NCBI RefSeq assembly: GCF_019084245.1
Contig: NZ_JAHRFE010000022.1
Source: Hoeflea sp.
Lineage (GTDB): Bacteria; Pseudomonadota; Alphaproteobacteria; Rhizobiales; Rhizobiaceae
DNA length: 64,000 bases
Reading direction: 5' to 3' (one strand)
A program made the position numbers and the translations under genes. Under the pieces are notes generated by a model. That model was not told where the DNA came from, ran no database searches, and saw only the letters and a list, made by a program, of their open reading frames with translations. Of this stretch, positions 1 to 64,000 are shown piece by piece. How positions within the stretch are numbered: position 1 is the stretch's first letter; each line of letters opens with the position of its first letter.

Positions 1-240
1 AAACAGCCTAAACCAGTCAGGCTAGAGACGTTTGCCGTAGCCCGCATAAGCCCCGAATTGGTCAACGCTCTATCGGAGGCCATCCAAGACGCAGAGAAAT
101 ACCTAGGGGCAATCACTCTCTGCATTGATGAGTTTCTTTATTGTGGCGGAGAGTCAGTCGAGGCGACTGTGGGGCTAGATATCGAAGCACGAGCCTTTGA
201 GGCAACCATTGCTTCGTATATTGCAATGGCCAAGTCTTGA
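1..240 (+). CDS. hypothetical protein, 5'-partial
   Basis: frame 1 is open from base 1 (KQPKPVRLETFAVARISPELVNAL...) to TGA at 238-240. Confidence 0.5.
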   Translation, partial: KQPKPVRLETFAVARISPELVNALSEAIQDAEKYLGAITLCIDEFLYCGGESVEATVGLDIEARAFEATIASYIAMAKS

Positions 241-288
241 GGGACAAGGGAGTAATCATCCGGCGCAACCTCACCCCCCCCCTTGCGC

Positions 289-303
289 GTTCCGGTAATG
301 TTC
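289..303 (+). promoter_or_regulatory. alphaproteobacterial LexA (SOS) box
   Basis: GTTC-CGGTAAT-GTTC, exact GTTC-N7-GTTC, 13 bp upstream of the ATG at 317. Confidence 0.75.
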
Positions 304-316
304 CTATTGTTAGGCC

Positions 317-679
317 ATGCCCGAGGAATATTCGAAGTACCACCGCCACCCCGCAAAGCCGGTCCGCACGCTGCAGCACGCCGCCAACGACGGCCAGATT
401 ATCGCGGTCAATTGCAGCCTCTGCCGACGCCATATCAACTATCTGGCGTCAGATCTCGTGCAGGTTCTCAATCCCGCCAGGCCAGTCGACGCGCCGCCGT
501 TCGCGTGCTCTCGGTGCGGAAAAGCCGATTACATGAGCGTAAAGGTCAAGACGCCATCCGCGGGCGATTATGGCCATCTGGTTATCCGACGCCTGCTAGG
601 CGTGCGGAGTGTCTGGGAATGGGGCAACCGGCCGCTGGGTGATGAAGTGAAGCCGGATGCAGGCCGAAAGCGGAATTGA
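317..679 (+). CDS. small Zn-ribbon protein (two CxxC pairs)
   Basis: CSLC...CSRC; LexA box upstream; near an SRAP gene. Confidence 0.7.
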   Translation: MPEEYSKYHRHPAKPVRTLQHAANDGQIIAVNCSLCRRHINYLASDLVQVLNPARPVDAPPFACSRCGKADYMSVKVKTPSAGDYGHLVIRRLLGVRSVWEWGNRPLGDEVKPDAGRKRN

Positions 680-683
680 CGGC

Positions 684-911
684 TCAGCGGGCTTCGAGCC
701 TAGCTCTTGCAATTTCTCGATCAGTGCGAAGATTTTCGATTTCAGCAAGTTCAAGGTTAGTGATCACCGAAAGTAGCGATTGCCAAATCACGCTGCCTGC
801 CCAGCCAGCGGCCCGCGCTTGAGCAATTGCAGCGATCAACGCTGGCTCAAGGGCTTCCTCGCATTCCAGGTCATAGTCGGGATGGACTGGCGAAAACCTA
901 GGCGGATTCAT
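684..911 (-). CDS. conserved small hypothetical protein of rhizobial prophages
   Basis: AGGAG RBS; DLECEEALE...ARAAGW pattern recognised from similar prophage ORFs. Confidence 0.6.
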   Translation of the reverse strand: MNPPRFSPVHPDYDLECEEALEPALIAAIAQARAAGWAGSVIWQSLLSVITNLELAEIENLRTDREIARARLEAR

Positions 912-974
912 AATCAGCGCACTCCTATGGGACGCTGCTACAAGCCGTCAGACGCCAAATGGTTCCGCGAAGGC

Positions 975-1613
975 TCAGGCAGCATCCACCATCACAAGCT
1001 TGCCGTCCGGCAGCGGCCGCTGCAGTTCCTTCGCTTCCTCCCAGGGCGCCGACAGCCAGGTGTCGATCTCCCCGGCCGTGGTCAGGATTACCGGCATCGC
1101 CTTCGGGTGGATCGGCGCGACCACGGCGTTCGGCTCTGTCGTGAGGAACGCAAAAATGTCGGCCTCGACCTCGCCTTCTTTGACCTTGCGAACGCTGGTC
1201 CAGCGTGTCCAGATACCGGCAAAGACAAAGAGCGGCCGGTCCTCCGCTAACGCGAACCAATGGAGAGGTAGCCTCTTCGTCTCAGGGTCACGGTTTTGGC
1301 CATATTCCGAAAACTCAGTCGACGGCACTACGCAACGACTCTCCACGCCAAGCCAGCGCCGCCAATGGGGCGATGACACGTTGCGGACATTGGTCACGCC
1401 GCCATCGGCCTTGCCCTTGATGAACTTGGGCGGTGTTGGCATGCCCCAACGAGCACGGGCCAGCTCGCGCTTGCCGTCGCTATTGCGCACGATCGGCGCG
1501 GAGTAATCTGGGTAGATTTTCCCCGGCTCAAGGTTGCCGGCATGACTCACGACCGCACGCGTGAACTCCAATATGGCCTGCGGGCCGCTCGTGAGATTGT
1601 ATAAGTTGCACAC
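975..1613 (-). CDS. SOS response-associated peptidase (SRAP/HMCES/YedK family) abasic-site protein
   Basis: N-terminal MCNLY (catalytic Cys2), RWG, RCVVP..F.E, FAGIW, HPKAMPVIL motifs. Confidence 0.92.
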   Translation of the reverse strand: MCNLYNLTSGPQAILEFTRAVVSHAGNLEPGKIYPDYSAPIVRNSDGKRELARARWGMPTPPKFIKGKADGGVTNVRNVSSPHWRRWLGVESRCVVPSTEFSEYGQNRDPETKRLPLHWFALAEDRPLFVFAGIWTRWTSVRKVKEGEVEADIFAFLTTEPNAVVAPIHPKAMPVILTTAGEIDTWLSAPWEEAKELQRPLPDGKLVMVDAA

Positions 1614-1671
1614 GGCGTTCTCCTTCTCGGCTAGCCAAGCTTAAGAACGCCTAAAACGCAAGGATGCGCCC

Positions 1672-2346
1672 TCAAAGCACCGGCACGAAACGGCGCTCCG
1701 GATCAGCCCGCTTTCCGAGAAAATCAGGCCAATAGCCGACGACTCTTTGGGTGATCTCGGCTTCTGTGATGGTGGTTAGCAGCAATTGGCCGCCGACCGT
1801 TGTTGCGGCAGTGCCAGGATAGTTCGGCATATCCGCCGGCTTCCGAAACGCTTGAAAGAAGCGATGCCCCACATTCTCAAGCCCACATTCAAGCGATTGA
1901 TATGAAAGCCCGGCCGCAAGTTCCTCGCCATTGCCGCTGATCCACAGATCTTCCAACTCCTGCAGCACCATCGGCGCCATACCGAAATCGTTATCTCCGG
2001 TGGCAACGGCGAAGTTGCGGAAACCGAAACGCTTGCCCCACCCTGATATCAAGAAGAGTGACGTTGGCGGTAGCGGACAGGCTCGCCGTGACTTTAGAAG
2101 CGCCAGCCGCAGCTTATCTATCGCGTCGTCAAAATCCATCTCTGCGCACATGTTCGGGATAACGTATTCCGCCATGAAATTGCTTACCGGGATCGTTTCG
2201 CCACGCACCGTCACTGCGGCCCGCAAGCCCGGCAGCAGGATCGTCTTTGGCGACAGGCCAATCATGACGCCAGCCATATCGAGGATGAGAGTGTCGGACA
2301 AAATCTCAATTCGGTCGTCCATAACTAGGGAAATGGCGGCACTCAC
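1672..2346 (-). CDS. putative Ntn-hydrolase, proteasome-beta/HslV-like fold
   Basis: after Met removal S1, D17, K33, G48; C-terminal VGG..TTIT; homologous to 57828-58514; GTG start overlaps upstream TGA. Confidence 0.6.
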   Translation of the reverse strand: MSAAISLVMDDRIEILSDTLILDMAGVMIGLSPKTILLPGLRAAVTVRGETIPVSNFMAEYVIPNMCAEMDFDDAIDKLRLALLKSRRACPLPPTSLFLISGWGKRFGFRNFAVATGDNDFGMAPMVLQELEDLWISGNGEELAAGLSYQSLECGLENVGHRFFQAFRKPADMPNYPGTAATTVGGQLLLTTITEAEITQRVVGYWPDFLGKRADPERRFVPVL

Positions 2347-2558
2347 TTTTTGAGCTTTCTGCTAATCAAGCGCGCGCCGGCTCCTGATATCTGCGTGCCC
2401 AAGATCAGCGCATTAAGCCCGACGACTGCACTTAGCGCCGTGTTGGTAAACAGGAAGCCGCCGATGGCGACGCTCAAGCTAACCAGTTCCGCGTTGGCAT
2501 AGGACGTCATTGCCAGCAGCAAGGCGCTGGCCAGGAATAGTTTATTGATCATTGGCAT
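2343..2558 (-). CDS. 71-aa hydrophobic peptide with basic C-terminus, resembling the N-terminus of phage tail-tip proteins
   Basis: GGAG RBS, signal-like N-terminus, coupled (GTGA) to the downstream gene. Confidence 0.5.
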   Translation of the reverse strand: MPMINKLFLASALLLAMTSYANAELVSLSVAIGGFLFTNTALSAVVGLNALILGTQISGAGARLISRKLKK

Positions 2559-2722
2559 GGTTCTCCATCGCGCGGCGCGTGCGGCCGGCGCGTGATTTGT
2601 CTTTTAGTGTGGTGGTTGGTGTGTGGGGTGGCGCCCATTGCAGAGTGCCGATTTTTGGTTGCGCGACAACCGATTGCATGTTTTAGTATATGTGCTTGTA
2701 TAATTAAGACGGGGCAAAACAC

Positions 2723-3025
2723 ATGACTGAAGATGCGATTGAAGATCCGCTTGCAGACTCTGTCGGGTCTGACGGGGTGCGAACTTGGCAGATATTTTTA
2801 CGGAATGGAGACAAGATTGAATTTCGCGCGGCGTGGAATACCAATCAACAATTTTCGCCGGGAGTCTTTGTGTCGCATGTTGCTACCTGTCATCGGACTG
2901 GCGGTCGACCCGATATTGGGATAAACGTAGTTTATACATTTCCGAAGACTAATAACTCTGACGTCGGAGCGATTCGACTGGCGATCGATGTTATAGAGGT
3001 CGCAGCCGTCGTTCAGATTCCGTAG
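2723..3025 (+). CDS. hypothetical protein (AT-richer moron)
   Basis: ORF with AT-rich upstream region containing TATAAT; opposite strand to the head operon. Confidence 0.5.
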   Translation: MTEDAIEDPLADSVGSDGVRTWQIFLRNGDKIEFRAAWNTNQQFSPGVFVSHVATCHRTGGRPDIGINVVYTFPKTNNSDVGAIRLAIDVIEVAAVVQIP

Positions 3026-3145
3026 GGTAGAGACTGCGGCGCTATGCGGCGGCGATTTTGCTGCCGGTTATAGACATTCACGAGACCGAGCGTAGTCTGA
3101 CCAACAAGGTAAGTCGGGGGGACCCAGTATTGCGTTCTTATTACA

Positions 3146-4051
3146 TTGTCTAAATGCGCTTGGATCATCGCAATTGCGCTTGGACTGAATATCTGCCTAG
3201 CAAATCTTGCACGCGCTCAGCCAGTAGACGAAAACGCCCGCGGCGGCGATCGTGCCACTGAACGCCAGCAACAACCAAGCGCAGACATCAATCCAGCACC
3301 TCCGCCGTCCATTCAGGACCTGCTCCAGCGCATTGCCGGCGCGCTGGAGGCTGGGAATGACAAGCCAGAGTCCGATGCCGAAAGGGAGCGCGCTAAGCGC
3401 GATCTTTCTGCTCAAGAAGCCATGGCCAAGTGGGCCAAATGGATGCTGATCGCCACCAGTGCTAGCGTCATCATTGGCGGCTTTAGCCTGTTTCTTATTT
3501 GGCGCACCGTAATTTACGCCAAACAAGCCGCCGTGGCCGCTCACGCTACGGTCAATGTCAGCAAAGAAATTGGCGTCGCGCAAACGCGCTCCTATATTTC
3601 CGTAATCGGAGGGGGGTTTATTCTCAATAAAGGTGGGTATTCCGGCTTCATTGACGTGAGCAATAGCGGACATTCCCCGGCGGTTAATCCGAAGATTGAG
3701 GTCACAATAAATCTGGCGGAGGCATGGTTCGGCGGCGCAACCATGGGGGCCAAACCGCCGCATCGCGATATCCAGCCTTTCGTTGGTAAGAAGGATAAAA
3801 TTCAACCCGGCGAAACCTCGCGTTTCTATTTCTTTTGGACAAAGGAACAAATCGCCGAAATTTTTGATCTCCTCAACCATGGCCGAAATACCGTTGTCCT
3901 CACCTGCAAGCTGAGTTCCGAAACCATCTATCCCAAGGTGGTTGATAAGGGGGCTTGGCAACTTACTAACTACCCCGGCTTCGTTAGGGTTACTGATGAA
4001 AGTCGTGTGGCTGAGGGAGTCTTGTACCCCCGCCAAAGCCAAAAGAAGTAA
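3146..4051 (+). CDS. predicted exported/membrane-anchored hypothetical protein (moron)
   Basis: signal-like N-terminus, internal TM segment WMLIATSASVIIGGFSLFLIW. Confidence 0.6.
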   Translation: MSKCAWIIAIALGLNICLANLARAQPVDENARGGDRATERQQQPSADINPAPPPSIQDLLQRIAGALEAGNDKPESDAERERAKRDLSAQEAMAKWAKWMLIATSASVIIGGFSLFLIWRTVIYAKQAAVAAHATVNVSKEIGVAQTRSYISVIGGGFILNKGGYSGFIDVSNSGHSPAVNPKIEVTINLAEAWFGGATMGAKPPHRDIQPFVGKKDKIQPGETSRFYFFWTKEQIAEIFDLLNHGRNTVVLTCKLSSETIYPKVVDKGAWQLTNYPGFVRVTDESRVAEGVLYPRQSQKK

Positions 4052-4135
4052 TGCGGCCCCCGCCGCGCGAAGTCTCATGGTTCCGGCCTACTCAGCGCTG
4101 GACAATTCATGGTGATTTCCTGTTTTAGAGCGCGG

Positions 4136-5791
4136 TTAGACCGCGAACATGCTCAAATCGCTCAGGTCCGCGTCCTCATATGAAGACCGGCCCGACGCGC
4201 CCTGCGCGGCCCGCCCTATCGAGATAATCGCCGCAACGGCCGGATCTATCTTGTCAATCGAGCGCTCTTTCAGCGGGCGCCTGTTGCCGCTGGCGTCGGT
4301 ATGCAGGACAACGTTTCCGATCGCCCAGCGCAGCATTGGATTGCCGCCATGGACTAGCCGGCGCTCGAACATGAGCGCCTCAAAGTCAATGACGGGCCGC
4401 GCGAAGGTGGCGATGTTTTGCGGAAACTCGGCAACCGGCAGGCCATCGTCCTCAAGGGATTTCATGATGTCCTGCGCATGCCACCTATCGAAGGCGATTT
4501 CCTCGACCTGAAACCGTTCGGCCAGGTCGCGGATATAGTCCTCGATCATGCCAAGATCGATCGTATCGCCGGGCGTCACAGTCAAGAACCCCTGATCGCG
4601 CCATAGGGCATAGGGGACGTTATCCGTTCGCCGGCGCACCGCACCCTCAGGACAAAAGGTCTGGACGTGCAACGCGTAGCTGTCATCGGCTAGCGGTACC
4701 GCCAACGATACGGCCGCCAAGTCGATGCGCTTGGCCAGGTCGACTCCGATCCATGCGCGCCGCCCCTCGATTGCGGTAAGGTCCAGTTCACCGGAGTTTT
4801 CATCCCAGACGTCTAACGACCATTCGGGGTTAGCCGCGCCATCAAGCCAGACATTCAAATGAAGTTGGCGGAACATTTCCCGATCCGCCGGCCTGTGTTC
4901 GGCTTCGCGCACCATCTGGCGCATGCCGTCGACGTCGGGATAAGGCGGATCGCACGAAAGGCCAGGGTTGACCCGATGCCAAACCGCCTCATCGCGCCAG
5001 TCTTCCTCGGGGTCAGCTTCGAACAGGATCGGGAGAAACGCATTGTCTTCGATCTGTCCGGTGGCGACCGCCTTGGCATATTTGTACATTTCATGGGCAA
5101 TGTTTTCGTGCCCGATTCCGGCCGTGGTGGTGACAACCAAAAGGCTGCCAGGCGTCTTAACAAGGCCGGTTTTGATGGCGTCCCAAAGATCGCGCTTTTT
5201 CCATGCGTGAAGTTCATCGACCAGCGCAAAAACCGGAGTGCGCCCATGAGCCGTTGCCGCGTCGGCTGACATCGCACGATAGAACGCGCCGGATCGCTTG
5301 TGTGCAATCCGGTTTTTCGTGTCTTGAACTTGAAAGGCTTCGGCCAGCCGCGGATGCGCGCCAATTACGCCTTTCATTTCCTCCAAGGCTATGCGCGCCT
5401 GATCGCGGTCAACCGCTGCGCTAACCACCTGCGAACCCGGAATCCGTTCCGGCCCCAAGTGCAGCATTGCCAGCGCGGCGCCCAGCGTGGTCTTGCGGTT
5501 GCCGCGTGGGATTAGTGCGAAAACGGTCTTGATCCGTCGCGTGCCGTCTGGCTTTGTGTCGCCATACACCTTGCGGAGAATGCGCTCCTGCCAGCGGTCC
5601 AATTGAAAGGCCCGCTTAGTGGCCGTGCTCTTTGGATGGCGCAACGCTTTTAGAAACTTGACGGCGCGTTCGCCTTTTCCGTGCGGATCAGGAATGATGG
5701 AGTCGTCAAAAACCCACGCGGGATAGGCAGAAACATTTCTGTCCGAAATGTTTCCTTCAGATATCGCCAAGGGCGTCGTCGTCATCGTCAC
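4136..5791 (-). CDS. terL: phage terminase large subunit (Terminase_1 type)
   Basis: Walker A-like PRGNRKTT, Walker B LVDELHAW, nuclease GVDLA and IDPAVA motifs. Confidence 0.95.
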   Translation of the reverse strand: MTMTTTPLAISEGNISDRNVSAYPAWVFDDSIIPDPHGKGERAVKFLKALRHPKSTATKRAFQLDRWQERILRKVYGDTKPDGTRRIKTVFALIPRGNRKTTLGAALAMLHLGPERIPGSQVVSAAVDRDQARIALEEMKGVIGAHPRLAEAFQVQDTKNRIAHKRSGAFYRAMSADAATAHGRTPVFALVDELHAWKKRDLWDAIKTGLVKTPGSLLVVTTTAGIGHENIAHEMYKYAKAVATGQIEDNAFLPILFEADPEEDWRDEAVWHRVNPGLSCDPPYPDVDGMRQMVREAEHRPADREMFRQLHLNVWLDGAANPEWSLDVWDENSGELDLTAIEGRRAWIGVDLAKRIDLAAVSLAVPLADDSYALHVQTFCPEGAVRRRTDNVPYALWRDQGFLTVTPGDTIDLGMIEDYIRDLAERFQVEEIAFDRWHAQDIMKSLEDDGLPVAEFPQNIATFARPVIDFEALMFERRLVHGGNPMLRWAIGNVVLHTDASGNRRPLKERSIDKIDPAVAAIISIGRAAQGASGRSSYEDADLSDLSMFAV

Positions 5792-6164
5792 CAGGCGCGC
5801 CCCCTTTGTTCTTTGTTCGGCTTGCAGGCGTCAGACCTAGCTCCGCGGCTAGCCGGCGGGCGGCCTCGATCGCCTCTTTAAGGATGGTTGTTTCAGGCCG
5901 GCGCTTAAGGTCGCCGCTTACCGAAACCATTGTCAGCCCTTCGGCTTGCAGGATCGCTTCGGCCTCCCGCTTGCGCGCAACGCAAAGGCAATAGTCCTCG
6001 ACCGTCCCCAATTCGTGCGCGGCAATTTTCCGATCGGCGACTAGCTGCGGAACCACGCGCGCCCATTCGGCGCGGCCGTGCGGTGGCAACCAACGCGGCG
6101 CCGGCGGCGCTTTTGATAGCGCCCCGTCAAGCGAGTTGATTTCCGGTTTCCTGCCCCTGGCCAT
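5757..6164 (-). CDS. terS: phage terminase small subunit (P27 family)
   Basis: MARGRKP start, PPAPRWL, LGLTPASR motifs. Confidence 0.9.
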   Translation of the reverse strand: MARGRKPEINSLDGALSKAPPAPRWLPPHGRAEWARVVPQLVADRKIAAHELGTVEDYCLCVARKREAEAILQAEGLTMVSVSGDLKRRPETTILKEAIEAARRLAAELGLTPASRTKNKGGAPGDDDDDALGDI

Positions 6165-6166
6165 GG

Positions 6167-6745
6167 CTATTCCCAATCGTAAGAGCGGAAATTGTCGAGC
6201 GTCGATTCCGCACCATGTGGAACGCTCATCATGGAAACATCCGAAACGGATTCGCGGTTCTCGAAATAGCTTGACGCGATCTGCAGGATCGCCTCACGAA
6301 TTGCCGCCGGCACGTCGGCCGCAGTGGCGCCATAGCCTGCGACATACCGAACGCGGACGGCATTTATCGTGGCCTTCGGCGTTGGCCACCCGCTTGCCGC
6401 TGGCGCAATCCAGCCCGGCACGCTGTATGTGTCGACCTCATAATCCGTGCCAGCGGTCAAGGTGACTTCAAGGCCGGTATCCGGTGCGACGTATTTGACG
6501 GACGTGACGGACTGCAGCCGCCCAGCGGGCAGCTTAAGAGGGCCGCGCGGGAACGTGTCTAGCACCAACTCGAACTCAGTCGATATGAACGGAAACCCTA
6601 GATAGCGCTCCGCATATTCGCGGGCCGCTGTGATCTTCTTCTCAATGCCAGCGTCTTCATCGGCGTATTCGATGCGCGCGTGACTCTTAAATTCAGCGAC
6701 CGTCACCGGCTCGACGGCCGGCGCGGTTATCGTGATGACAGCCAA
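6167..6745 (-). CDS. head-tail connector (gp6-like, long phiE125 gp8 type)
   Basis: EPVTVAEFKSHARI, VPAAIREAILQ...YFENRE motifs. Confidence 0.85.
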   Translation of the reverse strand: MAVITITAPAVEPVTVAEFKSHARIEYADEDAGIEKKITAAREYAERYLGFPFISTEFELVLDTFPRGPLKLPAGRLQSVTSVKYVAPDTGLEVTLTAGTDYEVDTYSVPGWIAPAASGWPTPKATINAVRVRYVAGYGATAADVPAAIREAILQIASSYFENRESVSDVSMMSVPHGAESTLDNFRSYDWE

Positions 6746-6764
6746 GGCGGCCTCCTAGGTTAAA

Positions 6765-6845
6765 ATTCCTATTTAGGATGAATACAGAACGTCTCTACCC
6801 CGCTGGTCCAGGCCAAACGGCGAGAAATTGACGACCGCCCCCCGG
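6765..6845 (-). other. probable cos/packaging region
   Basis: minus strand GGGGGGCGGTCGTCAATTT...GACCAGCGGGG...CCTAAATAGG, resembles sequences between HNH and terS of HK97-like phages (pattern inference). Confidence 0.45.
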
Positions 6846-6875
6846 TTGTGCGAAGCTTTGAGAATGGGAAACGAG

Positions 6876-7319
6876 ATGAAAGTATTTCTTCGTTTGGTTC
6901 TCGTGCTGTTCGCGAGCACGATAGCGAACGTGTCCCTGGCTTCGGACAAGGAATGTCTTTCTCCCCACACAAAATATGATGTGTGCAAAGCGGCTAGAGA
7001 GATCCAAGAATCGATGGCGCCAATGCTTCCCATGACAATGAATGCAAACATGACGTTGACTTCGGTGGCTGCTATTGGCCCTATATTTGCCTATTACGTT
7101 AGATGGACGCAAACATGGCCTGAGATCGAAGCTGCCATGCAAAACGCTGGCACGACAAAAGCCGCGCTTCTACAGATGATGGATGCACAAACAAACGCGA
7201 TTATTTGCGGGCAGGAAACTACTGCTGCATTCATCGGTCTCGGAGGAACGGTCCAGTACCACTACATCACATCTGATGCAGTCCCCGTCACCACTACAGT
7301 AGTGTCTTCGTGTCCCTGA
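6876..7319 (+). CDS. secreted protein, possibly PA3611/AspS pilotin-like fold (moron)
   Basis: signal peptide MKVFLRLVLVLFASTIANVSLA; LP...T..SV...G...Y; C...GG..QYHY...C pattern; lower GC. Confidence 0.55.
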   Translation: MKVFLRLVLVLFASTIANVSLASDKECLSPHTKYDVCKAAREIQESMAPMLPMTMNANMTLTSVAAIGPIFAYYVRWTQTWPEIEAAMQNAGTTKAALLQMMDAQTNAIICGQETTAAFIGLGGTVQYHYITSDAVPVTTTVVSSCP

Positions 7320-7324
7320 ATTAC

Positions 7325-7687
7325 TCAGCACTGTAGACGCCCGAACGCACCCTCACTCTTGATCGCCTTGCGCCTGTTGCACGTGTCGTGAAATGGCTGC
7401 CAATTCGATCGGCGCCAAAACAGTTTCATGTCGCCTTTCGGCGCCTCTATGTGATCCACCATGTTGGCAGCACGACCGCAGCCACAAGCGCATAGCGGGG
7501 TGCCAAGCGCTGCCAGCCATGCCTTGGACTCCTTGGCCCACTTGCCATCATAGCCGCGCTGTGCGGCGCTCCCACGCGCCAGGTCACTAGCCTTCTGGCG
7601 TGCCTCTGCATTGCGCTGCTGACAGTCGCATCGCGTGCCCTTCGGCACTGCATAGCCGCACGGACAAATGACATTCGGCATGTTCAA
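7325..7687 (-). CDS. HNH endonuclease (terminase-associated)
   Basis: RGYDGKW, CACGCG, VDHI, N...H..CN..K. Confidence 0.9.
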   Translation of the reverse strand: MNMPNVICPCGYAVPKGTRCDCQQRNAEARQKASDLARGSAAQRGYDGKWAKESKAWLAALGTPLCACGCGRAANMVDHIEAPKGDMKLFWRRSNWQPFHDTCNRRKAIKSEGAFGRLQC

Positions 7688-7876
7688 TTCCTCTTTATGA
7701 AAGGGGCGACCATCATCCCGATGGCCGCCCCAGTGCGGTTCGGCAGAACCGCTTTTGCGCGTCGGACATCACCCCGACACTTGGCCACCCATCAGCACGC
7801 TATGACCTTCAGAAGGTGGCGGCTCGTGCTGACAGTTAAGGATTGACCCAACCCCAAGGATACGCCGCCGGATTGG

Positions 7877-8263
7877 TTAGGATACAGGTCGCGAAGCGGC
7901 ATGGCCCTTGACCACGACGGCGCCGGCCGCAATGGACGTGCCGCTGTTCTTTGTGATCACGGTCCGGATATATCGTTTGTTGCCAATGTAAGACTGTTTG
8001 TAGACCGTGCTCGCCGCAAGGGCTGCAGGCAGCGTGCCGATCAAGTCGGCCGCGGCAACGTCGGCAAAGTCTTCCGACGTTGTGGTGTCGGATTCCTGCA
8101 GTTTCGCAGTGAAGTTGCCGCTGGATACGATGGCGCCGGTGTTGACGACTAGGGCAGCAGAGTCGAAGCCCTTAAGGTCGATGGCGGCGCTGGTGTCGGT
8201 TGCGGCAAGCACCTGCGGCACAACGGCCGCCACGACGCCAATATTATGCGAAAGATCGCGCAT
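7877..8263 (-). CDS. conserved head-associated protein following the capsid gene
   Basis: MRDLSHNI...IDLKGFDSA...KLQESDTT; near-identical motifs in the paralogue at 63707. Confidence 0.8.
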   Translation of the reverse strand: MRDLSHNIGVVAAVVPQVLAATDTSAAIDLKGFDSAALVVNTGAIVSSGNFTAKLQESDTTTSEDFADVAAADLIGTLPAALAASTVYKQSYIGNKRYIRTVITKNSGTSIAAGAVVVKGHAASRPVS

Positions 8264-8332
8264 GGGTATTCCTTTCAAAAGGGGAAGCGGGCCGCCGAAG
8301 CGGCCCTATAGGATGTTCCGTATGGAAACGGC

Positions 8333-9475
8333 TTACGATTCAGCAACGCGAAGCTTGCGCAGCGCCTCAGCCATGACCAGATCCGCACCAACGCGGCGAC
8401 GCGCATGGAACCGGACCTTTCCGGTGGTGGCCTGAGTGTAAGGATCTCGCAGCATCGACATCGCCACGCGGTCATAGACGCGGTAAGCGCGGTTGACGTC
8501 GCCGAACAGGATCGGAAATTCCCCGGCGCCGATGTCATCCATATCGACGGCTTCGACAATCGGGCGACCAAGCAGCGTTTCAGGCTGGCCAGCCTGATAG
8601 CTCGGCTGCCAAAGGTAATTGTTGGTTGTGTCCTTCAGCTTGCGAATTGCTGCAATGGTCGTGCCGTTGGCCATCCACACGCCCTTATTCCGGTAGTAGG
8701 CGGGTAGGTCATACATGAGCGTGATCAAGCTATCGGCGGTGATCAGCGTTGCGTGACCGCTCGCGACATCGGTAACGCCAGCCGCGGCCATTATGCCGGT
8801 TGGTTTTTTCACGCCATTGCCGGAAACTAGCGCAACACCTTCAAGCCGGCCGAATTCTTCCGCCAAATCGCTGGCCACTTCGGACTCGACGTTTACCGCG
8901 GCGTCTTCGAGGAGCTGCACAGAAACATCGACATAAGCCGCCATTTCGTGAACCGGAATTTCGACCTGGCCATAAGCGGATTCGGTTTCGGTGCGCGTCT
9001 CGGTTTCGCCAACCCAATTTGCGGTCGGCGTCCCGGTGCGCTTTGGCAGGATAACCGAACCCCGCGACGTGGAACCAACGCGGGCCGCCTGCCGGACAGG
9101 CGAGAATTCAACAATGCCCTTTAAGATTTCCGTGGAAAGCTCAGCGGGAGCCAGATAGCCGCCGCGGGTGTCATCGGCAACGACCAGCGATTTTACTTCG
9201 TCGGCTGGCATACGTTCGGCGCCATATCGCAGGAAGCCTTCAAAGGCTTTGCGCTCCGGTGTCGGCTCATTGTCATTGGCTGCCTTGCCGATGATAGCCG
9301 GCCGCGCCAGCTTCGTTTCAAGTTCGGCAATGCGACCGGCCAAGCCGTTGTCGTTGGCGGCCTTAGCCTTCACCTCAGCGACGGATTCGGCAAGCGCGGC
9401 AAGCGCGGCCTTGACCTCATCAACCGGGTTGTCAGTGGCGGATTTGGTTTCGAGTTTATGAGCAAGATTGCGCAT
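8333..9475 (-). CDS. major capsid protein, HK97 fold
   Basis: GGYLAP, WVGE, YLWQP, LLGRP, FGD motifs; N-terminal coiled delta domain containing two AANDN. Confidence 0.95.
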   Translation of the reverse strand: MRNLAHKLETKSATDNPVDEVKAALAALAESVAEVKAKAANDNGLAGRIAELETKLARPAIIGKAANDNEPTPERKAFEGFLRYGAERMPADEVKSLVVADDTRGGYLAPAELSTEILKGIVEFSPVRQAARVGSTSRGSVILPKRTGTPTANWVGETETRTETESAYGQVEIPVHEMAAYVDVSVQLLEDAAVNVESEVASDLAEEFGRLEGVALVSGNGVKKPTGIMAAAGVTDVASGHATLITADSLITLMYDLPAYYRNKGVWMANGTTIAAIRKLKDTTNNYLWQPSYQAGQPETLLGRPIVEAVDMDDIGAGEFPILFGDVNRAYRVYDRVAMSMLRDPYTQATTGKVRFHARRRVGADLVMAEALRKLRVAES

Positions 9476-10012
9476 CTAGATTCCCTTAATTGTCTGATTG
9501 GTTTTGTTGATCGCCGCGACCAATGCGGCGAAGTCCGTGCCGCTATTTTTGACGGACGTGACGGTCGCGGATTCGTTCATCGGAAACGTCACAATTGACG
9601 CCTCCCGAAGTTCGATTTCGTGGAGAAGGCGGGCGCCTTGTTTGCGGTCCATTTCGTCGCGGATTGTGCGGAATCCGATGGAGATTCCATCAACCGCCTC
9701 AGCCTTCATGAAGGCGTAAACCTCGCGGCCCTTGACTGTATCAAGGAGGATTCTGCCCTCGGCTCGCAGGCCAAAGGCGTCCTCTTCAAATTTGGTCCAT
9801 ACGCCAATCGGCTCCGTCGTGTCGTGCTGCCACAACATCTTGACCTTGCGCGCCGGGTACTTCTGCAGGCTGCTTTTGAACGCGCCAGGCATAACGATAT
9901 CGCCGCCGCGGTCTTTGACTCCGAACACACTGGCATAACCAGAGAACGTGCCGTCTTCTGCGATCGCCTTGATATCAAGCTCAATCGCGGCGCCCTGTGT
10001 GGTGGTGGTCAT
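9476..10012 (-). CDS. HK97-family prohead protease
   Basis: FSGYASVFG, MLWQHD, GISIGF, EASIVTFPMN. Confidence 0.95.
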   Translation of the reverse strand: MTTTTQGAAIELDIKAIAEDGTFSGYASVFGVKDRGGDIVMPGAFKSSLQKYPARKVKMLWQHDTTEPIGVWTKFEEDAFGLRAEGRILLDTVKGREVYAFMKAEAVDGISIGFRTIRDEMDRKQGARLLHEIELREASIVTFPMNESATVTSVKNSGTDFAALVAAINKTNQTIKGI

Positions 10013-11226
10013 GCCGCCGCCTCCGTTGTGGGTTGGTTGTCGTTGGCGGCCGATGGCGCCGTGTCGATCGCCGGATTTGCGAACACCTCGCCGCCGTCAC
10101 GTGGCGCCATGCCAAGCCAGTCGCGCGCTTCATTAGGATTGAGAACGCGCGCCGTGATCAATGTGCTGATAGCGGTTGCGCGTGCCGTTAGGTCGGCTTG
10201 GCTGGTGTCGTCGATGTCGAAGGCGAACCGAAGACCGGAGCGCCGCTCGGCTTCCGTCAGGAGCGCGCGATTGAACGCGCCTTCTAGAACGCGCAGCCAT
10301 GGGATAAGAGTGTATTGAATAAACTCTTTCGCCTGTTGCTCTGAGTTTCCCCAGGTGTTCCGCGTCAATTCGTACAGCATGCCAGGCGGAACCCGGAATG
10401 CCCGCGCGATTTCAAGGATCTGGAATGTTCGGCTAGCCGTAAACTCGCCGTCGACGGACGTAAGCGCCATCTGTTGATAGGTCGCGCCTTCATACAGGAC
10501 GGCCGTTTTGCCGGCGTTGGCCTTGCCGCTAAACGCGGCCTTCCAACCTGCCAACATGGCCTTGACGCCATCCGTACCTAGCTTGTTTGGCGTCTGAATA
10601 ACCCCGCCAGGTCGCGCGCCGTTTGTCCAAAGGCCATTGGCATAACCCTCCATAGCCGACGCCGTGGCGATGGCACTACGCGCCATTGTGAGGGGACATT
10701 TTGTAAACGGGCCGCGGACGTGAAGGATGTTCTTTGCCGATGCGAATTGCCCATTAATCCGATAGCGCGGCTCGCCTGTCTTGTCGTCATAATCAACGGC
10801 AATTATTCCGTCGCGGTAGATGATCAGTTCGCGCGGCTGGTCGTAGACCTTGGTTACATAGGCAATGCCGCCCTGGTCCTTCGTCAATGCGCCGGCGACC
10901 AGATCGCGGATAAGCTCAAAGCCCGATGTCCAGCCGTTCGCCTGTCCGGTAAGCAGCGCCAGCGCCGGGTGGTCGGATACGTCTTCCTCAGCGTCGCCAA
11001 CCTTGCGCTTTAGCTTGATGTCCAGGCTTGGCGCCGCCTCGGCAATGACGCGGACCGCAGCCGACACGGCAGGGACGGACAGCGCTTCCGCGTCGCTGAT
11101 TGTCGAGCCGGCAGGCACCGCGCCGAACAGTTCGAGAAGTTCGGCGGTTGGATCGCCAAGTGATTTTTGCTCGGCCACCACGGGCGGCGCCGCAACAGGC
11201 GTTTCTGATCTACTGAATGGCCACAT
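10009..11226 (-). CDS. HK97-family portal protein
   Basis: NGARPGG, EIARAFRVPP, TPNE-like LNPNEARDWLGM; ends AANDNQPTTEAAA. Confidence 0.95.
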   Translation of the reverse strand: MWPFSRSETPVAAPPVVAEQKSLGDPTAELLELFGAVPAGSTISDAEALSVPAVSAAVRVIAEAAPSLDIKLKRKVGDAEEDVSDHPALALLTGQANGWTSGFELIRDLVAGALTKDQGGIAYVTKVYDQPRELIIYRDGIIAVDYDDKTGEPRYRINGQFASAKNILHVRGPFTKCPLTMARSAIATASAMEGYANGLWTNGARPGGVIQTPNKLGTDGVKAMLAGWKAAFSGKANAGKTAVLYEGATYQQMALTSVDGEFTASRTFQILEIARAFRVPPGMLYELTRNTWGNSEQQAKEFIQYTLIPWLRVLEGAFNRALLTEAERRSGLRFAFDIDDTSQADLTARATAISTLITARVLNPNEARDWLGMAPRDGGEVFANPAIDTAPSAANDNQPTTEAAA

Positions 11227-11638
11227 CGGCAGCCTCCTTTACAATGGACTGCACAATGCTGCCGATTGGAATCACGATCGTCGAAACGTCGAATTTCAGC
11301 CTTGGCACGTCGCGGTCGGAAATGATGCGAGGCGAGCCGCATGCCCGCCTCATGACGGCCGGTGCGACTAGCAAGGCGTCTGCGGCCGGTGGCGTCCGCA
11401 GATTTTGAGCGGCGGCTGCGATAGCCATCAGCCATGAGCGGCCGGCTCGCTCCAGTTCAAAAGCAATGCGAAGCACTGCGACGTCTTGGATGCTAAACCA
11501 GCGCCTGCCCTTGCGCTTCTCCGAGAACAGGACGTCGAGGGTCCGATTGCGGCTGATGATGACGTCTAGATGTTTGCGTGAGAGGCCGACGATTCGCGCG
11601 GCCTCGGCGACTGTGAGGTCGCGCGTTGTCCAGGCCAT
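11210..11638 (-). CDS. MerR-like HTH protein at the head of the packaging operon
   Basis: LTVAEAARIVGLS...GRRWFSIQDV...ELERAG; GGAGG RBS. Confidence 0.7.
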   Translation of the reverse strand: MAWTTRDLTVAEAARIVGLSRKHLDVIISRNRTLDVLFSEKRKGRRWFSIQDVAVLRIAFELERAGRSWLMAIAAAAQNLRTPPAADALLVAPAVMRRACGSPRIISDRDVPRLKFDVSTIVIPIGSIVQSIVKEAADVAIQ

Positions 11639-11681
11639 TGGGCGGCCTCCTACGATGGTTAGAATTTCGAAAAGGCAAACA

Positions 11682-11729
11682 AAAAGCTGCGCCAGTGAAG
11701 CGTCTTGCGTTCAAACTGGCGCAGCTTTT
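11682..11729 (-). terminator. intrinsic terminator-like hairpin upstream of the head operon
   Basis: perfect 15-bp IR AAAAGCTGCGCCAGT / ACTGGCGCAGCTTTT followed on the minus strand by a U-rich run. Confidence 0.6.
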
Positions 11730-11867
11730 ACAACCTCGCACCGTTGCAGGACGCGCCGGCGCGGAGGCGATCAACCCACTGTGCGAAAGCGGGGATCAGT
11801 GAATTGATGGTGAGTAACCGCGCGCGGCCACCCACCGGCCGGCGCGGTGAAGCGCGCCGAAACAGAA

Positions 11868-11891
11868 AAAGGCCGCATCGCTGCGACCTTT
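11868..11891 (-). terminator. intrinsic terminator-like hairpin
   Basis: minus strand AAAGGTCGCA-GCGA-TGCGGCCTTT then TTCTGTTT; GNRA loop. Confidence 0.55.
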
Positions 11892-11934
11892 CCCATAAAT
11901 ACCCTTTGGCGTGCTGAAATGGGGTACCCCAACC

Positions 11935-12654
11935 CTATGCGGCCCTAACCCCGCGCCAATATCGATCAACGATTTCGAAGCCGTCAAATATGCGTGCCCG
12001 CGCCTCGCCCTTGGCGCCCTTCACGCCGGCGCCCAGCAGTTTGCCGATTTCTTCAAGGGTGAGTCCATCAAGAACAGACCATTCAAACGCGGCTAGTATT
12101 TTCGGAACAAAGCCCAGCCTTGCGCGGAGGTAGGCCAAGTCCCGTCCCGCATCGATTGCGGCCAGCAAAGGCCAGTCGCCATTCCATGCCTTGGGCACTG
12201 GCTTGGCGTTCTGGCGCGGGGCGATTGCCACGTTTGCCTTCCGTCCCTCCACCTGTTTCACACCCTTGTCGCGGCCGCTCTCGTCCTGATCGCGCAGGAG
12301 GTAAAGGTCATCAAGCGCCTGGCCTTTCAGTTCGGGCAGATGCGCCATGTCGCTCAACTCTCGATAGCTCTCCGCAAGGCGGAGACAGTAGGCGTTGCCT
12401 TCAGTCTTAAGAAGCTTGGCTAGAGGCCAATCCTGATTATCGTTCGCGGCCTGGCCGCTGTACTTGCTTGATCCGATGCGCGCCGCCTGCGAGGCCAGCC
12501 GCCATTCTAGTGTAGGTCCATCCTCGATCGCCTTGCCGCGGGCTGCGGGCTTTGTCCGCGGTGGTGTCCAGTCATTGGCCGGTTCAATGATTTTCTGCAG
12601 CGTATGTCGGCGATCGAAAACCGCCGGGTCCTTCAAATCCATGTCTTCACCCAT
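11935..12654 (-). CDS. putative late transcription regulator with C-terminal sigma-70 region-4-like HTH
   Basis: DGLTLEEIGKLLG HTH; position between replication and head genes; start 12654 or 12642 uncertain. Confidence 0.55.
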   Translation of the reverse strand: MGEDMDLKDPAVFDRRHTLQKIIEPANDWTPPRTKPAARGKAIEDGPTLEWRLASQAARIGSSKYSGQAANDNQDWPLAKLLKTEGNAYCLRLAESYRELSDMAHLPELKGQALDDLYLLRDQDESGRDKGVKQVEGRKANVAIAPRQNAKPVPKAWNGDWPLLAAIDAGRDLAYLRARLGFVPKILAAFEWSVLDGLTLEEIGKLLGAGVKGAKGEARARIFDGFEIVDRYWRGVRAA

Positions 12655-12870
12655 GGTTAGTGTGTCGTCGTACCGGACAGGCCGGCGGCTAGTGGGTGGC
12701 TGCATAAAAGGAAATAGTAATTTCGCTGAATTTCCGCCACTATATTTATGCGGCCAGCTCAACTAAAAGCGGCGCATATCCGAAATTCGTCAAGTCCTGC
12801 TGTCCAGCTTCTTGCAAACATCAAGAAGCTCATCCCCGCTACGGACCGCTTCACCACTTATCAGCCTCTA

Positions 12871-13002
12871 CACGTTACACGCGTTACATACACATACACT
12901 ACATGTATGTGTATGTAACGCTGTGGTGTAACGCTTGCAGGCTATGATGTGGCCGCGTGACAAGGCGTTACAATTGTAGTGTTATGTAACGCTCTGTAAC
13001 GC
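12871..13002. other. putative replication origin: 18-bp palindrome plus CGTTACA/TGTAACG repeats
   Basis: GCGTTACATACACATACA (12881-12898) / TGTATGTGTATGTAACGC (12904-12921); further (G)CGTTACA or TGTAACGC copies nearby. Confidence 0.65.
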
Positions 13003-14079
13003 TGGTCTAAGATCAAATTTCCCATCAATCTCGATTAAAAATTCATCTGTCAAAGCGGCCCTCTGCCTTGAAAACCTTTGTCTTTTCGTGCCGTCCTTTA
13101 TATCGCCAGCCGCTTCATAGACCGCGGCCCGCCACTGATCTTCAGTCACAGGCGCATTGTCGTTGGCGGCAATGGCGGCCCGTAGAACCGCAGTCGCCTC
13201 GCCAATCGCGCGGCTAGCCTTTTGTAGCGGTTTTGTCACGCTCGGCGGTGCGCAGGGCACAAGAACCGGCGCCGTGGTGGCAATGCCATCGTGCTCGGCG
13301 AGCGTGACCGTTTCCATTCGATAGGTGCGGATCGGCCTGTCTGCCGACTCGTTGTTCTTCATCACTTGAGCCGTTGAAACGTCCCGCTTGCGGGTGATGA
13401 GGATAGACATATCGGCAGCCGCCTGTAGTTGCCCGCCGCCGCGCATGCGCTTCTCTCCGCTCACTGGCGTGTGGTGCACCACGACCACGGTGCAGCCGAA
13501 CGTTTGGCCGTCATGAAAATTTCCGCACCGCGTCGCGTCCGTCAGATTAAACACGGCACGCGCCATCCCGTCGGGGCTGGAATCGCTTACACTCATCGCC
13601 GCCGCCAGGGTGTCAATAACGACAACTTCAATGCTGTCATCCAACATCAGGTTGGCGGTTCGCAAAATCGCGCGCAGGGCATACGGCTCGGCTAAATCAA
13701 TCGGTCCGTCATAAACCAATACGTTGTCAAACGGCTCGCCGTCGTGGTGTTTGATGAACGCATCAATGCGCCGCTCAACCTGGCCCGCGCGTTCGGCCGC
13801 GATGTAAAGCACGTTTGACCGATACGGCAACGTGCCGCCGTCAAAGTCCAGACCAGCCGCAAGCCGGCATGTAACGTCAACAGCAAAAACGGACTTTCCA
13901 GCCTCAGAGGGTCCGTAAATCACAAGCAAGTCATTAGTCGCAACCCAGCCAGGCATGCGCCAATACTTACGAATATCGCGGCCTTCGCGGTTGTGGATCT
14001 TCAAATTGCTGGATATTTCAGAATACAAATTTTGATCTGTATCAAAATCTGACCAGTCAACACTTGACAAATTTGTCAT
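12982..14079 (-). CDS. RepA-type (AAA_25, RecA-like) replicative helicase
   Basis: Walker A GPSEAGKS, Walker B VVIDTL, VVVHH, RGGGQL; no N-terminal primase domain evident. Confidence 0.85.
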   Translation of the reverse strand: MTNLSSVDWSDFDTDQNLYSEISSNLKIHNREGRDIRKYWRMPGWVATNDLLVIYGPSEAGKSVFAVDVTCRLAAGLDFDGGTLPYRSNVLYIAAERAGQVERRIDAFIKHHDGEPFDNVLVYDGPIDLAEPYALRAILRTANLMLDDSIEVVVIDTLAAAMSVSDSSPDGMARAVFNLTDATRCGNFHDGQTFGCTVVVVHHTPVSGEKRMRGGGQLQAAADMSILITRKRDVSTAQVMKNNESADRPIRTYRMETVTLAEHDGIATTAPVLVPCAPPSVTKPLQKASRAIGEATAVLRAAIAANDNAPVTEDQWRAAVYEAAGDIKDGTKRQRFSRQRAALTDEFLIEIDGKFDLRPALQSVT

Positions 14080-14150
14080 AATGCCCTATTCTCCTTTATG
14101 TGTAATTGAACAATTTGCCCGCCCTGATTTTTCAGTGGCGGGCTTTTTTT
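14064..14150 (+). ncRNA. predicted promoter plus ~50-nt counter-transcribed RNA upstream of the helicase gene
   Basis: TTGACA (14064-69)-N17-TATTCT (14087-92); hairpin 14117-14143 followed by T7 on the plus strand only. Confidence 0.55.
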
Positions 14151-14152
14151 GG

Positions 14153-14353
14153 TTAGTCGATAGTGTCTTCCGCTTCCCTGGCTGCGAACTCGGCCATATC
14201 TTTCCGCTTCGCCGGATCCTCGATCCGGATCATTCCTTGAATAACCATAAGCGAGGCAGCCCCGTCAGATGGAAGGCCCACGGCCATCAACTGGCTGATC
14301 GCATCCTCAATAATTTCGCGGGCCTTCTGATTCTTGTAGTCGCCGACCTTCAT
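14153..14353 (-). CDS. small hypothetical protein
   Basis: ATG overlaps the alpA TGA (ATGA); MKVGDYKNQKAREII... Confidence 0.65.
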   Translation of the reverse strand: MKVGDYKNQKAREIIEDAISQLMAVGLPSDGAASLMVIQGMIRIEDPAKRKDMAEFAAREAEDTID

Positions 14354-14562
14354 GCTGCAGCCCTCGCCTGTACCTTTGTCCTTATCCACGCCATCACCTC
14401 AGAGCGAACAAACGCCACTCGCCTGTCGCCAAGCTCTACGGCGATCGGGAATCTGCCTTCGGCGCGGTAGCGGTTGAGCATCGTGCGCGACATGCTGGTC
14501 ATGCGGCAGGCGTCGTTCAACGAAACCAGCGTTGGTTCATTATCGTTCGCGGCTTTTTCCAA
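14350..14562 (-). CDS. alpA: AlpA-family regulator/excisionase
   Basis: AAGGAA RBS plus TTG; SLNDACRMTSMSRTMLNRY...FP.....G.RRVAF..SEV..WI. Confidence 0.88.
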   Translation of the reverse strand: MEKAANDNEPTLVSLNDACRMTSMSRTMLNRYRAEGRFPIAVELGDRRVAFVRSEVMAWIRTKVQARAAA

Positions 14563-14710
14563 TTTAATTTCCTTCCGGGGTTGACAGGTTTGCAGGAAAT
14601 GGTAGATTGACATCAGTGCTTCAATTGGGCTATCTGTTGATTGCTTACATCAGAGATGCCAGTCTGAAATCTAGTTGCATCTTACAAAAATGTCAACATG
14701 GCCGCTTTGG

Positions 14711-15886
14711 CTATTGGCAGTAGTCTGCCCATTCGCCCATCAGAGCGCGCCGCCGCTCCAAAGCATCCGACCGGGCGTAAGACCTTTCAACCGCATCGCC
14801 AACCGCATGACAGAGCGCCGCTTCTGCTATTTCGCGGGGCGCATGCGCGACTTCGGTTGCCCAATCGCGGAAGGTCGATCGGAACCCGTGAACCGTATAG
14901 GCGGCCGCCCCTGCCGATTTCAGCGCCTTTGCCAAGCTCATATCGGAAAGCGGCTTTCCGGCGCGCACGCCGGGGAAAACAAGATCGTTTACTGATTGCG
15001 CTTTCATAACCTTTAGCACCGCCAAGGCCGCGCCTGACAGCGGCACGCGATGCGGCTTGCCTCCCTTCATCCTTATGGCCGGAATCGTCCAGACGGCCGA
15101 CTCTATGTCAATCTCCCCCCATGTCGCGCCTCGGGCTTCCCCACTGCGCGCCGCCGTCAATATGGTGAACTCCAGCGCCCGCGCCCCGACGCCCTTGATC
15201 TTTGCCAGCGACCGCATGAAGGTCGCCACATCTTCATGCGGCATAGATGCGTGATGACGGGCCGCGACAAGCGCGTTCGGCTTGTGCAGCACATGCTCAA
15301 GATTGCCCTTCCACGCGGCTGGATTGTCGCCGGTTCGGTGTCCATCGACGCGGCTCGCGTCCAGAACGCGCTCAATCGATTCCCGCAACTTTTCGGCGGT
15401 TTCCTGCTTCACACCCCAAAGCGGTTCCAAGACCTTTTTGATGTCCTGAATGTCAATGTCGCCGATCGGCCGCCCGCGTATCGCAGCGGCATGGTTATTG
15501 ATTGCGTTCCGCCATCGCGCCTCGGTTTTCGCGCCGCGCCATTTGCCAGCCTTGACGGCGCGGTCAATGAACTTGTCGGCATAGGCTCCAAACAGGACCA
15601 CGGCAGGCGTAGAAGCCTCGACTTCGCGCTTGTCGCGAATCGGATCGACTCCGGCCCGCACCATTGCACGCGCCTTCTGTGCCGCTTCCCGCGCATCTGC
15701 CAGACTAACAGAATGAAGCGGGCCTATGCCCATTTCACGCCGTCTGCCAAACAAGGTGTAGTTGAAGATCCAGTACCGGCCGGTGCCCTTTGTGACCAGC
15801 CACAGACCACCACCATCACGCAGCTTGAGCGCCTTGCTTGCCGCGATTCCTTTGACCGTCAGGACGTTTTTTGTATGGCTCCCCAT
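14711..15886 (-). CDS. int: P4-family tyrosine integrase
   Basis: arm-binding N-terminus DGGGLWL...REMGIG; catalytic TAARSGE, HGFR, RSY. Confidence 0.95.
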   Translation of the reverse strand: MGSHTKNVLTVKGIAASKALKLRDGGGLWLVTKGTGRYWIFNYTLFGRRREMGIGPLHSVSLADAREAAQKARAMVRAGVDPIRDKREVEASTPAVVLFGAYADKFIDRAVKAGKWRGAKTEARWRNAINNHAAAIRGRPIGDIDIQDIKKVLEPLWGVKQETAEKLRESIERVLDASRVDGHRTGDNPAAWKGNLEHVLHKPNALVAARHHASMPHEDVATFMRSLAKIKGVGARALEFTILTAARSGEARGATWGEIDIESAVWTIPAIRMKGGKPHRVPLSGAALAVLKVMKAQSVNDLVFPGVRAGKPLSDMSLAKALKSAGAAAYTVHGFRSTFRDWATEVAHAPREIAEAALCHAVGDAVERSYARSDALERRRALMGEWADYCQ

Positions 15887-15890
15887 CGTC

Positions 15891-15911
15891 TTTCCCCGCT
15901 TTTTCCCCGCT
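15891..15911. repeat. tandem TTTCCCCGCT direct repeat, possible integrase arm site
   Basis: two 10-bp copies between the int start and att. Confidence 0.35.
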
Positions 15912-16027
15912 ATTGGGTATAGGGATTATGTAGTTGTTACGGACAAAATGGGCAAGCCAAATCGAGATAAATAAACGTTATCAATCAGTAAGTTATCGGC
16001 TTGGTTACAATGGATATTATCAAATAC

Positions 16028-16043
16028 CCGGCCCGGGGAGCCA
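16028..16043 (+). other. att junction: 3' end of a tRNA (probably tRNA-Asn)
   Basis: CCGGCCCGGGGAGCCA, CCA-ending T-arm/acceptor fragment as recalled for rhizobial tRNA-Asn; no 5' half present. Confidence 0.6.
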
Positions 16044-16224
16044 AATTTCCTTTCTTACGTCTGGCGCCGCGCCCACACCCCTCGCCGGAGTTGTTCGGTT
16101 GGGTCAAGTGTTGCGGCTGTCGGCGAAAAAAGCGCTGTTGCGGGCGTTTTAATCCGCGGTCTCGTTTCGGCGCGCTCCCATATCCCCAACGTCTCGGAAC
16201 TTCAGCGTTTTTTCGCAAAACTTC

Positions 16225-16250
16225 TGATCCGCTTTTTCCGTCCACCCGTA
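16225..16250 (+). promoter_or_regulatory. RpoE (ChrR-partnered ECF) promoter
   Basis: TGATCC-N15-CCGTA versus Rhodobacter sigmaE consensus TGATCC-N15-GCGTA. Confidence 0.7.
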
Positions 16251-16304
16251 TGACGCAATCAAAAGGCTCGGCGACTTTCGCCCAAACGGAAAAAATGTAT
16301 CGGG

Positions 16305-17765
16305 ATGGCACGCGACACCACATTTGACACGGACGCAGCAATCGTCTGGTTCCGCAATGATTTGCGGGTCAGCGACAACGCCGCGTTGATGGCCGCAAGC
16401 GCGCACAGCGCCGTTGTTCCTGTCTTCATCCGTGAAACCAATTCCCCTGCCCGGCCGCTCGGCGCCGCGCGGACCTGGTGGCTGCACCATTCGCTCCTGC
16501 GGCTTGGCCAGAAGCTCGAAAGCCTCGGCGCGCCGCTGCTTCTGCTAAGCGGTGATCCTGCCCAAATCCTGCCGGACCTGGTCAAGGCCAGCGGCGCGTC
16601 AGCGGTCTACTGGAACCGGCGTTATGATCCGTCGCACAAGGAAGCCGATGCGGCGCTCAAGGCCGAGCTTCAGGCCGACGGGCTGCGTGCCGAAAGCTTC
16701 GCCGGCCAGTTGCTGCACGAACCGTTGCGGCTCCAGACCGGCGGCGGGACCTACTACAAGGTCTACAGCCCGTTCTGGCGGGCGATGGAGCCCGATATCG
16801 AAAAGCGCCCGCCCCTGCCCGCACCGCAGTCGCTCACGCCGCTGTCGTCGGCTCGAGAGCTTGCGTCCGAAGAGCTGGCGAGCTGGAAACTGCTGCCCGT
16901 CAACCCTGACTGGTCCGGCGGCTTGAGCGACGCCTGGACGCCAGGCGAAGACGGCGCCCAGGCGCGGCTCACCGATTTTCTCGAAAACAGGATGCAGGGC
17001 TATGCCGAGCGCCGCGACATTCCCGGCATGGACGCGACCTCGGGGCTGTCGCCGCATCTGGCGAGCGGCGAGATTACGCCAGCGCAGATCATCGACGCGC
17101 TCGGCAATGCCGACTCGGACGCCTCCTCATCCGACCGGAGCAAATTCCGCAAGGAAGTCGGCTGGCGCGAATTCTCCTGGCACCTGCTCGCCAATGAACC
17201 CGGCCTGGCGGACCGCAATCACAATTCCCGGTTCGATGCGTTTCCCTGGATCAACAATGAGAAGACGCTTCATGCCTGGCAGAAGGGCCTCACCGGATAC
17301 CCGATTGTCGACGCAGGCATGCGCGAACTCTGGCGCACCGGCTGGATGCACAACCGCGTCCGCATGGTCGCCGCCTCGTTCCTGACCAAGCATCTGATGA
17401 TCGACTGGCGCCAGGGAGAGGCCTGGTTCTGGGACACGCTCGTGGATGCCGACCCGGCCTCCAATGCCGCAAGTTGGCAATGGGTGGCGGGCTCCGGCGC
17501 GGACGCCGCCCCCTATTTCAGGATCTTCAACCCGATCCTGCAGGGCGAAAAATTCGACCCCGACGGCGACTATGTCCGCAAGAACGTGCCGGAACTGGCT
17601 GAAATGCCTGCCAAATATATCCACAAGCCATGGGAGGCGCCAGACAGCGTGCTTGAAGCCGCAGGCGTCCGCCTTGGCGAAACCTATCCCGAGCCTATTG
17701 TAGACCATCAGGCAGCGCGCCAGCGTGCGCTCGCCGCATACCAGCAGATCAAGGATGCCGCATGA
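16305..17765 (+). CDS. phrB: class I deoxyribodipyrimidine photolyase
   Basis: WFRNDLRV.DN.AL, SGLSPHL..GEI, WREF, TGYPIVDAGMRELW.TGWMHNR.RM. Confidence 0.95.
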   Translation: MARDTTFDTDAAIVWFRNDLRVSDNAALMAASAHSAVVPVFIRETNSPARPLGAARTWWLHHSLLRLGQKLESLGAPLLLLSGDPAQILPDLVKASGASAVYWNRRYDPSHKEADAALKAELQADGLRAESFAGQLLHEPLRLQTGGGTYYKVYSPFWRAMEPDIEKRPPLPAPQSLTPLSSARELASEELASWKLLPVNPDWSGGLSDAWTPGEDGAQARLTDFLENRMQGYAERRDIPGMDATSGLSPHLASGEITPAQIIDALGNADSDASSSDRSKFRKEVGWREFSWHLLANEPGLADRNHNSRFDAFPWINNEKTLHAWQKGLTGYPIVDAGMRELWRTGWMHNRVRMVAASFLTKHLMIDWRQGEAWFWDTLVDADPASNAASWQWVAGSGADAAPYFRIFNPILQGEKFDPDGDYVRKNVPELAEMPAKYIHKPWEAPDSVLEAAGVRLGETYPEPIVDHQAARQRALAAYQQIKDAA

Positions 17766-19102
17766 ACGTTCATCTGTCGCCCCCAACCCTCAAGACCGGC
17801 CCCGAGCGACTGAAAATCGCCGTGATCGGTTCGGGCATCTCAGGCGCGTCCGCAGCCTGGGCGCTCCATGACCTGCATGATGTCACTGTCTACGAGGCCG
17901 ACTCGCGCCCCGGAGGCCACACGGCCACCGTCGATATCGAATATCAGGGCACACCTGTCTCTGTCGACACCGGGTTCATCGTCTACAACGAGCTCAACTA
18001 CCCCAATCTCACGGCGCTGTTTGCCCAACTCGACGTCAAGACCCATGACAGCGACATGAGTTTCGCGCTGTCGCTCGACCATGGCAAGCTGGAATGGGGC
18101 GGCGACAATCTGTCGACCCTGTTCGCGCAGAAGCGCAACCTGCTGCGCCCGTCCTTCATCCTGATGCTGCGCGAAATCCTGCGTTTCAACAAGATCTGCC
18201 TTCAGGACCGCGCCGAGGGCCATCTCGCCGCCCGCTCGATCGGCGATTATCTCAACTGGCGCGGGTTCTCGCCGGGCTTCACCAACAATTACCTGGTGCC
18301 GATGGCGGCGGCGATCTGGTCGACGCCGGCCAAGCGGATGCTCGAGTTCCCGGCCACCCACTTTGTCAATTTCTTCGAAAATCACCGCCTCATCTATTCC
18401 GAGCGCCCGGTCTGGCGCACGGTGACAGGCGGCAGCCGCAACTACCTCACAAAGCTGCTCGGCCCGCTTGGCGACCGCCTCCGGCTGAACGCAGCCGTCG
18501 TATCTGTGCGCCGCTCGGCGCAGGGCGTCGACATTCTCGACACCACCGGCCATTCCGAATCCTATGACCGCGTCATTCTCGCCTGCCACACCGACCAGGC
18601 GCTCCGGATGCTGGACCGTCCGACCGATGCCGAGCGCGAGATCCTGACCGCGATCCCCTATAGCGCCAATCGGGTAATTCTGCATCGCGACGAGCGGCTG
18701 ATGCCGGTGCGCAAGAAAGTCTGGGCCTCCTGGAACTACCTGCGCTCGTCTGACCAGCGCAGCGACGCCAATGTCGCCGTCTCCTACTGGATGAACCGGC
18801 TGCAGGGCATCGACGCGTCCATGCCGTTGTTCGTGACCCTCAATCCGGACCGCGAACCGCGCGCGGACATGGTGTTCGGCGAATACAGCTACGACCATCC
18901 CCAGTTCGGCCGCGACACCATGCAGGTTCAGGCCCTGCTGAAAACCATCCAGGGCGACAATCATACCTTTTTCGCCGGCGCATGGACCGGCTACGGTTTC
19001 CATGAGGACGGGCTCAGTTCCGGTCTGAGTGCAGCTGAAGCGCTGGGCGCCTCCCTGCCCTGGCGCACAGGCGCCGCAGCGCCCACCGAAGCGGTGGCCT
19101 GA
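17762..19102 (+). CDS. FAD-dependent oxidoreductase (RSP_1091/UfaD-like)
   Basis: GSGISG, GGHTAT, VDTGFIVYN, GFHEDG. Confidence 0.9.
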   Translation: MNVHLSPPTLKTGPERLKIAVIGSGISGASAAWALHDLHDVTVYEADSRPGGHTATVDIEYQGTPVSVDTGFIVYNELNYPNLTALFAQLDVKTHDSDMSFALSLDHGKLEWGGDNLSTLFAQKRNLLRPSFILMLREILRFNKICLQDRAEGHLAARSIGDYLNWRGFSPGFTNNYLVPMAAAIWSTPAKRMLEFPATHFVNFFENHRLIYSERPVWRTVTGGSRNYLTKLLGPLGDRLRLNAAVVSVRRSAQGVDILDTTGHSESYDRVILACHTDQALRMLDRPTDAEREILTAIPYSANRVILHRDERLMPVRKKVWASWNYLRSSDQRSDANVAVSYWMNRLQGIDASMPLFVTLNPDREPRADMVFGEYSYDHPQFGRDTMQVQALLKTIQGDNHTFFAGAWTGYGFHEDGLSSGLSAAEALGASLPWRTGAAAPTEAVA

Positions 19103-19104
19103 CC

Positions 19105-19956
19105 ATGAACGCACCTGTCAAACATCCTGTCATCAACAGCGACGAGGCCCCGGCCGCAGCATCGCTCTACGTTGGCGACGTCATGCACCAGCGCATGAAA
19201 CCGGTCGGCCACCGGTTCCGCTACAAGGTCTACTCTCTGATGATCGACCTTGACCGGCTCGATGAGGCGGGTCGTCTCTCGTCGCTGTTTTCGGTCAACA
19301 AGGCCAATCTGGTGTCGTTTCACGAAGCCGACCATCTGCGCGGGGTCACCGGATCATCGCTGCGCGCGCATATCGACGATCTGCTGCGCGACGCCGGCCT
19401 CGTGGAACGGGCGGCGCGGATCGAGCTTGCCTGTTATCCCCGCATCTTCGGCCAGGTCTTCAATCCGCTGTCGGTCTTCTATGCCTATGGTTCGGACGGC
19501 GCGCCCGCGGCGATGGTCTACCAGGTGCGCAACACATTCGGCGAAAGCCACACCTATGCCTGCAGGATCGAGGATGGCGACGTGAGCCCGGCAGGCATTC
19601 GCCAGAGCCGGTCGAAGCTGTTCTACGTCTCGCCCTTCATCGAACTCGGCATGCGCTACAATTTCCGCATGAACATCCCCGGCGAGACGATCAAGTGGCG
19701 AATCCTCGAAACCGACCCGTCCGGACCGCTGCTTGCGGCGACCTATCACGGCGCCCGCCGGGCGCTCACGACAGGCTCGATTTTGGCTTGCCTCTTGCAG
19801 TTTCCGCTTCTGACGTGGAAGATTGTCGGTGGCATTCACTATGAGGCGCTCAAACTGTGGCTCAAGGGAATGCGTTACGTGCCGCGCCCGGCGCCGCCTC
19901 CAGCCGCGAGTTTTCGCGACCAGGCAAAGCTCGAGCAGCAGGCGGCAAAATCGTGA
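19105..19956 (+). CDS. DUF1365 protein (RSP_1090/UfaO-like)
   Basis: V.H.R..P..H.F.Y, FNPLSVFY, V.NTFGE.H.Y, VSPF. Confidence 0.9.
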   Translation: MNAPVKHPVINSDEAPAAASLYVGDVMHQRMKPVGHRFRYKVYSLMIDLDRLDEAGRLSSLFSVNKANLVSFHEADHLRGVTGSSLRAHIDDLLRDAGLVERAARIELACYPRIFGQVFNPLSVFYAYGSDGAPAAMVYQVRNTFGESHTYACRIEDGDVSPAGIRQSRSKLFYVSPFIELGMRYNFRMNIPGETIKWRILETDPSGPLLAATYHGARRALTTGSILACLLQFPLLTWKIVGGIHYEALKLWLKGMRYVPRPAPPPAASFRDQAKLEQQAAKS

Positions 19957-19993
19957 CGGACCAACACATGACCAGACGGAGGAGGCTGCGCTC

Positions 19994-21244
19994 ATGAAGA
20001 CTGAAGCCACCTGGAATGACCATCAGGCCGCCGAAAAGCTGTCGACGGACAATCTATCGGCCTATCTGCGCGGATTGCCGGCGAAAGCCAAGATGGCGCT
20101 GCGCGGGCTCTTGCACATGGGCCACGGCCGATTGTCGATCCGCATGCCGGACGGACGGACCGTATTGATCGAAGGCCGCGCCGAAGGCCCGGAGGCCGTG
20201 CTGATCCTGCACAACTGGAACCTCGCGCACCAGGCGCTGACCGCAGGAACCATCGGCGTGGCCGAATCCTACATCGACGGCGATTGGGAAAGCCCCGATG
20301 TCACTGCGTTCCTCGAATTGTTCCTGGTCAATGTCGAGGTCGGCAACACGCTGGCCGGCGGCGCGCGCGGTCTTGCGCGGGTGATGGAACTGATCCGTCA
20401 CTGGCTCAATTCGAATTCCCGCTCCCAGGCGAAGAAGAACATCTCCGCCCATTACGACCTCGGCAACGCGTTCTATTCGAAATGGCTCGACGAGACGATG
20501 ACCTATTCCTCGGCGCTGTACCAGGACGGCGCCAATGACCTGGCCAGCGCCCAGACCGCCAAGTACCGCGCGCTTGCCCATGCCACGGGCCTCAAATCCG
20601 GCGACCATGTTCTCGAGATCGGCTGCGGCTGGGGCGGGTTTGCGGAATTCGCCGCCCGCGAGATCGGCTGCCGCGTCACCGGCCTGACCATTTCCCGCGA
20701 ACAACTGGCCTTTGCCCGTGACCGTATCGAGAAGGCAGGCCTGTCCGACAGGGTCGACCTGCGCTTCCAGGACTATCGCGACGAGACCGGGCGCTATGAC
20801 GGCGTCGTTTCGATCGAGATGTTCGAAGCCGTTGGCGAGAAATACTGGCCGACCTATTTCTCGAAGGTGCGCGAGTGCCTCAAGCCCGGAGGCAAGGCCG
20901 GCCTGCAGATCATCACCATCAAGCCCGAGGCCTATCAGACCTATCGCGCCAACCCCGACTTCATCCAGCGATACGTGTTTCCAGGCGGCATGCTTCCCAC
21001 CGAAAACCATCTCACATCGCTCGGCGAAGCGGCGGGTCTAGAGCTGGTCGGCCATCGCGCCTTCGGTCCCGATTACGGCCGGACGCTGGCCGAGTGGCGC
21101 GCGCGGTTCTGGAATGTCTGGGACGACATCCAGCCCATGGGCTTCGACATCCGCTTCAAGCGCCTGTGGGAGTTCTACATGTACTACTGCGAAGCCGGCT
21201 TCCGCTCCGGCCACATCAATGTCCGCCAGGTGGTGTACAAATAG
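19994..21244 (+). CDS. cfa: cyclopropane-fatty-acyl-phospholipid synthase family methyltransferase (UfaM-like)
   Basis: HYDLGN.FY, LEIGCGWGG, SIEMFEAVG, YVFPGG.LP. Confidence 0.92.
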   Translation: MKTEATWNDHQAAEKLSTDNLSAYLRGLPAKAKMALRGLLHMGHGRLSIRMPDGRTVLIEGRAEGPEAVLILHNWNLAHQALTAGTIGVAESYIDGDWESPDVTAFLELFLVNVEVGNTLAGGARGLARVMELIRHWLNSNSRSQAKKNISAHYDLGNAFYSKWLDETMTYSSALYQDGANDLASAQTAKYRALAHATGLKSGDHVLEIGCGWGGFAEFAAREIGCRVTGLTISREQLAFARDRIEKAGLSDRVDLRFQDYRDETGRYDGVVSIEMFEAVGEKYWPTYFSKVRECLKPGGKAGLQIITIKPEAYQTYRANPDFIQRYVFPGGMLPTENHLTSLGEAAGLELVGHRAFGPDYGRTLAEWRARFWNVWDDIQPMGFDIRFKRLWEFYMYYCEAGFRSGHINVRQVVYK

Positions 21245-21251
21245 GCCGCCA

Positions 21252-21288
21252 TTCACCGCCGCCGCGACAAACCGCCGGCGGCGGTGAA
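21252..21288 (+). terminator. strong hairpin after cfa
   Basis: TTCACCGCCGCCG ... CGGCGGCGGTGAA inverted repeat. Confidence 0.45.
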
Positions 21289-21354
21289 CCGCGGGACTGC
21301 CCATGCCGTAGACACGGTCACACTCACCAGGGCAATGCCTGCGCAAGCCGGTTG

Positions 21355-22740
21355 ATGCCGATTTCGGATATTTCTGTGACCGCACAAAGCGACGCCACCT
21401 CCACCGCCCGTGAGAACTCCGCAACAGTGGCGGCGCTGCCCCTGCCGCGGATCATCGCCTATGCGCTGCCCGCCATTCCGCTCGCGGCGCTGACCTTGCC
21501 GCTCTATGTGCTGGTTCCGACCTTCTACACCGAGACGCTGGGGCTTTCGCTCGCCTCGGTCGGCTTCGCGCTGCTGCTGGTCCGGATCTTCGACGCGGTC
21601 AACGATCCGCTGATCGGCTGGGCCGCGGACCGGTTCCGACCCAGCTTCGGCCGCAGGCGGACGCTGTTTGCCATCAGCCTGCCGCTCACGGCGATTTCCG
21701 CCTTCATGCTGTTCTGGCCGCCGGCAGACGCATCTACCTCGTGGCTGGTGATCTGGGGCCTGCTCCTGTCGCTAGGCTACACCTCGGCGCTCATCCCGTT
21801 CTCGGCCTGGGGCGCAGAACTGGCGACCGATTATCACGGCCGTTCCAGGATCACCGGCTGGCGCGAGGGCCTGATACTGGTGGGCACGCTGATCGCCATC
21901 GCCCTGCCCTTTGCCATCGGCTTTGACCGGGCCGACGGCGTGCACGGTCTGGCCATGCTCGGCATCGCGGTGCTCGTCACCCTGCCGCTGTTCGGCGCGG
22001 TCGCGATCTTCGCCACGCCGGAACCCGTCGAGCATTCCAAGACCCGGCTCAACTTGAGGTCCGGCATCGGCCATCTGGCGCGCAACCGCCCCTTCGTCCG
22101 GCTGATTGCGGCGTTCTTTCTCAACGGCCTCGCCAACGGCATTCCGGCGACGCTGTTCCTGTACTTCGTCTCCGAGCGCCTGGGCATGCCCGATGCCCGC
22201 GGGCCGTTGCTGTTTTTCTATTTTCTCTGCGCCATCGCCGGCGTTCCGCTCGCCACCTGGGCCGCGCGGCGGGTCGGCAAGCACCGGGCCTGGTGCTACG
22301 CCATGCTGGCTGCCTGCCTCGCCTTCGCGCCCGCGCCGCTTCTGCCCGAAGGCAGCCTGATGGCGTTTGCAGTGATCTGCGCCGTTACCGGCGTGCTGCT
22401 GGGCTTCGACCTGGCGCTGCCGCCGGCGATCCAGGCCGACGTGATCGATGTCGACACGGCCGCCTCGGGCGAGCAGCGCTCCGGCGTCTATTTCGCCGCC
22501 TGGAGCCTTGCCACCAAGCTCTCGCTCGCGGGCGGCGTGGGCATCGTTTTCCCGGTGCTGGCGGGCTTCGGCTTCGATCCGGCGTCGGAAGCCGGGTCGG
22601 TGCGGGGACTGACCGCGCTGGCGGTCGCCTATGCCTGGGTTCCGATTGCCGCCAAACTGGCCGCGATCGCCCTTATGTGGAATTTCCCGCTCGACGAGGC
22701 CGCGCAGAAAACGCTCCGCACCCGCATAGAGACCGCCTGA
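21355..22740 (+). CDS. MFS transporter (GPH/MelB-like)
   Basis: about 12 hydrophobic segments, D...DPLIG...DR..GRRR motif. Confidence 0.88.
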   Translation: MPISDISVTAQSDATSTARENSATVAALPLPRIIAYALPAIPLAALTLPLYVLVPTFYTETLGLSLASVGFALLLVRIFDAVNDPLIGWAADRFRPSFGRRRTLFAISLPLTAISAFMLFWPPADASTSWLVIWGLLLSLGYTSALIPFSAWGAELATDYHGRSRITGWREGLILVGTLIAIALPFAIGFDRADGVHGLAMLGIAVLVTLPLFGAVAIFATPEPVEHSKTRLNLRSGIGHLARNRPFVRLIAAFFLNGLANGIPATLFLYFVSERLGMPDARGPLLFFYFLCAIAGVPLATWAARRVGKHRAWCYAMLAACLAFAPAPLLPEGSLMAFAVICAVTGVLLGFDLALPPAIQADVIDVDTAASGEQRSGVYFAAWSLATKLSLAGGVGIVFPVLAGFGFDPASEAGSVRGLTALAVAYAWVPIAAKLAAIALMWNFPLDEAAQKTLRTRIETA

Positions 22741-22750
22741 GAGCGCGAAG

Positions 22751-23554
22751 CTATTCGGTTTCGAGCGGCCGCGTCTTCCACTTCGTCGCCGCATTCATAA
22801 GCGCGAAATAGGCCGGGTACGGCAGGAACTGCAGGGCTTTCAGCGCATAGATGAAGCGGCGTGGAAAGGTGATCTCGAAGGATTTCGACTTGAGCCCGTC
22901 GGCAATCCGCGCCGCCGCATCTTCCGGCTGCATCAAGGCGGGCATGGTGAAGGCATTGTCGGCGGTGGCCGGCGTGTCGACGAACCCCGGATTGATCACC
23001 TGAATTCGCACGCCAAACTTGTCGAGATCAAATTTCAGGCTTTCGGCCATGTTGATCAGCGCCGCCTTGGTCGCGCCATAGGCGGCACTCGTCGGCATGC
23101 CTCCATAGCCGGTGACCGAGGAGACGATCGCCAGCTGCCCGCGCCCGCGCGCCTTCATCCGCTCGAGCGCCGGCACGAGGCAATTGACAACGCCGGACAG
23201 ATTGACCGAGAAACTCTTGTCGAAATCGCTGACCTTCAGCGTTTCCCCGTAAACCGGCAGATAGATCCCGGCATTGAACACGGCAAGCGCCAGGCCCTGG
23301 CCCTCGGCGTCGATGCGGGCCGCGATACCTTCCATCGCCTTCGTGTCCGTCACATCGCCCGGCGCGGCGATGATCTTGCCGTTGATACCTTTGGCGTCCC
23401 GTTCAAGCTCAGCCAGTGCATCTTCGCTGCGTGCGGTGGCGAAGACCGTAAAGCCTTCGCGCGCGAGCTTCACCGCCAGCGCGCGGCCAATCCCGCTCGA
23501 TGCACCGGTGACCCAGACGGAACCATCTTCAGGCCTGGCGGAATAGGTGGTCAT
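22751..23554 (-). CDS. short-chain dehydrogenase/reductase
   Basis: TGASSGIG, NAG, YGATK. Confidence 0.9.
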   Translation of the reverse strand: MTTYSARPEDGSVWVTGASSGIGRALAVKLAREGFTVFATARSEDALAELERDAKGINGKIIAAPGDVTDTKAMEGIAARIDAEGQGLALAVFNAGIYLPVYGETLKVSDFDKSFSVNLSGVVNCLVPALERMKARGRGQLAIVSSVTGYGGMPTSAAYGATKAALINMAESLKFDLDKFGVRIQVINPGFVDTPATADNAFTMPALMQPEDAAARIADGLKSKSFEITFPRRFIYALKALQFLPYPAYFALMNAATKWKTRPLETE

Positions 23555-23641
23555 GATCTCTCTCCAATGCAAAACGTCCGAAGCTTGATACGCTCCGGAC
23601 GTCCATTCGGTTGCGGCATTCGCGGAATAAAAGCGCCTGGA

Positions 23642-24292
23642 TCAGCCGATGATGTCGCCGATCAGCTGGCGGAAGGAGCCCGTCAGCTTCAGCGGCGCAT
23701 CCATCACCGCAAAGCCGATGCAGGGTCGGCCCAGGTCGACGCTGGGACGGTGATCGACCGAATCGTCAGCCACTGAAATGTCGCCGCGCCCGTAATGTCC
23801 GCGCGAATCGCTGAAGGCGCCATCGAGAACCAGGGACAGTTCGCTGCCCTCATGGGTGTGGGCCGGAACGGTGCGGCCCGGCTTGAGCCAGAACAGATTG
23901 ACATGGCAGCCCTCGATGTCGCCGAGGTCATATTCCTTGAACCCGGGCATCTTGGTGCGCCACGGCACATCACCTGCGTCAAAACCGACAAAATCATAAA
24001 GCGCCTTGGGGAACACCCGACCGTCCTGACTGGCGAATTCGGAAACCGGTGCAACTTCGGGGACCGGCGAAGCGAGTACGGAAGCAAGCATGGCGTCACG
24101 ATCGGACAGCGCCACCGGGTCGATATCCATCAGCTCGAGTCCGGCCATGGCTTCCAGATTGCGAACCTTGATCAGGTTTTTCGGCTTCAGTTCAAGATGC
24201 GCTTCGACCAGCACACGCGCAGGCGTCGGCAGCGTTCCCGCGACATATCTCGCAAGCAGCGAATCCAGTGTATCGATGTGTTCACGCACCAT
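23642..24292 (-). CDS. chrR: ChrR-family anti-sigma factor (ZAS plus cupin)
   Basis: LLARYVAG.L, HLEL (atypical HxxxC site), cupin HTHEG.EL.LVL.G. Confidence 0.85.
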   Translation of the reverse strand: MVREHIDTLDSLLARYVAGTLPTPARVLVEAHLELKPKNLIKVRNLEAMAGLELMDIDPVALSDRDAMLASVLASPVPEVAPVSEFASQDGRVFPKALYDFVGFDAGDVPWRTKMPGFKEYDLGDIEGCHVNLFWLKPGRTVPAHTHEGSELSLVLDGAFSDSRGHYGRGDISVADDSVDHRPSVDLGRPCIGFAVMDAPLKLTGSFRQLIGDIIG

Positions 24293-24377
24293 GCGTATCC
24301 AGCTTTCCATCATCTCGGCGTCTGTTTCGCGCTACAAGCGAATTAACGCATTCCAGTCTACTCTGATTGTCTCTGCT

Positions 24378-24403
24378 TACGCCCGGACACGCAATCCGGA
24401 TCA
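24378..24403 (-). promoter_or_regulatory. RpoE promoter of chrR
   Basis: minus strand TGATCC-N15-GCGTA, exact consensus. Confidence 0.8.
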
Positions 24404-24630
24404 CCGGAACATCCCGTTTCTCATTTTTGCCCTTTTAAGGCAAATAATCCCTTATGCTGTTATGTCCCGAAGCACCTCTTTCTTGCAACTTCCCCCTTGA
24501 GAAGCCACAACTGCCTGCATAGTGGCGCGATCCAGACAGATGGTTCCCATCTGTCTGGACAAATCGCCCCACCAGATCAATAGTTTGCTCCGCGCGCCTG
24601 TGTGACCACAGCAACCAACAGGAAATCCCC

Positions 24631-25668
24631 ATGCCAGCCCTCGACTCAGTCCTCGACGCCATCGGCAACACCCCACTCATTCGCCTCAAGGCGGCGTCCG
24701 AGGCCACGGGCTGCACCATTCTCGGCAAGGCCGAGTTTCTCAATCCCGGCCAGTCGGTCAAGGACCGCGCGGCGCTCGAAATCATCCGCGACGCCGAATC
24801 AAAAGGATTGCTCCGTCCCGGCGGCACCATTGTCGAAGGCACCGCGGGCAACACCGGCATCGGGCTGGCGATGGTCGCCCGCGCGCTCGGCTACAACACC
24901 GTGATCGTCATTCCCGAAACCCAGAGCCAGGAAAAGAAGGACGCGTTGCGCCTGCTCGGCGCTGAGCTGGTCGAGGTTCCCGCTGCGCCCTATCGCAATC
25001 CCAACAATTATGTCCGTCTGTCGGGGCGGCTTGCCGAGCAGCTGGCAAAGTCCGATCCCAACGGTGCGATCTGGGCCAACCAGTTCGACAATGTCGCCAA
25101 CCGCCAGGCCCATGTGAAGACCACGGCGCCGGAAATCTGGCGCGACACCGATGGCAAGGTCGACGCCTTCATCTGCGCGGTCGGCTCTGGCGGGACCTTG
25201 GCCGGCGTCGCCGAAGGCCTGCGCAGCCGTTCAAGCAGCGTCAAGATCGGGCTGGCCGATCCCGATGGCGCGGCCCTTCACAGCTTCTACACCACCGGCG
25301 AGATGGCCTCCTCAGGCAGCTCGATCACCGAGGGCATCGGCCAGGGACGCATCACCGCCAATCTCGAGGGCTTCACCCCCGACATGTCGTTCAACATTCC
25401 GGACTCCGAGGCCATTCCGCTGGTATTCGACCTGCTCGAATACGAGGGGTTCTGCCTTGGCGGCTCCTCCGGGATCAATGTCGCGGGCGCCATCCGCATG
25501 GCCCGCGAAATGGGGCCGGGCCACACCATCGTCACCATCCTTTGCGACTACGGCAACCGCTACCAGTCCAAGCTGTTCAATCCGGAGTTTCTGGCGTCGA
25601 AGAACCTGCCGCTGCCCGCATGGCTGACCCGCAAGAGCGAAATCTCCGTCCCCTACATCAGCGAATAG
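24631..25668 (+). CDS. cysK: cysteine synthase A
   Basis: IGNTPL, NPGQSVKDR (PLP Lys), GSGGT. Confidence 0.93.
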   Translation: MPALDSVLDAIGNTPLIRLKAASEATGCTILGKAEFLNPGQSVKDRAALEIIRDAESKGLLRPGGTIVEGTAGNTGIGLAMVARALGYNTVIVIPETQSQEKKDALRLLGAELVEVPAAPYRNPNNYVRLSGRLAEQLAKSDPNGAIWANQFDNVANRQAHVKTTAPEIWRDTDGKVDAFICAVGSGGTLAGVAEGLRSRSSSVKIGLADPDGAALHSFYTTGEMASSGSSITEGIGQGRITANLEGFTPDMSFNIPDSEAIPLVFDLLEYEGFCLGGSSGINVAGAIRMAREMGPGHTIVTILCDYGNRYQSKLFNPEFLASKNLPLPAWLTRKSEISVPYISE

Positions 25669-25689
25669 ATTCCACGAAAGCCCTTTTCC

Positions 25690-26415
25690 ATGTCCGCCCT
25701 TTTCCTTGAAGACGCCTACCTGTCCACCGTCGAAGCGCTTGTCACCGGAATCCGCGAGGATGGCGGCATCCTGATGGACCAGACCTGCTTTTACGCCACC
25801 TCCGGCGGCCAGCCCGGCGACACCGGGTTTTTCGAGCGCGAGAATGGCGACAAAATTGTGATCGCCGGAACCGTGACCGGCGACACCAAGGCCGAGATCA
25901 TCCACATACCCGCCCCGGGACAGGCAACGCCGGATCTTGGCGAAAAGCTGGTGCTGCACATCGACTGGGATCGACGCTACCGATTGATGCGCATGCACAC
26001 CGCCTGCCACCTGCTGTCGGTGGTCTGCCCCTACCCGATCACTGGCGCATCGGTGAACGAGGAGGACAGCCGGGTCGATTTCGACATGTCCGAGACCATC
26101 GACAAGGCCGAGGTCACGGCGAAGCTGATGGAGCTGGTGAAAGCCAATCATCCGATCTCGACCGAATGGATCTCGGAAGCCGACCTCGACGCCAATCCGG
26201 GACTGGTCAAGTCGAAGAATGTCCGCCCGCCGCGCGGCCAGGGCACTGTCCGCCTGGTCTGCATCGGCGAAAGCTCGTCCATCGACAGCCAGCCCTGCGG
26301 CGGCACCCATGTCGGGGAAACAGCCGAAGTCGGCGAAATCCACATCGGCAAGATCGAAAAGAAGGGCAAGGAAAACCGCCGCTTCCGCATCCGCTTCGGC
26401 CCGGCGCCGGAGTGA
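25690..26415 (+). CDS. alanyl-tRNA editing protein (AlaX)
   Basis: FYATSGGQPGD, MRMHTACH, QPCGGTH. Confidence 0.92.
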   Translation: MSALFLEDAYLSTVEALVTGIREDGGILMDQTCFYATSGGQPGDTGFFERENGDKIVIAGTVTGDTKAEIIHIPAPGQATPDLGEKLVLHIDWDRRYRLMRMHTACHLLSVVCPYPITGASVNEEDSRVDFDMSETIDKAEVTAKLMELVKANHPISTEWISEADLDANPGLVKSKNVRPPRGQGTVRLVCIGESSSIDSQPCGGTHVGETAEVGEIHIGKIEKKGKENRRFRIRFGPAPE

Positions 26416-26590
26416 TCCCGGCCCGTGCATCGCGATCCGGACAATCTTAAGGGTTTGTTTGAGAGTTCATTAAAGCCCGCGGGCGTAGACCTCGCCTGAT
26501 CCGATCAGGACGCCTGCCCCGCAGCCGCCAGCTGGATCGCGTGACCAGATGCATTGCATCAGGCCCGTCGAACCTTTGAGAAGCGAGCCG

Positions 26591-26902
26591 ATGTCTGCCA
26601 TCCAAGCCGTATCCTATCCTGTCTCAGCCGTTGTGCAGAGCCATCAGCAACTTCCCCCGCGCGACAGCGCGGGCCAGTCCGCTCCCAAACCATCGGCAGC
26701 ACACGCCGCACTCTCGACGGATCTGGCCGCAGTATCGAGCCGCGTCAACGCCTTTCTGGCGATAGAGCGGTCGGCCAGCACCAACGGCACGCATCCGGAC
26801 CAGCAATCCCCTGACCCCGAGGCATCGGAAACCGCAGCCCCCGGCGCCAACACCGTCGACCTGGACGATGCGCAGATCTACCAGCCGTCCTCTCGGTACT
26901 GA
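26591..26902 (+). CDS. hypothetical low-complexity protein
   Basis: ORF only. Confidence 0.4.
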   Translation: MSAIQAVSYPVSAVVQSHQQLPPRDSAGQSAPKPSAAHAALSTDLAAVSSRVNAFLAIERSASTNGTHPDQQSPDPEASETAAPGANTVDLDDAQIYQPSSRY

Positions 26903-27070
26903 GCCTGCAGGCGCGAACACTGCCCGGCTTCTCTTGGGATTTATCTGCAAAATCAAGCCTGCCTCATTGCCGCCAGCCCTCGCCATCGCGTATCATGCGC
27001 TCAGCCCCCGCTTCGAACGGGCTGATGCCCTGCCTTGATCTTTGAGGCCCCGCAAATGAGGACTCCAGCC

Positions 27071-27934
27071 ATGACCGCAACGCCTGAGACAAGCCCGTTC
27101 GTCGTCTCCTTCGACTGGCTCAAGGACCGCATCGGCCAGCCGGATCTCAAACTCGTCGACGCCTCCTGGTATCTGCCGGCGCAAAACCGCAACGGCGAGG
27201 CGGAGTATCGCACGGCCCGCATTCCGGGCGCCGTGTACTTCGATCTCGACCGGATCGTCGATCCGAATTCCAGCCTGCCCCACACGCTGCCCGACGCGGA
27301 GACCTTCGCCAGGGCTGCGGGCGATCTCGGCCTCAAGGAGACCGACACGATCGTGGTCTATGATGGCCCGGGCATGTTCTCCGCGCCGCGGGTCTGGTGG
27401 ATGCTGCGCATCTTTGGCGCGGGCAACACCTATGTTCTGGATGGCGGGTTTGACGCCTGGAGGCATCAGGGTCTGCCAGTGGAAACCGGCGATCCGGCAC
27501 CGCCGGCGCCGGCCACATTCAACGCCTCCGTCAATCCGGCCGCGGTCAGCAGCTTCGAGCATATGCGCGCAATTGTCAGTGACGCGACCGCGCAGATCGC
27601 CGACGCCCGCGGCCCTGGCCGGTTCACCGGCACGGAGCCGGAGCCGCGCGAAGGCATGCGCTCAGGCCACATGCCCGGCGCCCTCAACGTGCCTTTCGTG
27701 AACCTTCTGGACGGCGGAAAACTCAAACCGCTCAGTGAGTTGCGGCAAGTCCTTGAATCGTCCGGCCTGGATCTCGACAAGCCGGTTGTCACCAGCTGCG
27801 GATCGGGCGTAACCGCAGCCGTCATCACGCTGGCGCTGCAATCGATCGGACACCGCGACAACACGCTCTATGATGGTTCCTGGTCCGAATGGGGCGGGCG
27901 CGATGACACTCCCATCGCCACCGGAGAGGCTTGA
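27071..27934 (+). CDS. sseA: 3-mercaptopyruvate sulfurtransferase
   Basis: tandem rhodanese domains; DARGPGRF.G..PEPR, SCGSGVTA. Confidence 0.93.
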   Translation: MTATPETSPFVVSFDWLKDRIGQPDLKLVDASWYLPAQNRNGEAEYRTARIPGAVYFDLDRIVDPNSSLPHTLPDAETFARAAGDLGLKETDTIVVYDGPGMFSAPRVWWMLRIFGAGNTYVLDGGFDAWRHQGLPVETGDPAPPAPATFNASVNPAAVSSFEHMRAIVSDATAQIADARGPGRFTGTEPEPREGMRSGHMPGALNVPFVNLLDGGKLKPLSELRQVLESSGLDLDKPVVTSCGSGVTAAVITLALQSIGHRDNTLYDGSWSEWGGRDDTPIATGEA

Positions 27935-27935
27935 G

Positions 27936-28505
27936 ATGGTCAAGGCTGTCAAACCCAAGTCGCTCAAGGCGACCGTCACCCATCTCGAGATCAAGCGCTA
28001 TCCGCACACATTGAAGCCGCTGCCGGTCAATCTCCACGCGAGCCTGATCAAGGCCACGAATATCCCGCTGCATTTCTACCGCTATTTGCAATGGCAGGTG
28101 GGCCGCGAATGGCATTGGGTCAACCGCCTGCGCATGACTGACGAGCATTTGTCGAAGATCGTTCACGCCAAGACCACCCACATCTATGTGCTCGGCGTCG
28201 ACGGCGCGCCGGGCGGGTTCTTTGAGCTGACCGAACTTGGCGATGCCACCGTCGAGCTCACCTATTTCGGCCTGATGGCGCATGCGCGCGCCCGCGGGCT
28301 CGGCGAATGGATGCTGGGCCAGGCGCTGTCGACCGCCTGGCTGATGACGCCGGCGCGGGTGATCGTGTCCACCAACACGCTCGACCATCCGGCCGCCTTG
28401 CCGCTCTACCAGCGCATCGGCTTCAACCCGGTGAGCCAGAACGAGGCGATCATCCGGCCGCTCGCTGACGAGGAAATCATGGCAGTGATCAAGTCGCAAG
28501 CCTAG
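27936..28505 (+). CDS. GNAT acetyltransferase
   Basis: YFGL...RARGLG, TNTLDHPAALPLYQRIGF. Confidence 0.85.
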   Translation: MVKAVKPKSLKATVTHLEIKRYPHTLKPLPVNLHASLIKATNIPLHFYRYLQWQVGREWHWVNRLRMTDEHLSKIVHAKTTHIYVLGVDGAPGGFFELTELGDATVELTYFGLMAHARARGLGEWMLGQALSTAWLMTPARVIVSTNTLDHPAALPLYQRIGFNPVSQNEAIIRPLADEEIMAVIKSQA

Positions 28506-28583
28506 CTCGGCGGCTGAAATCGGGTGGCGCGGGACGATCGCGCCGGCTACCTCGTGAGGTCTCATCAATCCGGCGAGGACACC

Positions 28584-29069
28584 ATGACCATCACATTCGA
28601 GCCCATGGACCAGGCGACCGCCGCACATTTGCGCGAAAACGGACCGGACTCCTATGGCAACGCCCCGGAACGGCGCATCTCGGACGGGGCCGGCGTGCCC
28701 TGCCGCTGCTGCATGCGTTTCGTCGGCCCGGGTGAACCATACCTGACTGTCGCCTGGCGCCCCTTTGCCGCCCTCCATGCCTATGCGGAGACCGGCCCGG
28801 TGTTCCTCCACGCCGAACCCTGCGCCCCCGACCCGATCGGGCCGGAGGAACTGCCGGCATTTCTTTCAAGCCCGGATTACATCCTGCGCGGCTACGATGC
28901 CGACGAGCGCATCGTCTACGGCACCGGCGGCGTGATCCGGCGCGAGGCGATCCGGGCGCGGCTGGATGAGCTGCTGGCGACGCCAGGCATCAAGGCCGTC
29001 CACATCCGCTCCGCGCGCAACAATTGCTATCATTGCAAGGCGGTGCGTGGCGAACCGACGCAACAATAA
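28584..29069 (+). CDS. DUF1203 protein
   Basis: PCRCC, AYAETGPVFLHA, HIRSARNNCY. Confidence 0.85.
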   Translation: MTITFEPMDQATAAHLRENGPDSYGNAPERRISDGAGVPCRCCMRFVGPGEPYLTVAWRPFAALHAYAETGPVFLHAEPCAPDPIGPEELPAFLSSPDYILRGYDADERIVYGTGGVIRREAIRARLDELLATPGIKAVHIRSARNNCYHCKAVRGEPTQQ

Positions 29070-29217
29070 CGCAGTGACCTCCACCGGATGTGGAGGTTTG
29101 ATGCAATTCAAAATCAGCGCCGCGCCGATATCGGAAGGCGCGGCGCAGCAGCATCAGGAACAAATGCAGGCCATGCCTTTGCGTTCACATGGATCCATTT
29201 GAACGACGCGGCCTGCA

Positions 29218-30311
29218 TCAGACTACAAAGAAATCACCCGCCGTCAGCGCCAGGCCGGTGCTCAGCGTGGCGAACTGGATCGCCGCGGCGCCGCCCGTGC
29301 CGTCGCTGTCATAAAACAGCGCGCCCGTGCCCGAATTGTAGATGATGCGGTCATTGGCGTCATTGGCGGATGCGCCGATGTGGAACGCCGAGGCCGCCAG
29401 CGCCCCGGTCGCCGTCAAGGCGGTGAAGATGCCATCCTCAAGCATGATCTTGTCGATGCCCACGGAGAAATCAACGATCGTGTCCACATTGGTGGATGCA
29501 TTGAGGGCGGTGTTGAAGACGAAGGTGTCGGCGCCCGCGCCGCCCACCAGCCTGTCATTGCCATTGCCGCCCGCAAGCGTGTCGTTGCCGGCGTCGCCTG
29601 ACAGGATGTCGTCGCCATCGCGCCCGTAGAGCACGTCGTTGCCATTGGCGCCCCAGATCGTGTTGTTGCCGGCGTCGCCGCGCAGGCTGTCATCATGGTT
29701 CGAGCCGTACAGGTTCTCGATCGAGACATAGGTGTCGCCAGCCGCAAACCCGGTGTTGAGCGAGGCCAACTGCAGATCGGCGATCAGCCCGGTGGTGGCA
29801 TCGCTGTATTGCGCCCGGTCCGTGCCCGTCCCGCCGTCGAGCCTGTCGGCGCCGGCGCCGCCGATCAGCACGTCATCGCCAATGTTGCCGTAGAGCGTGT
29901 CATTGCCATCGCGCCCGAAGATCACGTCGTTGCCACCCGCACCCCAGATCGTGTTGGCGCCGGCGTCGCCGCGCAGCGTGTCGTCATGGTTCGAGCCATG
30001 GAGGTCCTCGATGGAGATATAGCTGTCGCCAGCCGCAAACCCGGTGTTGAACCCGGCGAATTGCAGATCGGCCAGCACGCCGGTGGTCGCGTCGTTGTAT
30101 TGCGCCCGGTCGATGCCGGCCCCGCCATTGAGAACGTCTGCGCCGGCGCCGCCGATCGTGTTCGCCCCGGCGTCGCCGCGCAGATTGTCATTGAAGTTTG
30201 AGCCAGACAGATCCTCGATCGAGACATAGGTGTCGCCGGCAGCGATCCCGCATAGAACGAGCTGAGTGAACTCTCAGTGTCAAAAGGCGTCCCAAGAATC
30301 TGTATCGGCAT
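29218..30311 (-). pseudogene. RTX/hemolysin-type Ca-binding repeat protein, internally deleted and frameshifted
   Basis: GGxGxDxL repeats and a T1SS-type C-terminus intact from ~30250; GGAG plus ATG MPIQILGTPFD at 30311 is out of frame with the repeats. Confidence 0.7.
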
Positions 30312-31014
30312 TTGTTTACATCTCCGCAAAGCCTCGTCAGGGCTAGTATGTCATGGAACCAGCAAGCTGTAACCTTCGCTCGCAGTAAATTTTCTGTTGA
30401 TCAACTTACTGATGCAGCGAAGAATGTCACCTCCCCTCCCGAATTGTTCTTGATCACGGCGTCGCCCGCTGATCTGCCATCGTAGAAACTTAACATCGAC
30501 CCGAATATTCATAGTTCGAGCCGCCGGTGTTCAGGCACCGAGTGAGAAATGGGGTAATTGGCGAAGTCTCGGCGGCGGCCGAATACACGAAAGTTAGCAC
30601 GGAGGCGCCAGCCGAAAAGGGTTTGAGATCTCTTTGGCTTCTTGCGAGGCTTGTGGTCATCGGTTTCGTCCCTTATCGTCAGCCGTACGAACTACAATGG
30701 CCCTTAGTTCCCGCAATACTTGGCACTGTATCGGAGTGCAATGCACCGATCGGTGGGTTGCTTCACCGTCACAAGCCCAGCTTCTGGGAACTGTTGCGTC
30801 TAGGTGATTGGTTGTTCCGAAAATGGATGGCGTCAGGTGCGCGTCCCGTTCACGAGTTCGGAGTAGTTACGGCACGACCTCGTCAACAGAGCTGTCGGAC
30901 TATATCTCTGGACATAATGATTTCGCTCCAGTAAATTAACGTATCTGCGTTGAAAAAATGCGTTCCCATCAAAGAATTGAGTGGAATATTTGGATTTTCT
31001 GGGACAGCAGCACG

Positions 31015-31836
31015 ATGTTCAGGGAAGTTTCAGAAGCTGACTACAAGACGATCTGTGGCGGGGTCATCGAGATGCAGCGCGCGGCTGATCTGCGAGATTT
31101 GACACATGTCCTTGTAAGGACCGCGATGCAGCTTGTGCCATGCGACCACGGAGGCTACTCCGAGGTCGATGTGCATTTCGGCCGCTTCGAATTCACGTCG
31201 AGCGAACGCGAGGTGACAGAATGGGCGCAGCAGCGGGCGGAGACATGCATAAGGTTGCTGCCCACGCATCCCGTCCACCGCTTTCGACTGGAAAATCCGG
31301 GCGTCCGGGTCGTGCGGCTCTCGGACGTGATCGCGCCGTACGATTTTCGCCAGACCGCCCACTATCAGGAGTGGTTTCGAAAGGTTGACGCCGAGTACCA
31401 AGTCGTGATGCACATGGGCGTCGATCCTCGTACTCCACTACCCGACGGGTCACTGCCCGCAACGCTCGGCGTCCCCCTGAACCGCAGCAGCAGCGACTTT
31501 TCCAGCCGCGAGGTGCAGGCGCTGTCGCTCTTGCAACAACTCGCCATACCGGTGCTGCGCCTGCGGCGAGCGCAACACCAACTAGAGATGCTCGATGCCG
31601 CTACCCTCTCGCCGGAATTGACCCGCAGTCTCATGCGCCTCGGATTGAGCCAGCGCCAGGCCGAAGTGGCTTTCTGGATGCTTAAAGGCAAGAGCAACAC
31701 GGATATCGGCGCCATTCTCGATGTAGGTGCCCAGACAGTCCGCCATCATACCATCGAGATCTACAAGCGGCTTGGCATAACGGGCCGGCTTTCTCTCCAG
31801 CGCAAGATACTTCACTCCGTAAGCGGCACCGAATAG
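31015..31836 (+). CDS. LuxR-family HTH regulator (GAF-like N-terminus)
   Basis: LSQRQAEVAFW...GKSN.DIG.IL......V..H...IY.RLG. Confidence 0.85.
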   Translation: MFREVSEADYKTICGGVIEMQRAADLRDLTHVLVRTAMQLVPCDHGGYSEVDVHFGRFEFTSSEREVTEWAQQRAETCIRLLPTHPVHRFRLENPGVRVVRLSDVIAPYDFRQTAHYQEWFRKVDAEYQVVMHMGVDPRTPLPDGSLPATLGVPLNRSSSDFSSREVQALSLLQQLAIPVLRLRRAQHQLEMLDAATLSPELTRSLMRLGLSQRQAEVAFWMLKGKSNTDIGAILDVGAQTVRHHTIEIYKRLGITGRLSLQRKILHSVSGTE

Positions 31837-32098
31837 GGAAACCGCACTTTGACAGGGGGACGCCCGATACAAGCTTCTCTCGGAGTTGAGCCCAATGCGT
31901 GCCCCCAATCGATGCAGGCCGATGCCCGCCCCCCTGTAACGGCCTTCGTGCGGGCCCGCGAATGGCTGCATTCGGGAATTAGGTCCAAGATCGTGAAGGG
32001 CAACCTCGGGGGGCGCTAGGCGGAAATCATTTCCGCTTCGGGGCCGGAAGTTGACGGACTACTTTTCGCCACCCTTGCAGAGAGGCAGACGCTCGCAC

Positions 32099-32205
32099 CT
32101 ACTGCATAATTCCTTAAATCGGAATCGATTTAAGGAGGAAATTATGCAGCAGCTTTAAGCTCTGCTGCGACCTTTGTGCGTTTGATTAAACGCACGGCGC
32201 AGTAG
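32099..32205. repeat. RIME-like rhizobial intergenic palindromic element
   Basis: CTACTGC...GCAGTAG termini; TGCATAATTCCTTAAATCG/CGATTTAAGG and GTGCGTTT/AAACGCAC palindromes. Confidence 0.75.
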
Positions 32206-32409
32206 AACATTTCTGATTGAAGACAGACGCGAGGCAGATACAGTCGGTATCGCAATTGACCGAGTGTGGCAGCGCCCCGTCAATATCGAGTTGGTGGCCA
32301 TCACCAAAGCCGAGCTTCAATTCAGCGCAAAAATCCCGCCCGCACGTTCAAGTGCGGACGGGACCGGGCTGGTGTGGACAGCCCACGGAGCTTGGTCTGC
32401 CTGAAGGCC

Positions 32410-33528
32410 TCAGGCTGCCTTCAGCGCCTGGTCGATGTCGGCCAGCTCGTAGCCCAGCGCGTCGGCGACCGGGCGGCTTGTGATGCGGCCCTTGTGGACA
32501 TTGAGGCCGGCGCGCAAATGGCGATCCTGGGCAATGGCGGTGAGCCCCTGGTCGGCCAGCATCAACCCATAGTGCAGCGTGGCGTTGTTGAGCGCATGCG
32601 CCGAGGTGATCGGCACGGCCCCCGGCATGTTGGCGACGCAATAATGGATGACGCCGTCGACCTCATAGGTGGGGTCGGCATGGGTGGTGGCGTGCGAGGT
32701 CTCGAAGCAGCCGCCCTGGTCGATGGCGACGTCGACGATCACCGAGCCCGTCTTCATGCCCGAGAGCATCTCGCGGGTGACGAGCCTGGGCGCGGCAGCG
32801 CCCGGGATAAGCACGGCGCCGATCACGAGGTCGGCCGAGAACACTCCCTCTTCCAAAGCCTCGATGGTCGAATAGCGGGTATGCACCCGGCCGTTGAAGA
32901 GATCGTCAAGCTGGCGCAGGCGCGGCAGCGACCGGTCGAGAATGGTGACGTCGGCGCCGAGCCCCACGGCCATCCTGGCCGAATGCAGGCCGACCACGCC
33001 GCCGCCGATGATGGTGACCTTGGCCGGCAGCACGCCGGGCACGCCGCCCAGAAGAATGCCGCGACCGCCATTGGCCTTCTGCAGCGAGGTGGCGCCCGCC
33101 TGGATGGCGAGCCGTCCCGCCACTTCCGACATCGGTGCGAGCAGCGGCAGGCCGCCGCGATCGTCGGTGACAGTCTCATAGGCAATCGCAGTGCAGCCCG
33201 AAGCCAGCAGCCCCTTGGTCTGCTCGGGATCCGGCGCCAGGTGCAGATAGGTGTAGAGCAGCTGGCCGTCGCGCAGTTGCGCCCACTCGGCCGGCTGCGG
33301 TTCCTTGACCTTGACCACCATGTCGGCGCGCTCGAAGATTTCCCTGGCGGTTCCCGCGATCTTCGCACCGGCAGCCTGGTAGGCCGCGTCATCCGCGCCA
33401 ATCCCCATGCCCGCCTTGGTCTCGATGATCACCTCATGGCCGTGCGCCACATATTCGCGGACAGCGCCGGGGGTGAGACCGACACGGTATTCATGGTTCT
33501 TGATTTCACTGGGGCAGCCTACGCGCAT
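32410..33528 (-). CDS. ald: alanine dehydrogenase
   Basis: [39 protein letters not shown]. Confidence 0.96.
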
Positions 33529-33693
33529 TGAAGTCTCCTCTGGCGGCGATTGGCGTCTTGAGCGCCATATCGGGTTTCAATGCGACTTATCCTACCATTC
33601 CGGCGGCGAAAAATCCTTGCAAAGCAGCCTTGTCGGGCTGGCCGCAACAGAATATTCTTGCGCCGAATTGACTTTTATTCGGAGAATTCACGA

Positions 33694-34158
33694 ATGGGAG
33701 ACCTTGATACCATCGATATCGCCATTCTGAAGACGCTTCAGAGTGAGGGACGAATCTCCAACGCCGCGCTCGCCGAGCGCGTCGGCCTGTCGGCCTCGGC
33801 CTGTTCGCGGCGGCTCGACATTCTGGAAAAGTCGGGCGTCATCAAGGGCTATCACGCGCGCCTGTCACACAAGGCGCTCGACTATCGGATGATCGCGATC
33901 GTCCATATCTCGCTGTCCGGGCAGTTCGCCAAGACGCTGGCGGAATTCGAGGCGGCGGTCAAACTCTGCCCCAATGTGCTGGTCTGCTACCTGATGAGCG
34001 GCGAGTATGACTACACCTTGCGCATCGCCGCGCGAGACCTTGAGGATTACGAGCGCATCCACCGCGACTGGCTCTCGGCCCTGCCCCACGTGGTCAAGAT
34101 CAACTCGAGCTTCGCGCTCCGCGAGATCATCGACCGGCCGAATGTCGGATTGAACTGA
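33694..34158 (+). CDS. Lrp/AsnC regulator (AldR-like), divergent from ald
   Basis: D.ID..IL..LQ..GR.SN..LA..VGLS...C..R. Confidence 0.92.
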   Translation: MGDLDTIDIAILKTLQSEGRISNAALAERVGLSASACSRRLDILEKSGVIKGYHARLSHKALDYRMIAIVHISLSGQFAKTLAEFEAAVKLCPNVLVCYLMSGEYDYTLRIAARDLEDYERIHRDWLSALPHVVKINSSFALREIIDRPNVGLN

Positions 34159-34162
34159 TTGT

Positions 34163-34177
34163 TGACTAAAATTATCA
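34163..34177. promoter_or_regulatory. iron-responsive operator-like site (TGA-N9-TCA)
   Basis: TGACTAAAATTATCA upstream of a siderophore-interacting gene. Confidence 0.5.
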
Positions 34178-34235
34178 TGTTATTTCAAACATGATCTGAT
34201 AGAGCGGTCCCACGCTTGACAACAGGAGTGAGACC

Positions 34236-34982
34236 ATGACAGCGCGCCCCGAACCCCGCAATCTCGATGTCCTCGGCAAGGCGCGGGTGACGCCGAACAT
34301 GCTCCGGATCACCCTCGGCGGCCCGGGCCTCACCGGCTTTCCCGCAGACCAGATCAGCGCCTATATCAAGTTGCGCCTCAAGGATGCGCAAAGCGGCCGG
34401 GATGTGGTCCGCACCTATACGGTGCGCCATCATCGCGAGGGTGAGATCGACGTGGATTTCGCGCTTCATGAGCCCTGCGGACCAGCAACCTCGTGGGCGC
34501 TGAACGCGCAGGTGGGCGACAGCGTCCTGGTGGGCGGTCCGGGACCGCGCAAACTTGTCCACGCCGATGCGGACTGGTTCCTGCTGGTTGGCGACATGAC
34601 CGCGCTGCCGGCTATTTCGGGCAACATCGAAATGCTGCCCAGGACAGCCAGGGGCATGGCGGTGATCGAGGTCATCGCCCAATCCGATATAGAGGATCTC
34701 GAGACACCGACGAATTTTACCATTGACTGGGTGGTCAATCCGCATCCGGGCCAGTCGAGCGCGCTGTTGCTCGAGCGGGTCCGTCGTCTTGATTGGCCCG
34801 AAGGCAATCCGTCCGTCTGGGCCGCGTGCGAATTTTCCAGCATGCGGGCCTTGCGCGACTATTTTCGCTCGGAGCGCAACCTCACTCCAAGCAACCTCTA
34901 CATATCGAGCTACTGGAAAGCCGGCAGCGACGAAGACGCCCACAAGATCGCCAAGCGCAAAGATGCAACTGTCACGGCGTGA
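34236..34982 (+). CDS. siderophore-interacting protein (ViuB/FhuF-type FAD reductase)
   Basis: TPNMLRITLGG, RTYTVR, GDMTALPAI, SSYWK. Confidence 0.9.
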   Translation: MTARPEPRNLDVLGKARVTPNMLRITLGGPGLTGFPADQISAYIKLRLKDAQSGRDVVRTYTVRHHREGEIDVDFALHEPCGPATSWALNAQVGDSVLVGGPGPRKLVHADADWFLLVGDMTALPAISGNIEMLPRTARGMAVIEVIAQSDIEDLETPTNFTIDWVVNPHPGQSSALLLERVRRLDWPEGNPSVWAACEFSSMRALRDYFRSERNLTPSNLYISSYWKAGSDEDAHKIAKRKDATVTA

Positions 34983-35083
34983 TCTGACACAACATATCGG
35001 CCGCCAACCAGGTTGACGGCCGATCGTCGACTGCCTTGGGCGCAACCATCCGATCTGGGCGCCCGGAGCGATCTGTCAGCTGA

Positions 35084-35449
35084 TTAGCGCCAGTAAGGCG
35101 GCTGGCCGTAATGCCCGTACAACTGCGCCTGGGTTGATGGCTTCCAGTCGTAATCCGACCCGGACTTGTATTTCGGTGCGCCTTCGACCTGTTCCTTGGT
35201 GACATCGACACGGTATCCGCCGAGGCTCTCGTCATACTGCAGCTTTTCCCAGGGCAAAGGATAGTGGTCGTCGCCGATGCCGAAGAAGCCGCCGAAGCTC
35301 AGGACCGCGTAGGAGACCTTGCCTCCAACCTTCTCGATCATCACTTTCTCGATGGATCCGATGTGCTTGCCGGAGCGGTCATAAACCTCTGTACCGGCAA
35401 CCTTGTCACTGCCGATCACAGCGGTGTTTTCCTTGGTGAGTGTGGACAT
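35084..35449 (-). CDS. PRC-barrel domain protein
   Basis: V.GT.VY...G..IG.I...MI.K..G.V.YAVLSFGGF.G.G...YPLPW..L. Confidence 0.88.
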   Translation of the reverse strand: MSTLTKENTAVIGSDKVAGTEVYDRSGKHIGSIEKVMIEKVGGKVSYAVLSFGGFFGIGDDHYPLPWEKLQYDESLGGYRVDVTKEQVEGAPKYKSGSDYDWKPSTQAQLYGHYGQPPYWR

Positions 35450-35672
35450 GGGTTTCTCCTTTGATGTGGCGAATACCGCCATGGTTTCCCGTGCAGACCG
35501 GCGCTTCTCAAGGCGTTTTCGCCACTGCCCCGATCCTGCTCAACCAACGCCGAAAGGTCATCCTTGTTCCAAATTTCATTGGGACGTTTTCAAGGCATGC
35601 GCGCCGTTTTGGAGCCGCATTTCACCGGGTTACGCACGAGCCTTCTGCGGCTGACAGCCCGTAGTTCGAAAC

Positions 35673-36506
35673 TCAGCTCGAAACCGGTTCGCCGCCATTC
35701 GGGTGCAAGACCTGGCCCGACATGTAGCTCGAGTCCTCGCAAGCCAGGAACAGGAAGCACGGCGCCACTTCATTGGGCTGCCCCGGCCGGCCAAGCGGGG
35801 TGTCGGAGCCAAAACTCTCCACCTTCTCCGGTGGAAACGTGGCCGGAATCAGCGGCGTCCAGATCGGGCCCGGCGCAACGCCGTTGACCCGGATGCCCTC
35901 AGGCGCAAGCTTGTGCGCCAGCGCCCTGACAAGGGCGACGATGGCGCCCTTGGTCGAGGAATAGTCGATCAACAGATCCTGGCCGCGATAGGCGGTCACC
36001 GATGTGGTGCAGATGATCGAGGATCCGGCGGAAAGATGCGGCAGTGCCGCCTGGATGATGAAGAACTGGCCAAACACATTTGTCTCGAATGTCTTGCGCA
36101 ATTGCTCCTCAGAGATATCTTGCGGGCTTTCCTGCGGATGCTGCTCGGCTGCATTGGCAATGACGATGTCGATCTGGCCGAAACACTCCATCACCTTGCG
36201 CAATGTCGAAAAACAGAACTCCCGGTCCCCGATGTCGCCGGCAATGGCCATGGCTTTGGATCCCTCTTTCTGAATAAGCGTCACGGTCTCCTGCGCATCC
36301 TCCATTTCGTCCTTGTAGAGAAGCGCGATCTGCGCACCCTCGCGCGCAAACAGTTGCGCCGTCGCCCGGCCAATGCCCGAATCGCCTCCGGTGATCAGCG
36401 CCACCTTGCCCTCAAGTCGCCCCGATCCGCGATAGCGCGGTTCATGGTCGGGCTTGGCTTGCATCGCGGATTCGTGGCCAGGCTGCTCCTGCTGGGTCTC
36501 GGTCAT
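35673..36506 (-). CDS. SDR oxidoreductase (general stress YhdF-like)
   Basis: TGGDSGIG, YSSTK, GRPGQPNEVAP. Confidence 0.92.
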   Translation of the reverse strand: MTETQQEQPGHESAMQAKPDHEPRYRGSGRLEGKVALITGGDSGIGRATAQLFAREGAQIALLYKDEMEDAQETVTLIQKEGSKAMAIAGDIGDREFCFSTLRKVMECFGQIDIVIANAAEQHPQESPQDISEEQLRKTFETNVFGQFFIIQAALPHLSAGSSIICTTSVTAYRGQDLLIDYSSTKGAIVALVRALAHKLAPEGIRVNGVAPGPIWTPLIPATFPPEKVESFGSDTPLGRPGQPNEVAPCFLFLACEDSSYMSGQVLHPNGGEPVSS

Positions 36507-36783
36507 CAGTCACTCCTTTTGGATTGTGCAAGGCAAACTCGCAACCGCCTTGAAAGTTCCCGCTCGATAATCCGCCCGAAGGCGCCGCGGTCGATGAGTG
36601 CCACAACCGCCTGGAAAGCAGGCGCCTGTCGGAAAAACTTCAAGGCTTTGACCGGGTGAAAAAATACCGCTTGACCGGCCCATGCAGATCGCTGAAATCG
36701 TCAACCGTGCTGTCGCACTTCGACCGATCGAAGCCTGCAACGCGCGGCATGATTGGCCACATGTAACCTTGATAGGCAACCCG

Positions 36784-37155
36784 ATGAAACTTCTCAAACT
36801 GAGCGCCGCACTGCTTTTCACTGCATTCATCAGCGCAACCGGAGCCGCGGCGCAGACCGGGGCGGAATGCGTTTTCACCATTCACAACGACACCAATGAA
36901 AACACGCTGACCGGCTTCTACACCAGCGAAGACGATGGCGGCACCTGGAGCGACAATTGGCTCAGCCGCAAAATGGCGCCCGGCCAATCCGCCAAGGCCG
37001 AGTTCACCGCCGACACCTGCGCCTGCGAGCAGGTTTTCCAGGCCGGATGGCTTGCTGAGGACAATTCAAGCGAGGTCCTGGATGACCCTCACACCATCGA
37101 CATCTGCGAAGCCAGCAATGTCTATCTCGGCGACGACGAAGTCACTTTCGACTGA
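36784..37155 (+). CDS. secreted Cys-containing hypothetical protein
   Basis: signal peptide MKLLKLSAALLFTAFISATGAAA. Confidence 0.7.
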   Translation: MKLLKLSAALLFTAFISATGAAAQTGAECVFTIHNDTNENTLTGFYTSEDDGGTWSDNWLSRKMAPGQSAKAEFTADTCACEQVFQAGWLAEDNSSEVLDDPHTIDICEASNVYLGDDEVTFD

Positions 37156-37270
37156 GCCGGAAACCCCAGTTTCAACGACCTGAAGATGCGGCGCGGAACC
37201 AAAGGGTCCCGCGCCGTAAATTTGTGAGGCATGTACTCGCGGACCGACAGGCGTCGCATCCGCGCCCGGA

Positions 37271-37567
37271 CTATCGAAACAGCGCCGGGCCCTGCTCGTC
37301 GATGATCTGCCGCGCCTTGCGCAATGTCGCCGCTTCCACCTCGTCCTTGCTTGAAAAGATGTCGGCGCGGATGAACTTGTGTTCCCTGGCGCTCTCGCCC
37401 TCGCCCTTGACGATGCGCCCCGCAACCCGCCACTGACCGCCTTCGGCCATCGGCTCGGCGTAGATCAGGCAATCCTTGTAGCTATCCGGTTCATTGGCGG
37501 GTTGCGGCTGACGCGAAGCTCCATTGCCACCAAAAAGATTGCGGATGCTGTCCAAAATTCCTGCCAT
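37271..37567 (-). CDS. HlyU-family protein
   Basis: P..EGGQWR.AG.I.K......H.FIRAD...S......KA..IIDEQG..LF. Confidence 0.8.
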   Translation of the reverse strand: MAGILDSIRNLFGGNGASRQPQPANEPDSYKDCLIYAEPMAEGGQWRVAGRIVKGEGESAREHKFIRADIFSSKDEVEAATLRKARQIIDEQGPALFR

Positions 37568-37897
37568 GACCTGCTCCTTGCTTTCACTGTCACCTGGTTC
37601 CAGACCGCTGCCGTCAAGCCGGAAATGACGGAACCTGCCCGGTCTCTGATCGCACATGCGGGTTCCGCGCGGGACGGATCGGTAGATCTGTTTTAGGTCA
37701 TCGGCAAGGACAAAGTCCATGAATGACCAACGCGTTTCTGCGCTGCTGCATCCGATTTCATCGCATCATCCCGGCAGCCGAGAGCCGCTCGGATTCACCC
37801 GGCTTTAACCGCGTCCGACTTTTCGGGCCGTCATTAGTGTTTTGATTACAACCTGTTGCCACACTTGCCGTCCTGACAGCCAGGGAGGCGAACGGAC

Positions 37898-38215
37898 ATG
37901 AAGAACTATATCGGCCGCGCGCTCAAACGCGACAGAACCAGGGTTCGCGCCAAGATCGACTGCATGGGTCAGAAAACTCATGGCGCGGTGCTTGATCTCT
38001 CGCAGCATGGCATCTGCCTGTATCTGTCGGTCGACATCCCCGTAGGGCGTGGCGACAAGATCACGGTTGAAACCGAAGAGATGGGGCTTCTGATCGGCAC
38101 CGTCCGCTGGATCAGGCGTCCGCGCGTTGGTGCCGAGCTGGTGCTGACGTCGAACAACCGCGCCAAGGTCGAAAGCTACTACCGCATGTTCAGGGACGAG
38201 CGCCTGCCCGCCTGA
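37898..38215 (+). CDS. PilZ domain protein
   Basis: R..R motif, DLSQHG, GGAGG RBS. Confidence 0.8.
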   Translation: MKNYIGRALKRDRTRVRAKIDCMGQKTHGAVLDLSQHGICLYLSVDIPVGRGDKITVETEEMGLLIGTVRWIRRPRVGAELVLTSNNRAKVESYYRMFRDERLPA

Positions 38216-38353
38216 CGCGCCAGCGCGCATGCGCCCTCCGCTTGCTGCTCTGTGCGCCGCCTGACAGCCATTGCGCCTTGGCCTTGCCTGACCTAAGTTC
38301 GCGCCACGTCATCGAGAGGTGAGCGAAGCGACCCGGGACGGGAGGATATTGCC

Positions 38354-39346
38354 ATGGCAAAGCGGACATCGAGGACACGCAAGGTGCTGTATTTCATCGC
38401 GTTTTTGATCATCGCCGGCGGCCTGGCCTTTGCCTTCGGGCCACGTCCTGCTGTCGATACCTCTGTTGATTTTTCCGAAGCCACCCTCCCCGATGATCTC
38501 GACCAGTACCTCGCACAGTCGGAAGCCGGCTTTGAAGATCTGCGAGACGGCAGCGAGCGGCGGATTGTCTGGGCCTATCCGGCCTCCAAGGCCCGTACGC
38601 CCCTGGCCATCATCTATATCCACGGCTTTTCGGCCGGCCCCGGCGAAACCCGGCCCTTGTCGGATCTCATCGCCAGCCAACTTGGCGCAAACCTCTATTA
38701 TGCCCGCCTCGCCGGCCACGGACGCAGCGGCGACGCCATGCTCGACGGCTCGGTCCACGCCTGGGTCAACGATCTCGCCGAAGCTGTTGCCATCGGCCGC
38801 CGGCTCGGAGAACGCGTCGTCATCGTGGCGACCTCGACCGGGGCATCGCTCGCGACCTGGGCCGCCACCCAGCCGGACCTGATGCGCGACGTCGTCGGAC
38901 TGGTGCAGATTTCACCAAATTACGGCGTTCAGGCTGCAGGCTCCGGCCTGTTGACCATGCCCTGGGCCGAGAACCTGGTGCCGCTCATAGCGGGCCAGCG
39001 CCGCTCGTTCGAACCCATCAACGACCTGCACGCCACTCTTTGGACGCCAGAATATCCGAGCCTCGCGCTTCTGCCGATGGCGTCGCTGGTGCAACTGGCC
39101 AACGGAGTTGACGCGGCAAGAATTTCGGTCCCGTCGCTGTTCATCTTCTCGCCGCAGGATCAGGTCATCCGGCCCGAACTCGCCAAAGAAAAAGCTGAGA
39201 ACTGGGGCGGACCAGTTCAGACCATAGAGGTCACAGACAGCGATGATCCGAACAATCATGTCATCGCCGGCGATGCGCTGTCGCCTTCGACCACCGAGCG
39301 GCTGGCTGCGCAGACGGCGGAATGGATCGCCGGGCTTCAGCTCTGA
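38354..39346 (+). CDS. alpha/beta hydrolase
   Basis: IHGFSA, ATSTGAS nucleophile region, H near the C-terminus. Confidence 0.85.
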   Translation: MAKRTSRTRKVLYFIAFLIIAGGLAFAFGPRPAVDTSVDFSEATLPDDLDQYLAQSEAGFEDLRDGSERRIVWAYPASKARTPLAIIYIHGFSAGPGETRPLSDLIASQLGANLYYARLAGHGRSGDAMLDGSVHAWVNDLAEAVAIGRRLGERVVIVATSTGASLATWAATQPDLMRDVVGLVQISPNYGVQAAGSGLLTMPWAENLVPLIAGQRRSFEPINDLHATLWTPEYPSLALLPMASLVQLANGVDAARISVPSLFIFSPQDQVIRPELAKEKAENWGGPVQTIEVTDSDDPNNHVIAGDALSPSTTERLAAQTAEWIAGLQL

Positions 39347-39367
39347 TTTGCGGTCGGGACCCGGTCG

Positions 39368-40642
39368 TCAGATGATCAGGTTCGAGATGATCTCGTTGTC
39401 GGTGATATCCTGATAGCTCAGCCCCGCCTGATCGAACGCCGCGGTCAGGCGATTGAAATTTTCCGGCGCCTTGGTTTCGATACCGATCAGGATCGAGCCG
39501 AAATTGCGGGCTGATTTCTTCAGATACTCGAACCGGGCGATGTCGTCATCCGGGCCAAGCAGGTTGAGGAAATCCTTGAGCGCCCCCGGACGCTGGGCCA
39601 GCCGCAGAACGAAGTATTTCTTCGTTCCCGCATAGCGCATTGCCCGCTCCTTGACGTCGGGAAGCCGCTCGAAATCGAAATTCCCGCCCGAGACCACCGC
39701 CACCACGCTTTTGCCCTCAAGCCTCTCCGGCCCCAGCGCCTCCAGCACCGAGAGCGACAGGGCGCCCGCGGGCTCCAGTACGATGCCTTCGGTGTTGAGG
39801 ATCGTCGTCATGGTCAGGCAGATGGCGTTTTCCGGCACGATCTGGACCTGGTCGGCACGAAACCGCTTGAGGATCTCGAAATTCCGCATGCCGATTTCCG
39901 CCACGGCCGCGCCGTCCACAAAATTGTCGATCTTGGCGAGCTTGACCCTGTGCCCCGCCGCGAGACTCTGCTTGAGGCTCGGCGCGCCTGCGGGCTCCGT
40001 CAGCAGGAACCGGTCATCGTCGATCAGCCCCTCGAAATAACGCGCCATGCCCGCCGAGAGACCGCCGCCGCCCACCGGCAGCACGATCAGGTCGGGCGTC
40101 TCTCCCTCGGGCAACTGCGCAACGATTTCTGCCGCCACCGTCGCCTGCCCCTCAATGATGTCGTCATGATCGAAGGGCGGCGCCATCAGCGCTCCCTCTT
40201 CCACTGCAAATTCCTGTGCGGCCTGGTAGCAGGCGTCGAAATAATCCCCCGTCAGCCGGATCTCGATGAACTCGCCGCCAAACATCCGGGTCTTGTCGAT
40301 CTTCTGCTGCGGCGTCGTCACCGGCATGAACACCACACCCTTCTGCCCGAAATGCCGGCAGACATAGGCAAATCCCTGCGCATGATTGCCCGCCGAGGCG
40401 CAGACGAACAACGTTTTCTGTGACGTGTCTTTGAGCGCCTTGCGGATGAAATTGAAGGCGCCGCGGATCTTGTAGGACCTGACCGGCGACAGATCTTCCC
40501 GCTTGAGCCAGATGCGTGCGCCATAGCGCGTCGACAAGTGGTCATTGAGCTGCAAGGGCGTCGCTGCGAACAGCGCCCGCATCTCGCCAAGCGCATCGTC
40601 GGCGGAAGCCCGGAATTGATCAGGTGATTGTTTTTCGCTCAT
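39368..40642 (-). CDS. ilvA: threonine dehydratase
   Basis: KREDLSPVRSYKIRGA, SAGNHAQG, VGGGG, ACT-like C-terminus. Confidence 0.95.
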   Translation of the reverse strand: MSEKQSPDQFRASADDALGEMRALFAATPLQLNDHLSTRYGARIWLKREDLSPVRSYKIRGAFNFIRKALKDTSQKTLFVCASAGNHAQGFAYVCRHFGQKGVVFMPVTTPQQKIDKTRMFGGEFIEIRLTGDYFDACYQAAQEFAVEEGALMAPPFDHDDIIEGQATVAAEIVAQLPEGETPDLIVLPVGGGGLSAGMARYFEGLIDDDRFLLTEPAGAPSLKQSLAAGHRVKLAKIDNFVDGAAVAEIGMRNFEILKRFRADQVQIVPENAICLTMTTILNTEGIVLEPAGALSLSVLEALGPERLEGKSVVAVVSGGNFDFERLPDVKERAMRYAGTKKYFVLRLAQRPGALKDFLNLLGPDDDIARFEYLKKSARNFGSILIGIETKAPENFNRLTAAFDQAGLSYQDITDNEIISNLII

Positions 40643-40717
40643 CGCCGGTCTATGCCACGGGAACCCGCCGGTTGCGAGTCCGAACCGGTTTTCACGGGGT
40701 ATCAGGGGATAGCGGCT

Positions 40718-42175
40718 TTGCACGGCCAGACAATCCGATCCGCAGTGTACGTCGCTTCCATGGCGGGACTGTATCTTTCTGTTGCCATGCTTGTGCCAGC
40801 GGCGGTGGATTTCTATTACGGCAATCCCGACTGGCAGGTTTTCACGGTCTCGGCCTTCTCGGTCGGCGCGATCTGCCTTGCGTCCGCCACGGCGCACCGG
40901 GGCGCCAATGCGCCCTTCTCGCGGCGCCTGGGCTTTCTGGTGGTCAACCTCCTGTGGCTCACGCTGTCGATCACCGGCGCCGTCCCGCTTTACCTGTCGG
41001 GTCTCGGGCTCGATGTTGCCGACGCGCTATTTGAATCCGTGTCAGCCGTCACCACCACCGGGTCGACGGTCATTTCCGGCCTCGATTCGGCTCCTCCCGG
41101 CCTGCTCCTGTGGCGGTCGATGCTGCAGTGGTTCGGCGGAATCGGCATTGTCGCCATGGGGCTTCTCGTGCTGCCGTTCCTCAAGGTCGGCGGCTTCACC
41201 GTGTTCAAGATGGAATCCTCCGACACCTCGGAAAAGCCCTTCGCCCGCTTTGCCGTCTTCGTCCGCGCCTTCTTCGCCATCTATATCGGGCTGACCGTGA
41301 TCTGCGCCATTCTCTACAATGTGCTGGGGATGAGCGAATTCGACGCCGTCAACCATGCCATGACCACGCTTGCGACCGGCGGCTTTTCCACCCACGACGC
41401 CTCCTTCGGCGCCTTCCAGTCGTCGCCGGCGCTGATCTGGACCGGGACCATCTTCATGGCGATCGCAGGGATGCCCTTCTCGGTGCTGATCCTGTTTGCC
41501 GTGCGCGGCCGGCTCGACGCCCTGCGTGATCCGCAGATCTTCGCCTATGCCGGCATGATCGGAGTGCTCGCCATCGTCATCGCGCTCAGCCTGCGGCTTG
41601 GCCAGGGCGAGAGTTTCGGCTATGCGCTGACCCACGCCGCTTTCAACATAGTCTCAATCGTCACCACGACCGGCTATGCCAGCACCGACTACACGCTGTG
41701 GGGACCGTTCGCCATCGTGCTGTTTTTCATGGCGACCTTTCTGGGCGGCTGTTCCGGCTCGACATCCGGCGGCATCAAGGCCTACCGGCTGGTGATCATC
41801 GCGAGTTCGATCCGCTCCGGCCTGATGCGGCTGATCTATCCCAACAGCGTCCGCCCGGTCCGCTACGGCACGGTCGCGGTCGAGCCGGAAATGCAGCGCA
41901 CTGTGTTCCTGTTCGTCTGCGCCTATCTCGGCATCTGGGCGCTCGGCGCGATCGCCCTTGCCGCAACCGGCCTCGATGTGGAAACCGCAGTCTCCGGCTC
42001 GATCACGGCGCTTGCCAATGTCGGCCCCGGCATCGGGCCGGTGATCGGGCCGGCAGGCAATTTCAGCACGGTCGGAGATCCGGCCAAGCTGATCATGGTC
42101 TTTCTGATGCTGCTGGGCCGCCTGGAAATACTTGCGGTGCTGGTGTTGCTGATGCCCGCATTCTGGCGCGAGTGA
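40718..42175 (+). CDS. trkH: TrkH potassium uptake membrane protein
   Basis: FESVSA.TTTG, TGGFS, GGCSGST.GG.K, NVGPG. Confidence 0.92.
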   Translation: MHGQTIRSAVYVASMAGLYLSVAMLVPAAVDFYYGNPDWQVFTVSAFSVGAICLASATAHRGANAPFSRRLGFLVVNLLWLTLSITGAVPLYLSGLGLDVADALFESVSAVTTTGSTVISGLDSAPPGLLLWRSMLQWFGGIGIVAMGLLVLPFLKVGGFTVFKMESSDTSEKPFARFAVFVRAFFAIYIGLTVICAILYNVLGMSEFDAVNHAMTTLATGGFSTHDASFGAFQSSPALIWTGTIFMAIAGMPFSVLILFAVRGRLDALRDPQIFAYAGMIGVLAIVIALSLRLGQGESFGYALTHAAFNIVSIVTTTGYASTDYTLWGPFAIVLFFMATFLGGCSGSTSGGIKAYRLVIIASSIRSGLMRLIYPNSVRPVRYGTVAVEPEMQRTVFLFVCAYLGIWALGAIALAATGLDVETAVSGSITALANVGPGIGPVIGPAGNFSTVGDPAKLIMVFLMLLGRLEILAVLVLLMPAFWRE

Positions 42176-42264
42176 GGATCGCGACTATAGTATTATAATG
42201 AACTACATTATCCATCGGTTAACCAAAACCTGTTCTCCTTCGAAGATACGGAGGATCAGATCGA

Positions 42265-43761
42265 ATGCACGCTTTGCAGGTATCATTTCCCGACAGGTCG
42301 GATGATCTGCCGGACGCCGGACCAGTGGATGCTCGCGCCGCACCGACGCAGGACCAGGCTGGACTCGAGCGGGCCATGAACGTGATCGGCTCGCAGATTG
42401 GCGAATTGTCGGTCAATATCGCCGACACCAGCGGCATGATCGGCGATGTCTCGGGCTCCATGTCACGGCAGGCCGAGGAGTTTCATGCGCTCACCCGCGA
42501 CATCTCGATGATCGCCCGGTCGAATGAGACCGTCGCCGAAGCCTCGAACGGCGCGATCGTCGCCGCCAAATCCACCCAGGCAGGCCTCGACACCACCACC
42601 AAGAGCGTCAACGGCATCCTCGTCAATGCGGTCTCCGACATCAAGTCGATGGCGCAGAACGCCACCGAGATCACCGTCGTGCTGAATTCGGTCTCGGGCC
42701 AGATCCGGGAAATCCACTCCTTCTCGGAGGCCATCCAGGGGATCGCCACCCAGACCCAGTTGCTGGCCGTCAACGCCGGGATCATGGCGGCGCATGCGGG
42801 CGAAGCCGGCCGCGGCTTCGCCGTCGTCGCCGACGCCGTCAAGCAGCTCGCCGACAAGACCGGCAATGTCTCGCGCGACATGGTCTCCCGGCTGCAGGCG
42901 CTGCGCGGCATTGTCGACAAGCTGCAGAAGCAGAACGCCGACAATGAAGCCGTCGCCACCGCCGCCTATCAGCGCTCGACCGAGATCGACGAGGAACTGA
43001 AGAAATTCACCGGCTTCAGCCAGAGCGTCGCCGGCATGATCACCGAGATCGAGCGCATCAGCGCTCCGGTCGAGGAAACCACAAGGGTCTGCTCGACAGT
43101 GCTCGCCAAGGTCTCCGATCTCGACACCCAGGTCCACCACAGCGCCAAAATGCTGACCTCCGCCAGCGCCAAGATCGACCGGCTGGTCTCGTTTTCGGAA
43201 AATGTCATCGGCGAAGTCGCCCAGAGCGGGATCGAGACCGAAGACACGCCGCTGATCCGGCAATGCATCGCCAAGGCAGGCGAGGTCGGCGCCCTGTTCG
43301 AACACGCCATTCAAACCGGCGCGTTGTCGATGGCGGACCTTTTTGACGAAAACTATCAGCCTCTGCCGGGCACCGATCCGCAGCAGCACGTGACCCGCTT
43401 TACCCGCCACACCGACCGCCTGCTGCCGCCAATCCAGGAAGCCATGCTCAGCTTCGATCCGCGCGTGACCTTCTGCGCCGCCGTCGACCGCAACGGCTAT
43501 CTGCCGACCCACAACCACATCTTCTCGCAGCCGCAGAGTTCCGATCCGGTGTGGAACGCCGGCAATTGCCGCAACCGCCGCATCTTCAATGACCGAACCG
43601 GGCTCTCCGCCGGGCGCAACCGGAAACCCTTCCTGCTGCAGACCTATCGCCGCGACATGGGCGGCGGCAATTATTCCCTGATGAAGGACCTCTCCGCCCC
43701 GATCCTCGTCGACGGCCGCCACTGGGGCGGCCTGCGCATAGGCTTCAAGATCAGCGTTTGA
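42265..43761 (+). CDS. soluble methyl-accepting chemotaxis protein with C-terminal sensor-like domain
   Basis: IATQTQLLAVNA..AA.AGEAGRGFAVVA; no TM segments; C-terminal D.NGY.PTHN...RHWG domain. Confidence 0.88.
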   Translation: MHALQVSFPDRSDDLPDAGPVDARAAPTQDQAGLERAMNVIGSQIGELSVNIADTSGMIGDVSGSMSRQAEEFHALTRDISMIARSNETVAEASNGAIVAAKSTQAGLDTTTKSVNGILVNAVSDIKSMAQNATEITVVLNSVSGQIREIHSFSEAIQGIATQTQLLAVNAGIMAAHAGEAGRGFAVVADAVKQLADKTGNVSRDMVSRLQALRGIVDKLQKQNADNEAVATAAYQRSTEIDEELKKFTGFSQSVAGMITEIERISAPVEETTRVCSTVLAKVSDLDTQVHHSAKMLTSASAKIDRLVSFSENVIGEVAQSGIETEDTPLIRQCIAKAGEVGALFEHAIQTGALSMADLFDENYQPLPGTDPQQHVTRFTRHTDRLLPPIQEAMLSFDPRVTFCAAVDRNGYLPTHNHIFSQPQSSDPVWNAGNCRNRRIFNDRTGLSAGRNRKPFLLQTYRRDMGGGNYSLMKDLSAPILVDGRHWGGLRIGFKISV

Positions 43762-43770
43762 GGATCGCCG

Positions 43771-44394
43771 TCAGCCTTTCGGCGCCACTGCCTTTTGCAG
43801 CGACCTCACATCGTCCGGCGTATCGAGGTCGATGAAATAGGCCGGATCTGTAAACTCAACACGGTTGACCATTTCCGGATGATCCAGTGTAAACCGCCGG
43901 CATCCGGGATTGGCTTTATCGGCCATCAGGGACGGCTTCAGCGCCAGGGGGATGACCAGCGGATTGCCGCGGTCAGCACCGTTGACCGGGATCGTGATGC
44001 GGGTTTGATCGCCAGCGCGGTGCGCCTCCAGAAGCCTTTCCAGCGCAGCGCAATCCAGAAGCGGTTGATCGCCCAGAACTACAAGCGTTGCACGCGCCTC
44101 CGGCGCTGCCATCAGCCCGGCGACCACGGAGCCCGCCTGCCCTGAAGCAAAGTCCGGATTGTGCACGAACCGCACATCAAGCCCATCCAAAGCTTCCTTA
44201 ATCTCGTGAGCCTGATGGCCGGTCACAACCGTCACCGGCGCATCGCAGAACTCGGCACAGGCTGAAACCGTCGCGCGAATCATCGGGATGCCGTTGATTT
44301 CGATAAGCAGTTTGTTGACCGCGCCCATGCGGCGCGACAGACCTGCCGCCAGAACGATTGCCGCAGTGTCATACATCCCATCCATCCTCGCCAC
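43771..44394 (-). CDS. molybdopterin nucleotidyltransferase family (MocA-like)
   Basis: LAAGLSRRMG..NKLL, LGDQP, DLDTPDD. Confidence 0.88.
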   Translation of the reverse strand: MARMDGMYDTAAIVLAAGLSRRMGAVNKLLIEINGIPMIRATVSACAEFCDAPVTVVTGHQAHEIKEALDGLDVRFVHNPDFASGQAGSVVAGLMAAPEARATLVVLGDQPLLDCAALERLLEAHRAGDQTRITIPVNGADRGNPLVIPLALKPSLMADKANPGCRRFTLDHPEMVNRVEFTDPAYFIDLDTPDDVRSLQKAVAPKG

Positions 44395-44453
44395 CCTGGC
44401 GGCGCCCGCGTCATCTGGTGCGGTGTCCGCTGGGCGACATTACCGAACCGGTT

Positions 44454-44990
44454 TCAAAAAGCATCGCGCAAGCGGCCGACCCAGCCTTTCTTGACCGCGG
44501 CTTCCTCGCCTGGCGTGACTTCCGCGCCTGGCGTGTCTTCCGCGACAGGCTGCGGACCGACAATCTCGCTGAACTTCGCAAAGAAATCGCCGGCCAGCTT
44601 CTTCGCCGTTCCATCGATCAACCTGCTTCCGAGCTGGGCGATCTTGCCACCGATTTCGGCCGAAACGGTGTAGTTGAGCACTGTCGCATCGCCATCGGGC
44701 TCCAGTACGACGTTGGCGCCGCCCTTGGCAAAGCCCGCCATGCCGCCCGATCCTTCACCACTGATCCTGTACCCGTTCGGCGGATCCAGATCCGACAGCG
44801 TCACCTTGCCGGTGAAGCTCGCCTTGACCGGGCCGACGCGCAACGTCACCTTGGCGTCCATCTCGGTATCTGAGGTTTTCTCGATCGACTCGCAACCGGG
44901 AATGCACTGGCGCAGGACGTCTACGTCGTTCAACGCGGCGTAGACCCGCTCGCGGGAAGCCTCGATGCGCTGGGATCCATTCATTTCCAT
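44454..44990 (-). CDS. coxG: CoxG membrane anchor (SRPBCC)
   Basis: CIPGCES, GKIAQLGSRLI. Confidence 0.9.
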   Translation of the reverse strand: MEMNGSQRIEASRERVYAALNDVDVLRQCIPGCESIEKTSDTEMDAKVTLRVGPVKASFTGKVTLSDLDPPNGYRISGEGSGGMAGFAKGGANVVLEPDGDATVLNYTVSAEIGGKIAQLGSRLIDGTAKKLAGDFFAKFSEIVGPQPVAEDTPGAEVTPGEEAAVKKGWVGRLRDAF

Positions 44991-45005
44991 CTTGGTATGT
45001 CCTTG

Positions 45006-45830
45006 TCAGAGTGTACGTTGGCCGCGGCGGCGGATCTCGATCATTTCCGCAACAATCGAAAACGCGATTTCGTCCGGTGTGATGGCGCCGAGATCCAGAC
45101 CCGCCGGCGCATGGATGGTTTCAAGTTGTGCCGGGGGGATGCCGGACTCTACCAGATCGGCCTTGAGCGCGGCAGCCTTCTTGCGGGAGCCGACAAAGGC
45201 GAGATATTTGGAGGGCGCTTGCACGGCGGCTTTGAGCGCAACGCTGTCGCCGCGGCCCTGGGTGGCGATCACCACGTAATCCCGCTCGCTTCCATCCGCC
45301 GGGACCGCATAGCCGTCGATCAGCCGGTCGGTTTCGCCAAAGCTGGCGTGGTCGGCTGAAGGCGCGCAGATGGTGACGAAAAATCCCATGCGCCGGGCAA
45401 GATCCGCCAGAGCAACGGCCACCGGCGAAGCGCCGCAGATCAACAGGTTGGGTCTGGGCAGGACCGGCTCCACGAACACGTCCATGGTTCCTTGGCTGGG
45501 GCACATGTTCTTGGCGTAGATGACGCCTTCGCGCACTTCGCCGGCCTTGACCTGATGCTCCGACAATTGATCGTCGGGCTGGATGCTCACAAGCCGCGAC
45601 TGTCCGTCGGCAAGCGCCTCCCGTGCAGCCTTGAGCACGGCGCCCCGGGCGCATCCGCCACCGATCCATCCTTCGGTGATGCTCCCGTCTGAAAGGATCA
45701 CAGCCTTTGCGCCGGCCTTTGCCGCGGTCACCGACACCGTGCGCACGACGGTCGCCAGCGCGAACGGCTCGCCCTTGGATTTGTAGTCATTCATCAGATC
45801 CAGAATATCGGCCGGTTGCGGCATGATCAT
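45006..45830 (-). CDS. coxF: CoxF / XdhC-family accessory protein
   Basis: GWIGGGC, CPSQG, VGSRKK, GLDLGA.TPDEIA. Confidence 0.9.
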   Translation of the reverse strand: MIMPQPADILDLMNDYKSKGEPFALATVVRTVSVTAAKAGAKAVILSDGSITEGWIGGGCARGAVLKAAREALADGQSRLVSIQPDDQLSEHQVKAGEVREGVIYAKNMCPSQGTMDVFVEPVLPRPNLLICGASPVAVALADLARRMGFFVTICAPSADHASFGETDRLIDGYAVPADGSERDYVVIATQGRGDSVALKAAVQAPSKYLAFVGSRKKAAALKADLVESGIPPAQLETIHAPAGLDLGAITPDEIAFSIVAEMIEIRRRGQRTL

Positions 45831-47014
45831 ATCCTCGCCAGATAGGGTTCAAGGGATTTGAGGCTTTCCAGATTGTGCGCCGGGGCGAACAGATCGATGT
45901 AGGGAAGTGCGGCCTTCATGCCGGCGGCTTCCGGCGCGTAGCCCTGCCAGCCGATCATCGGATTGAGCCAGGCAATGCGGCGGCAGCGGCGGCGCAAGGC
46001 CTGCATCTCGACGCCCAGATTTTCCGCCGGGCCGGTGTCATAGCCGTCCGAGACGATCATCACGCAGGTGCGCGAATGGATGCAGCGCTTGGCATGCCAG
46101 CGGTTGAACGTGGCAAGGCTTTCGCCGATCCGCGTACCGCCGCCGGTTCCCTGCGCCAGCAGCGACATGCGCTCCATGGCGCGTTGCGGATCGCGCTCTT
46201 TGAGCGCCGGCGAGATATGGATCAGGCGGGTGTGGAACACAAAGGCCTCGGCCTCGCGAAAGCTGTCGAGCACGCCATGCATGAACCGCAGGAAAACGGC
46301 CGAATAGAGGTTCATCGAACCCGATGCATCAAGCAGCACGACAAGCCGCAGCGGCTTGTCCTTGCGTTTGCGCCGGATCAGCTCCAGCGGCGTGCCGCCA
46401 TGGGCTATGCTCTTGTGGATCGTTCGCCTGAGGTCCAGCCGCTGGCCGGAGCGACGGGCATGCATCCTGCGCGTCAGCCGCGCGCGCATGCTCTTGGCAA
46501 GCCGTTCGGCAAGTTCGTGCGCGGCCGCCAGATCCTCGGGCTGGGTCAGGTGGCGGAAATCCGTTCGCGACAGGATCTCGGTTTTTGACGCCCCTTCGCG
46601 CTTGGACCGGCCGGTCTCGGAGACTTCACTTCCCTCCCCGCGCTCGACATGGTCGGCGTGATCGCTTTCGCCAAAGCCGCGCTGGCCCGCCGATAAGGTT
46701 TGCAGCCCGGACGGGGATTTCTGCGGCGCGCCGGAGATGCGCGTCGCCGACTTCATGCCGCGGCTCAGCCAATAGGCATCGAAGATCTCGTCGAATTTCT
46801 GCCAATCGGATTGCCGGCTGCACAACAGCGCTTTCAGGCTTGGCCGCAATCGCGAGGGGCGGATCGCATCGCCGCTGCTCATGATCGTCAGGGCATCGCG
46901 GGTTTCAGCCAGGCCGACAACAAATCCGTTATCGCGCAGGATCCGGGAAAAGCCGTTGAGCTTCGTCCGGGCGCCTGCCCCCAGCGGGTTTTCCGATGCC
47001 TGCGCCATGCTCAT
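45827..47014 (-). CDS. coxE: CoxE vWA-domain protein
   Basis: LLDASGSM, GGGTRIG, SDGYD, WLNP. Confidence 0.92.
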   Translation of the reverse strand: MSMAQASENPLGAGARTKLNGFSRILRDNGFVVGLAETRDALTIMSSGDAIRPSRLRPSLKALLCSRQSDWQKFDEIFDAYWLSRGMKSATRISGAPQKSPSGLQTLSAGQRGFGESDHADHVERGEGSEVSETGRSKREGASKTEILSRTDFRHLTQPEDLAAAHELAERLAKSMRARLTRRMHARRSGQRLDLRRTIHKSIAHGGTPLELIRRKRKDKPLRLVVLLDASGSMNLYSAVFLRFMHGVLDSFREAEAFVFHTRLIHISPALKERDPQRAMERMSLLAQGTGGGTRIGESLATFNRWHAKRCIHSRTCVMIVSDGYDTGPAENLGVEMQALRRRCRRIAWLNPMIGWQGYAPEAAGMKAALPYIDLFAPAHNLESLKSLEPYLARI

Positions 47015-47015
47015 C

Positions 47016-47891
47016 TCAGGCCACCTTGCCGAGCAGACGGTCCGAGACTTCGCGGGTCATGCGGGATTTGTCCTCGGCGGTCTTGATCAGGCACATCAGC
47101 GTCTCGTGCACCGATTCCGGCTCGTCCCGGAGATGGCGGATCTCGAGCCCCGCCAGCGTCGCCGCCCAATCGAGCGTTTCGGCAACGCCGGGCGATTTGC
47201 GCAAGTCCTCCTTGCGGATCAGGCTGACCATGGTTGCGATCTGCAGCGCCAGGCCGGAATCGATTCCGGGCAGGCGCGACAGGATGATCCGGGCCTCGCG
47301 GTCGACATCGGGATAGTCGACATAGTGATAGAGGCAGCGCCGGCGCAGCGCGTCACTGAGTTCGCGGGTACCGTTGGAGGTCAGGATGACGCGGGGGATG
47401 GTTGTCGCCGTGATCGTCCCGAGTTCGGGGATAGAGACCTGGAAGTCCGACAGCAGTTCGAGCAGGAACGCCTCGAATTCCTCGTCCGCCCGGTCGACCT
47501 CGTCGATCAGGAGTACCGGGGGCTTGCTCTGCCTTATCGCCGCAAGCAGCGGCCGCTCCAGGAGATAGGCCTCGCTGAAGATATGCTCCTCCACGGCGGA
47601 GGCATCGGTTCCTTCGCGCGCCTTGATGGCCAGCAGCTGACGCTGATAGTTCCATTCATAGAGCGCGGCGCTCTGGTCGAGCCCCTCGTAGCATTGCAGG
47701 CGGATCAGTTTGGTGTCGTAGGCAAGCGCCAGGGCGCGCGCCACTTCGGTCTTGCCCACGCCGGCTTCGCCTTCCAAGAGCAGCGGCCGCTTGAGGCTTT
47801 CCATCAGCCACAACGCGGTCGCCAGGTCGCGATCGGGAATATACCCGACCGCGGCCAATTGCAGGGCGACCTTTTCCTGAGGGATTTTCAC
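47016..47891 (-). CDS. coxD: CoxD MoxR-type AAA+ ATPase
   Basis: GEAGVGKT, LIDEVDR, DALRRRC. Confidence 0.92.
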   Translation of the reverse strand: MKIPQEKVALQLAAVGYIPDRDLATALWLMESLKRPLLLEGEAGVGKTEVARALALAYDTKLIRLQCYEGLDQSAALYEWNYQRQLLAIKAREGTDASAVEEHIFSEAYLLERPLLAAIRQSKPPVLLIDEVDRADEEFEAFLLELLSDFQVSIPELGTITATTIPRVILTSNGTRELSDALRRRCLYHYVDYPDVDREARIILSRLPGIDSGLALQIATMVSLIRKEDLRKSPGVAETLDWAATLAGLEIRHLRDEPESVHETLMCLIKTAEDKSRMTREVSDRLLGKVA

Positions 47892-47907
47892 TGGCGTTTT
47901 CCCCTGC

Positions 47908-50339
<2,432 letters not shown>

Positions 50340-50343
<4 letters not shown>

Positions 50344-50840
50344 TCTGCTGCCTCCTGAAACGGGGTGCCGTTGATTTTCGCGGCGGCATACTGGATCGAC
50401 TTGACGATGTTGACGTAGCCGGTGCAGCGGCAGAGATTGCCAGAAATGCCATGGCGGATTTCGTCTTCGGTGGGCGTCGGATTCTCCTGCAGCAGGCGGT
50501 GCGCCCGCAGGATCATGCCAGGCGTGCAGAAGCCGCATTGCAGGCCATGCATCATGCGGAAGCCCTCCTGCAGCGCGCTCAGCGTGCCGTCGGCATTGGC
50601 GACGCCTTCGATGGTGGTGATGCTGGCGCCGTTGGCCTGAACCGCGAACGTCATGCAGCTCTTCACCGACATGTCGTCCATGTCGACGGTGCAGGCGCCG
50701 CAATGGCCGGTGTCGCAGCCGATATGGGCTCCGGTCAGGTTCTGCTGCTCGCGCAGGAAGTGGATCAGCAATGTCCGCGGCTCAACCAGGGCTTCGACCT
50801 TCTTGCCGTTGATCGTCAGTTCAATATGCGATTTCGTCAT
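50340..50840 (-). CDS. coxS: CO dehydrogenase small 2Fe-2S subunit
   Basis: GC..G.CGAC, QCGFC, NLCRC. Confidence 0.96.
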
Positions 50841-50852
50841 CAGATTTCCCCC

Positions 50853-51719
50853 TCAACCTTTGGCGCGGGACTTGGCCCGCTCGAGTGCGCGCCGCACCAT
50901 GATGCCTGCCATTTTGGTGCGATACTCCGCTGGCCCGCGCATGTCCGACGCCGGGTTCGTGATCGCCTCGGCGGCAGCCACGGCGGCGTCGACCGACGCC
51001 TTGTCGAGGCTGCTGCCGACCAGAAGCGCTGCGGCGTCGGAAGCCCAGAGCGGGGTTTCCGACACATTGGTCAGGCCGATGGAGGCGCTGGTGCATGTCC
51101 CGCCCGCCATGGTGATGACGACCGCGGCCGCCGCGGTGGCGTAATCGCCGACCTTGCGCTTGAGCTTTTCATAGGCCGAACCATGGCCCGGCGCCGGGAT
51201 CGGGATGCGGACCGCAGTCAGGATCTCGCCATGCTCAAGCGCCGTGAAATAGGCGCCCTGGTAGAAGTCGCGCGCAGCGATGTCGCGGTTTCCGTCCGGA
51301 CCCGAGACGCTGTAGCTCGCACCCAGGCACATCATCACGGCCGGCATGTCATTGCCGGGATCGCCATTGGCGACATTGCCGCCGAAGGTTCCCTTGTAGC
51401 GGATTTGCGGATCGGCGATGAGCCGCGACGTTTCGGCGATGATCGGAATGTGACGCTCAAGCTCTTCGGAGGCGATCAACTCGAACTGGGTTGTCATGGC
51501 GCCGATGACAATGTCGTCGCCCTCGACCGAAATGCCTTTGAGATCGCCGATGCCTGAAAGGTCGACCAGATGGTGCGGTGACGCAAACCGGGTCTTCATC
51601 AGCGGTATCAGGCTGTGACCGCCCGCAAGCACGCTGGCCTCCTCGCCCAGCTTGCTGAGCAGGCCGACAGCGTCGTCAACGGTCTGAGGTCGATAATAGT
51701 CGAATGTGCCAGGTATCAT
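50853..51719 (-). CDS. coxM: CO dehydrogenase medium FAD subunit
   Basis: AGGHSL.P.MK.R, GTFGGN. Confidence 0.95.
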   Translation of the reverse strand: MIPGTFDYYRPQTVDDAVGLLSKLGEEASVLAGGHSLIPLMKTRFASPHHLVDLSGIGDLKGISVEGDDIVIGAMTTQFELIASEELERHIPIIAETSRLIADPQIRYKGTFGGNVANGDPGNDMPAVMMCLGASYSVSGPDGNRDIAARDFYQGAYFTALEHGEILTAVRIPIPAPGHGSAYEKLKRKVGDYATAAAAVVITMAGGTCTSASIGLTNVSETPLWASDAAALLVGSSLDKASVDAAVAAAEAITNPASDMRGPAEYRTKMAGIMVRRALERAKSRAKG

Positions 51720-51848
51720 TCTAGCTCCTCCCAAAGCTTGGCTGATCAAGACCAGATCATGGAATGCGCCCGAAGGCCGACATTCCGATCAGTCTTCACC
51801 GATGTGCGAAAGAGGATGCGATATGGCGGACCGGAACAACCCCAGGCT

Positions 51849-51893
51849 CACGAACACCACATATATTCACGAAATGCGCCCTGGCTGCACGAA
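51849..51893 (-). promoter_or_regulatory. three TTCGTG direct repeats upstream of coxM (LytTR/RcoM-type site)
   Basis: CACGAA at 51849, 51868 and 51888. Confidence 0.55.
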
Positions 51894-51919
51894 CTGCGTC
51901 AATAATGTTGACGTAAATT

Positions 51920-53110
51920 TCAGGCGTCGCCCGGATGCCGGCGGGCCTGATGGGCTGCCAGTTCCTGCTTCAGATCCGCCACCCGGGCCCGGCTGATCGG
52001 CACCGTCCGGCGCACCGGCGAATCGAGTTCCGCGACAGCGGCGTCTCCGGATCTCTTCACCCGGCCGACATGCGCGAGATTGACGATATAGCTGCGATGG
52101 GTGCGGTAGAATGCCGGCTTTGGCAGGCGTTCGAAGATTTCGGTGATCGAGAGCGGGCAGAACAGATCGTCGCGACCGTTGAAGACATAGGTGTAGTGGG
52201 CATTCGCATGCACAGAGATGACTTCGTTTGGCGCGATGTGAAACCGGCTTCCATTCTTGTCGATCGGCAGCAGATCGGCCGAACCGCTGTCCGGCAGCGA
52301 AACCGCCCCGGCGGCAGGTTTGGCCGCGTCACCGACATCACGCCCAGGCTCATTGAAGTCGTCGGTGGTCTCGTCTCCGGCTGACCGGCCGGTCGGGCCC
52401 GGGCTTCCCGCCATCCGTTTCGGCACCAGCGTCAGCATGAAGATACCGGAAATCGCAAATGCGACAAAACTGACGATCAAGGCCAGGGTGTCGCTCGACA
52501 TGAACGACGTCGCGGCAACGGATGCGGCAAAGGAGAAATCGAAAGTCGTCCCTGCCATCGCGGTGTAGTGCATGCCCGAGACCGCGCAGCCCAGGAAGGT
52601 GGCGCAGAGAAACAGCGGCGGCCGGCGATCCGCCGAGAACGCCAGCCAAAGCGCCAGCCCCGAAGCCGTGACGGAAATTGCGAAACTGATGGCGACGTAG
52701 ACCGGATCATAGCTGATCCGGGCGCTGGAATGCAGCGCGATCATGCCGACATAATGCATGGTGGTGATGCCGATCCCCATGACGCCCGCCGCGATGGCCA
52801 GCAGGTGCCGGGCGCGCAGGCTGGCCAGATAGATGGCGATGCCCGTCACCAGCACGCAGAGCAGGAAGGACAGCAATGTCGGCAGGACCAGATAGTCGAC
52901 CCCCGACGTCATCGACATGGACAGCATGCCGATGAAATGCATGCTCCAGATGCCGACGGCCAGAGTGATGGCCGAAGCGGCGATCAGCAGCCGGCGGTTG
53001 AGCGCAAAGGCCCCCGGGATGCGCAGGGCGAGGTTCAAGCCGACATAGCTTGCCTGGATGGCGACGATGACCGAAAGCGCAACCAGATAGTGATTGTGGT
53101 GCGATGACAT
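51920..53110 (-). CDS. coxC: MHYT-LytTR regulator (CoxC-like)
   Basis: MHF.GM / MHY repeats; C-terminal F.RTHRSYIVN LytTR. Confidence 0.9.
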   Translation of the reverse strand: MSSHHNHYLVALSVIVAIQASYVGLNLALRIPGAFALNRRLLIAASAITLAVGIWSMHFIGMLSMSMTSGVDYLVLPTLLSFLLCVLVTGIAIYLASLRARHLLAIAAGVMGIGITTMHYVGMIALHSSARISYDPVYVAISFAISVTASGLALWLAFSADRRPPLFLCATFLGCAVSGMHYTAMAGTTFDFSFAASVAATSFMSSDTLALIVSFVAFAISGIFMLTLVPKRMAGSPGPTGRSAGDETTDDFNEPGRDVGDAAKPAAGAVSLPDSGSADLLPIDKNGSRFHIAPNEVISVHANAHYTYVFNGRDDLFCPLSITEIFERLPKPAFYRTHRSYIVNLAHVGRVKRSGDAAVAELDSPVRRTVPISRARVADLKQELAAHQARRHPGDA

Positions 53111-53349
53111 TACAGGTTGGCCATCTCAGCTCGGAATTGCCCTGGTTTTCGGATCATCCCACAAGGCTAGCACAGTTCGTTTGCCGATTTCCACCAGGGT
53201 TGCCACCGGGACTGATTGCCGCGCCATGGCATCTGAAAATCCCGGACAAGCCCGATCTCCGGCAGGCACGACGGGCGGCCGGATGAGAGGAGAAAGCGCG
53301 ATCCGAAACCCGCGCCTTGGGCTGGCGGACCGCAAGGCCCAGCAGAAAT

Positions 53350-53405
53350 TGGTGCGGACGACGGGAATCGAACCCGTACAGCCTCGCGGCCGAGGGATTT
53401 TAAGT
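53350..53405 (-). other. att junction: 3' half of tRNA-Leu(TAA) from the anticodon loop to CCA
   Basis: minus strand CTTAAAATCCCTCGGCCGCGAGGCTGTACGGGTTCGATTCCCGTCGTCCGCACCA; the 5' side (ACGAA) cannot pair with TCCCT; no D arm. Confidence 0.85.
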
Positions 53406-53572
53406 TCGTTCCGCGCGGTATCCCAGCGGGTGCCATTGTCCATCTCTGTCCCTTGTAAAACAAGGCATGACCGAGGGTTTACGGTTCCGCATCGTTCCTA
53501 TAAGTAGACTATGGGTGACGTCAATTGGATACCCTGACGGCGACCCCAGTTTGACCGAGGGAGCGAAAATCC

Positions 53573-54763
53573 TTGCCCGTCCTATCCGACGATTTCGTGC
53601 AGAATCGTATCGCCCTTCGTGGTCGAGACGAACTGATTATCCGTGACAGCAAGCTCACCGGCTTCGCGCTCCGCGTTCGCCGCCGCGCCGACGGGTCACT
53701 GTCGAAAGTATTCTTCGTGACGCACGAAATCCCGTCGGCCGATGGGAAGCGGCGCCGACGCAAAATCATGATCGGCGACCATGCCACCTTCCCTGCCGAG
53801 AAGGCGCGAGCCGAAGCTCAGGCCATGTTGCAGGCTTTCAAGGTTGGTGACGATCCTGGCGCCGCTCGCGCTGCCAAGAGGGCACAACCGCTTTTTGAGG
53901 ATCTTGTTGCCGAGTTCGAAGAGTCTCACCTGCCCGAAAAGGCGGCAGCGACGCGCAAGGATTACCTTGGTCGCATTCGCCGGAACCTGCTTCCCGAGTT
54001 CAAGGGTCGGCGCGTGGCGGACATCACGGCAGAGATGGTGCGCGCCTTCATGCGAAAGAAGCGGGCCAATCCTATCGATGCAAACCGCTCCCTCGCCGTC
54101 CTGTCGAAGATGATGAGCCGCGCGATTGAACTGGACATGCGGAAGGACAACCCCTGCTCCCGGATTACCAAGAACAAGGAAACAGCGCGCGAGCGTTGGC
54201 TGGACGAAACCGAACTGCCTGTCTTCGTTAAGGCGCTGGCTGCTGTGGAAGGGCCGCACGGCGATTGCATCCGGTTCCTTACTGTCACCGGCTGGCGCGT
54301 CTCTGAGGCCTTGTCCCTGACTTGGGATATGGTCGATCTGCCGCGCTTGGTTGCGCGCCTTCCTGAGACGAAGACCGGGGTCAGTGTCCGGGCGCTGTCG
54401 ACCGACGCGGCGACGATCCTTGACGGCCAGCCGCACCGGGTCGGCTTCATATTCTCTGGCCGCCGCGGGACGCAACCCATTTCTTATAAGCGCTTGCGAG
54501 AAGTCCTCACCAAGGTTTGCGCGGCTGCGAAGATTGATCCGATAACGCCCCACGTCCTTCGCCATACAGCGGCGACATGGGCAGCTATCAGTGGAGCCGA
54601 GGCGCACGAGTTACGCGAAGCGTTCGGCTGGAAGACGCTGGCGATGACGGCGCGCTATGTGTCGAAGTCGGAAAGTCTCGCGCGCCGTGGTGCCCAACGC
54701 GCGGCGGACGCGATGAACGTTCTGCAGAAGCCATCCGCGGCAGTGGAGGTGCTGCGCAAATGA
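53573..54763 (+). CDS. int: tyrosine integrase with arm-binding domain
   Basis: RDSKLTGFALR, TGWRVSE, KTG, HVLRHT, RY. Confidence 0.93.
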   Translation: MPVLSDDFVQNRIALRGRDELIIRDSKLTGFALRVRRRADGSLSKVFFVTHEIPSADGKRRRRKIMIGDHATFPAEKARAEAQAMLQAFKVGDDPGAARAAKRAQPLFEDLVAEFEESHLPEKAAATRKDYLGRIRRNLLPEFKGRRVADITAEMVRAFMRKKRANPIDANRSLAVLSKMMSRAIELDMRKDNPCSRITKNKETARERWLDETELPVFVKALAAVEGPHGDCIRFLTVTGWRVSEALSLTWDMVDLPRLVARLPETKTGVSVRALSTDAATILDGQPHRVGFIFSGRRGTQPISYKRLREVLTKVCAAAKIDPITPHVLRHTAATWAAISGAEAHELREAFGWKTLAMTARYVSKSESLARRGAQRAADAMNVLQKPSAAVEVLRK

Positions 54764-55176
54764 CACCTGAACAAGGTCGCAAGGAATACGCTCGAATCCT
54801 CAATGATGAGCTTAACCTGGGCAATAAGGACGTGAAATGGCTGCTGGCGGCGGCGATGCGGCTAGAGGGTGACCCCTTAGCGCAACTTATTGTGGACCTC
54901 TTGGAGGGCACTCATTCCAGTGGAATAAAGCTCGAGCTAGCCGGCGGTCGAAGAGGAAAGCGAAGACGCGATGACTATGAAGATATGCAGATCGCAATCC
55001 TGGATCTAGTCGTTGATTTGGGTCAACCGCTGGAGTCAGCGTTGGCAGCTATCGAGGCCAAGTTTAACTATAGGAGATCGCAGATACACACGGCCTACAA
55101 GGCGGGGCTACAGGACCGTCTCTCTCTGAATGAAAAGCTTGGACCCAAGAGCGAGTCCGACATATTCGGCGATTAA
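54760..55176 (+). CDS. hypothetical protein coupled to int
   Basis: ATGA overlap with the int stop. Confidence 0.6.
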   Translation: MTPEQGRKEYARILNDELNLGNKDVKWLLAAAMRLEGDPLAQLIVDLLEGTHSSGIKLELAGGRRGKRRRDDYEDMQIAILDLVVDLGQPLESALAAIEAKFNYRRSQIHTAYKAGLQDRLSLNEKLGPKSESDIFGD

Positions 55177-55253
55177 ACCGGATCGAATATTGTTGTTTGA
55201 ATGAATATCGTGCGTAATGTGTCTGTCACCTTCACAAACAGAAAGGTGACGAT

Positions 55254-55568
55254 ATGGACCTTCCCGCATCCAAACTCTTTTCGCAGCGCATGGCGCATTG
55301 GACTGGCAACGGCCTGTCCGGTGCGGCGCTATACCAGCGACTCGCCGAAGATGACGAGTTGCCGATTTCCTTCGATCCGACCGAAACGGCAGCCATCATT
55401 GGCGTCAATCCGCTCAGCCTCAAGAAGCAACGCAACCGTGGCACCGGGCCTGAGTTCATGCGAGCATCCGAACGGGCGGTTCGCTACCCTCGCCCGTCGC
55501 TTTGCATGTACCTGGCTAGCCGCTATGTCACCCGCGATGCCGGTTCGATCACAGGAAGGGCAGCGTAA
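55254..55568 (+). CDS. AlpA/excisionase-like HTH protein
   Basis: ETAAIIGV...SL...R..G.GP.F......VRY. Confidence 0.8.
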   Translation: MDLPASKLFSQRMAHWTGNGLSGAALYQRLAEDDELPISFDPTETAAIIGVNPLSLKKQRNRGTGPEFMRASERAVRYPRPSLCMYLASRYVTRDAGSITGRAA

Positions 55569-55759
55569 TGCCCTGCCCTGACCCCATCGAAAAAGCTGCC
55601 CGATGGCTTGCTGAGAACCGCGGCGGAATGACCCGGCCGATCATTCCAACGCTTCGCGATCAGTTCGGGCTCGATTTCGACGATGCGATCCGGGCTTCTG
55701 TCCTGGCCGCGAAGATCGAATATGTCGAAGCTCTGCCGAGCGAGAGGGCCAACCAATGA
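55568..55759 (+). CDS. small prophage hypothetical protein
   Basis: TAATG overlap; AARWLA...PIIPTLR.QFGL. Confidence 0.65.
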   Translation: MPCPDPIEKAARWLAENRGGMTRPIIPTLRDQFGLDFDDAIRASVLAAKIEYVEALPSERANQ

Positions 55760-55968
55760 CGAAGGACGAAGCGCTTGCACTGGTGCTGGCTTACCGAGCC
55801 CACGGCGGCACCCGAAGGGCAATCGTCCTCAGAGGCGGCAACCTGGGTATCGACATTTGGGAGGGCGACGACGGCGCCGCCCTTGCGTTCTGGCGGAAAT
55901 ACTTCGTGCCGTTGGACGACGCCGGCCGCGCCGCGATCTTGAAGGCGCTCGCTGAGGTGCCGGCATGA
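55756..55968 (+). CDS. small hypothetical protein
   Basis: ATGA overlaps at both ends. Confidence 0.6.
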   Translation: MTKDEALALVLAYRAHGGTRRAIVLRGGNLGIDIWEGDDGAALAFWRKYFVPLDDAGRAAILKALAEVPA

Positions 55969-56429
55969 AAAAGAATTTCAAGCGGAAAGGCAAAGGCAAA
56001 TTCATCATGCTCGATGGATATGTGAAGCGCTCTGCTGCCTGGAAGGATCTCACGCCGAATGACCGTTGCGCTTATCTTGAGGTCAAGTGGCGCTTTGACG
56101 GCGTGAACAACGGCCGAATCGGACTTGGTTGTCGCGAACTCGCCGAAGAGCTTGGCTGCAGCAAGATGACCGCGCTTCGGAGTCTCGAAAACCTTCAGCA
56201 GAAAGGGTTCATCTCAAAGGCCAAGGCGAGCGGCTTCAACCGTAAGGACAGGGTCACTGCTGAGTGGCGTTTGACCGAGTACCCTTGCGATGTGACGGGT
56301 GAATTGCCGACAAAAGAGTTCACACGTTGGGGCTCTCACGAAAAAACAACAGTATCACCAGAAGGACACACAGTATCACCACGAGGACACCTCGAGAGCG
56401 AAAAGGGGGTGAAATATGCCTCACAGTAA
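55965..56429 (+). CDS. winged-HTH replication initiator-like protein
   Basis: NNGRI.L..RELAEELG.S..T..R.L..LQ.KGFI; iterons within its 3' end. Confidence 0.7.
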   Translation: MKKNFKRKGKGKFIMLDGYVKRSAAWKDLTPNDRCAYLEVKWRFDGVNNGRIGLGCRELAEELGCSKMTALRSLENLQQKGFISKAKASGFNRKDRVTAEWRLTEYPCDVTGELPTKEFTRWGSHEKTTVSPEGHTVSPRGHLESEKGVKYASQ

Positions 56430-56477
56430 CACCCATGATACTGTCAGGCCCGGTTTCCGCCTTTCACAGTATCACCA
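56349..56477. repeat. iteron-like repeats ACAGTATCACCA
   Basis: exact copies at 56349, 56370, 56466; variant at 56423; inverted TGATACTGT at 56436. Confidence 0.75.
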
Positions 56478-56513
56478 CGGGTACACATATATATCTACCA
56501 TAGGGGAGGAGCG

Positions 56514-56822
56514 TTGATGACGACTGACGACCTTCCTCTGTTCGGGTGGACCCCGCCTGCGCCACGTCGTCAAGTCCTGCTCTTCCCGATGATCAACCGG
56601 GTAGGCAAAATCCGACACGTCGCGAAGTTGCTTTCCACCAAGAACGGTGATGACGCTGACCTGTATTGGCGACAAATCCGATCAGGTCTGCAGAAGCAAC
56701 TTGAGCGTGTCGGCGCTACCCAGCACGAAATCGATACAGAGATCCGGGCATTCTTCCAAGCCGTCCAGGCTGAGCTGGTTCGGATCACATACTTTGATCG
56801 GAACAACGGAGGTGCAGCATGA
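56514..56822 (+). CDS. DUF6074-like prophage protein
   Basis: DLPLFGW...VLLFP...RVGKIRHVA. Confidence 0.65.
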   Translation: MMTTDDLPLFGWTPPAPRRQVLLFPMINRVGKIRHVAKLLSTKNGDDADLYWRQIRSGLQKQLERVGATQHEIDTEIRAFFQAVQAELVRITYFDRNNGGAA

Positions 56823-57346
56823 CGAAAAGCAATCGTCTCCCTATGCTGGCTGAAGTCGCCAACACTCACCATGACGCAGCGGTGGCCGCACTTCGCATTG
56901 CGGCCGATACCGCCCGTGTCGCCGGCAATGCGCTCCTGGAGGCAAAGACCCTTGTTCCGCACGGTAAATGGGCTGGGTGGATTAAGGCCAACTTTCGAGG
57001 CGGCATGCGCACCGCTCAGAGATACATGAAGGTCGCGAAGAATTGGGAGACGATCGCAGGCAAAAACGACAGCGTGTCGCTTTTGACGGTGACGCAAGCC
57101 CTCGAGCTTCTTGACGGCGGCGACGAGCTTGAACGAGCGCTAAAGAACCAAGCCGAAGCGGAAGCCATCCATTCGGAATTGAAGTTCATGGACCAGGCGC
57201 TCGCAACCGCCGACGCCGATGGCCTCAATCACATCATCGCCCGCGTCGAAGAGATCAACCGCCGCTTGGTCGACCTTCGCGACGTTGCCATCCGCGAATC
57301 CTGCCGGCTTCGCAAGGAACTCGACGCATTGAAAGAAACGGCCTGA
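56819..57346 (+). CDS. DUF3102-domain protein
   Basis: G..L.EAK..VPHG.W..WI...F....RTAQRYM. Confidence 0.75.
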   Translation: MTKSNRLPMLAEVANTHHDAAVAALRIAADTARVAGNALLEAKTLVPHGKWAGWIKANFRGGMRTAQRYMKVAKNWETIAGKNDSVSLLTVTQALELLDGGDELERALKNQAEAEAIHSELKFMDQALATADADGLNHIIARVEEINRRLVDLRDVAIRESCRLRKELDALKETA

Positions 57347-57392
57347 AAATTTCTCCCGGTCGAAAAACACCCAAAACCTGAAAGGAAATGAC

Positions 57393-57716
57393 ATGACCCG
57401 AGATTTAGACGAACTCGACCAAGCGCTGATACAAGCCGCGCGCCAGAAAATTGTCGATTTGCCGCATGTTGTCGGCGTGATCGATGGCAACGTGCCCGGC
57501 GAATTTCTGGTGCTTACCTTCCAGGAGGCCGAAGACGGCGACCAAGGTATGACGCTTGAAACATGGACTGTCGCCGGACCGAGCGGGGAGAAGCCCGGCG
57601 AGTTCATGGTGTCATTCCGTCCCGCGCACCTTGAGGCGCTGGCTCACCTGATGACAGAAGGCCGGAAGTTATTGGAGCGCGAAGCCAAGGTCGCCGCGCC
57701 CGGAACTGCGAACTGA
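57393..57716 (+). CDS. hypothetical protein
   Basis: AAGGA RBS, ORF. Confidence 0.55.
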   Translation: MTRDLDELDQALIQAARQKIVDLPHVVGVIDGNVPGEFLVLTFQEAEDGDQGMTLETWTVAGPSGEKPGEFMVSFRPAHLEALAHLMTEGRKLLEREAKVAAPGTAN

Positions 57717-57732
57717 TCGAAAGGACACGACC

Positions 57733-57831
57733 ATGACCGACACACCCGAAACGATCCGCGAGGCGAAAGCCAGCGCCGAAAAGGCTTGGCGAGAGAGTCA
57801 GGCCGCCGAAGCGAAAGGCGGTGCAGCATGA
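57733..57831 (+). CDS. 32-aa peptide coupled to the Ntn-like gene
   Basis: AAGGA RBS, ATG 57733, TGA overlapping ATG 57828. Confidence 0.45.
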   Translation: MTDTPETIREAKASAEKAWRESQAAEAKGGAA

Positions 57832-58514
57832 GTGCGATCAACGTATTCCTTACGGATGAAGCCGCCCATGTCTTCACCGATGGCGCAATGTACGACCTTG
57901 ATGCCGGCGGCAAGATTTTAGGAGTTTGCTCCAAGCCTCTTACCCTGCCTCACCTCAATGCGGTCATCGCGTCCACGGGCTACATTTACGTGAACTATAT
58001 GTTGATGGGAGCTATCTGCGATTCGCGTGTCTCATCTTTTGATGAATTGAAGGATCACTTCGGTGCGATCGTGAAAAAGGCGTCAGCGGAGGCGCTGAAG
58101 ATTCCCGGCATGCCGAAAGGCCTTGGCTTCTTTGAAACCGTCATTGCAGGGTGGAGCGAGCGCGCCGACCGGCCGCAAGCCTACGCTATGGATCGAGGCT
58201 TCGGCGGCCTGGATGCGTCGAGGCCAATGCAAACCCGGAAGGTGTATCGCAAACCCGATCACCCCGAATTGCCGAAGACTAAGCGAACGGAACACGTTGA
58301 AGCGGACGGGCTCAGTCTGATGGAAGATCAGCGTCGACTTCTGTTCGGTTCTCACGATGCGCCAGGACTTGAAGCCCATGCCGTCGGGGGCTTCTGCCAG
58401 ATGACGACGGTCACCCGCGACGGCATTTCGATGAAGATCCTGCGGCGATGGCCGGATTTTATCGGCGAACCTATTTCCGTGACGCCTGACGCCGCTTCTT
58501 CGACCCTTTTTTGA
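57828..58514 (+). CDS. putative Ntn-hydrolase, proteasome-beta/HslV-like fold
   Basis: true start MSAINVF; S1, D17, K35, G50; VGG..TTVT...WPDF.G shared with 1672-2346. Confidence 0.6.
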   Translation: MSAINVFLTDEAAHVFTDGAMYDLDAGGKILGVCSKPLTLPHLNAVIASTGYIYVNYMLMGAICDSRVSSFDELKDHFGAIVKKASAEALKIPGMPKGLGFFETVIAGWSERADRPQAYAMDRGFGGLDASRPMQTRKVYRKPDHPELPKTKRTEHVEADGLSLMEDQRRLLFGSHDAPGLEAHAVGGFCQMTTVTRDGISMKILRRWPDFIGEPISVTPDAASSTLF

Positions 58515-58584
58515 TAGGCACAGCGCTGAAGCCGGCCCCGAAAAGGGCAGTGGTGATTGCCATGATGCCAGTGAAAATAGCCAT
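58471..58584 (-). CDS. 37-aa hydrophobic peptide with basic tail (tail-protein N-terminus remnant?)
   Basis: AGGAAAG RBS; MAIFTGIMAITTALFGAGFSAVPIKKGSKKRRQASRK. Confidence 0.4.
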   Translation of the reverse strand: MAIFTGIMAITTALFGAGFSAVPIKKGSKKRRQASRK

Positions 58585-58672
58585 GATCTTTCCTTTCATG
58601 ATTTGAGGCGGCACCATGCCGCCTCTCTCGTCTCTGGGAAGGGCGCCAGCCCGCTCAGAGTACTAACGGCCA

Positions 58673-60685
58673 TCAGGCGAGCCCTGCCTTCTGGTTCTTG
58701 GCGAACTTCGCTTCGGACTTCTGGACAGCAACATTAATGATAGTACCTGATGCCGTTTTGATCTGCTGATCCGCAATTGAAGCCATGCGCCCGCTGTCGT
58801 CTTGCAGGAAGATGGTCACGACATCGGACGATCTGCCGCCATCTTTGGGCATGTTGGATTTCAGGGTGCCGATAATTCCATCGGTTTGGTTATCGGTGAA
58901 GATGTTTTCCTTCTTCTGCACCAGCGCCATGACCTCATCATGCTTTGCCCGCTGCCCGCCGAAGTTGCCTCCTTGGTGGAATACCCCGGCGAACGGCGCT
59001 CCAGTTGGGAACGGGACCACACTGCCGCCGGTGCCGACTGTACCGCCATCATGGAACAGGCCTACGCTACCGAGCGCCAAGCTCGTCTGGGAAACGCCAC
59101 CGAACAAGCTGCTGAGGATGCCGCCGCCGCCGCCAAAGAGCCCGGCAAGCGGTCCGTTACCGAGGAGCGCGGCTTGAGCAACCGCCTTGATCAGGGTGTT
59201 GACGAATTGGTCGAGCGCGTCGTTGCCGGTCTTGATCTTCGGAACGAGGCTGTCGAAGGCATCGGCAGTTATGTCCTTGAAGAACTCCGCTGCTTCACTG
59301 GCCTGGCGCTGCGCCTCGGTCTCGTCATGGATGGCCTGGATCAGATCGACAATCGCAAGTTTCTGATCCTCGGTTGCCGCCGCTCCGGCCTGTCGAAGAG
59401 CTCGCGATTTATCCCGCTCGATATCGGTCATGCCGATTTCAGCGCGTTCTGTCTGGAGATCGGCGATCAGATCCTTGACGGCCTGGGCTTCCCTCAGAGC
59501 GGCCTCGGCAGCCTTGTTGCGGCTCTTGCTCGCCGTGCCCCCGGTGCCCCCCGTTACGGGCGTCGTGGCCGGTGGCAGCGTCCCTGCCCCTGTATCGCGG
59601 GAACTGAGGATGGCAAGGATCTCGGCTTCCGTCTTGGCGATTTCCTCGGCACGGGCCTTGAGCGCCAGAACGCCGGTATCAAGCTTTGCCTCGGCACCGG
59701 CCAGAACGGACGTGTTCCCGCGCTGCGCATCCTGGGCTTCAAGGATCTTCCGTTCGATCTCGAGCCGTTCAAGGCCAAGCTCCGCAAGCTGATTGTTGAG
59801 CCCGCGCGTTGACTGGTTTTCGATATTGCGCATCGAATCCACGACTTTTGCGAATTCAGATGCAAGCCCCGCAGCAAGCCGCGCCGTGGAAACAAGAAAC
59901 GGCGCCAGATCGATCAGCGCCTTCTTCAGTTCCAAATCCATGACCCGGCTAGCTGTCGATAGCTGATCGTTCATCTCTTCCGCCCGCACCAGAAGCTCGC
60001 GATCGATGACAATGCCGAGCTTCTGCGCCGCCGCTGCTGTCCTGTCGAAACCCGCCGAGCCATCTTTCAAAAGCTCGACCATTCGCGCGCCGTTGCGACC
60101 GAATGCTGCCGATGCAATCGCGGCCTTTTCGGTTTCCGATGTTGCAGCCTTCACCGCGTCCGCGACGAGGCGGAAGCGCTCTTCCTGGGTTTTCGCGCTT
60201 TGCAGTTGCTTGAGCAGTTCGGGGTTTAGCTGTTTTAATTTTCCGGCAAGTTCGCCCTGGCCGACCGCTGCAAGGCCGGAATTGCGAATGAAGGCGATCA
60301 GGCTGGCGTTTAATTCGTCGACGCCGACGCCGGCCAGATCGGCCCCGTAGGCCATTTCCTGATAAAAATCGGAACCGAGGCCGGTGGCCTTCGCGCTCTT
60401 CGCGATCTTGTCAAAATCAGCGACAGCATCACGTGCCTTGTTCAGCGCCGCGTTCATCGAAAGAATAGACCCAACCGATGCCACAGCGCCCGCTGCAAGG
60501 CCAGCGAAGGCCGCCGCACCTATGCCAGTTCCCAGCCCCGCAAACCGCCGCTGAAGAGCAAGAACGCCCTTGCCCATGCGTCCGGTGGTCTCATTCGTGA
60601 CCTTTTCACCGCGCCTGAGGCTTGCCTCGTAAGCTCTCAGATCGGCGTCAAGCGCGACCCTAATCGATCCAACTGTAGCTACCAT
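58673..60685 (-). CDS. phage tail tape-measure-like protein
   Basis: VGSIRVALDAD N-terminus, long Ala-rich helical body, C-terminal FHDGGTVG...DEV.A.VQK.E. Confidence 0.8.
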   Translation of the reverse strand: MVATVGSIRVALDADLRAYEASLRRGEKVTNETTGRMGKGVLALQRRFAGLGTGIGAAAFAGLAAGAVASVGSILSMNAALNKARDAVADFDKIAKSAKATGLGSDFYQEMAYGADLAGVGVDELNASLIAFIRNSGLAAVGQGELAGKLKQLNPELLKQLQSAKTQEERFRLVADAVKAATSETEKAAIASAAFGRNGARMVELLKDGSAGFDRTAAAAQKLGIVIDRELLVRAEEMNDQLSTASRVMDLELKKALIDLAPFLVSTARLAAGLASEFAKVVDSMRNIENQSTRGLNNQLAELGLERLEIERKILEAQDAQRGNTSVLAGAEAKLDTGVLALKARAEEIAKTEAEILAILSSRDTGAGTLPPATTPVTGGTGGTASKSRNKAAEAALREAQAVKDLIADLQTERAEIGMTDIERDKSRALRQAGAAATEDQKLAIVDLIQAIHDETEAQRQASEAAEFFKDITADAFDSLVPKIKTGNDALDQFVNTLIKAVAQAALLGNGPLAGLFGGGGGILSSLFGGVSQTSLALGSVGLFHDGGTVGTGGSVVPFPTGAPFAGVFHQGGNFGGQRAKHDEVMALVQKKENIFTDNQTDGIIGTLKSNMPKDGGRSSDVVTIFLQDDSGRMASIADQQIKTASGTIINVAVQKSEAKFAKNQKAGLA

Positions 60686-60715
60686 GTTGAAATCCTTTCG
60701 CTTTTCGCCATACGT

Positions 60716-60760
60716 TCAACAATTGAGAACGATATTATCATGTTCGTTCACAATTGTTGA
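60716..60760. promoter_or_regulatory. inverted pair of 13-bp operator-like sites
   Basis: TCAACAATTGAGA (60716-28) and TCACAATTGTTGA (60748-60, reverse complement TCAACAATTGTGA). Confidence 0.5.
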
Positions 60761-60808
60761 TATGAGGATGAAATTCCTATAAGGATTATAGTCCTAAACA
60801 TCGGAGAA

Positions 60809-61999
60809 ATGCCATTGTTCGCCAGACTGCGACAGGTTTTCAGCGCACCGGATCGGAAGAGCCTGGCGAACCCGACCGAGGAGGAGCTGAGGCTGTTCAC
60901 CGGCGGCACCCTTGGCGGATCCTTCGCGGTCTCCGCGACCGAGGCGCTGCAGGTGCCATCCGTGCAGCTTGCAATCCGTCTGATCAGTGAAGGAGTCGCC
61001 GCTCTTGATCGCCGCGTGGTGCGGATCGATGGATTGCAACAGATCGACGCGCCCGACCATCCCGCAAGCCGCTTCCTGACCAGCCATTGGAACGACTGGA
61101 CCTCGCCTTTCGAAGGCGTCCGCGATCTGGTCTCTTCGGCGCTCACTCATGATTTCGGCGGCGTGCAGTGGCTCAACAAGCCCGACGGCGAGCTTCGGGA
61201 AATCGTCGCCTATCGGTCGCTCACGGTCCAATTCGATACCGACACCGGGGAACCGAGATATCAGCTTGGCACGCGCCCGCTGCCCGCCGATGAAATCGTT
61301 CATATCCGCGGCCCGTTCTCGCGAAGCCCGCTCAGCCTGGCACGCGAAAGCATCGGCGTTGCGCACCTCATGGCCGAACGCGCGGGCAAGCTGTTCAAGA
61401 ACGCGGCCCGGCCGGGCGGCTGGATTGAGTTCCCCGAATTTCTGGACGAAGACGCCTTCATCCGCATGAAAAAGAGTTGGGAAGAAGCGCACGGTTCATC
61501 CGAAAACAGCGGCAAGACCGCAATCCTCTACGCCGGCGGCAAGTTCCATGCTGCCGAGTTCAAGTCGACCGACGCTCAATTCCTCGAGCTGAAGAAAGAG
61601 CAGGTGGTCGAGATCGGCCGGGCCTTCGGCGTTCCGCCTTCGATGCTGTTCAATCACGACAGGGCGACCTGGTCGAACTATGAGACCGCCGCCCGGTCCT
61701 ACATGGTCGAGACGCTTGAAGCCTGGATTCGCGTCACTGAGGCAGCACTGACCCGCGCCTTGATCCCGGCTGGCGAGCGGAAGACGTACCGCGTTGTCAT
61801 CGATCGCGACGATCTCACCCGGGCCGACCTGGTGGCCCGCGCGACCGCGATCAACAGCCTTCGCGCTTCCGAGGTTCTTTCGGCAGATGAAGCCCGCGAT
61901 TGGTTGGGCATGGCCCCGCGGCCGGCTGATCGGCTCGACGATTACAAGAACCCAAACATCAACCCTGATCGCGCACCAGCGCCAGCGGAGGCCGCGTGA
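60809..61999 (+). CDS. HK97-family portal protein
   Basis: NAARPGG, EIGRAFGVPP, SADEARDWLGM. Confidence 0.95.
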   Translation: MPLFARLRQVFSAPDRKSLANPTEEELRLFTGGTLGGSFAVSATEALQVPSVQLAIRLISEGVAALDRRVVRIDGLQQIDAPDHPASRFLTSHWNDWTSPFEGVRDLVSSALTHDFGGVQWLNKPDGELREIVAYRSLTVQFDTDTGEPRYQLGTRPLPADEIVHIRGPFSRSPLSLARESIGVAHLMAERAGKLFKNAARPGGWIEFPEFLDEDAFIRMKKSWEEAHGSSENSGKTAILYAGGKFHAAEFKSTDAQFLELKKEQVVEIGRAFGVPPSMLFNHDRATWSNYETAARSYMVETLEAWIRVTEAALTRALIPAGERKTYRVVIDRDDLTRADLVARATAINSLRASEVLSADEARDWLGMAPRPADRLDDYKNPNINPDRAPAPAEAA

Positions 62000-62502
62000 T
62001 GGAACGCCTCTTCATCGAAACAAAGATTGTGGCGAGTGACGCCGGTTCCGTCTCAGGAATCGCCTGGAAATTTGGCGAGCCGGATCGCATCGGCGACTGG
62101 ATCGAACCGGGCGCATTCAAGGGCGCGAAGTTCCCGCTGCCGATGCTGTTCGGTCATGACATGAATGATCCGGTTGGAACCTGGGACACGGCCGAAGAGA
62201 AGGCAGACGGGTTTCACATCACCGGAAAGCTGTTGATCGAAGACGTTGCCCGCGCCCGCGAAGTCAATGCGCTGGTCAAATCCGGCGCGGTGCGCGGCCT
62301 GTCGATCGGCTTCATCACCAAAAAGGCCAGTGCCCGCTCAGGCGGTGGCCGCACCATCAAATCACTCGAATTGCTTGAGGCGTCCCTTGTGACGATCCCC
62401 ATGCATGCCGGCGCGAAGGTAACTTCCGCCAAGTCGGCAGTCCTGGCGCTCAACATCGCCGCTGCCATCAACCGCGCAACCGCGCATATCGAAAGGAATT
62501 GA
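61996..62502 (+). CDS. HK97-family prohead protease
   Basis: MLFGHD, GLSIGF, EASLVTIPMH. Confidence 0.93.
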   Translation: MMERLFIETKIVASDAGSVSGIAWKFGEPDRIGDWIEPGAFKGAKFPLPMLFGHDMNDPVGTWDTAEEKADGFHITGKLLIEDVARAREVNALVKSGAVRGLSIGFITKKASARSGGGRTIKSLELLEASLVTIPMHAGAKVTSAKSAVLALNIAAAINRATAHIERN

Positions 62503-62503
62503 G

Positions 62504-63682
62504 ATGAAACATCTCACCAAAGAAGCGCTGCGCGGAAGCGTGGCTATCGACCGAAAGGGCGATGACGAAGATCCGGTCAACCTCGTCACCAAGGCGCTGG
62601 ACGACCTGACCAAGTCGGTCGACGAGCGGCTGAAGAAGGTCGAGGAGAAGGCCGCCGCGCCGGACCTGACCAAGCTCGAGGACCGGCTGAAGGCAGTTGA
62701 GACGAAGGCCAACCGCCCGGCTGGTTCCGGCAATGCCGACGATCCGACCGAGGAGGCCAAGGCCGAGAAGAAGGCGTTTGGCACTTACCTTCGCCACGGC
62801 CAGCAGGCACCGACCGAGGAACTGAAGGCGCTCACCGTCTCGAATGACGAACAGGGCGGCTATCTTGCGCCGGCAGAAATGTCGACCGAGTTCATCCGCG
62901 ACCTGGTCGAGTATTCGCCCGTGCGTTCGGTGGCTTCGGTGCGCAACATCGCAGCACCTTCGGTGAAGTATCCGAAGCGCACCGCCGGCACGAACGCTCA
63001 ATGGGAAGGCGAAGCCGAGGACAGCGAAGAATCGACCGTCACTTTTGGTCAGGTGGAAGTTCCGGCCCGGAAGCTGATGACGTTCGTCGACATCTCGAAC
63101 GAGCTTCTGTCCGACAGCGGCGGCACCGCGGAGCAGGAAGTGCGCCTGGCGCTTGCCGAGGACTTCGGAAAGAAGGAATCGACGGCGTTCGTCAATGGCG
63201 ATGGCGTCAAGCAGCCGGAAGGTCTGATGACCAATGCGGACATCAGCAACACGATCAATGGTCATGCCACTGTCCTGGCGGCCGATCCGCTCATCACGCT
63301 GATGTATGCACAGCCGGCCATGTACCGGAATGCCGGCTCATGGATGATGAACGGCACCACGCTCGCCACCGTCCGGAAGCTGAAGGACGGCAATGGCAAC
63401 TATCTGTGGCAGCCGAGTTTCCAAGCTGGTCAGCCTGAGACCATCCTTGGCCGCCCGGTGATCGAAGCCGTCGACATGCCGGACATCGCGTCGGGCACGT
63501 TCCCGATCCTGTTCGGCGACTTCTCCGCCTATCGCATTGTCGATCGGCTGGCGATGTCGATCCTCGTCAACCCGTACTTGCTCGCAACCAAGGGCCTGAC
63601 CCGCATTCACGCAACCCGCCGTGTCGGTGGCCGCGTGCTTCAGGCTGCCCGGTTCCGCAAGCTCAAGATGGCCGCGTCGTAA
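62504..63682 (+). CDS. major capsid protein, HK97 fold
   Basis: GGYLAP, WEGE, YLWQP, LGRP, FGDF. Confidence 0.95.
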   Translation: MKHLTKEALRGSVAIDRKGDDEDPVNLVTKALDDLTKSVDERLKKVEEKAAAPDLTKLEDRLKAVETKANRPAGSGNADDPTEEAKAEKKAFGTYLRHGQQAPTEELKALTVSNDEQGGYLAPAEMSTEFIRDLVEYSPVRSVASVRNIAAPSVKYPKRTAGTNAQWEGEAEDSEESTVTFGQVEVPARKLMTFVDISNELLSDSGGTAEQEVRLALAEDFGKKESTAFVNGDGVKQPEGLMTNADISNTINGHATVLAADPLITLMYAQPAMYRNAGSWMMNGTTLATVRKLKDGNGNYLWQPSFQAGQPETILGRPVIEAVDMPDIASGTFPILFGDFSAYRIVDRLAMSILVNPYLLATKGLTRIHATRRVGGRVLQAARFRKLKMAAS

Positions 63683-63706
63683 GACAGGCCGGGAAAGGAA
63701 AAGCAC

Positions 63707-64000
63707 ATGCGCGATCTCGCAAACAACATCGGAGCTGTGCAGGCCGTCGCGCCTGCCGTGCTCTCGGCAACAGACACCAGCGCCGCGATCGACCTTCTCG
63801 GGTTCGAAAGCGCGGCCCTGATCCTCAACACCGGCGCCATCGTGTCGGCTGGTGACTTCACGGCCAAGCTTCAGGAAAGCGACACCACGACCGGCGGCGA
63901 CTTCGCCGATGTTGCGGCGGCTCACCTGGTCGGAACGCTGCCGGCCACGCTTGAGGCGGCAAGCGTCTACCGGCAGGGCTATATCGGCACGAAGCGGTAT
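63707..64000 (+). CDS. conserved head-associated protein, 3'-partial
   Basis: MRDLANNIG...IDLLGFESA...KLQESDTT, paralogue of 7877-8263. Confidence 0.8.
   Translation, partial: MRDLANNIGAVQAVAPAVLSATDTSAAIDLLGFESAALILNTGAIVSAGDFTAKLQESDTTTGGDFADVAAAHLVGTLPATLEAASVYRQGYIGTKRY

Follow-up and report, generated by a model that had tools for sequence, protein, structure and literature searches.

The 224-aa protein encoded at positions 1672-2346 on the minus strand of the window (the whole stretch of 64,000 nucleotides that was analysed) belongs to a family that is almost certainly part of the proteasome-like branch of the Ntn hydrolases (20S beta/HslV type), as indicated by the open reading frame (ORF) itself, 115 homologues, an AlphaFold2 model and comparisons with Foldseek and hhalign. 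The ORF is a real gene, and members of its family with a taxonomic placement are all alphaproteobacterial, their genes being located in phage-derived elements and most commonly in tail modules of phages, where they directly follow the tape-measure gene. The reading put forward here, a proteasome-like Ntn enzyme that is likely an active Ser/Thr-1 peptidase and acts on a hydrophobic partner encoded upstream, is given as a whole about an even chance of being correct.

Start codon, family and conserved residues

The ORF starts with GTG, ends with TGA and encodes a product with the N-terminus M-S-A, which reads MSAAISLVMDDRIEILSDTL...SPKTIL...VRGETIP...TTVGGQLLLTTITEAEIT or, in a fuller version, MSAAISLVMDDRIEILSDTLILDMAGVMIGLSPKTILLPGLRAAVTVRGE...TTVGGQLLLTTITEAEIT...YWPDFLGKRADPERRFVPVL. 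Removal of Met places Ser1, Asp17, Lys33, Arg47-Gly48 and a C-terminal GG strand at the spacing described in the initial annotation, and all residues named there (Ser1, Asp17, Lys33, Gly48 and the GG strand) were found in the translated ORF. In the numbering of the unprocessed protein, the predicted N-terminal nucleophile after loss of the initiator Met is Ser2 (codon AGT, 2341-2343, minus strand, as for the other codons given here), opposite Thr1 of mature beta1i and of HslV. Asp18 (GAC, 2293-2295) and Lys34 (AAG, 2245-2247) lie opposite Asp17 and Lys33 of PSMB9, Arg48-Gly49 (2200-2205) occupy the Gly47-type oxyanion position, shifted by +1 residue compared with 20S beta, and Gly185-Gly186 (1789-1794), at the onset of a VGGxxxLTTIT strand, lie opposite the GG of PSMB9. 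Residues 206-211 (1714-1731) form a family-specific C-terminal motif, W-P-D-x-[IVL]-G, and alignments with PSMB9 end before this segment.

Use of the GTG start, with Ser at position 2, was well supported since alignments with homologues begin at residue 1, the start codon and the TGA that ends the upstream ORF overlap as GTGA and ten relatives in RefSeq or GenBank, all named 'hypothetical protein', have been deposited with exactly the inferred M-[ST] starts. A start of the form [MV]-[ST] was noted in 114 of 122 representatives. The public gene call for the same sequence (P0001), of 216 aa, takes Met9 as its start and would thereby delete the nucleophile, and the present assignment corrects gene calls of this kind.

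When 1.84 billion cluster representatives were scanned exhaustively with HMMER, 115 relatives were identified at E<=1e-3, mostly of about 220-260 aa and nearly all between 205 and 280 aa, the majority of which align from residue 1. Conservation was counted in an alignment of 83 of these relatives (A1), in which Asp18, Lys34, Arg168 and Gly185 were invariant (83/83) and position 2 was occupied by Ser in 45 sequences, Thr in 37 and Gly in one. Thus, the Ser1-Asp17-Lys33 set that had been read from a single protein is conserved in its homologues, with Ser or Thr in 82 of 83 and both Asp and Lys in all 83. Near-invariant positions included Arg48 (69 of 83), Gly49 (76), Gly186 (79), Trp206 (81), Asp208 (81) and Gly211 (78). 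Both the invariant Arg168 and the WPDxIG tail are specific to the family in A1. As judged from this alignment, equivalents of Ser129, Asp166 and Ser169, residues that assist the active site of 20S beta, appear not to be conserved, the S8-H3 junction being A/G-G-P (positions 137-139) with no conserved Ser and Arg168 being situated near the Asp166 region.

Searches performed with single proteins recovered little of this family. Thus, a word-indexed homologue search with the protein matched only itself while the same search with the profile matched 14 proteins, a search of genomes for related loci with the single protein gave no loci, and no tblastn matches were obtained for the hydrolase and two relatives against GenBank phages or for the hydrolase against plasmids.

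Relation to the proteasome fold

The AlphaFold2 model obtained with A1 was of high confidence (pLDDT 93.6, pTM 0.90); a model from the single sequence (pLDDT 31) was discarded, and the model based on the 83-sequence alignment was used throughout. The predicted order of elements, S1-S5, H1, H2, S6-S8, H3, H4 and S9-S11, with H1 at residues 51-67 and H2 at residues 72-89, describes an Ntn core that extends to residue 205 and is followed by a tail of 19 aa. In a Foldseek comparison of this model with the PDB, as had been proposed in the initial annotation, 829 matches were noted at E<=1e-3, the best 50 being 20S subunits without exception (lowest E 6.5e-8), with TM scores of 0.5-0.66 and identities of 10-17%.

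Profile comparisons led to the same superfamily. Thus, 38 of the 41 matches at E<=10 between the A1 profile and PDB sequences (HMMER) were proteasome or HslV chains, the best being beta1i/PSMB9 (E 1.3e-3) and, for HslV, E 0.013. The register was that expected, with position 2 opposite Thr1, D18 opposite D17, K34 opposite K33, GG opposite GG and, in the HMMER alignment, G49 opposite G47 of PSMB9 with a one-residue insertion. Alignment of A1 with mature beta1i by hhalign (93% probability, 176 columns) gave the same register. The earlier description of the protein as a divergent Ntn hydrolase of the proteasome superfamily is upheld by these results, that is, by a predicted alpha-beta-beta-alpha sandwich, the 20S subunits among Foldseek matches and the agreement between profile and hhalign.

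The relation to proteasomes was seen solely via the family profile, hhalign and the fold, and the HMMER link is borderline (E about 1e-3). No match was obtained for the single protein against PDB sequences with phmmer or for the hydrolase in Pfam, NCBIfam or PADLOC, none of the 83 relatives matched Pfam, its proteasome-subunit model included, at E<=1, and profiles of sub-families alone did not reach the proteasome in PDB sequences. Since the single-sequence model was of no use and the sub-family profiles miss the proteasome, the sequence link is thin and the fold link is based on prediction.

One existing label conflicts with this assignment. Nineteen of the 83 members matched phrog_13702, a PHROG family labelled 'terminase large subunit', and this label was rejected because the element contains a true TerL gene (4136-5791, E 4.5e-141) and because of the Ntn fold of the hydrolase; the annotation of this PHROG is corrected here as a mislabelling.

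Carrier element and gene context

In the window, the hydrolase gene lies beside the core of an element (4136-15886, minus strand) that was recognized from PHROGs and Pfam matches and that has a G+C content of 0.53-0.60 as opposed to about 0.63 for flanking host DNA. From 15886 downward, the core genes encode a tyrosine integrase, AlpA, a replication-type ATPase (AAA_25), a 275-aa ORF, an HTH protein, portal, S78 prohead protease, major capsid protein, a phrog_5707 protein, HNH, head-tail adaptor, TerS and TerL; the flanking host genes start with a photolyase-like ORF at 16305. A terminator-like hairpin (4053-4066, minus strand), identified in a consensus scan as a pattern match only, directly follows the TerL gene and divides the packaging operon from a cargo region of lower G+C content that holds a 71-aa ORF, the hydrolase gene and an SRAP gene. 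Two public contigs both end about 850 bp to the left of the window, in sequence like the C-terminus of a transposase, so the far end of the element is unseen, and a search for an attachment-site repeat shared by the integrase end and the opposite end was negative.

This carrier looks like a capsid-forming satellite (cfPICI-like), as judged from its gene content. It shares with cfPICIs the integrase, AlpA, replication ATPase, HNH, TerS, TerL, portal, protease, capsid and head-tail adaptor, the defining gene set being that described previously (PMC10085698). Elements of this kind contain neither tail nor holin genes and depend on a helper phage for induction and packaging. No ORF tested in the roughly 16.7 kb of element seen matched a tail family; the far end lies beyond the contig break, and the 71-aa ORF could be holin-like. 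The order of genes differs from that of the E. coli cfPICI prototype, in which TerS-TerL reportedly precede portal, as opposed to their location after the head genes in the present carrier. The carrier also differs in its host sequence, a metagenome contig that is alphaproteobacterium-like. Thus, carriage by a phage satellite, as claimed in the initial annotation, is a reasonable description for the element in the window on account of its cfPICI-like gene set but not for the family, which is not satellite-specific and is most often encoded after tape-measure genes.

The SRAP (YedK/HMCES-type) gene, the product of which starts with M-C (975-1613, minus strand; Pfam PF02586, E 1.7e-22), is located 58 nt downstream of the hydrolase gene. 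An SRAP homologue beside the hydrolase gene was noted at only one other locus (L024), and the two are therefore probably shared cargo and not a functional pair. The adjacency to which attention had been drawn earlier is thus real in the window while a meaningful pairing is rejected.

Immediately upstream of the hydrolase gene, the 71-aa ORF (2343-2558, minus strand) is preceded by GGAGAA directly before its ATG and ends in a stop codon that overlaps the hydrolase start by 4 nt (GTGA). Its product, as judged from sequence and hydropathy, starts like a signal peptide (…SYANA/E), continues with a hydrophobic body rich in Gly and Ala and ends in a basic tail. Homologous small ORFs in the same coupled position were identified in the window and three other loci (L005, L013 and L015), each combining an N-terminus like that of a signal peptide with an A-x-A site and a hydrophobic body rich in Gly and Ala; among these four, the basic C-terminal tail was present only in the window and L015.

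Gene contexts of the family were collected from ten metagenome look-ups and with a degenerate DNA pattern based on the GG...LT...WPD.[IV]G motif, which identified true loci in IMG/VR (17) and among GTDB representative genomes (44), the latter after 10 of 54 genome matches, all false and from other phyla, had been removed by HMM. True genome matches with a class-level label were all alphaproteobacterial, and carriers included Mesorhizobium, Rhizobium, Ensifer, Agrobacterium, Neorhizobium, Devosia, Methylobacterium, Sphingomonas and others. Among 59 distinct genes, 26 directly followed a tape-measure homologue, with a 4-nt overlap of start and stop codons in 20 of these cases, and many of the upstream tape-measure C-termini were Gly-rich and hydrophobic. 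Beyond these cases, three genes were coupled to one for a protein of 400 aa or more, six followed a paralogue of the same family, five, including that in the window, were coupled to a small hydrophobic ORF and six were coupled to something else, while the remaining 13 had nothing recognisable upstream or lay at the edge of a locus.

The layout seen in the window, with head and packaging genes, then TerL, then the hydrolase, was repeated in three loci (L022, L031 and, in Methylobacterium soli, L051), and these, like the window, are elements without a tape-measure gene. Several small islands contained only capsid, S78 protease, tape measure and hydrolase, with the tape measure missing from one (L013). 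Tandem paralogues were noted in eight loci. In a subgroup located beside type I secretion (T1SS) genes and outside any phage context, the Lys33 position is occupied by Asn, and loss of this residue there suggests selection for the triad where the gene is phage-borne.

Proposed role and comparison with known proteasome relatives

By analogy with characterized members of the superfamily, methionine aminopeptidase would remove the initiator Met, since Ser or Thr follows, and no propeptide would be required. The amino group and hydroxyl of Ser1 would then attack an amide bond, serving as nucleophile and base in one, with Lys33 and Asp17 acting as a proton relay and Gly47/48 providing the oxyanion hole. 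Given such Ser1 chemistry, as expected from the established enzymology of the superfamily, the hydrolase is most likely an active peptidase, and its catalytic activity is considered probable. Its partner, as suggested by gene order, would be the Gly/Ala-rich hydrophobic polypeptide encoded just upstream with a 4-nt overlap, which in phages would be the C-terminal end of the tape measure and in the satellite of the window a separate 71-aa pre-protein. As a best guess, the enzyme may trim or mature this polypeptide, a presumed membrane-inserting segment, while particles assemble or DNA is delivered. Synteny makes the upstream hydrophobic polypeptide a tentative working partner or substrate, at somewhat less than even probability.

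A broader proposal, which is considered improbable, is that a proteasome-fold peptidase serves as a regular and translationally coupled companion of the tape measure in alphaproteobacterial siphophage-like elements, either as a protease that matures the tape-measure C-terminus or as a catalytic ring at the place of the distal tail protein, that satellites captured it together with a detached hydrophobic tape-measure segment and that it may read the SsrA-like AANDN...AA tags encoded in structural proteins of these elements.

The amide bonds cut might instead be those of peptidoglycan stem peptides, in which case the protein would be a virion-associated lysin at entry and, in the satellite, the small ORF would be its holin-like release partner. 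Consistent with this, the small ORFs are holin-like in size (66-71 aa), in their hydrophobic segments and, for the window and L015, in their basic C-terminus, the overlap with the enzyme gene resembles that often seen in holin-endolysin pairs and the gene is found within tail modules, with the tape measure on one side and the tail fibre on the other, where wall-degrading domains are frequent, both in tape-measure and in tail-tip proteins. However, the fold and profile matches were all to peptide-degrading proteasome subunits, no PHROG lysis family was matched and the signal-peptide-like A-x-A site of the small ORF is atypical of holins. Moreover, we know of no endolysin or tail lysin with a proteasome fold, and a wall hydrolase is judged unlikely.

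Equally unlikely is an accessory cargo protease directed against host, helper-phage or rival-element proteins, with a role in defence, counter-defence or interference and perhaps recognition of SsrA-like AANDN...AA sequences. The location of the window gene in a region of lower G+C content past the terminator-like site and beside an unrelated SRAP gene would suit such a role, as satellites frequently hold defence genes at such cargo positions (PMC10085698). The motif AANDN was observed six times in proteins of the element as opposed to 0.1 expected, and in related loci it was likewise noted within or at tape-measure and further proteins; no account of AANDN motifs in proteins of phages was located in a literature search. 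Its link to the enzyme is one of co-occurrence only, PADLOC gave no match, and the main position of the family, in tail modules and translationally coupled to the tape measure, is unlike that of a moron.

Less probable still is that the protein does not act as a protease in practice and instead forms a structural tail-tip ring where the distal tail protein would sit, or that it works as a ligase or transpeptidase in the manner of connectase. The slot directly after the tape measure would fit a distal tail protein, as would the size of 220-260 aa, which is similar to that of distal tail proteins, and in two loci (L019 and L033), where a tail-fibre gene comes next, the hydrolase gene alone separates tape measure from tail fibre. 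Tandem paralogues could, in addition, mean hetero-oligomers. HslV-type proteins form hexameric rings, and connectase ligates (PMC8665760). A purely structural role would not, however, keep Ser/Thr1, Asp17 and Lys33 nearly invariant, loss of Lys33 in the T1SS-adjacent subgroup suggests selection on the triad in phages, and the gene is also present in tail-less elements. Finally, the possibility that the ORF is spurious, or that an unrelated protein has the motif by chance, which might be entertained because spurious ORFs are plentiful in high-G+C DNA and the public gene call has another start, is ruled out with near certainty by 115 homologues that share length and motifs, matching RefSeq N-termini, the confident AlphaFold2 model and the Foldseek matches.

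A probably active peptidase that would act on the upstream hydrophobic partner is the reading retained. To our knowledge, none of the phage proteasome relatives listed so far has a known job, and the present family offers a concrete handle in its fixed place beside the tape-measure gene and its conserved small hydrophobic partner. Copies occur in culturable strains of Agrobacterium, Rhizobium, Neorhizobium and Methylobacterium, among them Agrobacterium radiobacter DSM 30147, Rhizobium sp. CCGE 510 and Neorhizobium huautlense DSM 21817, so that a testable partner for a phage proteasome homologue is at hand in hosts that can be grown. We know of no protease identified for tape-measure maturation in most siphophages, and if the hydrolase does process the tape measure, this step would be explained. 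If it does not, the protein would still add a compact Ser/Thr-1 enzyme to a fold from which a useful ligase, connectase, has come.

Among known proteasome relatives, HslV shares with the hydrolase a single-domain proteasome-beta fold, a Met-Thr/Ser start, absence of a propeptide, Asp17, Lys33 and the Gly oxyanion position, and HslV chains of the PDB were among the best profile matches and aligned from residue 1. However, the hydrolase is about 50 aa longer than these chains (174-184 aa), with an extra insertion before the GG strand and the WPDxIG tail, and genes of its family are phage-borne. HslV functions together with the AAA+ unfoldase HslU, the gene of which is usually its neighbour. No gene for an HslU-type unfoldase was adjacent in the window, nor in any of the ten metagenome contexts in which gene calls carried Pfam annotation, and the NCBIfam HslV model matched only one of 83 members, at E 0.09. 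Because of the missing HslU neighbour, the failure of the HslV model and the extra segments, the hydrolase is not HslV proper. The closest relative by profile, hhalign and fold (TM up to 0.66) was 20S beta (beta1i/PSMB9), with Thr1, Asp17, Lys33, Gly47 and GG in register with the hydrolase family; unlike 20S beta, the hydrolase has no alpha-type partner or propeptide, and the nucleophile of its family is Ser about as frequently as Thr.

Twenty-two groups of proteasome-like homologues were catalogued by Fuchs, Alva and Lupas in 2021 (PMC8665760), most of them without a propeptide. These include homologues with Thr1/Ser1-Asp17-Lys33 from tailed phages or prophages (PPH and AAH), groups restricted to Proteobacteria (DPH and RPC) and connectase, a homologue showing that the fold can ligate (PMC8665760). 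PPH proteins are of about 140 aa, both PPH and RPC lack helix H2 and RPC has an additional C-terminal domain (PMC8665760). The hydrolase, with 224 aa, both H1 and H2 predicted and a tail of only 19 aa past the Ntn core, is therefore neither PPH nor RPC. AAH, compared by description only, is most abundant in Actinobacteria (PMC8665760), whereas true DNA-pattern matches of the hydrolase family were all alphaproteobacterial. In a comparison of accession numbers, those found for ten members were not identical with WP_035979212 (AAH) or WP_074989469.1 (DPH). The tape-measure protein is not mentioned by Fuchs et al. (PMC8665760), and a literature search for a link between tape measure and HslV found nothing. 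Thus, with AAH and DPH compared by description only, the hydrolase family appears to be at least unannotated and its gene context undescribed, while the kind of protein to which it belongs is already known from the phage proteasome homologues catalogued in 2021.

Gene calls and carboxyl ends within the hydrolase family

In the public annotation, the gene for the proteasome-beta/HslV-like hydrolase is called from Met9, giving a product of 216 aa that lacks the predicted nucleophile (N-terminal region affected, window 2322-2346), and shorter alternative starts were also noted for some RefSeq relatives. A second apparent annotation error concerns phrog_13702 of PHROGs, which was matched by 19 of 83 family members (best E 1.6e-9). 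The label of this entry, 'terminase large subunit', looks wrong, given these matches and its length of 218 positions, which is that of the hydrolase family.

Different carboxyl ends were noted among the 122 family representatives (P0002-P0123). An Ala-Ala terminus was present in 25, where the Ala frequency of 0.116 predicts about 1.6, and 19 had a basic tail matching [MLT][SNT]RQQRRAxER, while members of the subgroup that includes the window hydrolase ended in RKFVPV[LI] instead of either.

Tandem pairs of paralogous family genes were present in eight loci (L005, at 6920-8543, L023, L024, L046, L050, L051, L053 and L087), with the small hydrophobic ORF situated between the two paralogues in L005 and L051. 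These pairs could reflect hetero-oligomers. A non-phage subgroup of the family (L003/L004, 10001-10717; L008/L009, 3605-4324) adjoins genes of type I secretion, i.e., those for an ABC transporter, an HlyD-type protein and an outer-membrane protein; in this subgroup Thr2 and Asp18 are kept and Asn occupies the position of proteasome Lys33.

Neighboring genes, element edges and small islands

The SRAP gene beside the window hydrolase gene (window 975-1613, minus strand) encodes a product that starts Met-Cys; in the SRAP family, the N-terminal Cys is the nucleophile. A close SRAP homologue (E 1.7e-77) was identified in a related element, L024 (11270-11992), where the gene again lies beside hydrolase genes, in this case on the opposite strand.

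The minus-strand gene array of the element is interrupted by plus-strand ORFs at window 3146-4051, 2723-3025 and 6828-7319. One product of 301 aa, encoded in the stretch of lowest G+C content, has a signal-like start and gave no match in the family search, and another of 163 aa, a signal-peptide protein encoded between the HNH and adaptor genes, corresponds to phrog_8772 (labeled function unknown). Two independent public contigs (L011 and L012) stop at almost the same point, approximately 850 bp beyond window position 1, in sequence resembling the C-terminal part of a transposase, which suggests that a repeated insertion sequence at the element edge broke both assemblies.

Small integrative islands (L013, 3406-10669; L015; L024; L028; L073; L080) combine a capsid gene, an S78 protease gene and the hydrolase gene, often together with a tape-measure homologue of 435-870 aa. 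Genes for tube, terminator or baseplate proteins were not recognized in these six islands.

The AANDN peptide

Six copies of the peptide AANDN, as opposed to about 0.1 expected from shuffles, were found in the window, all on the minus strand and within genes of the element (9269-9280, 9347-9358, 10036-10047, 12436-12447, 13156-13167 and 14539-14550). The carriers are the capsid protein (two copies), the portal protein at its C-terminus, a 275-aa ORF, the AAA_25 protein and AlpA. Codons differ synonymously between copies, which indicates selection at the protein level.

The peptide was also noted in related elements, at L015 (near 3810), L063 (near 2014) and L001 (7182-7215), and internally in several tape-measure proteins. 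A 377-aa protein of L015 ends in AANDNKICLPAAA, and a tape-measure-sized protein of L063 (705 aa), encoded by a gene coupled to that of the hydrolase, ends in AANDNNLDLRRAA. A literature search on AANDN motifs in phage proteins returned nothing. The alphaproteobacterial SsrA tag has the form ANDN...AA, and the C-terminal end of the window portal protein, AANDNQPTTEAAA, is similar to it.

Follow-up and report, generated by a model that had tools for sequence, protein, structure and literature searches.

A 64-kb stretch of Hoeflea sp. DNA (the window) carries the core of a satellite element, element 1, that resembles cf-PICIs in size and gene set (Table 1). It encodes an integrase, AlpA, a small ORF, an AAA_25 protein, orf275, a MerR-like HTH protein, a portal, a protease and a capsid, together with a phrog_5707 protein, a Cys-rich ORF, a gp6-like connector, TerS and TerL. 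Like cf-PICIs, it thus has its own portal, protease, capsid, connector and terminases, and no tail or lysis genes were found in the core. In a cultured-phage collection, the best portal matches were vB_KppS-Ant and Pmp8, two elements of 15-16.5 kb, at ~31% identity. Pfam backs the identities of the motif-bearing genes described below; orf275 had neither a Pfam nor a PHROG match, and the PHROG matches of the AAA_25 replication protein are primase/helicase families. The Cys-rich ORF is the one labelled HNH in an earlier, sequence-only reading of this DNA. Neither a tmRNA nor an sspB gene of the host lies in the 64-kb window, and the host's own tag is outside view.

Table 1. Genes of satellite element 1 and in-frame AANDN copies in the window
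Feature	Position	Strand	Remarks
Satellite element 1 core	4136..15886	(-)	Pfam and PHROG; resembles cf-PICI
alpA (PF05930)	14350..14613	(-)	Pfam; 87-aa form, 70-aa form likelier
AANDN, AlpA N-terminal arm	14539..14553	(-)	70-aa form begins MEKAANDNEP
AAA_25 / primase-helicase-like replication protein	12982..14079	(-)	Pfam PF13481; 365 aa
AANDN, AAA_25 replicase/helicase	13156..13170	(-)	residue 304; context ..LRAAIAANDNAPVTEDQWR..
orf275, longer ORF	11935-12762	(-)	motif at residue 105
orf275, probable 256-aa form	11935..12705	(-)	ends ...RGVRAA
AANDN, orf275	12436..12450	(-)	residue 105 of longer ORF; block SGQ-AANDN-xDWPLAKLLRTE
Portal (PF04860)	10009..11226	(-)	Pfam
Portal C-terminal tail AANDNQPTTEAAA-COOH	10012..10050	(-)	13 residues; holds AANDN 10036-10050, residue 393
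Prohead serine protease (S78)	9476..10012	(-)	Pfam; without motif
HK97-type major capsid protein	8333..9475	(-)	Pfam
AANDN copy 1, capsid delta (scaffold) domain coiled coil	9347..9361	(-)	context ..EVKAKAANDNGLAGRIAELETK..
AANDN copy 2, capsid delta domain	9269..9283	(-)	context ..ARPAIIGKAANDNEPTPERKAF..

Five unrelated proteins of element 1 contain the pentapeptide AANDN in six copies. The sequence-only reading had located all six, and each proved to lie on the (-) strand, in frame with a long ORF. A six-frame scan of the whole 64 kb found no ANDN core beyond these copies, in agreement with the claim that host genes and element 2 lack the motif: there was none among the ~12,000 host residues of the window and none in element 2 (53573-64000). 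The copies had also been said to vary in their codons; their differences are confined to third positions, and the surrounding DNA is dissimilar. With 0.0039 copies expected in the 3436 residues of element 1, the original estimate of ~0.004 holds. Across 2000 residue shuffles of the element 1 proteins, AANDN reached one copy at most and any pentapeptide three. Two near matches listed alongside the motif do exist but are not copies of it: at PANDW (12568-12582), AND-x is not kept in 120 homologues, and AANDG (380-394) sits in a cargo ORF of opposite orientation. Examples of peptides with the motif are EKAANDNEPTL, GKAANDNEPTP and PSAANDNQPTTEAAA.

The motif matches the first five residues of the alpha-proteobacterial SsrA tag. 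As had been proposed for rhizobial tags, that of A. tumefaciens (Rhizobiaceae), ANDNNAKEYALAA, starts with ANDN, and that of Caulobacter, AANDNFAEEFAVAA, begins likewise. By analogy with E. coli, we take AANDN to be the probable binding determinant for SspB-alpha; the C-terminal Ala-Ala is the part of the tag read by ClpX. The fourth residue of the satellite motif is the alpha-type N, in contrast to the E or D of gamma-proteobacterial tags. The copies differ from native tags in being encoded in genes, whereas the native tag is added by trans-translation. Most are also internal: of the six in element 1, four (two in the capsid and one each in AAA_25 and orf275) lie 60-340 residues from the C-terminus. 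Often a protein has one half of the tag at an internal site and the other half at its C-terminus. The middle part is rich in Pro, Thr, Glu and Lys instead of following the native sequence; compared with the cited native tags, the residue after NDN is not aromatic or Asn, and Pro stands at +2 where the native tags have Ala.

We examined where the copies sit in their proteins. In AlpA, the motif starts at residue 21 of the 87-aa form or residue 4 of the 70-aa form, the latter arising from the likely true start, TTG at 14562; AlpA homologues are mostly 68-72 aa long and start M-x(1-4)-[A]NDN. Across an alignment of 52 homologues, N6 never varies, and conservation of D7, N8 and P10 is at least 90%. 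The motif is in a free N-terminal arm; AF2 gives residues 1-10 a pLDDT of 59, and the wHTH fold begins at residue 12. In the replication protein, the AAA_25 domain spans residues 27-208 and the motif falls between the ATPase domain and the C-terminal region; homologues at 91, 50 and 49% identity have ANDN at the same column, one at 43% has DNDN, and more distant ones are without it. The top Foldseek matches of orf275 were weak ones to ECF sigma factors (E >= 0.29), a faint resemblance in a structural model that would make it a regulator akin to ECF sigma factors or their region 4. Its homologues keep ANDN at the same column in 102 of 120 cases, with N88, D89 and N90 at least 90% conserved; over residues 81-90 of the 256-aa form, pLDDT falls to 50 between better-modelled stretches. 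This copy lies inside a strongly conserved block (..DWPLAKLL..), where it could have a structural role.

The portal copy lies in a tail beyond the Pfam domain, and (P/A)ANDN occurs within the last 32 residues of ~70 of the 80 closest portal homologues, most of which end in AA. Most related portals terminate as (A)ANDN-x(4-9)-AA, and of the 36 tails ending in AA, 30 measure 11-13 residues when counted from A(NDN). By sequence and length, the tail AANDNQPTTEAAA is a full-length SsrA-tag look-alike of native length, a resemblance that some AlpA ends share, both having 11-13 residues and a terminal Ala-Ala. The capsid copies start at residues 39 and 65, in the delta domain upstream of the Pfam capsid domain (from residue 105). 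Relatives have K-AANDN-IAALTKRLE at the column of copy 1, with ADNDN in relatives L001 and L007; copy 2 is kept in L007, L008, L009 and L012 and decayed in L001, L010, L011 and L014. Neither the Ala-Ala ends of the motif-bearing proteins nor the full-length portal tail had been noticed in the sequence-only reading.

AlpA of element 1 ends in ...KVQARAAA, and its homologues end in A in 116 of 120 cases and in AA in 99. Some AlpA variants terminate with a complete encoded tag, AANDNARAQVAA or AANDN(A/Q/T)RAQ(V/A)AA. Part of the AA signal is trivial for AlpA and the portal, owing to stop/start overlaps and Shine-Dalgarno sequences in the last codons: the alpA stop overlaps the ATG of the next gene (GCATGA), whose Shine-Dalgarno GAGG encodes 'AR', and the coupled protease gene has its GGAGG and GCATGA within the last five portal codons. 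In orf275, where 109 of 120 homologues end in AA, gene overlap does not explain the ending, because its TAG stop is followed by 297 nt free of genes. The capsid and AAA_25 proteins have no AA end.

We further investigated 11 related capsid-forming satellites, in which ANDN occurs 42 times against 0.27 expected, a ~150-fold enrichment, always on the coding strand and with all synonymous codons in use. The gene strand has 53 matches to the DNA pattern of the motif, GCNAAYGAYAAY, of which 50 are in frame, and the opposite strand has none. Counted by fourth residue, ANDN occurs 50 times and each other ANDx at most three times; ANDE and ANDD are not enriched, only the alpha-proteobacterial ANDN is. 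The conserved core is NDN; A is favored at the preceding position and P at the second position that follows. Conservation in orthologous elements, on which the earlier proposal had staked itself, was found, as it was in hundreds of homologues: the elements share orthologous sites in the N-terminal arm of AlpA, in linkers of the replicase, in the portal tail and at two positions of the delta domain, and the residues around these sites vary. C-terminal AA is present in 26 of 188 clade proteins against 2.9 expected, and in 0 of 51 proteins of the flanks. Some proteins of the relatives terminate in KELAA, and further examples of whole encoded tags are ANDNLRAAMKKSAA* and ANDNQRIAARAAA*. More distant relatives lack the motif. 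Judged from these comparisons, the feature is a property of a whole clade of Rhizobiales satellites, beyond this one element.

At the level of sequence, the conserved sites, the match to a Rhizobiaceae tag and the absence from host genes thus uphold the original proposal of SsrA-tag mimics constrained as peptides, and the Ala-Ala ends and tag-length tails lend it independent support. We consider it fairly probable that AANDN (usually A-A-N-D-N-x-P) is a short linear motif copying the adaptor-binding N-terminal part of the alpha-proteobacterial tag and, with similar confidence, that this dispersed mimic would route satellite proteins to SspB-ClpXP. From model confidence (AlpA and orf275) and domain limits (portal and capsid), the sites appear accessible, in exposed tails or linkers: they lie in AlpA, which is the excision regulator, in the replicase, the sigma-like regulator, the portal and the delta domain. 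Host SspB-alpha would bind the motif and tether satellite proteins to ClpXP, and quick degradation would follow for proteins that end in AA, namely AlpA, the regulator and free portal. This would keep the switch proteins of the satellite short-lived and remove head parts left unassembled. Once a prohead has assembled, its portal tail and delta domain would point inward, hidden or cut off, so that only assembled protein would escape degradation. Since the capsid and AAA_25 proteins lack an AA end, tethering alone would not cause their degradation. The recurrence of the motif in relatives suggests that the whole element may be wired into SspB-ClpXP degradation by the host.

Could such a repeat arise from composition? 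Alanine is more frequent than any other residue (13.9%) and the sites resemble linkers, as expected of an artefact of Ala/Asn/Asp-rich linkers, but chance is refuted by the shuffles, none of which exceeded one copy against an expectation of 0.004, by the enrichment over 11 relatives, and by the absence of the motif from the host genes of the window. A repeat acting in DNA or RNA, such as a protein-binding site, packaging signal or regulatory element translated incidentally as AANDN, is close to refuted as well. In its favor, two pairs of copies share 15-16 identical nt (families D3 and D4); against it, the variation is synonymous and in third positions only, with all four Ala, both Asn and both Asp codons used, nearly all DNA matches are in frame, with none on the opposite strand and none demonstrably intergenic, flanks are dissimilar, and no Rfam family matched in the 64-kb window.

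Two further explanations accept the motif as a peptide. Abundant late motif proteins could act as a decoy that soaks up SspB and slows turnover of SsrA-tagged or SspB-dependent substrates; in a variant, the tagged regulators of the satellite itself would be stabilized in a feed-forward step. The capsid delta domain, with two copies per subunit, would be set free as peptides after prohead maturation, and indeed the most abundant protein has its two copies in a part removed by the prohead protease. The capsid and AAA_25 proteins, having no AA end, are therefore not deliverable as substrates, and interference of phages at the SspB node is documented by a phage-encoded SspB homologue (PMC5587285). 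We nevertheless regard a decoy as unlikely: conservation is strictest in low-abundance regulators (AlpA and orf275), where titration makes little sense, the delta-domain copies are those that relatives lose most often, and proteins that combine the motif with an AA end bear the hallmark of substrates, not of inhibitors. Alternatively, the motif could signal docking or cleavage to some partner that either the satellite or its helper encodes, for instance as a capsid-targeting or prohead-protease recognition peptide (compare the T4 capsid-targeting sequence and encapsulin cargo peptides), its likeness to SsrA being coincidental. Three of the six copies lie in prohead-interior parts (two in the delta domain, one in the portal tail), the S78 protease gene adjoins, and restriction to one clade fits co-evolution with an element-encoded partner. 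Such a signal leaves unexplained the strict conservation in AlpA, replicases and the regulator, the conserved C-terminal AA, the native length of the portal tail and the specificity for alpha-type ANDN. Moreover, chance would hardly produce agreement with the host tag at five of five residues, and no candidate partner gene is common to all motif-bearing elements, their early regions being mosaic. We therefore hold docking to be quite improbable.

The tag mimic has partial parallels in known systems. CtrA and similar alpha-proteobacterial regulators have C-terminal Ala-Ala ClpXP degrons, and the family-conserved AA ends of orf275 and AlpA resemble these; CtrA itself relies on CpdR/RcdA/PopA as adaptors for its delivery and is not known to carry an ANDN motif. 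In Staphylococcus phage 80-alpha, the capsid and scaffold share the N-terminal Prp cleavage motif of host ribosomal protein L27, so that there too head proteins imitate a short motif by which the host processes its own protein, and a host enzyme acts on them, although this is a cleavage site for a dedicated cysteine protease, known only from structural proteins, and not a degradation-adaptor motif. Two gamma-proteobacterial cf-PICIs that we examined contained no ANDE, ANDD or ANDN motif and had no AA ends; the motif system is specific to the Rhizobiales clade. In the integration-dependent immunity of mycobacteriophages such as BPs, the genome encodes ssrA-like tags at the C-terminus of both the repressor and the integrase (PMC9262239). 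There, as proposed for the satellite, switch proteins of a mobile element have ssrA-like degrons and host proteases set their levels; by contrast, the tags there are -LAA-type C-termini of just two proteins, neither internal positions nor structural proteins are involved, the adaptor-binding part is not copied, and the host is an actinobacterium without SspB. E. coli RseA(1-108) is a natural non-SsrA substrate delivered by SspB to ClpXP (Flynn et al., 2004). Its peptide is unlike the SsrA sequence and belongs to a single host protein, with no element-wide reuse, but like the satellite proteins it has a genome-encoded split tag, in which SspB binds a peptide inside the protein and a ...VAA degron stands apart at the C-terminus.

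The sequence-only reading had reported six copies of the pentapeptide AANDN in element 1, the satellite carried by the window, and a six-frame search of the 64 kb recovered exactly six, all on the minus strand and in frame. The core ANDN occurs at no further site in any of the six frames of the 64 kb. The five genes concerned belong to unrelated families, four of which are identified by Pfam. A rough estimate had put the chance expectation at about 0.004 copies, and this holds: the composition of the element predicts 0.0039 AANDN in its 3436 residues. When residues were shuffled within each protein 2000 times, no round gave AANDN more than once or any pentapeptide more than three times. These counts confirm that the recurrence of AANDN in element 1 lies far beyond chance.

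Coordinates of the two elements and of the AANDN copies in the window (genes carrying the motif in brackets).
Feature	Coordinates	Strand	Residue
Element 1	4136-15886
AANDN, capsid (8333-9475)	9347-9361	-	39
AANDN, capsid (8333-9475)	9269-9283	-	65
AANDN, portal (10009-11226)	10036-10050	-	393
AANDN, orf275 (11935-12762, no family)	12436-12450	-	105
AANDN, AAA_25 ATPase (12982-14079)	13156-13170	-	304
AANDN, AlpA (14350-14613)	14539-14553	-	21 of 87-aa form
Element 2, integrase	53573-54763	+
Element 2, portal	60809-61999	+
Element 2, protease	61996-62502	+
Element 2, capsid	62504-63682	+

The codons of the six copies differ at third positions only, and their flanks share no similarity over 45 nt on each side. 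An inserted mini-element or DNA repeat was rejected as a source, since the flanks are unrelated and a repeat finder returns only the 15-16-nt motif itself. Two pairs of copies are identical in DNA over 15-16 nt (9347-9362 and 10036-10051; 12436-12450 and 14539-14553); preferred codons could account for this, and recent copying between sites is possible. PANDW had been proposed as a near copy, a suggestion that we drop: homologues of orf275, the regulator in which it lies, conserve only [DE]W.P.R at that place. Another near match, KAANDD (3470-3481, minus strand), shares its K-A-A-N-D start with the capsid copies; the ORF that contains it (3197-4078) is the first of the cargo downstream of terL. 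Gene callers differ on the coding strand of this region, where a plus-strand ORF (3146-4051) overlaps, and KAANDD is a candidate degenerate seventh copy.

Pfam and PHROG annotation, with which independent gene calls agree, places all genes of element 1 on one strand. These encode a tyrosine integrase, AlpA, a small ORF, an AAA_25 primase/helicase-like protein, orf275 and a MerR-like HTH protein. The head genes encode a portal, an S78 prohead protease and an HK97-type capsid, and the other genes a phrog_5707 protein, a Cys-rich ORF with no Pfam match, a gp6-like connector and the small and large terminase. This annotation found no tail or lysis genes within 4136-15886. Element 1 thus has the gene set of a capsid-forming PICI (cf-PICI), with its own head genes and terS/terL, no tail or lysis genes and a size in the ~10-17 kb range. 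The closest portals in the cultured-phage collection (~31% identity) come from "phages" of 15-16.5 kb such as vB_KppS-Ant and Pmp8. On both grounds, we consider element 1 a capsid-forming PICI-like satellite. As such, it would depend for mobilisation on a helper phage that contributes the tails alone. No convincing att repeats surround it within 1-16400, and its far end may fall outside the window. Its cargo includes an SRAP gene (SOS-response-associated peptidase, PF02586; 975-1613, minus strand) whose product ends ...MVDAA, and several ORFs without any family.

Host genes of the window fall into clusters with "MAG: Hoeflea sp." proteins at identities of 90% or higher, and the nearest named relatives of element 1 proteins are from Rhizobium and Hoeflea. 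A second, related element, element 2, starts at 53573 and has the same architecture but is more distant, its portal being 42% identical to that of element 1; an orf133-like gene runs off the window end. Element 2 has no ANDN (53573-64000), providing an internal negative control within the same genome. Searches of the window with ARAGORN and Rfam yielded neither tRNA nor tmRNA nor any other RNA family, and no tmRNA was found in 19 related loci, on which grounds we rejected a tmRNA or integration-site origin of the motif. The host tmRNA and sspB genes do not lie within the window.

The motif had been expected to persist in related elements, and it does so at orthologous sites. Portal-query scans yielded 5 genome loci and 14 viral-contig loci. 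Among these 19, each locus with a portal at least 54% identical to that of element 1 carries 2-7 ANDN, including loci of Rhizobium leguminosarum CC278f and Phyllobacterium sp. SB3, and no locus with a portal at or below 51% identity carries any. Eleven non-redundant elements of this clade contain 42 ANDN (29 of them AANDN) in 39,803 residues, where 0.27 would be expected. Their flanks contain 2 in 13,593 residues and distant elements none in 21,264. The reported absence from host genes was also borne out, with no ANDN in the 11,980 residues encoded by the host genes of the window. Chance is essentially excluded as an explanation by these numbers, 42 against 0.27 in the clade and six against 0.0039 in element 1: the motif is real, highly non-random and conserved in the clade. 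It is kept in Rhizobium, Mesorhizobium, Sinorhizobium, Agrobacterium, Shinella, Phyllobacterium and Hoeflea-like genomes, with the working consensus [A]-A-N-D-N-x-P (A at -1 in 70%, P two residues past NDN in 42%). We rejected the motif as a general cf-PICI trait, as two gamma-proteobacterial cf-PICIs have no ANDE, ANDD, ANDN or AA ends. In one related locus (L010, 10139-13574), the large terminase is split into pieces of 364 and 209 aa by a 415-aa ORF of unknown nature, which could be a mobile insertion.

A signal acting at the DNA or RNA level is essentially excluded as well. Across the window element and 11 loci, the 50 motif instances use all four Ala, both Asn and both Asp codons. Matches to the DNA pattern GCNAAYGAYAAY number 53, all of them on the strand that carries the genes; 50 fall in the frame of a called ORF, and the other strand has none. 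This full use of synonymous codons and the bias in strand and frame indicate that selection acts on the peptide, as the sequence-only reading had argued from fewer copies.

The tags of alpha-proteobacteria indeed start (A)ANDN, as had been stated: that of Caulobacter is AANDNFAEEFAVAA (PMC9393093) and that of A. tumefaciens, the only one returned by our literature search for rhizobial tags, is ANDNNAKEYALAA (PMC12493166, Table 1). Tagged proteins read AANDN because charged tmRNA supplies the leading Ala. Clade proteins contain ANDN 50 times and every other ANDx at most three times, including the gamma-type ANDE and ANDD. While a native tag is added co-translationally from the tmRNA frame, all copies here lie in frame within ordinary genes. 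A native tag also occupies the extreme C-terminus, spans about 12-14 residues and ends in (L/V)AA; the 13-residue C-terminus of the window portal, AANDNQPTTEAAA, has these features, as do most portal homologues, whereas the five internal copies do not. Of 36 homologous portal tails with an AA end, 30 measure 11-13 residues counted from A(NDN), the length of native tags. Several AlpA variants end ...AANDN(A/Q/T)RAQ(V/A)AA, and small proteins of relatives end ANDNLRAAMKKSAA, ANDNQRIAARAAA or ANDNLMAAINKYAA. Four AlpA homologues (P0248, P0249, P0251 and P0341) combine an N-terminal ANDN with a complete C-terminal tag, ...ARGAANDNARAQVAA, and give the impression of an entire SsrA tag added onto the usual ...ARAA end.

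The sites have the properties of a short linear motif, lying in exposed or disordered segments and conserved amid variable flanks in five unrelated families (for example EKAANDNEPTL and PSAANDNQPTTEAAA). Both capsid copies fall in the delta domain, the N-terminal scaffold part, upstream of the Pfam capsid domain that begins at residue 105. Their columns, K-AANDN-IAALTKRLE (coiled coil) and ARPAI.GK-AANDN-EP..E.KAF, are retained in most clade members; some members have decayed versions (ADNDN, KADNEPT), and distant elements have unrelated sequence there. Protease and capsid are separate genes in the window (8333-10012) and in the related loci L001, L007 and L014; many other relatives (L002, L004, L008-L013, L015) fuse them into a single reading frame of 507-554 aa, in which the first AANDN directly follows the protease part. 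The portal motif lies past the portal domain, and ~70 of the 80 closest homologues, from Rhizobium, Mesorhizobium and Phyllobacterium, have (P/A)ANDN within their last 32 residues. The AAA_25 protein retains ANDN in homologues at 91, 50 and 49% identity, has DNDN at 43% and loses the motif further out, and other clade members have a different replicase (545-614 aa) with the motif in a Pro/Ala-rich linker.

The regulator orf275 (11935-12705, minus strand) is a widespread Rhizobiales protein without family assignment, modelled with two confident helical regions. ANDN occupies one column in 102 of 120 homologues, which come from Rhizobium, Sinorhizobium/Ensifer, Agrobacterium, Shinella, Mesorhizobium, Aurantimonas, Chelativorans and Amorphus, with each residue of NDN conserved to at least 90%. 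The surrounding block reads SGQ[A/H]ANDNxDWPLAKLLRTE; in the AlphaFold model, pLDDT drops to 50 at residues 81-90 between better-modelled stretches. As the motif adjoins an invariant block, it may have an additional structural role. Foldseek returned weak matches only, to ECF sigma factors and sigma region 4 (E of at least 0.29), a hint that the satellite may have in orf275 a sigma-like late activator of its own. AlpA homologues are mostly 68-72 aa long and start M-x(1-4)-[A/S/D/H..]-N-D-N-x-P, making the 70-aa form from TTG 14562 the likely true gene. The first N does not vary among them, and the later D, N and P reach at least 90% conservation, equal to the HTH core. In the structural model, residues 1-10 form a free arm (pLDDT 59) that precedes the winged helix.

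The second half of the tag, the C-terminal Ala-Ala read by ClpX, had escaped the sequence-only reading and, judging from their termini, is also present in clade proteins. The clade elements encode 188 proteins, of which 26 have an AA end where 2.9 are expected, as against 0 of 51 flank proteins and 5 of 104 in distant elements; some proteins of relatives end KELAA. An AA end is found in 109 of 120 orf275 homologues. The orf275 stop in the window is TAG, and no gene lies in the next 297 nt; the end is thus not due to gene overlap and has the family-wide character of a ClpX Ala-Ala-COOH degron. AlpA ends in AA in 99 of 120 homologues and in A in 116, with A, S or T as penultimate residue in 114. 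The gap from motif to AA end is 58 residues in AlpA and 166 in orf275. The portal and AlpA stops overlap the start of the next gene (GCATGA), and their last codons contain a Shine-Dalgarno sequence (GGAGG for E; GAGG for AR). Overlap is therefore a partial alternative to a degron in these two proteins, accounting for the last A and some of the residues before it, but it leaves the penultimate A, S or T of AlpA unexplained and is irrelevant to orf275; the AA argument is thus weaker for portal and AlpA and intact for orf275.

The proposal that these peptides are SsrA-tag mimics acting through SspB-ClpXP gains support at the level of sequence from the conserved sites, the alpha-type specificity, the AA ends and the whole tags. 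It is the best available interpretation and is unproven. By the E. coli paradigm as given in reviews, SspB-alpha would read AANDN. By binding ANDN where it is exposed, this adaptor would link its carriers to ClpX as a tether, and fast degradation would follow for those with an additional AA end (AlpA, the sigma-like regulator and free portal). Excision and regulatory proteins would thereby be kept short-lived and unassembled portal cleared. In the prohead, the portal tail and the delta domain would face inwards and be hidden or cut away by the S78 protease, so that assembly is proposed to protect portal and capsid. The capsid and AAA_25 proteins have no AA end, and tethering alone would not degrade them.

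The same peptides could instead serve as SspB decoys, above all those in the delta domain, or as docking or cleavage motifs for a partner encoded by the element or its helper. We think it improbable, though worth stating, that the satellite takes the trans-translation load of the host as its cue for induction, with a mimic of the adaptor-binding half of the tag making up a protease-competition sensor of infection. The excision regulator, the sigma-like regulator, the replicase and the portal would then compete with true SsrA-tagged proteins for SspB-ClpXP. Helper infection would cause ribosome stalling and mRNA damage, and the resulting flood of SsrA-tagged proteins would saturate the protease queue and stabilise the satellite proteins together, a block that delta-domain peptides freed by maturing proheads would strengthen.

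Regulated proteolysis of switch proteins is a classic theme in phages, as for lambda CII, O and Xis and the Mu repressor. Every phage case that we know of involves one protein with its own degron, whereas here one host-derived motif recurs in five to seven unrelated proteins per element. E. coli RseA reportedly has a split arrangement, in which SspB binds an internal peptide and the degron lies separately at the C-terminus. Control of mobile-element proteins by a host protease through degron mimicry is thus of a known kind, and our finding is not categorically new. In mycobacteriophages with integration-dependent immunity, genome-encoded ssrA-like C-terminal tags are found on switch proteins (repressor, integrase) (PMC9262239), and one phage encodes an SspB homologue (PMC5587285). 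Our literature search returned no account of a mobile element that reuses the adaptor-binding half of the tag throughout its proteome, and none of portals with SsrA-like tails. If SspB binds the motif, this would be the first natural element-wide mimicry of that half, with natural "split tags" paralleling engineered SspB-dependent degrons, and would link trans-translation and ClpXP capacity to satellite induction and head assembly. The peptides are ready probes of SspB-alpha recognition, and the motif is a sequence signature with which to find this satellite clade.

By the sequences of viral contigs, the theme of encoded tags extends beyond this family. A scan for ANDN-x(5-9)-AA-stop returned true tmRNA genes and ~40 long ORFs (80-767 aa) with such tails, the latter on unrelated contigs (L025-L104). 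Two of these proteins, of 561 and 528 aa, end ...RVEAALALIANDNKQEASIAA and ...KVKVPPANDNKQTVAATKAA, respectively. None of the tmRNA genes with ANDN... tags on viral contigs was assignable to Rhizobium or Hoeflea. Such viral-contig tmRNA genes are many and some are permuted, with native tags showing the x-P-V/A-T pattern seen here (ANDNQPVTALRLAA, ANDNSPATALRLAA).

Follow-up and report, generated by a model that had tools for sequence, protein, structure and literature searches.

Why should the portal protein of a phage-like element end in residues resembling a tmRNA (ssrA) tag? The question is posed by a portal gene found in the window, that is, the whole 64-kb stretch of DNA analysed here. 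The gene, the tail of its product and the adjoining protease gene are as follows:

10009..11226, minus strand: HK97-family portal gene, 405 aa (Pfam PF04860, E 5.5e-79)
10009..10050, minus strand: portal tail, 13 residues AANDNQPTTEAAA plus TGA stop; ANDN core at 10036..10047
9476..10012, minus strand: S78 prohead serine protease gene, without ANDN (Pfam PF04586, E 4.3e-36)

The portal has a full-length Phage_portal fold, covering positions 1-321 of the 321 in the PF04860 profile, and matches the solved portals of HK97 and RcGTA over a stretch that reaches residue 385. The tail lies outside this aligned part, residues 391-405 being predicted to be disordered (pLDDT <50). The protein ends ...SAANDNQPTTEAAA-stop, the terminal stretch IDTAPSAANDNQPTTEAAA being followed by TGA. 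The ending described in an earlier note on this DNA, AANDN followed by a spacer, AAA and the stop codon, is real; the 13 residues and the stop fill exactly 10009..10050. The C-terminus reads AAA, so that an Ala-Ala end is present, and the segment from the A of ANDN to the C-terminus counts 12 residues. Since the tail is encoded in frame and followed by an ordinary stop codon, a true tmRNA tag could be ruled out. Two other observations of the note were borne out: the ATG of the protease gene overlaps the portal stop (ATGA; junction GGAGGCGGCGGCATGA), and the portal of element 2 (60809..61999, plus strand) ends ...DRAPAPAEAA and lacks AANDN.

Six copies of the motif in a satellite-like element

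The portal gene is part of an element that holds six copies of AANDN. Besides the portal tail, the relevant features are:

4136..15886, minus strand: element with all six AANDN copies, about 12 kb, from family and domain searches; ends approximate
8333..9475, minus strand: HK97-type major capsid gene, 380 aa (Pfam PF05065, E 1.5e-88)
9347..9361, minus strand: AANDN copy 1, capsid delta domain, residues 39-43 (KAANDNGLAGR), in a variable linker
9269..9283, minus strand: AANDN copy 2, capsid delta domain, residues 65-69 (GKAANDNEPTPERKAF), ahead of the Phage_capsid domain (105-376)
12436..12450, minus strand: AANDN in a 275-aa protein (QAANDNQDWPLAKLL), kept in distant homologues
13156..13170, minus strand: AANDN at residues 304-308 of the AAA_25 replication protein, whose ATPase domain (27-208) lies N-terminal to it
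14539..14553, minus strand: AANDN in the N-terminal extension of an AlpA-like regulator/excisionase (EKAANDNEPTLVS), residues 21-25

The five copies outside the portal had been overlooked in the earlier note. The genes of the element comprise int, alpA, AAA_25, orf275, a MerR-like HTH gene, portal, protease, capsid, phrog_5707, HNH, connector, terS and terL. The core set of capsid-forming PICIs (cf-PICIs) could thus be recognised within 4136..15886: integrase, AlpA/MerR regulator, replication protein (of the AAA_25 type), HNH, terS, terL, portal, protease, capsid and connector; a second head-tail adaptor was not recognised with certainty (phrog_5707). No tail, holin or lysis family was matched among the ORFs of this interval. 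A search for att sites or direct repeats flanking the element gave none that was convincing, so its ends are approximate and the left boundary is uncertain. The component list is common to this ~12-kb element and to the cf-PICIs as presented in the available text of PMC10085698. Unlike in cf-PICIs, the gene order is permuted, the portal-capsid block preceding HNH-terS-terL, and the host, Rhizobium, lies outside the host families named for cf-PICIs in that text. A motif of the ANDN type is not reported for cf-PICIs. Judging from gene content, the element appears satellite-like, with the layout of a capsid-forming PICI.

In the proteins with a known domain, all copies fall outside the Pfam envelopes. 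The capsid, whose best match among solved structures is the RcGTA capsid 6TB9, carries copy 1 in a linker preceding a conserved xLxxRLxxxETKLxRP helix; copy 2 also lies upstream of the point where mature-domain matches in solved structures begin. An origin of these copies from an older, conserved delta-domain motif was rejected because motif-free lineages share the framework without ANDN. The AlpA copy sits directly ahead of the HTH domain (30-77). Homologues of the AAA_25 protein have the motif in an N-terminal linker instead. The 275-aa protein matched no Pfam or PHROG family; its homologue in locus L052 has HANDNQEWPLAKLL.

Such an accumulation is far from random. The 14 proteins of the element, 3436 aa together, contain six copies of ANDN, while 20,000 residue shuffles gave a mean of 0.026 and a maximum of 2. 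Over all six frames of the 64 kb, AANDN occurs six times and the other 29 residue orderings twice in total. All copies are in frame and on one strand, and the other five frames contain none. Two pairs of copies are identical over 15-16 nt (families D3 and D4). Between capsid and AlpA, the KAANDNEPT copies are unlike at 8 of the 9 wobble positions. The differences in wobble codons between copies point to selection at the peptide level, and on the same grounds a DNA-repeat origin of the copies was rejected.

Conservation of ANDN in portal orthologues

The earlier note had singled out the in-register AANDN as the part needing explanation and proposed a survey of related portals. A search for portal homologues found 645. 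ANDN is present within the last 30 residues in 51 of the 57 orthologues at 61% identity or more, the remaining six being one-residue variants; the motif is therefore under selection. The distance from ANDN to the C-terminus is 10-19 residues, most often 11-13, so the tag-like length of the tail also holds across orthologues. Even a portal at only 24% identity bears the motif, ending QPANDNKQDEADAA. No named cultured relative was found above 32% portal identity, and the nearest GenBank "phages" are elements of 15-16.5 kb.

An -AA end is found in 37 of 74 portals with ANDN and in 22 of 137 without it (50% versus 16%; Fisher p 3.5e-7). The other half of the ANDN portals end in ETA, ESA, NGK, AAN and others. 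The AA end had been put down, at least in part, to coupling with the protease gene. This constraint stays for the window portal. Among orthologues, ATGA/GTGA coupling has the same frequency with and without the motif; hence, the ribosome-binding site and coupling do not account for the -AA enrichment and were ruled out as its source. Since half of the ANDN portals have no AA end, the conserved feature is ANDN rather than a "complete tag": the mimic is complete in the window portal, without being conserved as such.

The motif in relatives and in unrelated phages

A count over 160 related loci (12,884 unique ORFs) gave 116 occurrences of ANDN and 1-7 of each of the 11 other orderings, these counts not being phylogenetically independent. 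The usual form is K-[A/P]-A-N-D-N-x-P, and all wobble positions of the motif vary among relatives. It occurs at non-homologous linker or terminal sites across many protein families, further sites being primase-helicase linkers, the tail of a methyltransferase, the N-terminus of TerL and the N-termini of tape-measure-like proteins. Most copies are internal, a position that prevents them from serving as a ClpX C-degron, and about half only of the C-terminal cases end in -AA. Of six independent non-portal families, four nevertheless show the arrangement ANDN-x5-9-AA-stop, the background being 4.5% (p 5.7e-5). Tandem arrays of 3-6 copies occur in one virion protein, a low-copy tail protein or lysin.

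A T4-like phage of 36% GC contains six AANDN repeats, each with different codons. Hits to its proteins were all unnamed metagenomic sequences. This phage carries an alpha-type tmRNA gene, which suggests that its host is probably an alphaproteobacterium, and the tag specified by this tmRNA has an altered start, VNDT in place of ANDN. Within the group of related loci, the motif follows one lineage of elements, recognisable by a MerR-like gene that lies upstream of the portal gene. It is absent from related elements of the same host genera and from all Rhodobacterales relatives examined. Presumably, the tags of the hosts of these motif-free relatives also begin with ANDN. A search of viral contigs for the counterpart AANDENY returned eight hits, about the number expected by chance, including a genuine piece of ssrA at the end of a prophage; tracking of the host tag by the motif across classes could therefore not be shown. 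As judged from these sequences, ANDN is a peptide motif acquired repeatedly and independently in flexible linkers and termini, both by this family of Rhizobiales satellites and prophages and by some unrelated phages of alphaproteobacteria.

The tag start as a putative SspB-docking motif

The ssrA tag of Caulobacter is AANDNFAEEFAVAA (PMC9393093) and that of A. tumefaciens ANDNNAKEYALAA (PMC12493166). Both tags are 13 residues long as encoded. AANDN equals residues 1-5 of the former, and Ala plus residues 1-4 of the latter. The reading frame of the Rfam permuted-tmRNA consensus begins GCa AAC GAu AAc and also matches, the comparison as a whole covering these two tags and the consensus. A tmRNA or tRNA gene, sought as a source of the host tag or as an att site, was not found in the 64-kb window or in 80 genomic loci. 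The first residues, (A)ANDN, are common to the motif and to the tags that operate with SspB and ClpXP (E. coli AANDENYALAA; Caulobacter AANDNFAEEFAVAA, with SspB-alpha). C-terminal copies share with these tags the two-part layout of adaptor site, spacer and terminal AA, at 11-15 residues as compared to 13-14 for the tag; the window portal combines identity to the adaptor-site start, the AA end and tag-like spacing. Unlike the tag, which trans-translation adds, the motif is part of the gene itself, is mostly internal, is spread over many proteins of one mobile element, and is followed by an unrelated spacer with many prolines and charged residues.

In E. coli the parts of the tag can act separately: on its own, AANDENY is bound by SspB but brings about no degradation, and in combination with a weak C-terminal signal it leads to SspB-dependent degradation (PMC8512704; PMC9963277). 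The synthetic DAS/DAS+4 degrons used in E. coli (AANDENYSENYADAS) are built in this way, an SspB site plus a weakened C-terminal signal making degradation adaptor-dependent (PMC8512704). By their sequence, the natural portal ends ...KQETA and ...KQESA seem to resemble this design. A precedent for phage-encoded tags is found in mycobacteriophage BPs and its relatives, temperate phages that, like the element here, encode ssrA-like tags, which control the stability of their own regulators (PMC4557955). In the integration-dependent immunity of BPs there is only a C-terminal ClpX-type signal, on one or two regulators (repressor and integrase), and it is lost on integration; here, in contrast, it is the adaptor-binding half that is conserved, often internally, across structural, replication and regulatory proteins.

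We postulate, at about even chances, that ANDN is a genome-encoded docking motif for SspB, which would become a full ClpXP degron when C-terminal. The motif copies the invariant start, (A)ANDN, of the host tmRNA tag, and its counterpart in the tag is the docking site of SspB, an adaptor that holds substrates at ClpXP. We infer that SspB is the partner and ClpXP the protease. A copy at 10-15 residues from an -AA C-terminus, as in the window portal, would provide both the SspB site and the ClpX site of a complete ssrA-like degron; this portal would then be constitutively pre-tagged for ClpXP, as the earlier note had suggested. Internal copies would permit SspB docking alone, degradation or remodelling then needing a second, weaker ClpX signal. 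A likely outcome would be SspB-dependent turnover of AlpA, of the primase/helicase and of unassembled structural subunits. In capsid, portal and tape measure, the motif would lie in regions that become buried or are lost when particles assemble, and assembled particles would thus escape. The portal-specific roles put forward previously, setting head stoichiometry or trimming the crown, leave the copies in AlpA, replication proteins, methyltransferase and tape-measure-like proteins unexplained. Should the aromatic position that follows ANDN in genuine tags (F/Y/N) be essential, SspB might be bound poorly by most phage copies, which continue with E/Q/N/K/T and then P.

Mimicry of the tag might also serve as a load sensor, an extension that we regard as a long shot. 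In the healthy cell, SspB and ClpXP would keep down the levels of the activator, the replication proteins and the head proteins of the satellite. On helper infection or translational stress, a flood of genuine ssrA-tagged proteins would compete for SspB and ClpXP (proteolytic queueing), and the ANDN-bearing proteins would be stabilised together, so that the element is switched on with no sensor of its own. The VNDT start specified by the tmRNA of the T4-like phage could be a move in the same contest.

Alternative explanations

The motif could instead bind another partner, either a host protein other than SspB or a product of the element, the identity with the tag being then coincidental or the partner recognising tags as well. 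We consider this unlikely, though a serious contender. The K at -2 and the P at +2, both enriched, are foreign to the tag; internal copies predominate; the motif follows the MerR-like-marked lineage and is missing from some phages of the same hosts; and the viral contigs yielded no AANDENY analogue in other phages. That a five-residue motif should match the start of the host tag exactly by chance is, however, very improbable, and C-terminal -AA at tag-like spacing in independent families is predicted only if the tag is being copied. An element-encoded partner is further argued against by the unrelated phages that bear the motif, which share no obvious common gene.

Alternatively, abundant late proteins might act as decoys that titrate SspB, stabilising ssrA-tagged or SspB-dependent substrates or freeing ClpXP. 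The capsid, the most abundant protein, has two copies per subunit, one virion protein has 3-6 in tandem, and E. coli AANDENY lacking a ClpX signal binds SspB yet stays undegraded (PMC8512704). This makes titration conceivable but improbable: low-copy regulators and replication proteins carry the motif too and would titrate ineffectively, the tandem arrays belong to a low-copy tail protein or lysin, the -AA enrichment suggests real degradation signals, and a benefit from blocking SspB is not evident.

A role of ANDN as the site that the element's S78 prohead protease recognises or cleaves, in trimming the delta domain and the portal tail, seems very unlikely. In HK97 the capsid delta domain and the portal C-terminus face the prohead interior, where the protease acts. 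The delta domain holds two of the six window copies. The capsid copies, at residues 40 and 66, are nonetheless off the boundary with the mature domain (from about 85-105); the motif also occurs in AlpA, replication proteins, methyltransferase, TerL and tape-measure-like proteins; it is carried by a T4-like phage whose protease is of another family; and some relatives have homologous proteases and no motif.

Finally, a nucleic-acid signal (DNA site or RNA element) or a compositionally favoured linker devoid of peptide function is hardly credible in spite of the two copy pairs identical over 15-16 nt and the confinement to one strand, given the free synonymous variation, the strictly in-frame occurrence over 64 kb, the retention, in wholly different codons, in a phage of 36% GC and, for composition, the specificity of order (116 versus 7 at most).

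Implications

We found no earlier description in the literature of the ANDN motif or of SspB mimicry in phages. If the motif docks SspB, a mobile element would be spreading a host adaptor-binding motif over its regulators, replication and structural proteins, a reach well beyond that of one tagged regulator. Phage satellites would thereby gain a further level of control after translation, and unassembled virion subunits a route of quality control. For alphaproteobacteria such as Rhizobium, Agrobacterium, Brucella and Caulobacter, the copies would offer naturally occurring SspB-dependent degrons, which are useful tools there. If the partner is not SspB, the motif would represent a strongly selected phage-host interaction motif with another partner. 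A lineage of satellites and prophages in Rhizobiales can also be recognised simply by this motif in its sequences.

A tag-like tail on the portal protein

The C-terminus of the element 1 portal had been described in an earlier note as a complete 13-residue mimic of the ssrA tag, with AANDN, a five-residue spacer and a terminal AAA. Translation bears out this ending, as well as the overlap, within GGAGGCGGCGGCATGA, between the portal stop codon and the start of the S78 prohead protease gene. The portal of the second HK97-type head module, element 2, has no ANDN and ends ...DRAPAPAEAA; indeed ANDN occurs nowhere in that module (58673..64000, plus strand), which continues past the end of the window.

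Portal genes, portal tail and neighbouring head genes of element 2
10009..11226, minus strand: HK97-family portal of element 1, 405 aa (Pfam PF04860, E 5.5e-79)
10009..10050, minus strand, exact: last 13 portal residues and stop, ...IDTAPSAANDNQPTTEAAA-TGA, by translation
60809..61999, plus strand: element 2 portal
61996..62502, plus strand: element 2 probable protease
62504..63682, plus strand: element 2 capsid

AlphaFold2 assigned no secondary structure to portal residues 371-405, with pLDDT below 50 for residues 391-405, and alignment to solved portals stops at about residue 385; the tail is thus predicted to be a flexible extension. The survey of related C-termini proposed in the note showed the motif to be kept at a tag-like distance from the stop. 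Of 57 portal homologues that are at least 61% identical, 51 have ANDN within their last 30 residues, and the remaining six show one-residue variants (ANEN, ANNN, ANGN, DNDN). The A of ANDN is 10-19 residues (mode 11-13) away from the C-terminus, typically in the context NPAID(T/V)AKP(A)ANDNxP(P)xxEAA. The final residues differ among homologues (EAA, ETA, ESA, NGK, AAN, IAV and others).

AA endings among 235 unique portal tails
Tails with ANDN: 37/74
Tails with a one-residue variant: 17/24
Tails without the motif: 22/137

AA endings were enriched in ANDN portals relative to portals without the motif (Fisher odds ratio 5.2, p 3.5e-7). The note had cautioned that the AA end might merely reflect coupling to the protease gene. 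The overlap at the window portal is real, but ATGA/GTGA overlaps are similarly frequent with and without the motif (13/25 vs 63/135), so translational coupling does not account for the enrichment. Independent support for the layout of adaptor site, spacer and terminal AA came from 12 non-portal proteins with ANDN no more than 30 residues from the stop, six of which end in AA. Three are AlpA-like (ANDNVRAMGVAA, ANDNQRIAARAAA, ANDNARAMRPQTRAA) and three are unrelated (ANDNVQRDMAA, ANDNLRAAMKKSAA, ANDNLKKIIAA). Counted by independent families, AA endings were found in 4 of 6, against a background of 4.5% in all complete ORFs of at least 80 aa (p 5.7e-5).

Five related loci (L001 8254..8520; L023 8407..8580; L086, L087, L088) encode small proteins of one family (58-122 aa), in genes upstream of those for the HTH protein and the portal. 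In these proteins a shared ...KSELVAELRRLA precedes an ANDN close to the C-terminus, and no member has an AA ending.

Six copies of AANDN in element 1

A six-frame scan of the 64 kb found AANDN six times, always on the minus strand, inside real genes and within 9269..14553.

AANDN copies in the window
Capsid protein, delta region, residues 39-43: KAANDNGLAGR
Capsid protein, delta region, residues 65-69: GKAANDNEPTPERKAF
Portal tail, residues 393-397: SAANDNQPTTEAAA-stop
275-aa protein, no family, residues 105-109: QAANDNQDWPLAKLL
AAA_25 replication protein, residues 304-308: IAANDNAPVTED
AlpA-like regulator, N-terminal extension, residues 21-25: EKAANDNEPTLVS

When the residues of 14 element proteins (3436 aa) were shuffled 20,000 times, ANDN appeared 0.026 times on average and twice at most; the 29 alternative orderings of A, A, N, D, N together occur twice in the six frames. 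The stretch KAANDNEPT, common to the capsid protein and AlpA, is unlike at 8 of 9 wobble positions. Since synonymous codons vary between copies, selection on AANDN acts on the peptide rather than the DNA. Five copies are in proteins with a Pfam domain, and every one of them falls beyond the domain envelope.

The sixth copy is in the 275-aa protein (11935..12762, minus strand), which matches no Pfam or PHROG family. Its segment SGQ[AH]ANDNQ[DE]WPLAKLL is kept in a distant genus (Limoniibacter, L052); five farther homologues (L004, L055, L077, L163, L174) have ANDN(E/K)..P(L/I/V)CEAL in its place.

The motif across related loci

The analysis was extended to 160 loci with a portal alignment, 80 genomic and 80 from IMG/VR. 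Their 12,884 unique portal-strand ORFs hold 116 instances of ANDN, compared with 1-7 of any one of the other 11 orderings, and 194 of NDN, compared with 35 of DNN and 32 of NND; some spurious ORFs, as well as related sequences, contribute to these counts. NDN is preceded by A 116 times and by D 28 times. K-[A/P]-A-N-D-N-x-P is the consensus, and its codons are mixed at all wobble sites.

In the genomic set, a locus has the motif if, and only if, it also has a homologue of the MerR-like HTH gene that lies immediately upstream of the portal (window 11210..11638, minus strand) and marks the motif-bearing lineage. There are 12 such loci, with 1-7 ANDN copies each, in Rhizobium, Mesorhizobium, Phyllobacterium, Ensifer, Ochrobactrum and Limoniibacter. 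In about 68 further portal relatives, among them some of the same genera and all Rhodobacterales relatives, the element proteins are free of the motif. Counting both sets and the window, the homologue is present in 32 loci; a few IMG/VR loci have the motif and no detectable homologue.

The motif is placed at non-homologous sites across the relatives' proteins. In the AAA_25 protein it occupies an N-terminal linker in three related loci (L001-L003) and the C-terminal region in the window; in AlpA-like proteins, N-terminal extensions or C-terminal tails. Further sites are the N-termini of one TerL and of tape-measure-like proteins (KAANDNF). The capsid sites fall in two variable linkers of the delta region, a framework that the RcGTA capsid and motif-less lineages share without ANDN. 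The element 2 capsid has this framework too, minus the motif.

Two Mesorhizobium loci (L012 18389..20812; L067 16611..18704) encode a long tape-measure-like protein whose N-terminal KAANDNF includes the six residues with which the Caulobacter tag opens. Both also carry the MerR-like gene and portal and resemble complete prophages rather than satellites.

The motif in unrelated phages

Viral contigs were scanned for exact matches to KAANDNEP, a single extended form of the motif (37 bits, about one chance match estimated). Of the 18 stretches returned, many lie on contigs unrelated to element 1. On contigs of 41-45 kb, a portal only 24% identical to that of element 1 ends QPANDNKQDEADAA. Elsewhere the motif lies in the interdomain linker of Toprim-primase/helicase proteins and in the C-terminal tail of a methyltransferase-like protein. 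On a 36% GC contig, a GH19-lysin protein begins with six tandem AANDNxP repeats, all in different codons. Repetition of this kind hints at avidity towards a multivalent partner.

Low-GC phage virion proteins with GH19/lysozyme domains (L173 3..1622, minus strand; P0121; P0122) have 3-6 N-terminal AANDNxP(L)T repeats, each again in different codons.

A three-repeat lysin homologue, 59% identical, is encoded at 10001..11791 of a T4-like myovirus contig (L178; GC 0.39; gp32, gp59, gp2, gp5, gp25 and baseplate genes). The contig also carries a permuted tmRNA gene (16422..16789, minus strand; Rfam alpha_tmRNA RF01849, 84 bits; tmRNA_permuted RF04321, 114 bits), whose tag, VNDTYAMEYALAA, is altered exactly at the ANDN positions. 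Judging from this alpha-type gene, the host is probably an alphaproteobacterium, and the phage leaves the association with alpha-type tags intact. A scan of other phages for an AANDENY equivalent gave 8 matches, about the chance number.

The extreme end of another viral contig (L182 13735..13755) reads ...KAANDENYALAA-stop, the 3' fragment of a gammaproteobacterial-type ssrA gene, and probably marks a prophage integrated into ssrA.

Relation to the ssrA tag

Lessner and Chien are both said to have found, in 2007, that an alphaproteobacterial SspB orthologue delivers tagged proteins. The Rfam permuted-tmRNA consensus reading frame starts A-N-D-N, and the ssrA tags of Caulobacter and of the Rhizobiaceae member A. 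tumefaciens are AANDNFAEEFAVAA (PMC9393093) and ANDNNAKEYALAA (PMC12493166). In the E. coli tag the first seven residues bind SspB and the last ones ClpX (PMC9963277); AANDENY alone bound SspB with no degradation, and combined with a weakened C-terminal signal it gave SspB-dependent degradation (PMC8512704).

The best-supported reading is that ANDN reproduces, within the genes themselves, the half of the host tag that binds the adaptor, with partner, protease and outcome all inferred. A C-terminal ANDN with AA, as in the window portal, would form a full degron; an internal one would serve as an SspB docking site, its outcome set by other signals. This placement fits conditional turnover of the carriers. 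Instability is a classic property of regulators and replication proteins; by analogy with HK97, the motif segments of capsid, portal and tape-measure proteins may be buried or removed on assembly.

The tag reading has several weak points. Tags lack the K at -2 and the P at +2; ANDN is seldom followed by an aromatic residue, in contrast to real tags; many related elements are without the motif; and the AANDENY scan yielded no equivalent in other phages. Neither the tag nor the sspB gene of the host was encountered, a tmRNA gene having been looked for without success in the window and the 80 genomic loci. We regard binding to a partner other than SspB as conceivable if unlikely, and a role as SspB decoy as more doubtful. 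A prohead-protease site is highly improbable, being contradicted by where the capsid copies lie and by the motif's presence in non-structural proteins. The variable wobble codons and the excess of ANDN over other orderings leave next to no likelihood for a nucleic-acid or compositional artefact.

No account of this pattern turned up in the literature on the ANDN motif, ssrA-like tags or SspB with phages. Mycobacteriophage BPs-type repressors and integrases, which carry a C-terminal ssrA-like tag, come closest to it (PMC4557955). The likeness lies in degron mimicry on phage proteins; there the tag is C-terminal, whereas the element 1 motif would correspond to the adaptor-binding half and is spread over many satellite proteins. 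Degron or adaptor-motif mimicry is known; what we rate as apparently new is the use of the adaptor-binding half, on many satellite proteins, and its recurrence in unrelated alphaproteobacterial phages.

Element 1 and its surroundings

From 15886 downward, element 1 encodes an integrase, AlpA, a 78-aa ORF, the AAA_25 primase/helicase-like protein, the 275-aa protein, the MerR-like HTH protein, portal, S78 protease, HK97-type capsid, phrog_5707, HNH, a plus-strand cargo gene (phrog_8772), a gp6-like connector, TerS and, down to 4136, TerL; no tail or lysis genes are among them. This content agrees with the component list in a description of capsid-forming PICI satellites (PMC10085698). Homologues of the portal point to Rhizobium as the host. 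By portal, the nearest GenBank 'phages' are only 32% identical and are elements of 15-16.5 kb. No att repeats were found around element 1, so its ends are approximate.

The sole opposite-strand gene (6828..7319, plus strand; phrog_8772 match) encodes a product with a hydrophobic N-terminus resembling a signal peptide and may be satellite cargo. Just past the TerL end lies a gene for an SOS response associated peptidase (SRAP, PF02586; 975..1613, minus strand), separated from element 1 by two ORFs (1672..2346 and 3197..4078) that match no family.

Follow-up and report, generated by a model that had tools for sequence, protein, structure and literature searches.

The satellite and its genes

The window analysed here, a 64,000-nucleotide stretch of the Hoeflea sp. 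genome, carries on its minus strand an entire capsid-forming-PICI-like satellite, delimited at 4136-15886 by Pfam and PHROG matches. Its genes are ordered int, alpA, a 78-aa ORF, an AAA_25 helicase, a regulator candidate, a MerR-like HTH protein, portal, S78 protease, capsid, a phrog_5707 head protein, an HNH-like protein, a gp6-type connector, TerS and TerL; the HNH gene was assigned from its motif alone, as Pfam returned no match for it. The region holds the gene set of a cf-PICI (~10-15 kb), with no tail gene within 4136-15886, and judged by gene content the layout is that of a capsid-forming PICI (cf-PICI; PMC10085698). A tyrosine integrase gene recognized by Pfam and PHROG profiles (14711-15886, minus strand) lies directly upstream of alpA, placing the latter in a mobile-element context. 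An AlpA domain, an integrase neighbour and the overall layout thus align the element with the Gram-negative PICI, cf-PICI and P4-like satellites (PMC10085698), from which it differs in that int and alpA are co-directional.

Several products of the satellite share a short peptide motif, AANDN. The AAA_25 replicative helicase-like protein (12982-14079, minus strand; profile match) carries it past the ATPase domain (13156-13170), and a 239-aa regulator candidate (11935-12654, minus strand), recognized as an ORF with a weak fold match, has an internal copy (12436-12450) and an RAA end. The HK97-type major capsid protein (8333-9475, minus strand; profile match) has two copies in its N-terminal delta region (9347-9361 and 9269-9283). 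The portal protein (10009-11226, minus strand; profile match and translation) ends with AANDNQPTTEAAA, 13 residues that resemble the tag appended by the host tmRNA. Capsid and helicase carry AANDN with no Ala-Ala at the C-terminus. The earlier note on this DNA had seen no CI-like repressor, and the scanned ORFs of the satellite indeed include no repressor of the CI/S24 type. The regulator and the 78-aa ORF could not be named from Pfam or NCBIfam, and neither could a set of ~440-aa phage proteins with tag-like ends. An HslV-like cargo gene at 1672-2346 was considered as a partner of the motif, and this link was dropped when the gene proved to have no homologue in any of ~240 loci.

The alpA gene and its product

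The alpA coding sequence (14350-14562, minus strand) was defined as an ORF with its translation and encodes 70 aa from a TTG codon. The product is a member of the Phage_AlpA family of MerR-like winged-helix excisionases/regulators (PF05930; score 46.4 bits, E=3.6e-12, curated threshold 21 bits), and PHROG excisionase/regulator families likewise match it. Read from the TTG it runs MEKAANDNEP...QARAAA or, at greater length, MEKAANDNEPTLVSLNDACRMTSMSR...IRTKVQARAAA, with a TGA stop at 14352-14350; the ends are therefore as the earlier note had read them, with AANDN near the N-terminus, AAA at the C-terminus and the TTG behind a Shine-Dalgarno sequence. The AANDN codons occupy 14539-14553 (minus strand) and specify residues 1-5 of the host SsrA tag, a proposed docking site for the adaptor SspB-alpha in the N-terminal tail. 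The three Ala codons at 14353-14361 (minus strand), known from the translation, form the C-terminus and a proposed degron of the ClpX C-motif-1 type.

Two in-frame starts can be considered. Read directly from the sequence (14560-14576, minus strand), the TTG (14560-14562) is preceded by a 6-nt spacer, ATTAAA, and the Shine-Dalgarno sequence GGAAGGAA (14569-14576). An alternative ATG upstream (14611-14613, minus strand) would give an 87-aa form but probably lies within the 5' leader. Initiation at this ATG would add 17 residues, moving AANDN to residues 21-25 and the Pfam AlpA domain to 30-77; either start leaves AANDN in a tail preceding the fold. Among the five closest relatives the TTG is identical in all five, with GGAAGGAA or, in two of them, GGAGGAG as the Shine-Dalgarno sequence. 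The 17-codon extension is an open frame in all five. In the alignment of these relatives its DNA contains 15 invariant bases, ATGTCAATCTACCAT, and a second unchanged box, CTGTCAA; ATGTCAATCTACCAT and the TGTCAA box together fit a plus-strand site of the form TTGACA-16-TAGATT. The Shine-Dalgarno part of the extension has acquired several non-synonymous changes among close relatives, and distant AlpA homologues lack the 17 codons. At most AlpA loci an ATG lies 1-5 codons ahead of NDN, and one homologue has an internal Met precisely at MEKAANDN. The invariance of the TTG in five relatives and the position of homologous starts 1-5 codons before NDN favour the TTG start proposed earlier; the alpA start is probably the TTG at 14562, and the upstream extension is probably leader or operator DNA. 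A promoter-like site, TTGACA-17-TAGATT, lies farther upstream at 14668-14696 (minus strand), immediately past the int stop codon, and is conserved among relatives.

AlphaFold predicts AlpA to be a small winged helix of beta-H-H-beta-beta-H topology (mean pLDDT 85), with a strand at residues 12-14, helices at 15-22 and 26-35, a beta hairpin at 41-52 and a long helix at 53-69. Mean pLDDT drops to 54 over residues 1-10, residues 1-11 are without secondary structure, and the charge of this N-tail is acidic or neutral rather than basic. In the model AAA closes the long helix 53-69 rather than forming a free tail. A predicted helical C-terminus, like the AANDN copies of capsid and helicase without an AA end, counts against a degron split between the two termini.

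The host tag, its adaptor and ClpX

SspB recognizes the SsrA tag by its N-terminal part and ClpX by its C-terminal AA (PMC8138137). The E. coli tag is AANDENYALAA and that of Caulobacter is AANDNFAEEFAVAA, as cited in PMC9393093; a table of tags is given in PMC8138137. The host of the satellite has a permuted, alpha-type tmRNA, identified with ARAGORN, that encodes the tag ANDNYAEARLAA after a tRNA-borne Ala. Once the Ala of the tRNA-like domain is counted, tagged host proteins end with AANDNYAEARLAA, and AANDN of AlpA corresponds to tag residues 1-5. The motif did not descend from the ssrA gene itself; this origin was ruled out, as ssrA, which reads ...V-V-A-N-D-N, has no codon for the first Ala ahead of the tag frame.

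The host gene for SspB-alpha (PF04386, E=1e-47) follows ssrA at a distance of ~300 bp. The closest relatives of its product in the PDB are the Agrobacterium protein 2NYS and Caulobacter SspB (2QAS/2QAZ), and its C-terminus retains the conserved peptide ...VVSLDSFRKK. ClpX is present with its zinc-binding N-domain (zf-C4), and the host thus has both the adaptor and a protease component with the adaptor-docking domain.

Across 15 other Rhizobiales hosts the tags consist of ANDN, a variable middle (FAPVAQ, YAEARL, NAQGYAV, YAPVAV, NAKGYAL, NAKEYAL, YAPAAL or EMAL) and AA, such that ANDN and the terminal AA alone are invariant. In nearly all of these 15 genomes ssrA adjoins sspB. SspB and an ANDN tag were found in 16 of 16 hosts, those of motif-less elements included, which rules out a host difference as the reason why some elements lack the motif; by the same token, the distribution of hosts does not discriminate between explanations.

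AANDN in the genome and the element

In a six-frame translation of the whole genome (4.82 Mb, 9.64 M residues), AANDN occurs 7 times, against 1.8 copies expected from composition and a mean of 1.6 for 29 other orderings of the letters A, A, N, D and N. Six of the seven lie inside the 11.75-kb element, which makes up 0.24% of the genome and in which ~0.004 copies would be expected; the seventh belongs to a prophage tape-measure protein (PF10145). Within the 64-kb window, ANDN is present in six copies, all of them AANDN, all on the minus strand and all within five genes of this one element, i.e. those for capsid (twice), portal, regulator, helicase and AlpA. The codons vary synonymously from copy to copy (GCM GCS AAY GAY AAY). 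Given this variation, it is the peptide that is under selection, and a DNA-level repeat was ruled out as the origin of the motif.

The pattern in the element is beyond chance. A word of merely five residues, rich in Ala, Asn and Asp, might be expected to recur in a GC-rich genome through composition, but six copies against 0.004 expected and the synonymous codon variation between copies speak against such an origin, as do the comparisons across loci and viral contigs given below; chance or composition was rejected as an explanation, being practically impossible.

Conservation and relocation of the motif in the AlpA family

The AlpA family was examined through the best 120 of 335 homologues, most of them 68-72 aa in length. 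In this set NDN is found in the N-tail of 117 of 120 and NDNxP of 115 of 120, while an AA end is present in 99 of 120 and a final A in 116 of 120; the genome background for an AA end is 2.8-4.6% of long ORFs. NDNxP is the sole near-invariant part of the tail motif, the residue preceding NDN being A in 55 of the 120 but also D (20), S (18) or V (10). If SspB-alpha needs Ala before NDN, many AlpAs would bind poorly, which would run against a bipartite degron. Four of the best 120 of 335 homologues have a second, complete tag-like end, ...ARGAANDNARAQVAA or ...APANDNTRAQAAA. Among 150 representatives at 50% identity, an AA end accompanies the N-tail NDN in 12 of 15, vs 31 of 135 (23%) in those without NDN; because AA ends are this common in NDN-less AlpAs, the two halves are not strictly coupled.

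A comparison of 52 genomic loci centred on alpA revealed that the motif has changed place within the protein. AlpAs of the Rhizobiaceae, the Phyllobacteriaceae and several outlying lineages combine an N-terminal NDN with an ...ARAA(A) end. In a Nitrobacteraceae clade (support 99/96) the N-terminal NDN is absent and the proteins end with ARGANDNAKAAVAA, ARAANDNTRKGVAA or ARGVNDNVKVEAA directly before the stop, and one AlpA of Phyllobacterium has an independently moved motif. These C-terminal copies form a contiguous ANDN-x5-6-AA. In a Methylocystaceae clade (97/88) NDN is absent and the remaining proteins of the elements are likewise without the motif. Since it is found at either end, and is contiguous with AA when C-terminal, the NDN motif is portable, works with the C-terminus and is separate from the DNA-binding fold. 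Two AlpA representatives, P0142 and P0136, have ANDD or ANDS at the C-terminus; co-variation of ANDD with a different host tag was considered and rejected, as the locus of one such AlpA (P0142, locus L054) is a satellite of the same kind with ordinary ANDN motifs elsewhere, and ANDD is a mere variant.

An explanation confined to AlpA would regard the NDNxP tail as a specific arm that touches DNA, integrase or RNA polymerase and the terminal alanines as the end of an Ala-rich helix, with proteolysis playing no part. In most AlpAs the spacing between NDNxP and the winged-helix core is indeed constant, and the C-terminus is predicted to be helical. But the tail is acidic or neutral, not basic, and is predicted to be disordered, and the motif is found also in unrelated proteins of the same elements. 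Its shift to the C-terminus in two lineages, and its loss in another along with the element's other motifs, also fit poorly with an arm of AlpA, and we consider this explanation very unlikely.

The regulator family

The second protein that pairs the two halves is the regulator candidate. Its ORF (11935-12654/12762) contains GQAANDNQDWPL (12450-12436) and has the C-terminus ...YWRGVRAA; the internal AANDN and the VRAA end noted earlier can be read directly from the translation of 11935-12654. Among 101 homologues, NDN stands within GQAANDNxDWPL in 97 and an AA end is present in 88, the residues at this end varying (RKAA, RRAA, RLAA, QRAA); some homologues have extra ANDN copies close to either terminus. 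Structure prediction places the motif in a loop (residues 67-73, pLDDT<50). The C-terminal helical domain, which is predicted with confidence, gives weak but consistent matches to sigma-factor region 4 (E>0.1, TM 0.71-0.76 on target), making it plausible, as far as the model goes, that the 239-aa protein is a regulator.

The earlier note had treated the adaptor site and the distal end of AlpA as one tag-like unit. The conservation of both NDN and AA, the relocation of the motif to the C-terminus and the same pairing in the regulator family all lend this notion comparative support.

The motif across satellites and viral contigs

The 52 alpA-centred loci allowed the analysis to be extended to whole elements. 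In plus-strand ORFs from alpA onward, 89 copies of ANDN were counted, vs 11 of the overlapping NDNA and 0-2 of each of the ten remaining orderings of A, N, D and N, which is a further argument against chance; ANDN has 0 copies on the opposite strand and 4 in the upstream flanks. Where the AlpA of an element has NDN, further ANDN copies average 2.07 per element (at least one in 28 of 30); where it does not, the average is 0.33. The consensus outside AlpA is [A/P]-A-N-D-N-x-P, and 20 of 93 non-AlpA NDN copies lie within 15 aa of the stop codon, for the most part separated from it by 6-9 residues, as compared with 8 in the host tag. When the other ORFs of the 52 loci, AlpA excluded and with a minimum length of 100 aa, were compared, an AA end was found in 15 of 44 proteins with internal ANDN vs 54 of 739 without (odds ratio 6.6, p=1e-6).

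The motif is also enriched among phages. In IMG/VR viral contigs, back-translated AANDNEP matched at least 119 stretches, vs 18 for AADNNEP and 28 for AANNDEP, again more than chance would supply. Of the 119 matches listed, 115 fall in the reading frame of a long ORF, on contigs with ~58% G+C, and ~35 make up a C-terminus with the pattern AANDNEPxxx[AV]A directly before the stop codon; these ends are carried by HTH-plus-phosphoesterase-like, HNH and nuclease proteins. The AANDN site of the capsid delta region recurs in viral-contig capsids just ahead of a conserved ...ERKAF..FLR block. The corresponding E. coli-type word, AANDENY, showed no enrichment in viral contigs (8 matches vs 36 for a permuted control). 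A generality extending to gammaproteobacteria was rejected on this count, and because AANDENY is not enriched, tag mimicry is not a general habit of phages in SspB-bearing hosts; the missing parallel weighs against reading the motif as part of a degron.

The data show, at the level of protein sequence, that alphaproteobacterial phages and satellites have written the adaptor-binding part of the host quality-control tag into many unrelated proteins. What reads the motif there may be considered in more than one way. A reader of ANDN other than SspB-alpha could be a factor encoded by phage or satellite, the S78 prohead protease (for which the motif would be a cleavage or recognition site), ClpAP or Lon, and the likeness to SsrA would then reflect a shared partner or convergence. 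Prohead proteases act at such places as the capsid delta region, which has two AANDN copies, and the portal tail, which has one; the capsid site before ...ERKAF..FLR recurs in many viral contigs, and viruses show no enrichment of AANDENY, the SspB motif of E. coli type. However, AlpA, helicase and regulator form no part of the procapsid, nor do the methylase, HNH and nuclease proteins, and loci without a head module still have the motif, on large primase-helicases. The C-terminal copies, moreover, retain the SsrA spacing and the AA end, and no satellite-borne candidate reader co-occurs with the motif, the HslV-like cargo gene being missing from all loci compared. Another reader is thus unlikely.

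The motifs might instead act as decoys, occupying SspB-alpha (and with it ClpXP) so as to blunt tag-directed proteolysis or shield proteins of the element; AlpA would then titrate the adaptor and would not itself be destabilised. It is in keeping with such a role that the capsid, the most abundant protein, has two copies and no AA end, that motifs are spread over many phage and satellite proteins, and that most proteins with internal ANDN (29 of 44) have no AA end. Yet AlpA, a low-copy regulator, would make a poor decoy, the AA ends are strongly conserved in the AlpA and regulator families, and complete tag-like C-termini predict degradation of the protein that bears them. We regard the decoy reading with the same scepticism as a different reader.

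A putative bipartite degron on AlpA

The reading we prefer, to which we assign a probability of roughly 0.55, is that AlpA carries a genome-encoded bipartite degron in which ANDN docks SspB-alpha and the AA carboxylate constitutes the ClpX signal. The flexible tail M-E-K-A-A-N-D-N-E-P would present ANDN to the adaptor, the NDN-bearing peptide MEKAANDNEPTL serving as the SspB-alpha ligand, and in ...ARAAA-COOH the Ala-Ala carboxylate would be engaged by the ClpX pore. Tethered through its conserved C-terminal peptide to the zinc-binding N-domain of ClpX, SspB-alpha would raise the local concentration of AlpA at ClpXP; upon engagement of the C-terminal signal, AlpA would be degraded, leaving the switch protein short-lived. 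Leaky expression of alpA would in this way be erased, and AlpA would accumulate only when its synthesis rises sharply or when the capacity of SspB/ClpXP is occupied. The conserved pairing of NDN and AA suggests that host SspB/ClpXP keeps the AlpA switch short-lived; we infer the binding of AlpA to SspB-alpha, its degradation by ClpXP and any role in induction from these sequence features.

Measured against an SsrA-type degron, AlpA has a putative adaptor site that matches the first residues of the host tag exactly and a free C-terminal Ala-Ala (...QARAAA before the stop). It lacks the contiguous C-terminal arrangement of the two sites, which in AlpA are 57 residues apart at opposite termini and which are contiguous in the Nitrobacteraceae AlpAs and in the portal of this element, and its motif is encoded in the alpA frame rather than added by tmRNA.

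Relation to known systems

AlpA, cf-PICIs, the SsrA tag, SspB, ClpX C-motif-1 and split SspB substrates are all known parts. Regarding the SsrA/SspB/ClpXP system, AlpA shares the first five residues of the tag and the Ala-Ala-COOH, and its relatives hold contiguous copies with the spacing of the tag; it differs in that the motif is gene-encoded, the halves flank a folded domain and the middle of the tag is not copied.

For a split arrangement there is a precedent in E. coli, where, in work attributed to Flynn et al. in 2004, RseA(1-108) was reportedly delivered by SspB to ClpXP. RseA(1-108) is likewise a natural regulator whose SspB-binding stretch lies apart from a C-terminal ...VAA ClpX signal, i.e. 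a split degron on a transcription switch. Unlike the AlpA motif, however, the SspB site of RseA does not resemble the SsrA tag, and the RseA degron is exposed only after two cleavages, whereas that of AlpA, a mobile-element protein, would be constitutively exposed. The separated SspB and ClpX sites of RseA(1-108) are functional (PMC8138137).

A second precedent concerns the C-terminus of AlpA, which resembles those of the ClpX C-motif-1 substrates. These are said, on the authority of Flynn et al. in 2003, to be proteins ending ...AA, as do 99 of the best 120 of 335 AlpA homologues and 88 of the 101 regulator homologues. To our knowledge, no C-motif-1 substrate has been reported to pair its AA end with an SsrA-type adaptor site. 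The degron classes recognized by ClpX are set out in PMC12723719.

A historical link between AlpA and tmRNA also exists. Kirby, Trempy and Gottesman reportedly described in 1994 how, in E. coli, AlpA acts on CP4-57, the excision of which disrupts ssrA. That link runs through an integration site in ssrA and not through mimicry of the protein tag, and the satellite described here is not integrated at ssrA, which lies on another contig. We know of no such N- and C-terminal sequences on AlpA of E. coli. The searchable literature yielded no account of ANDN motifs in phage proteins, of proteolytic control of AlpA or of any mobile-element protein bearing a copy of that half of the host tag to which the adaptor binds.

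An adaptor-assisted degron on AlpA offers a concrete idea, testable with mutants, of how Gram-negative satellites could remain silent without a repressor and sense a helper phage. If true, it would also supply natural, tunable degrons for the genetics of Rhizobium, Agrobacterium and Caulobacter.

ANDN proteins and induction of the satellite

Satellites of the cf-PICI class rely on a helper phage, the supplier of their tails, for induction and transfer. The earlier note had further envisaged that the satellite is induced when SspB and ClpXP are saturated or inhibited, for example by a helper phage. In its fullest form, AlpA would be a titration sensor: ClpXP/SspB-alpha would erase AlpA at rest, the ANDN proteins of an infecting phage would flood SspB-alpha, and the satellite would switch on. 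No repressor would be needed, AlpA being destroyed in the resting cell as fast as it is made, and the satellite capsid, with two motifs per subunit, would lock the on-state by further titration. We think it rather doubtful, a shade more so than a decoy role, that AlpA works in this way. Because phages of these hosts carry many ANDN motifs, the idea of induction by saturation nonetheless gains some plausibility. The sources of ANDN on which such a sensor could draw comprise the viral-contig matches (at least 119), the capsid delta domains, the tape-measure protein of the resident prophage and the AANDNEPxxxAA ends.

Tag-like motifs in host, phage and prophage proteins

The host gene for SspB, the adaptor proposed to dock on AlpA's AANDN, the motif that also begins the SsrA tag, lies outside the window on another contig of the same genome (C27:364753-365259, minus strand), and ssrA, which encodes a permuted tmRNA, directly adjoins it. 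This adjacency is also found in nearly all of the 16 Rhizobiales genomes checked (including loci L240-L254). Host SspB itself carries the stretch LETAANDGGDSEDD directly C-terminal of its substrate-binding domain, and the AAND within it is a near-copy of the tag start, whereas the Agrobacterium orthologue (2NYS) has no such near-copy at the corresponding place. The AAND stretch could act as a pseudo-substrate or could be there by chance.

Tag-like sequences also form the ends of phage proteins. Among the IMG/VR viral contigs, a family of about 420-470 aa terminates in AANDNEPxxx[AV]A, with members at loci L056, L068, L070, L073, L110 and about 30 others; these proteins combine an N-terminal HTH with a GDxxH...GNHD phosphoesterase-like core, and the family gave no Pfam match. 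Apart from the copies in the satellite, AANDN occurs just once in the Hoeflea genome, in a prophage tape-measure protein (PF10145; contig C40:117916-121446, plus strand), where it sits near the C-terminal third; this prophage is a candidate tail donor.

The satellite, its relatives and its neighbours

Three TTGACA/TGTCAA boxes occupy the alpA leader and promoter (14581-14613 and 14668-14696), and among them is a conserved plus-strand site, TTGACA-16-TAGATT, from which transcripts would enter the 3' end of int in antisense orientation. Because these blocks show no variation across five relatives, they may constitute an operator or an antisense promoter. For the 239-aa regulator candidate with an internal AANDN (11935-12654, minus strand), no Pfam or NCBIfam family was found, and weak Foldseek matches to SigD4, SigR region 4 and AlgU liken its C-terminal domain to sigma-factor region 4.

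Beyond TerL lie, both on the minus strand, a gene for an SOS-response-associated peptidase (SRAP, PF02586; 975-1613) and an HslV-like gene (1672-2346); the latter had no match in a Pfam search and no homologue in any of the fetched loci. At the opposite end, a DNA photolyase gene (16305-17765; int-photolyase stretch 14711-17765) adjoins the satellite, as one does a related satellite of the same gene order (locus L054, GCA_036549515.1, 6591-19905), whereas closer relatives are flanked by TspO or GGDEF genes instead. In the L054 satellite, a methylase ends in DNDNRQAELLPVAPAA and the portal in ANNNTTPNREAAA, each at the C-terminus.
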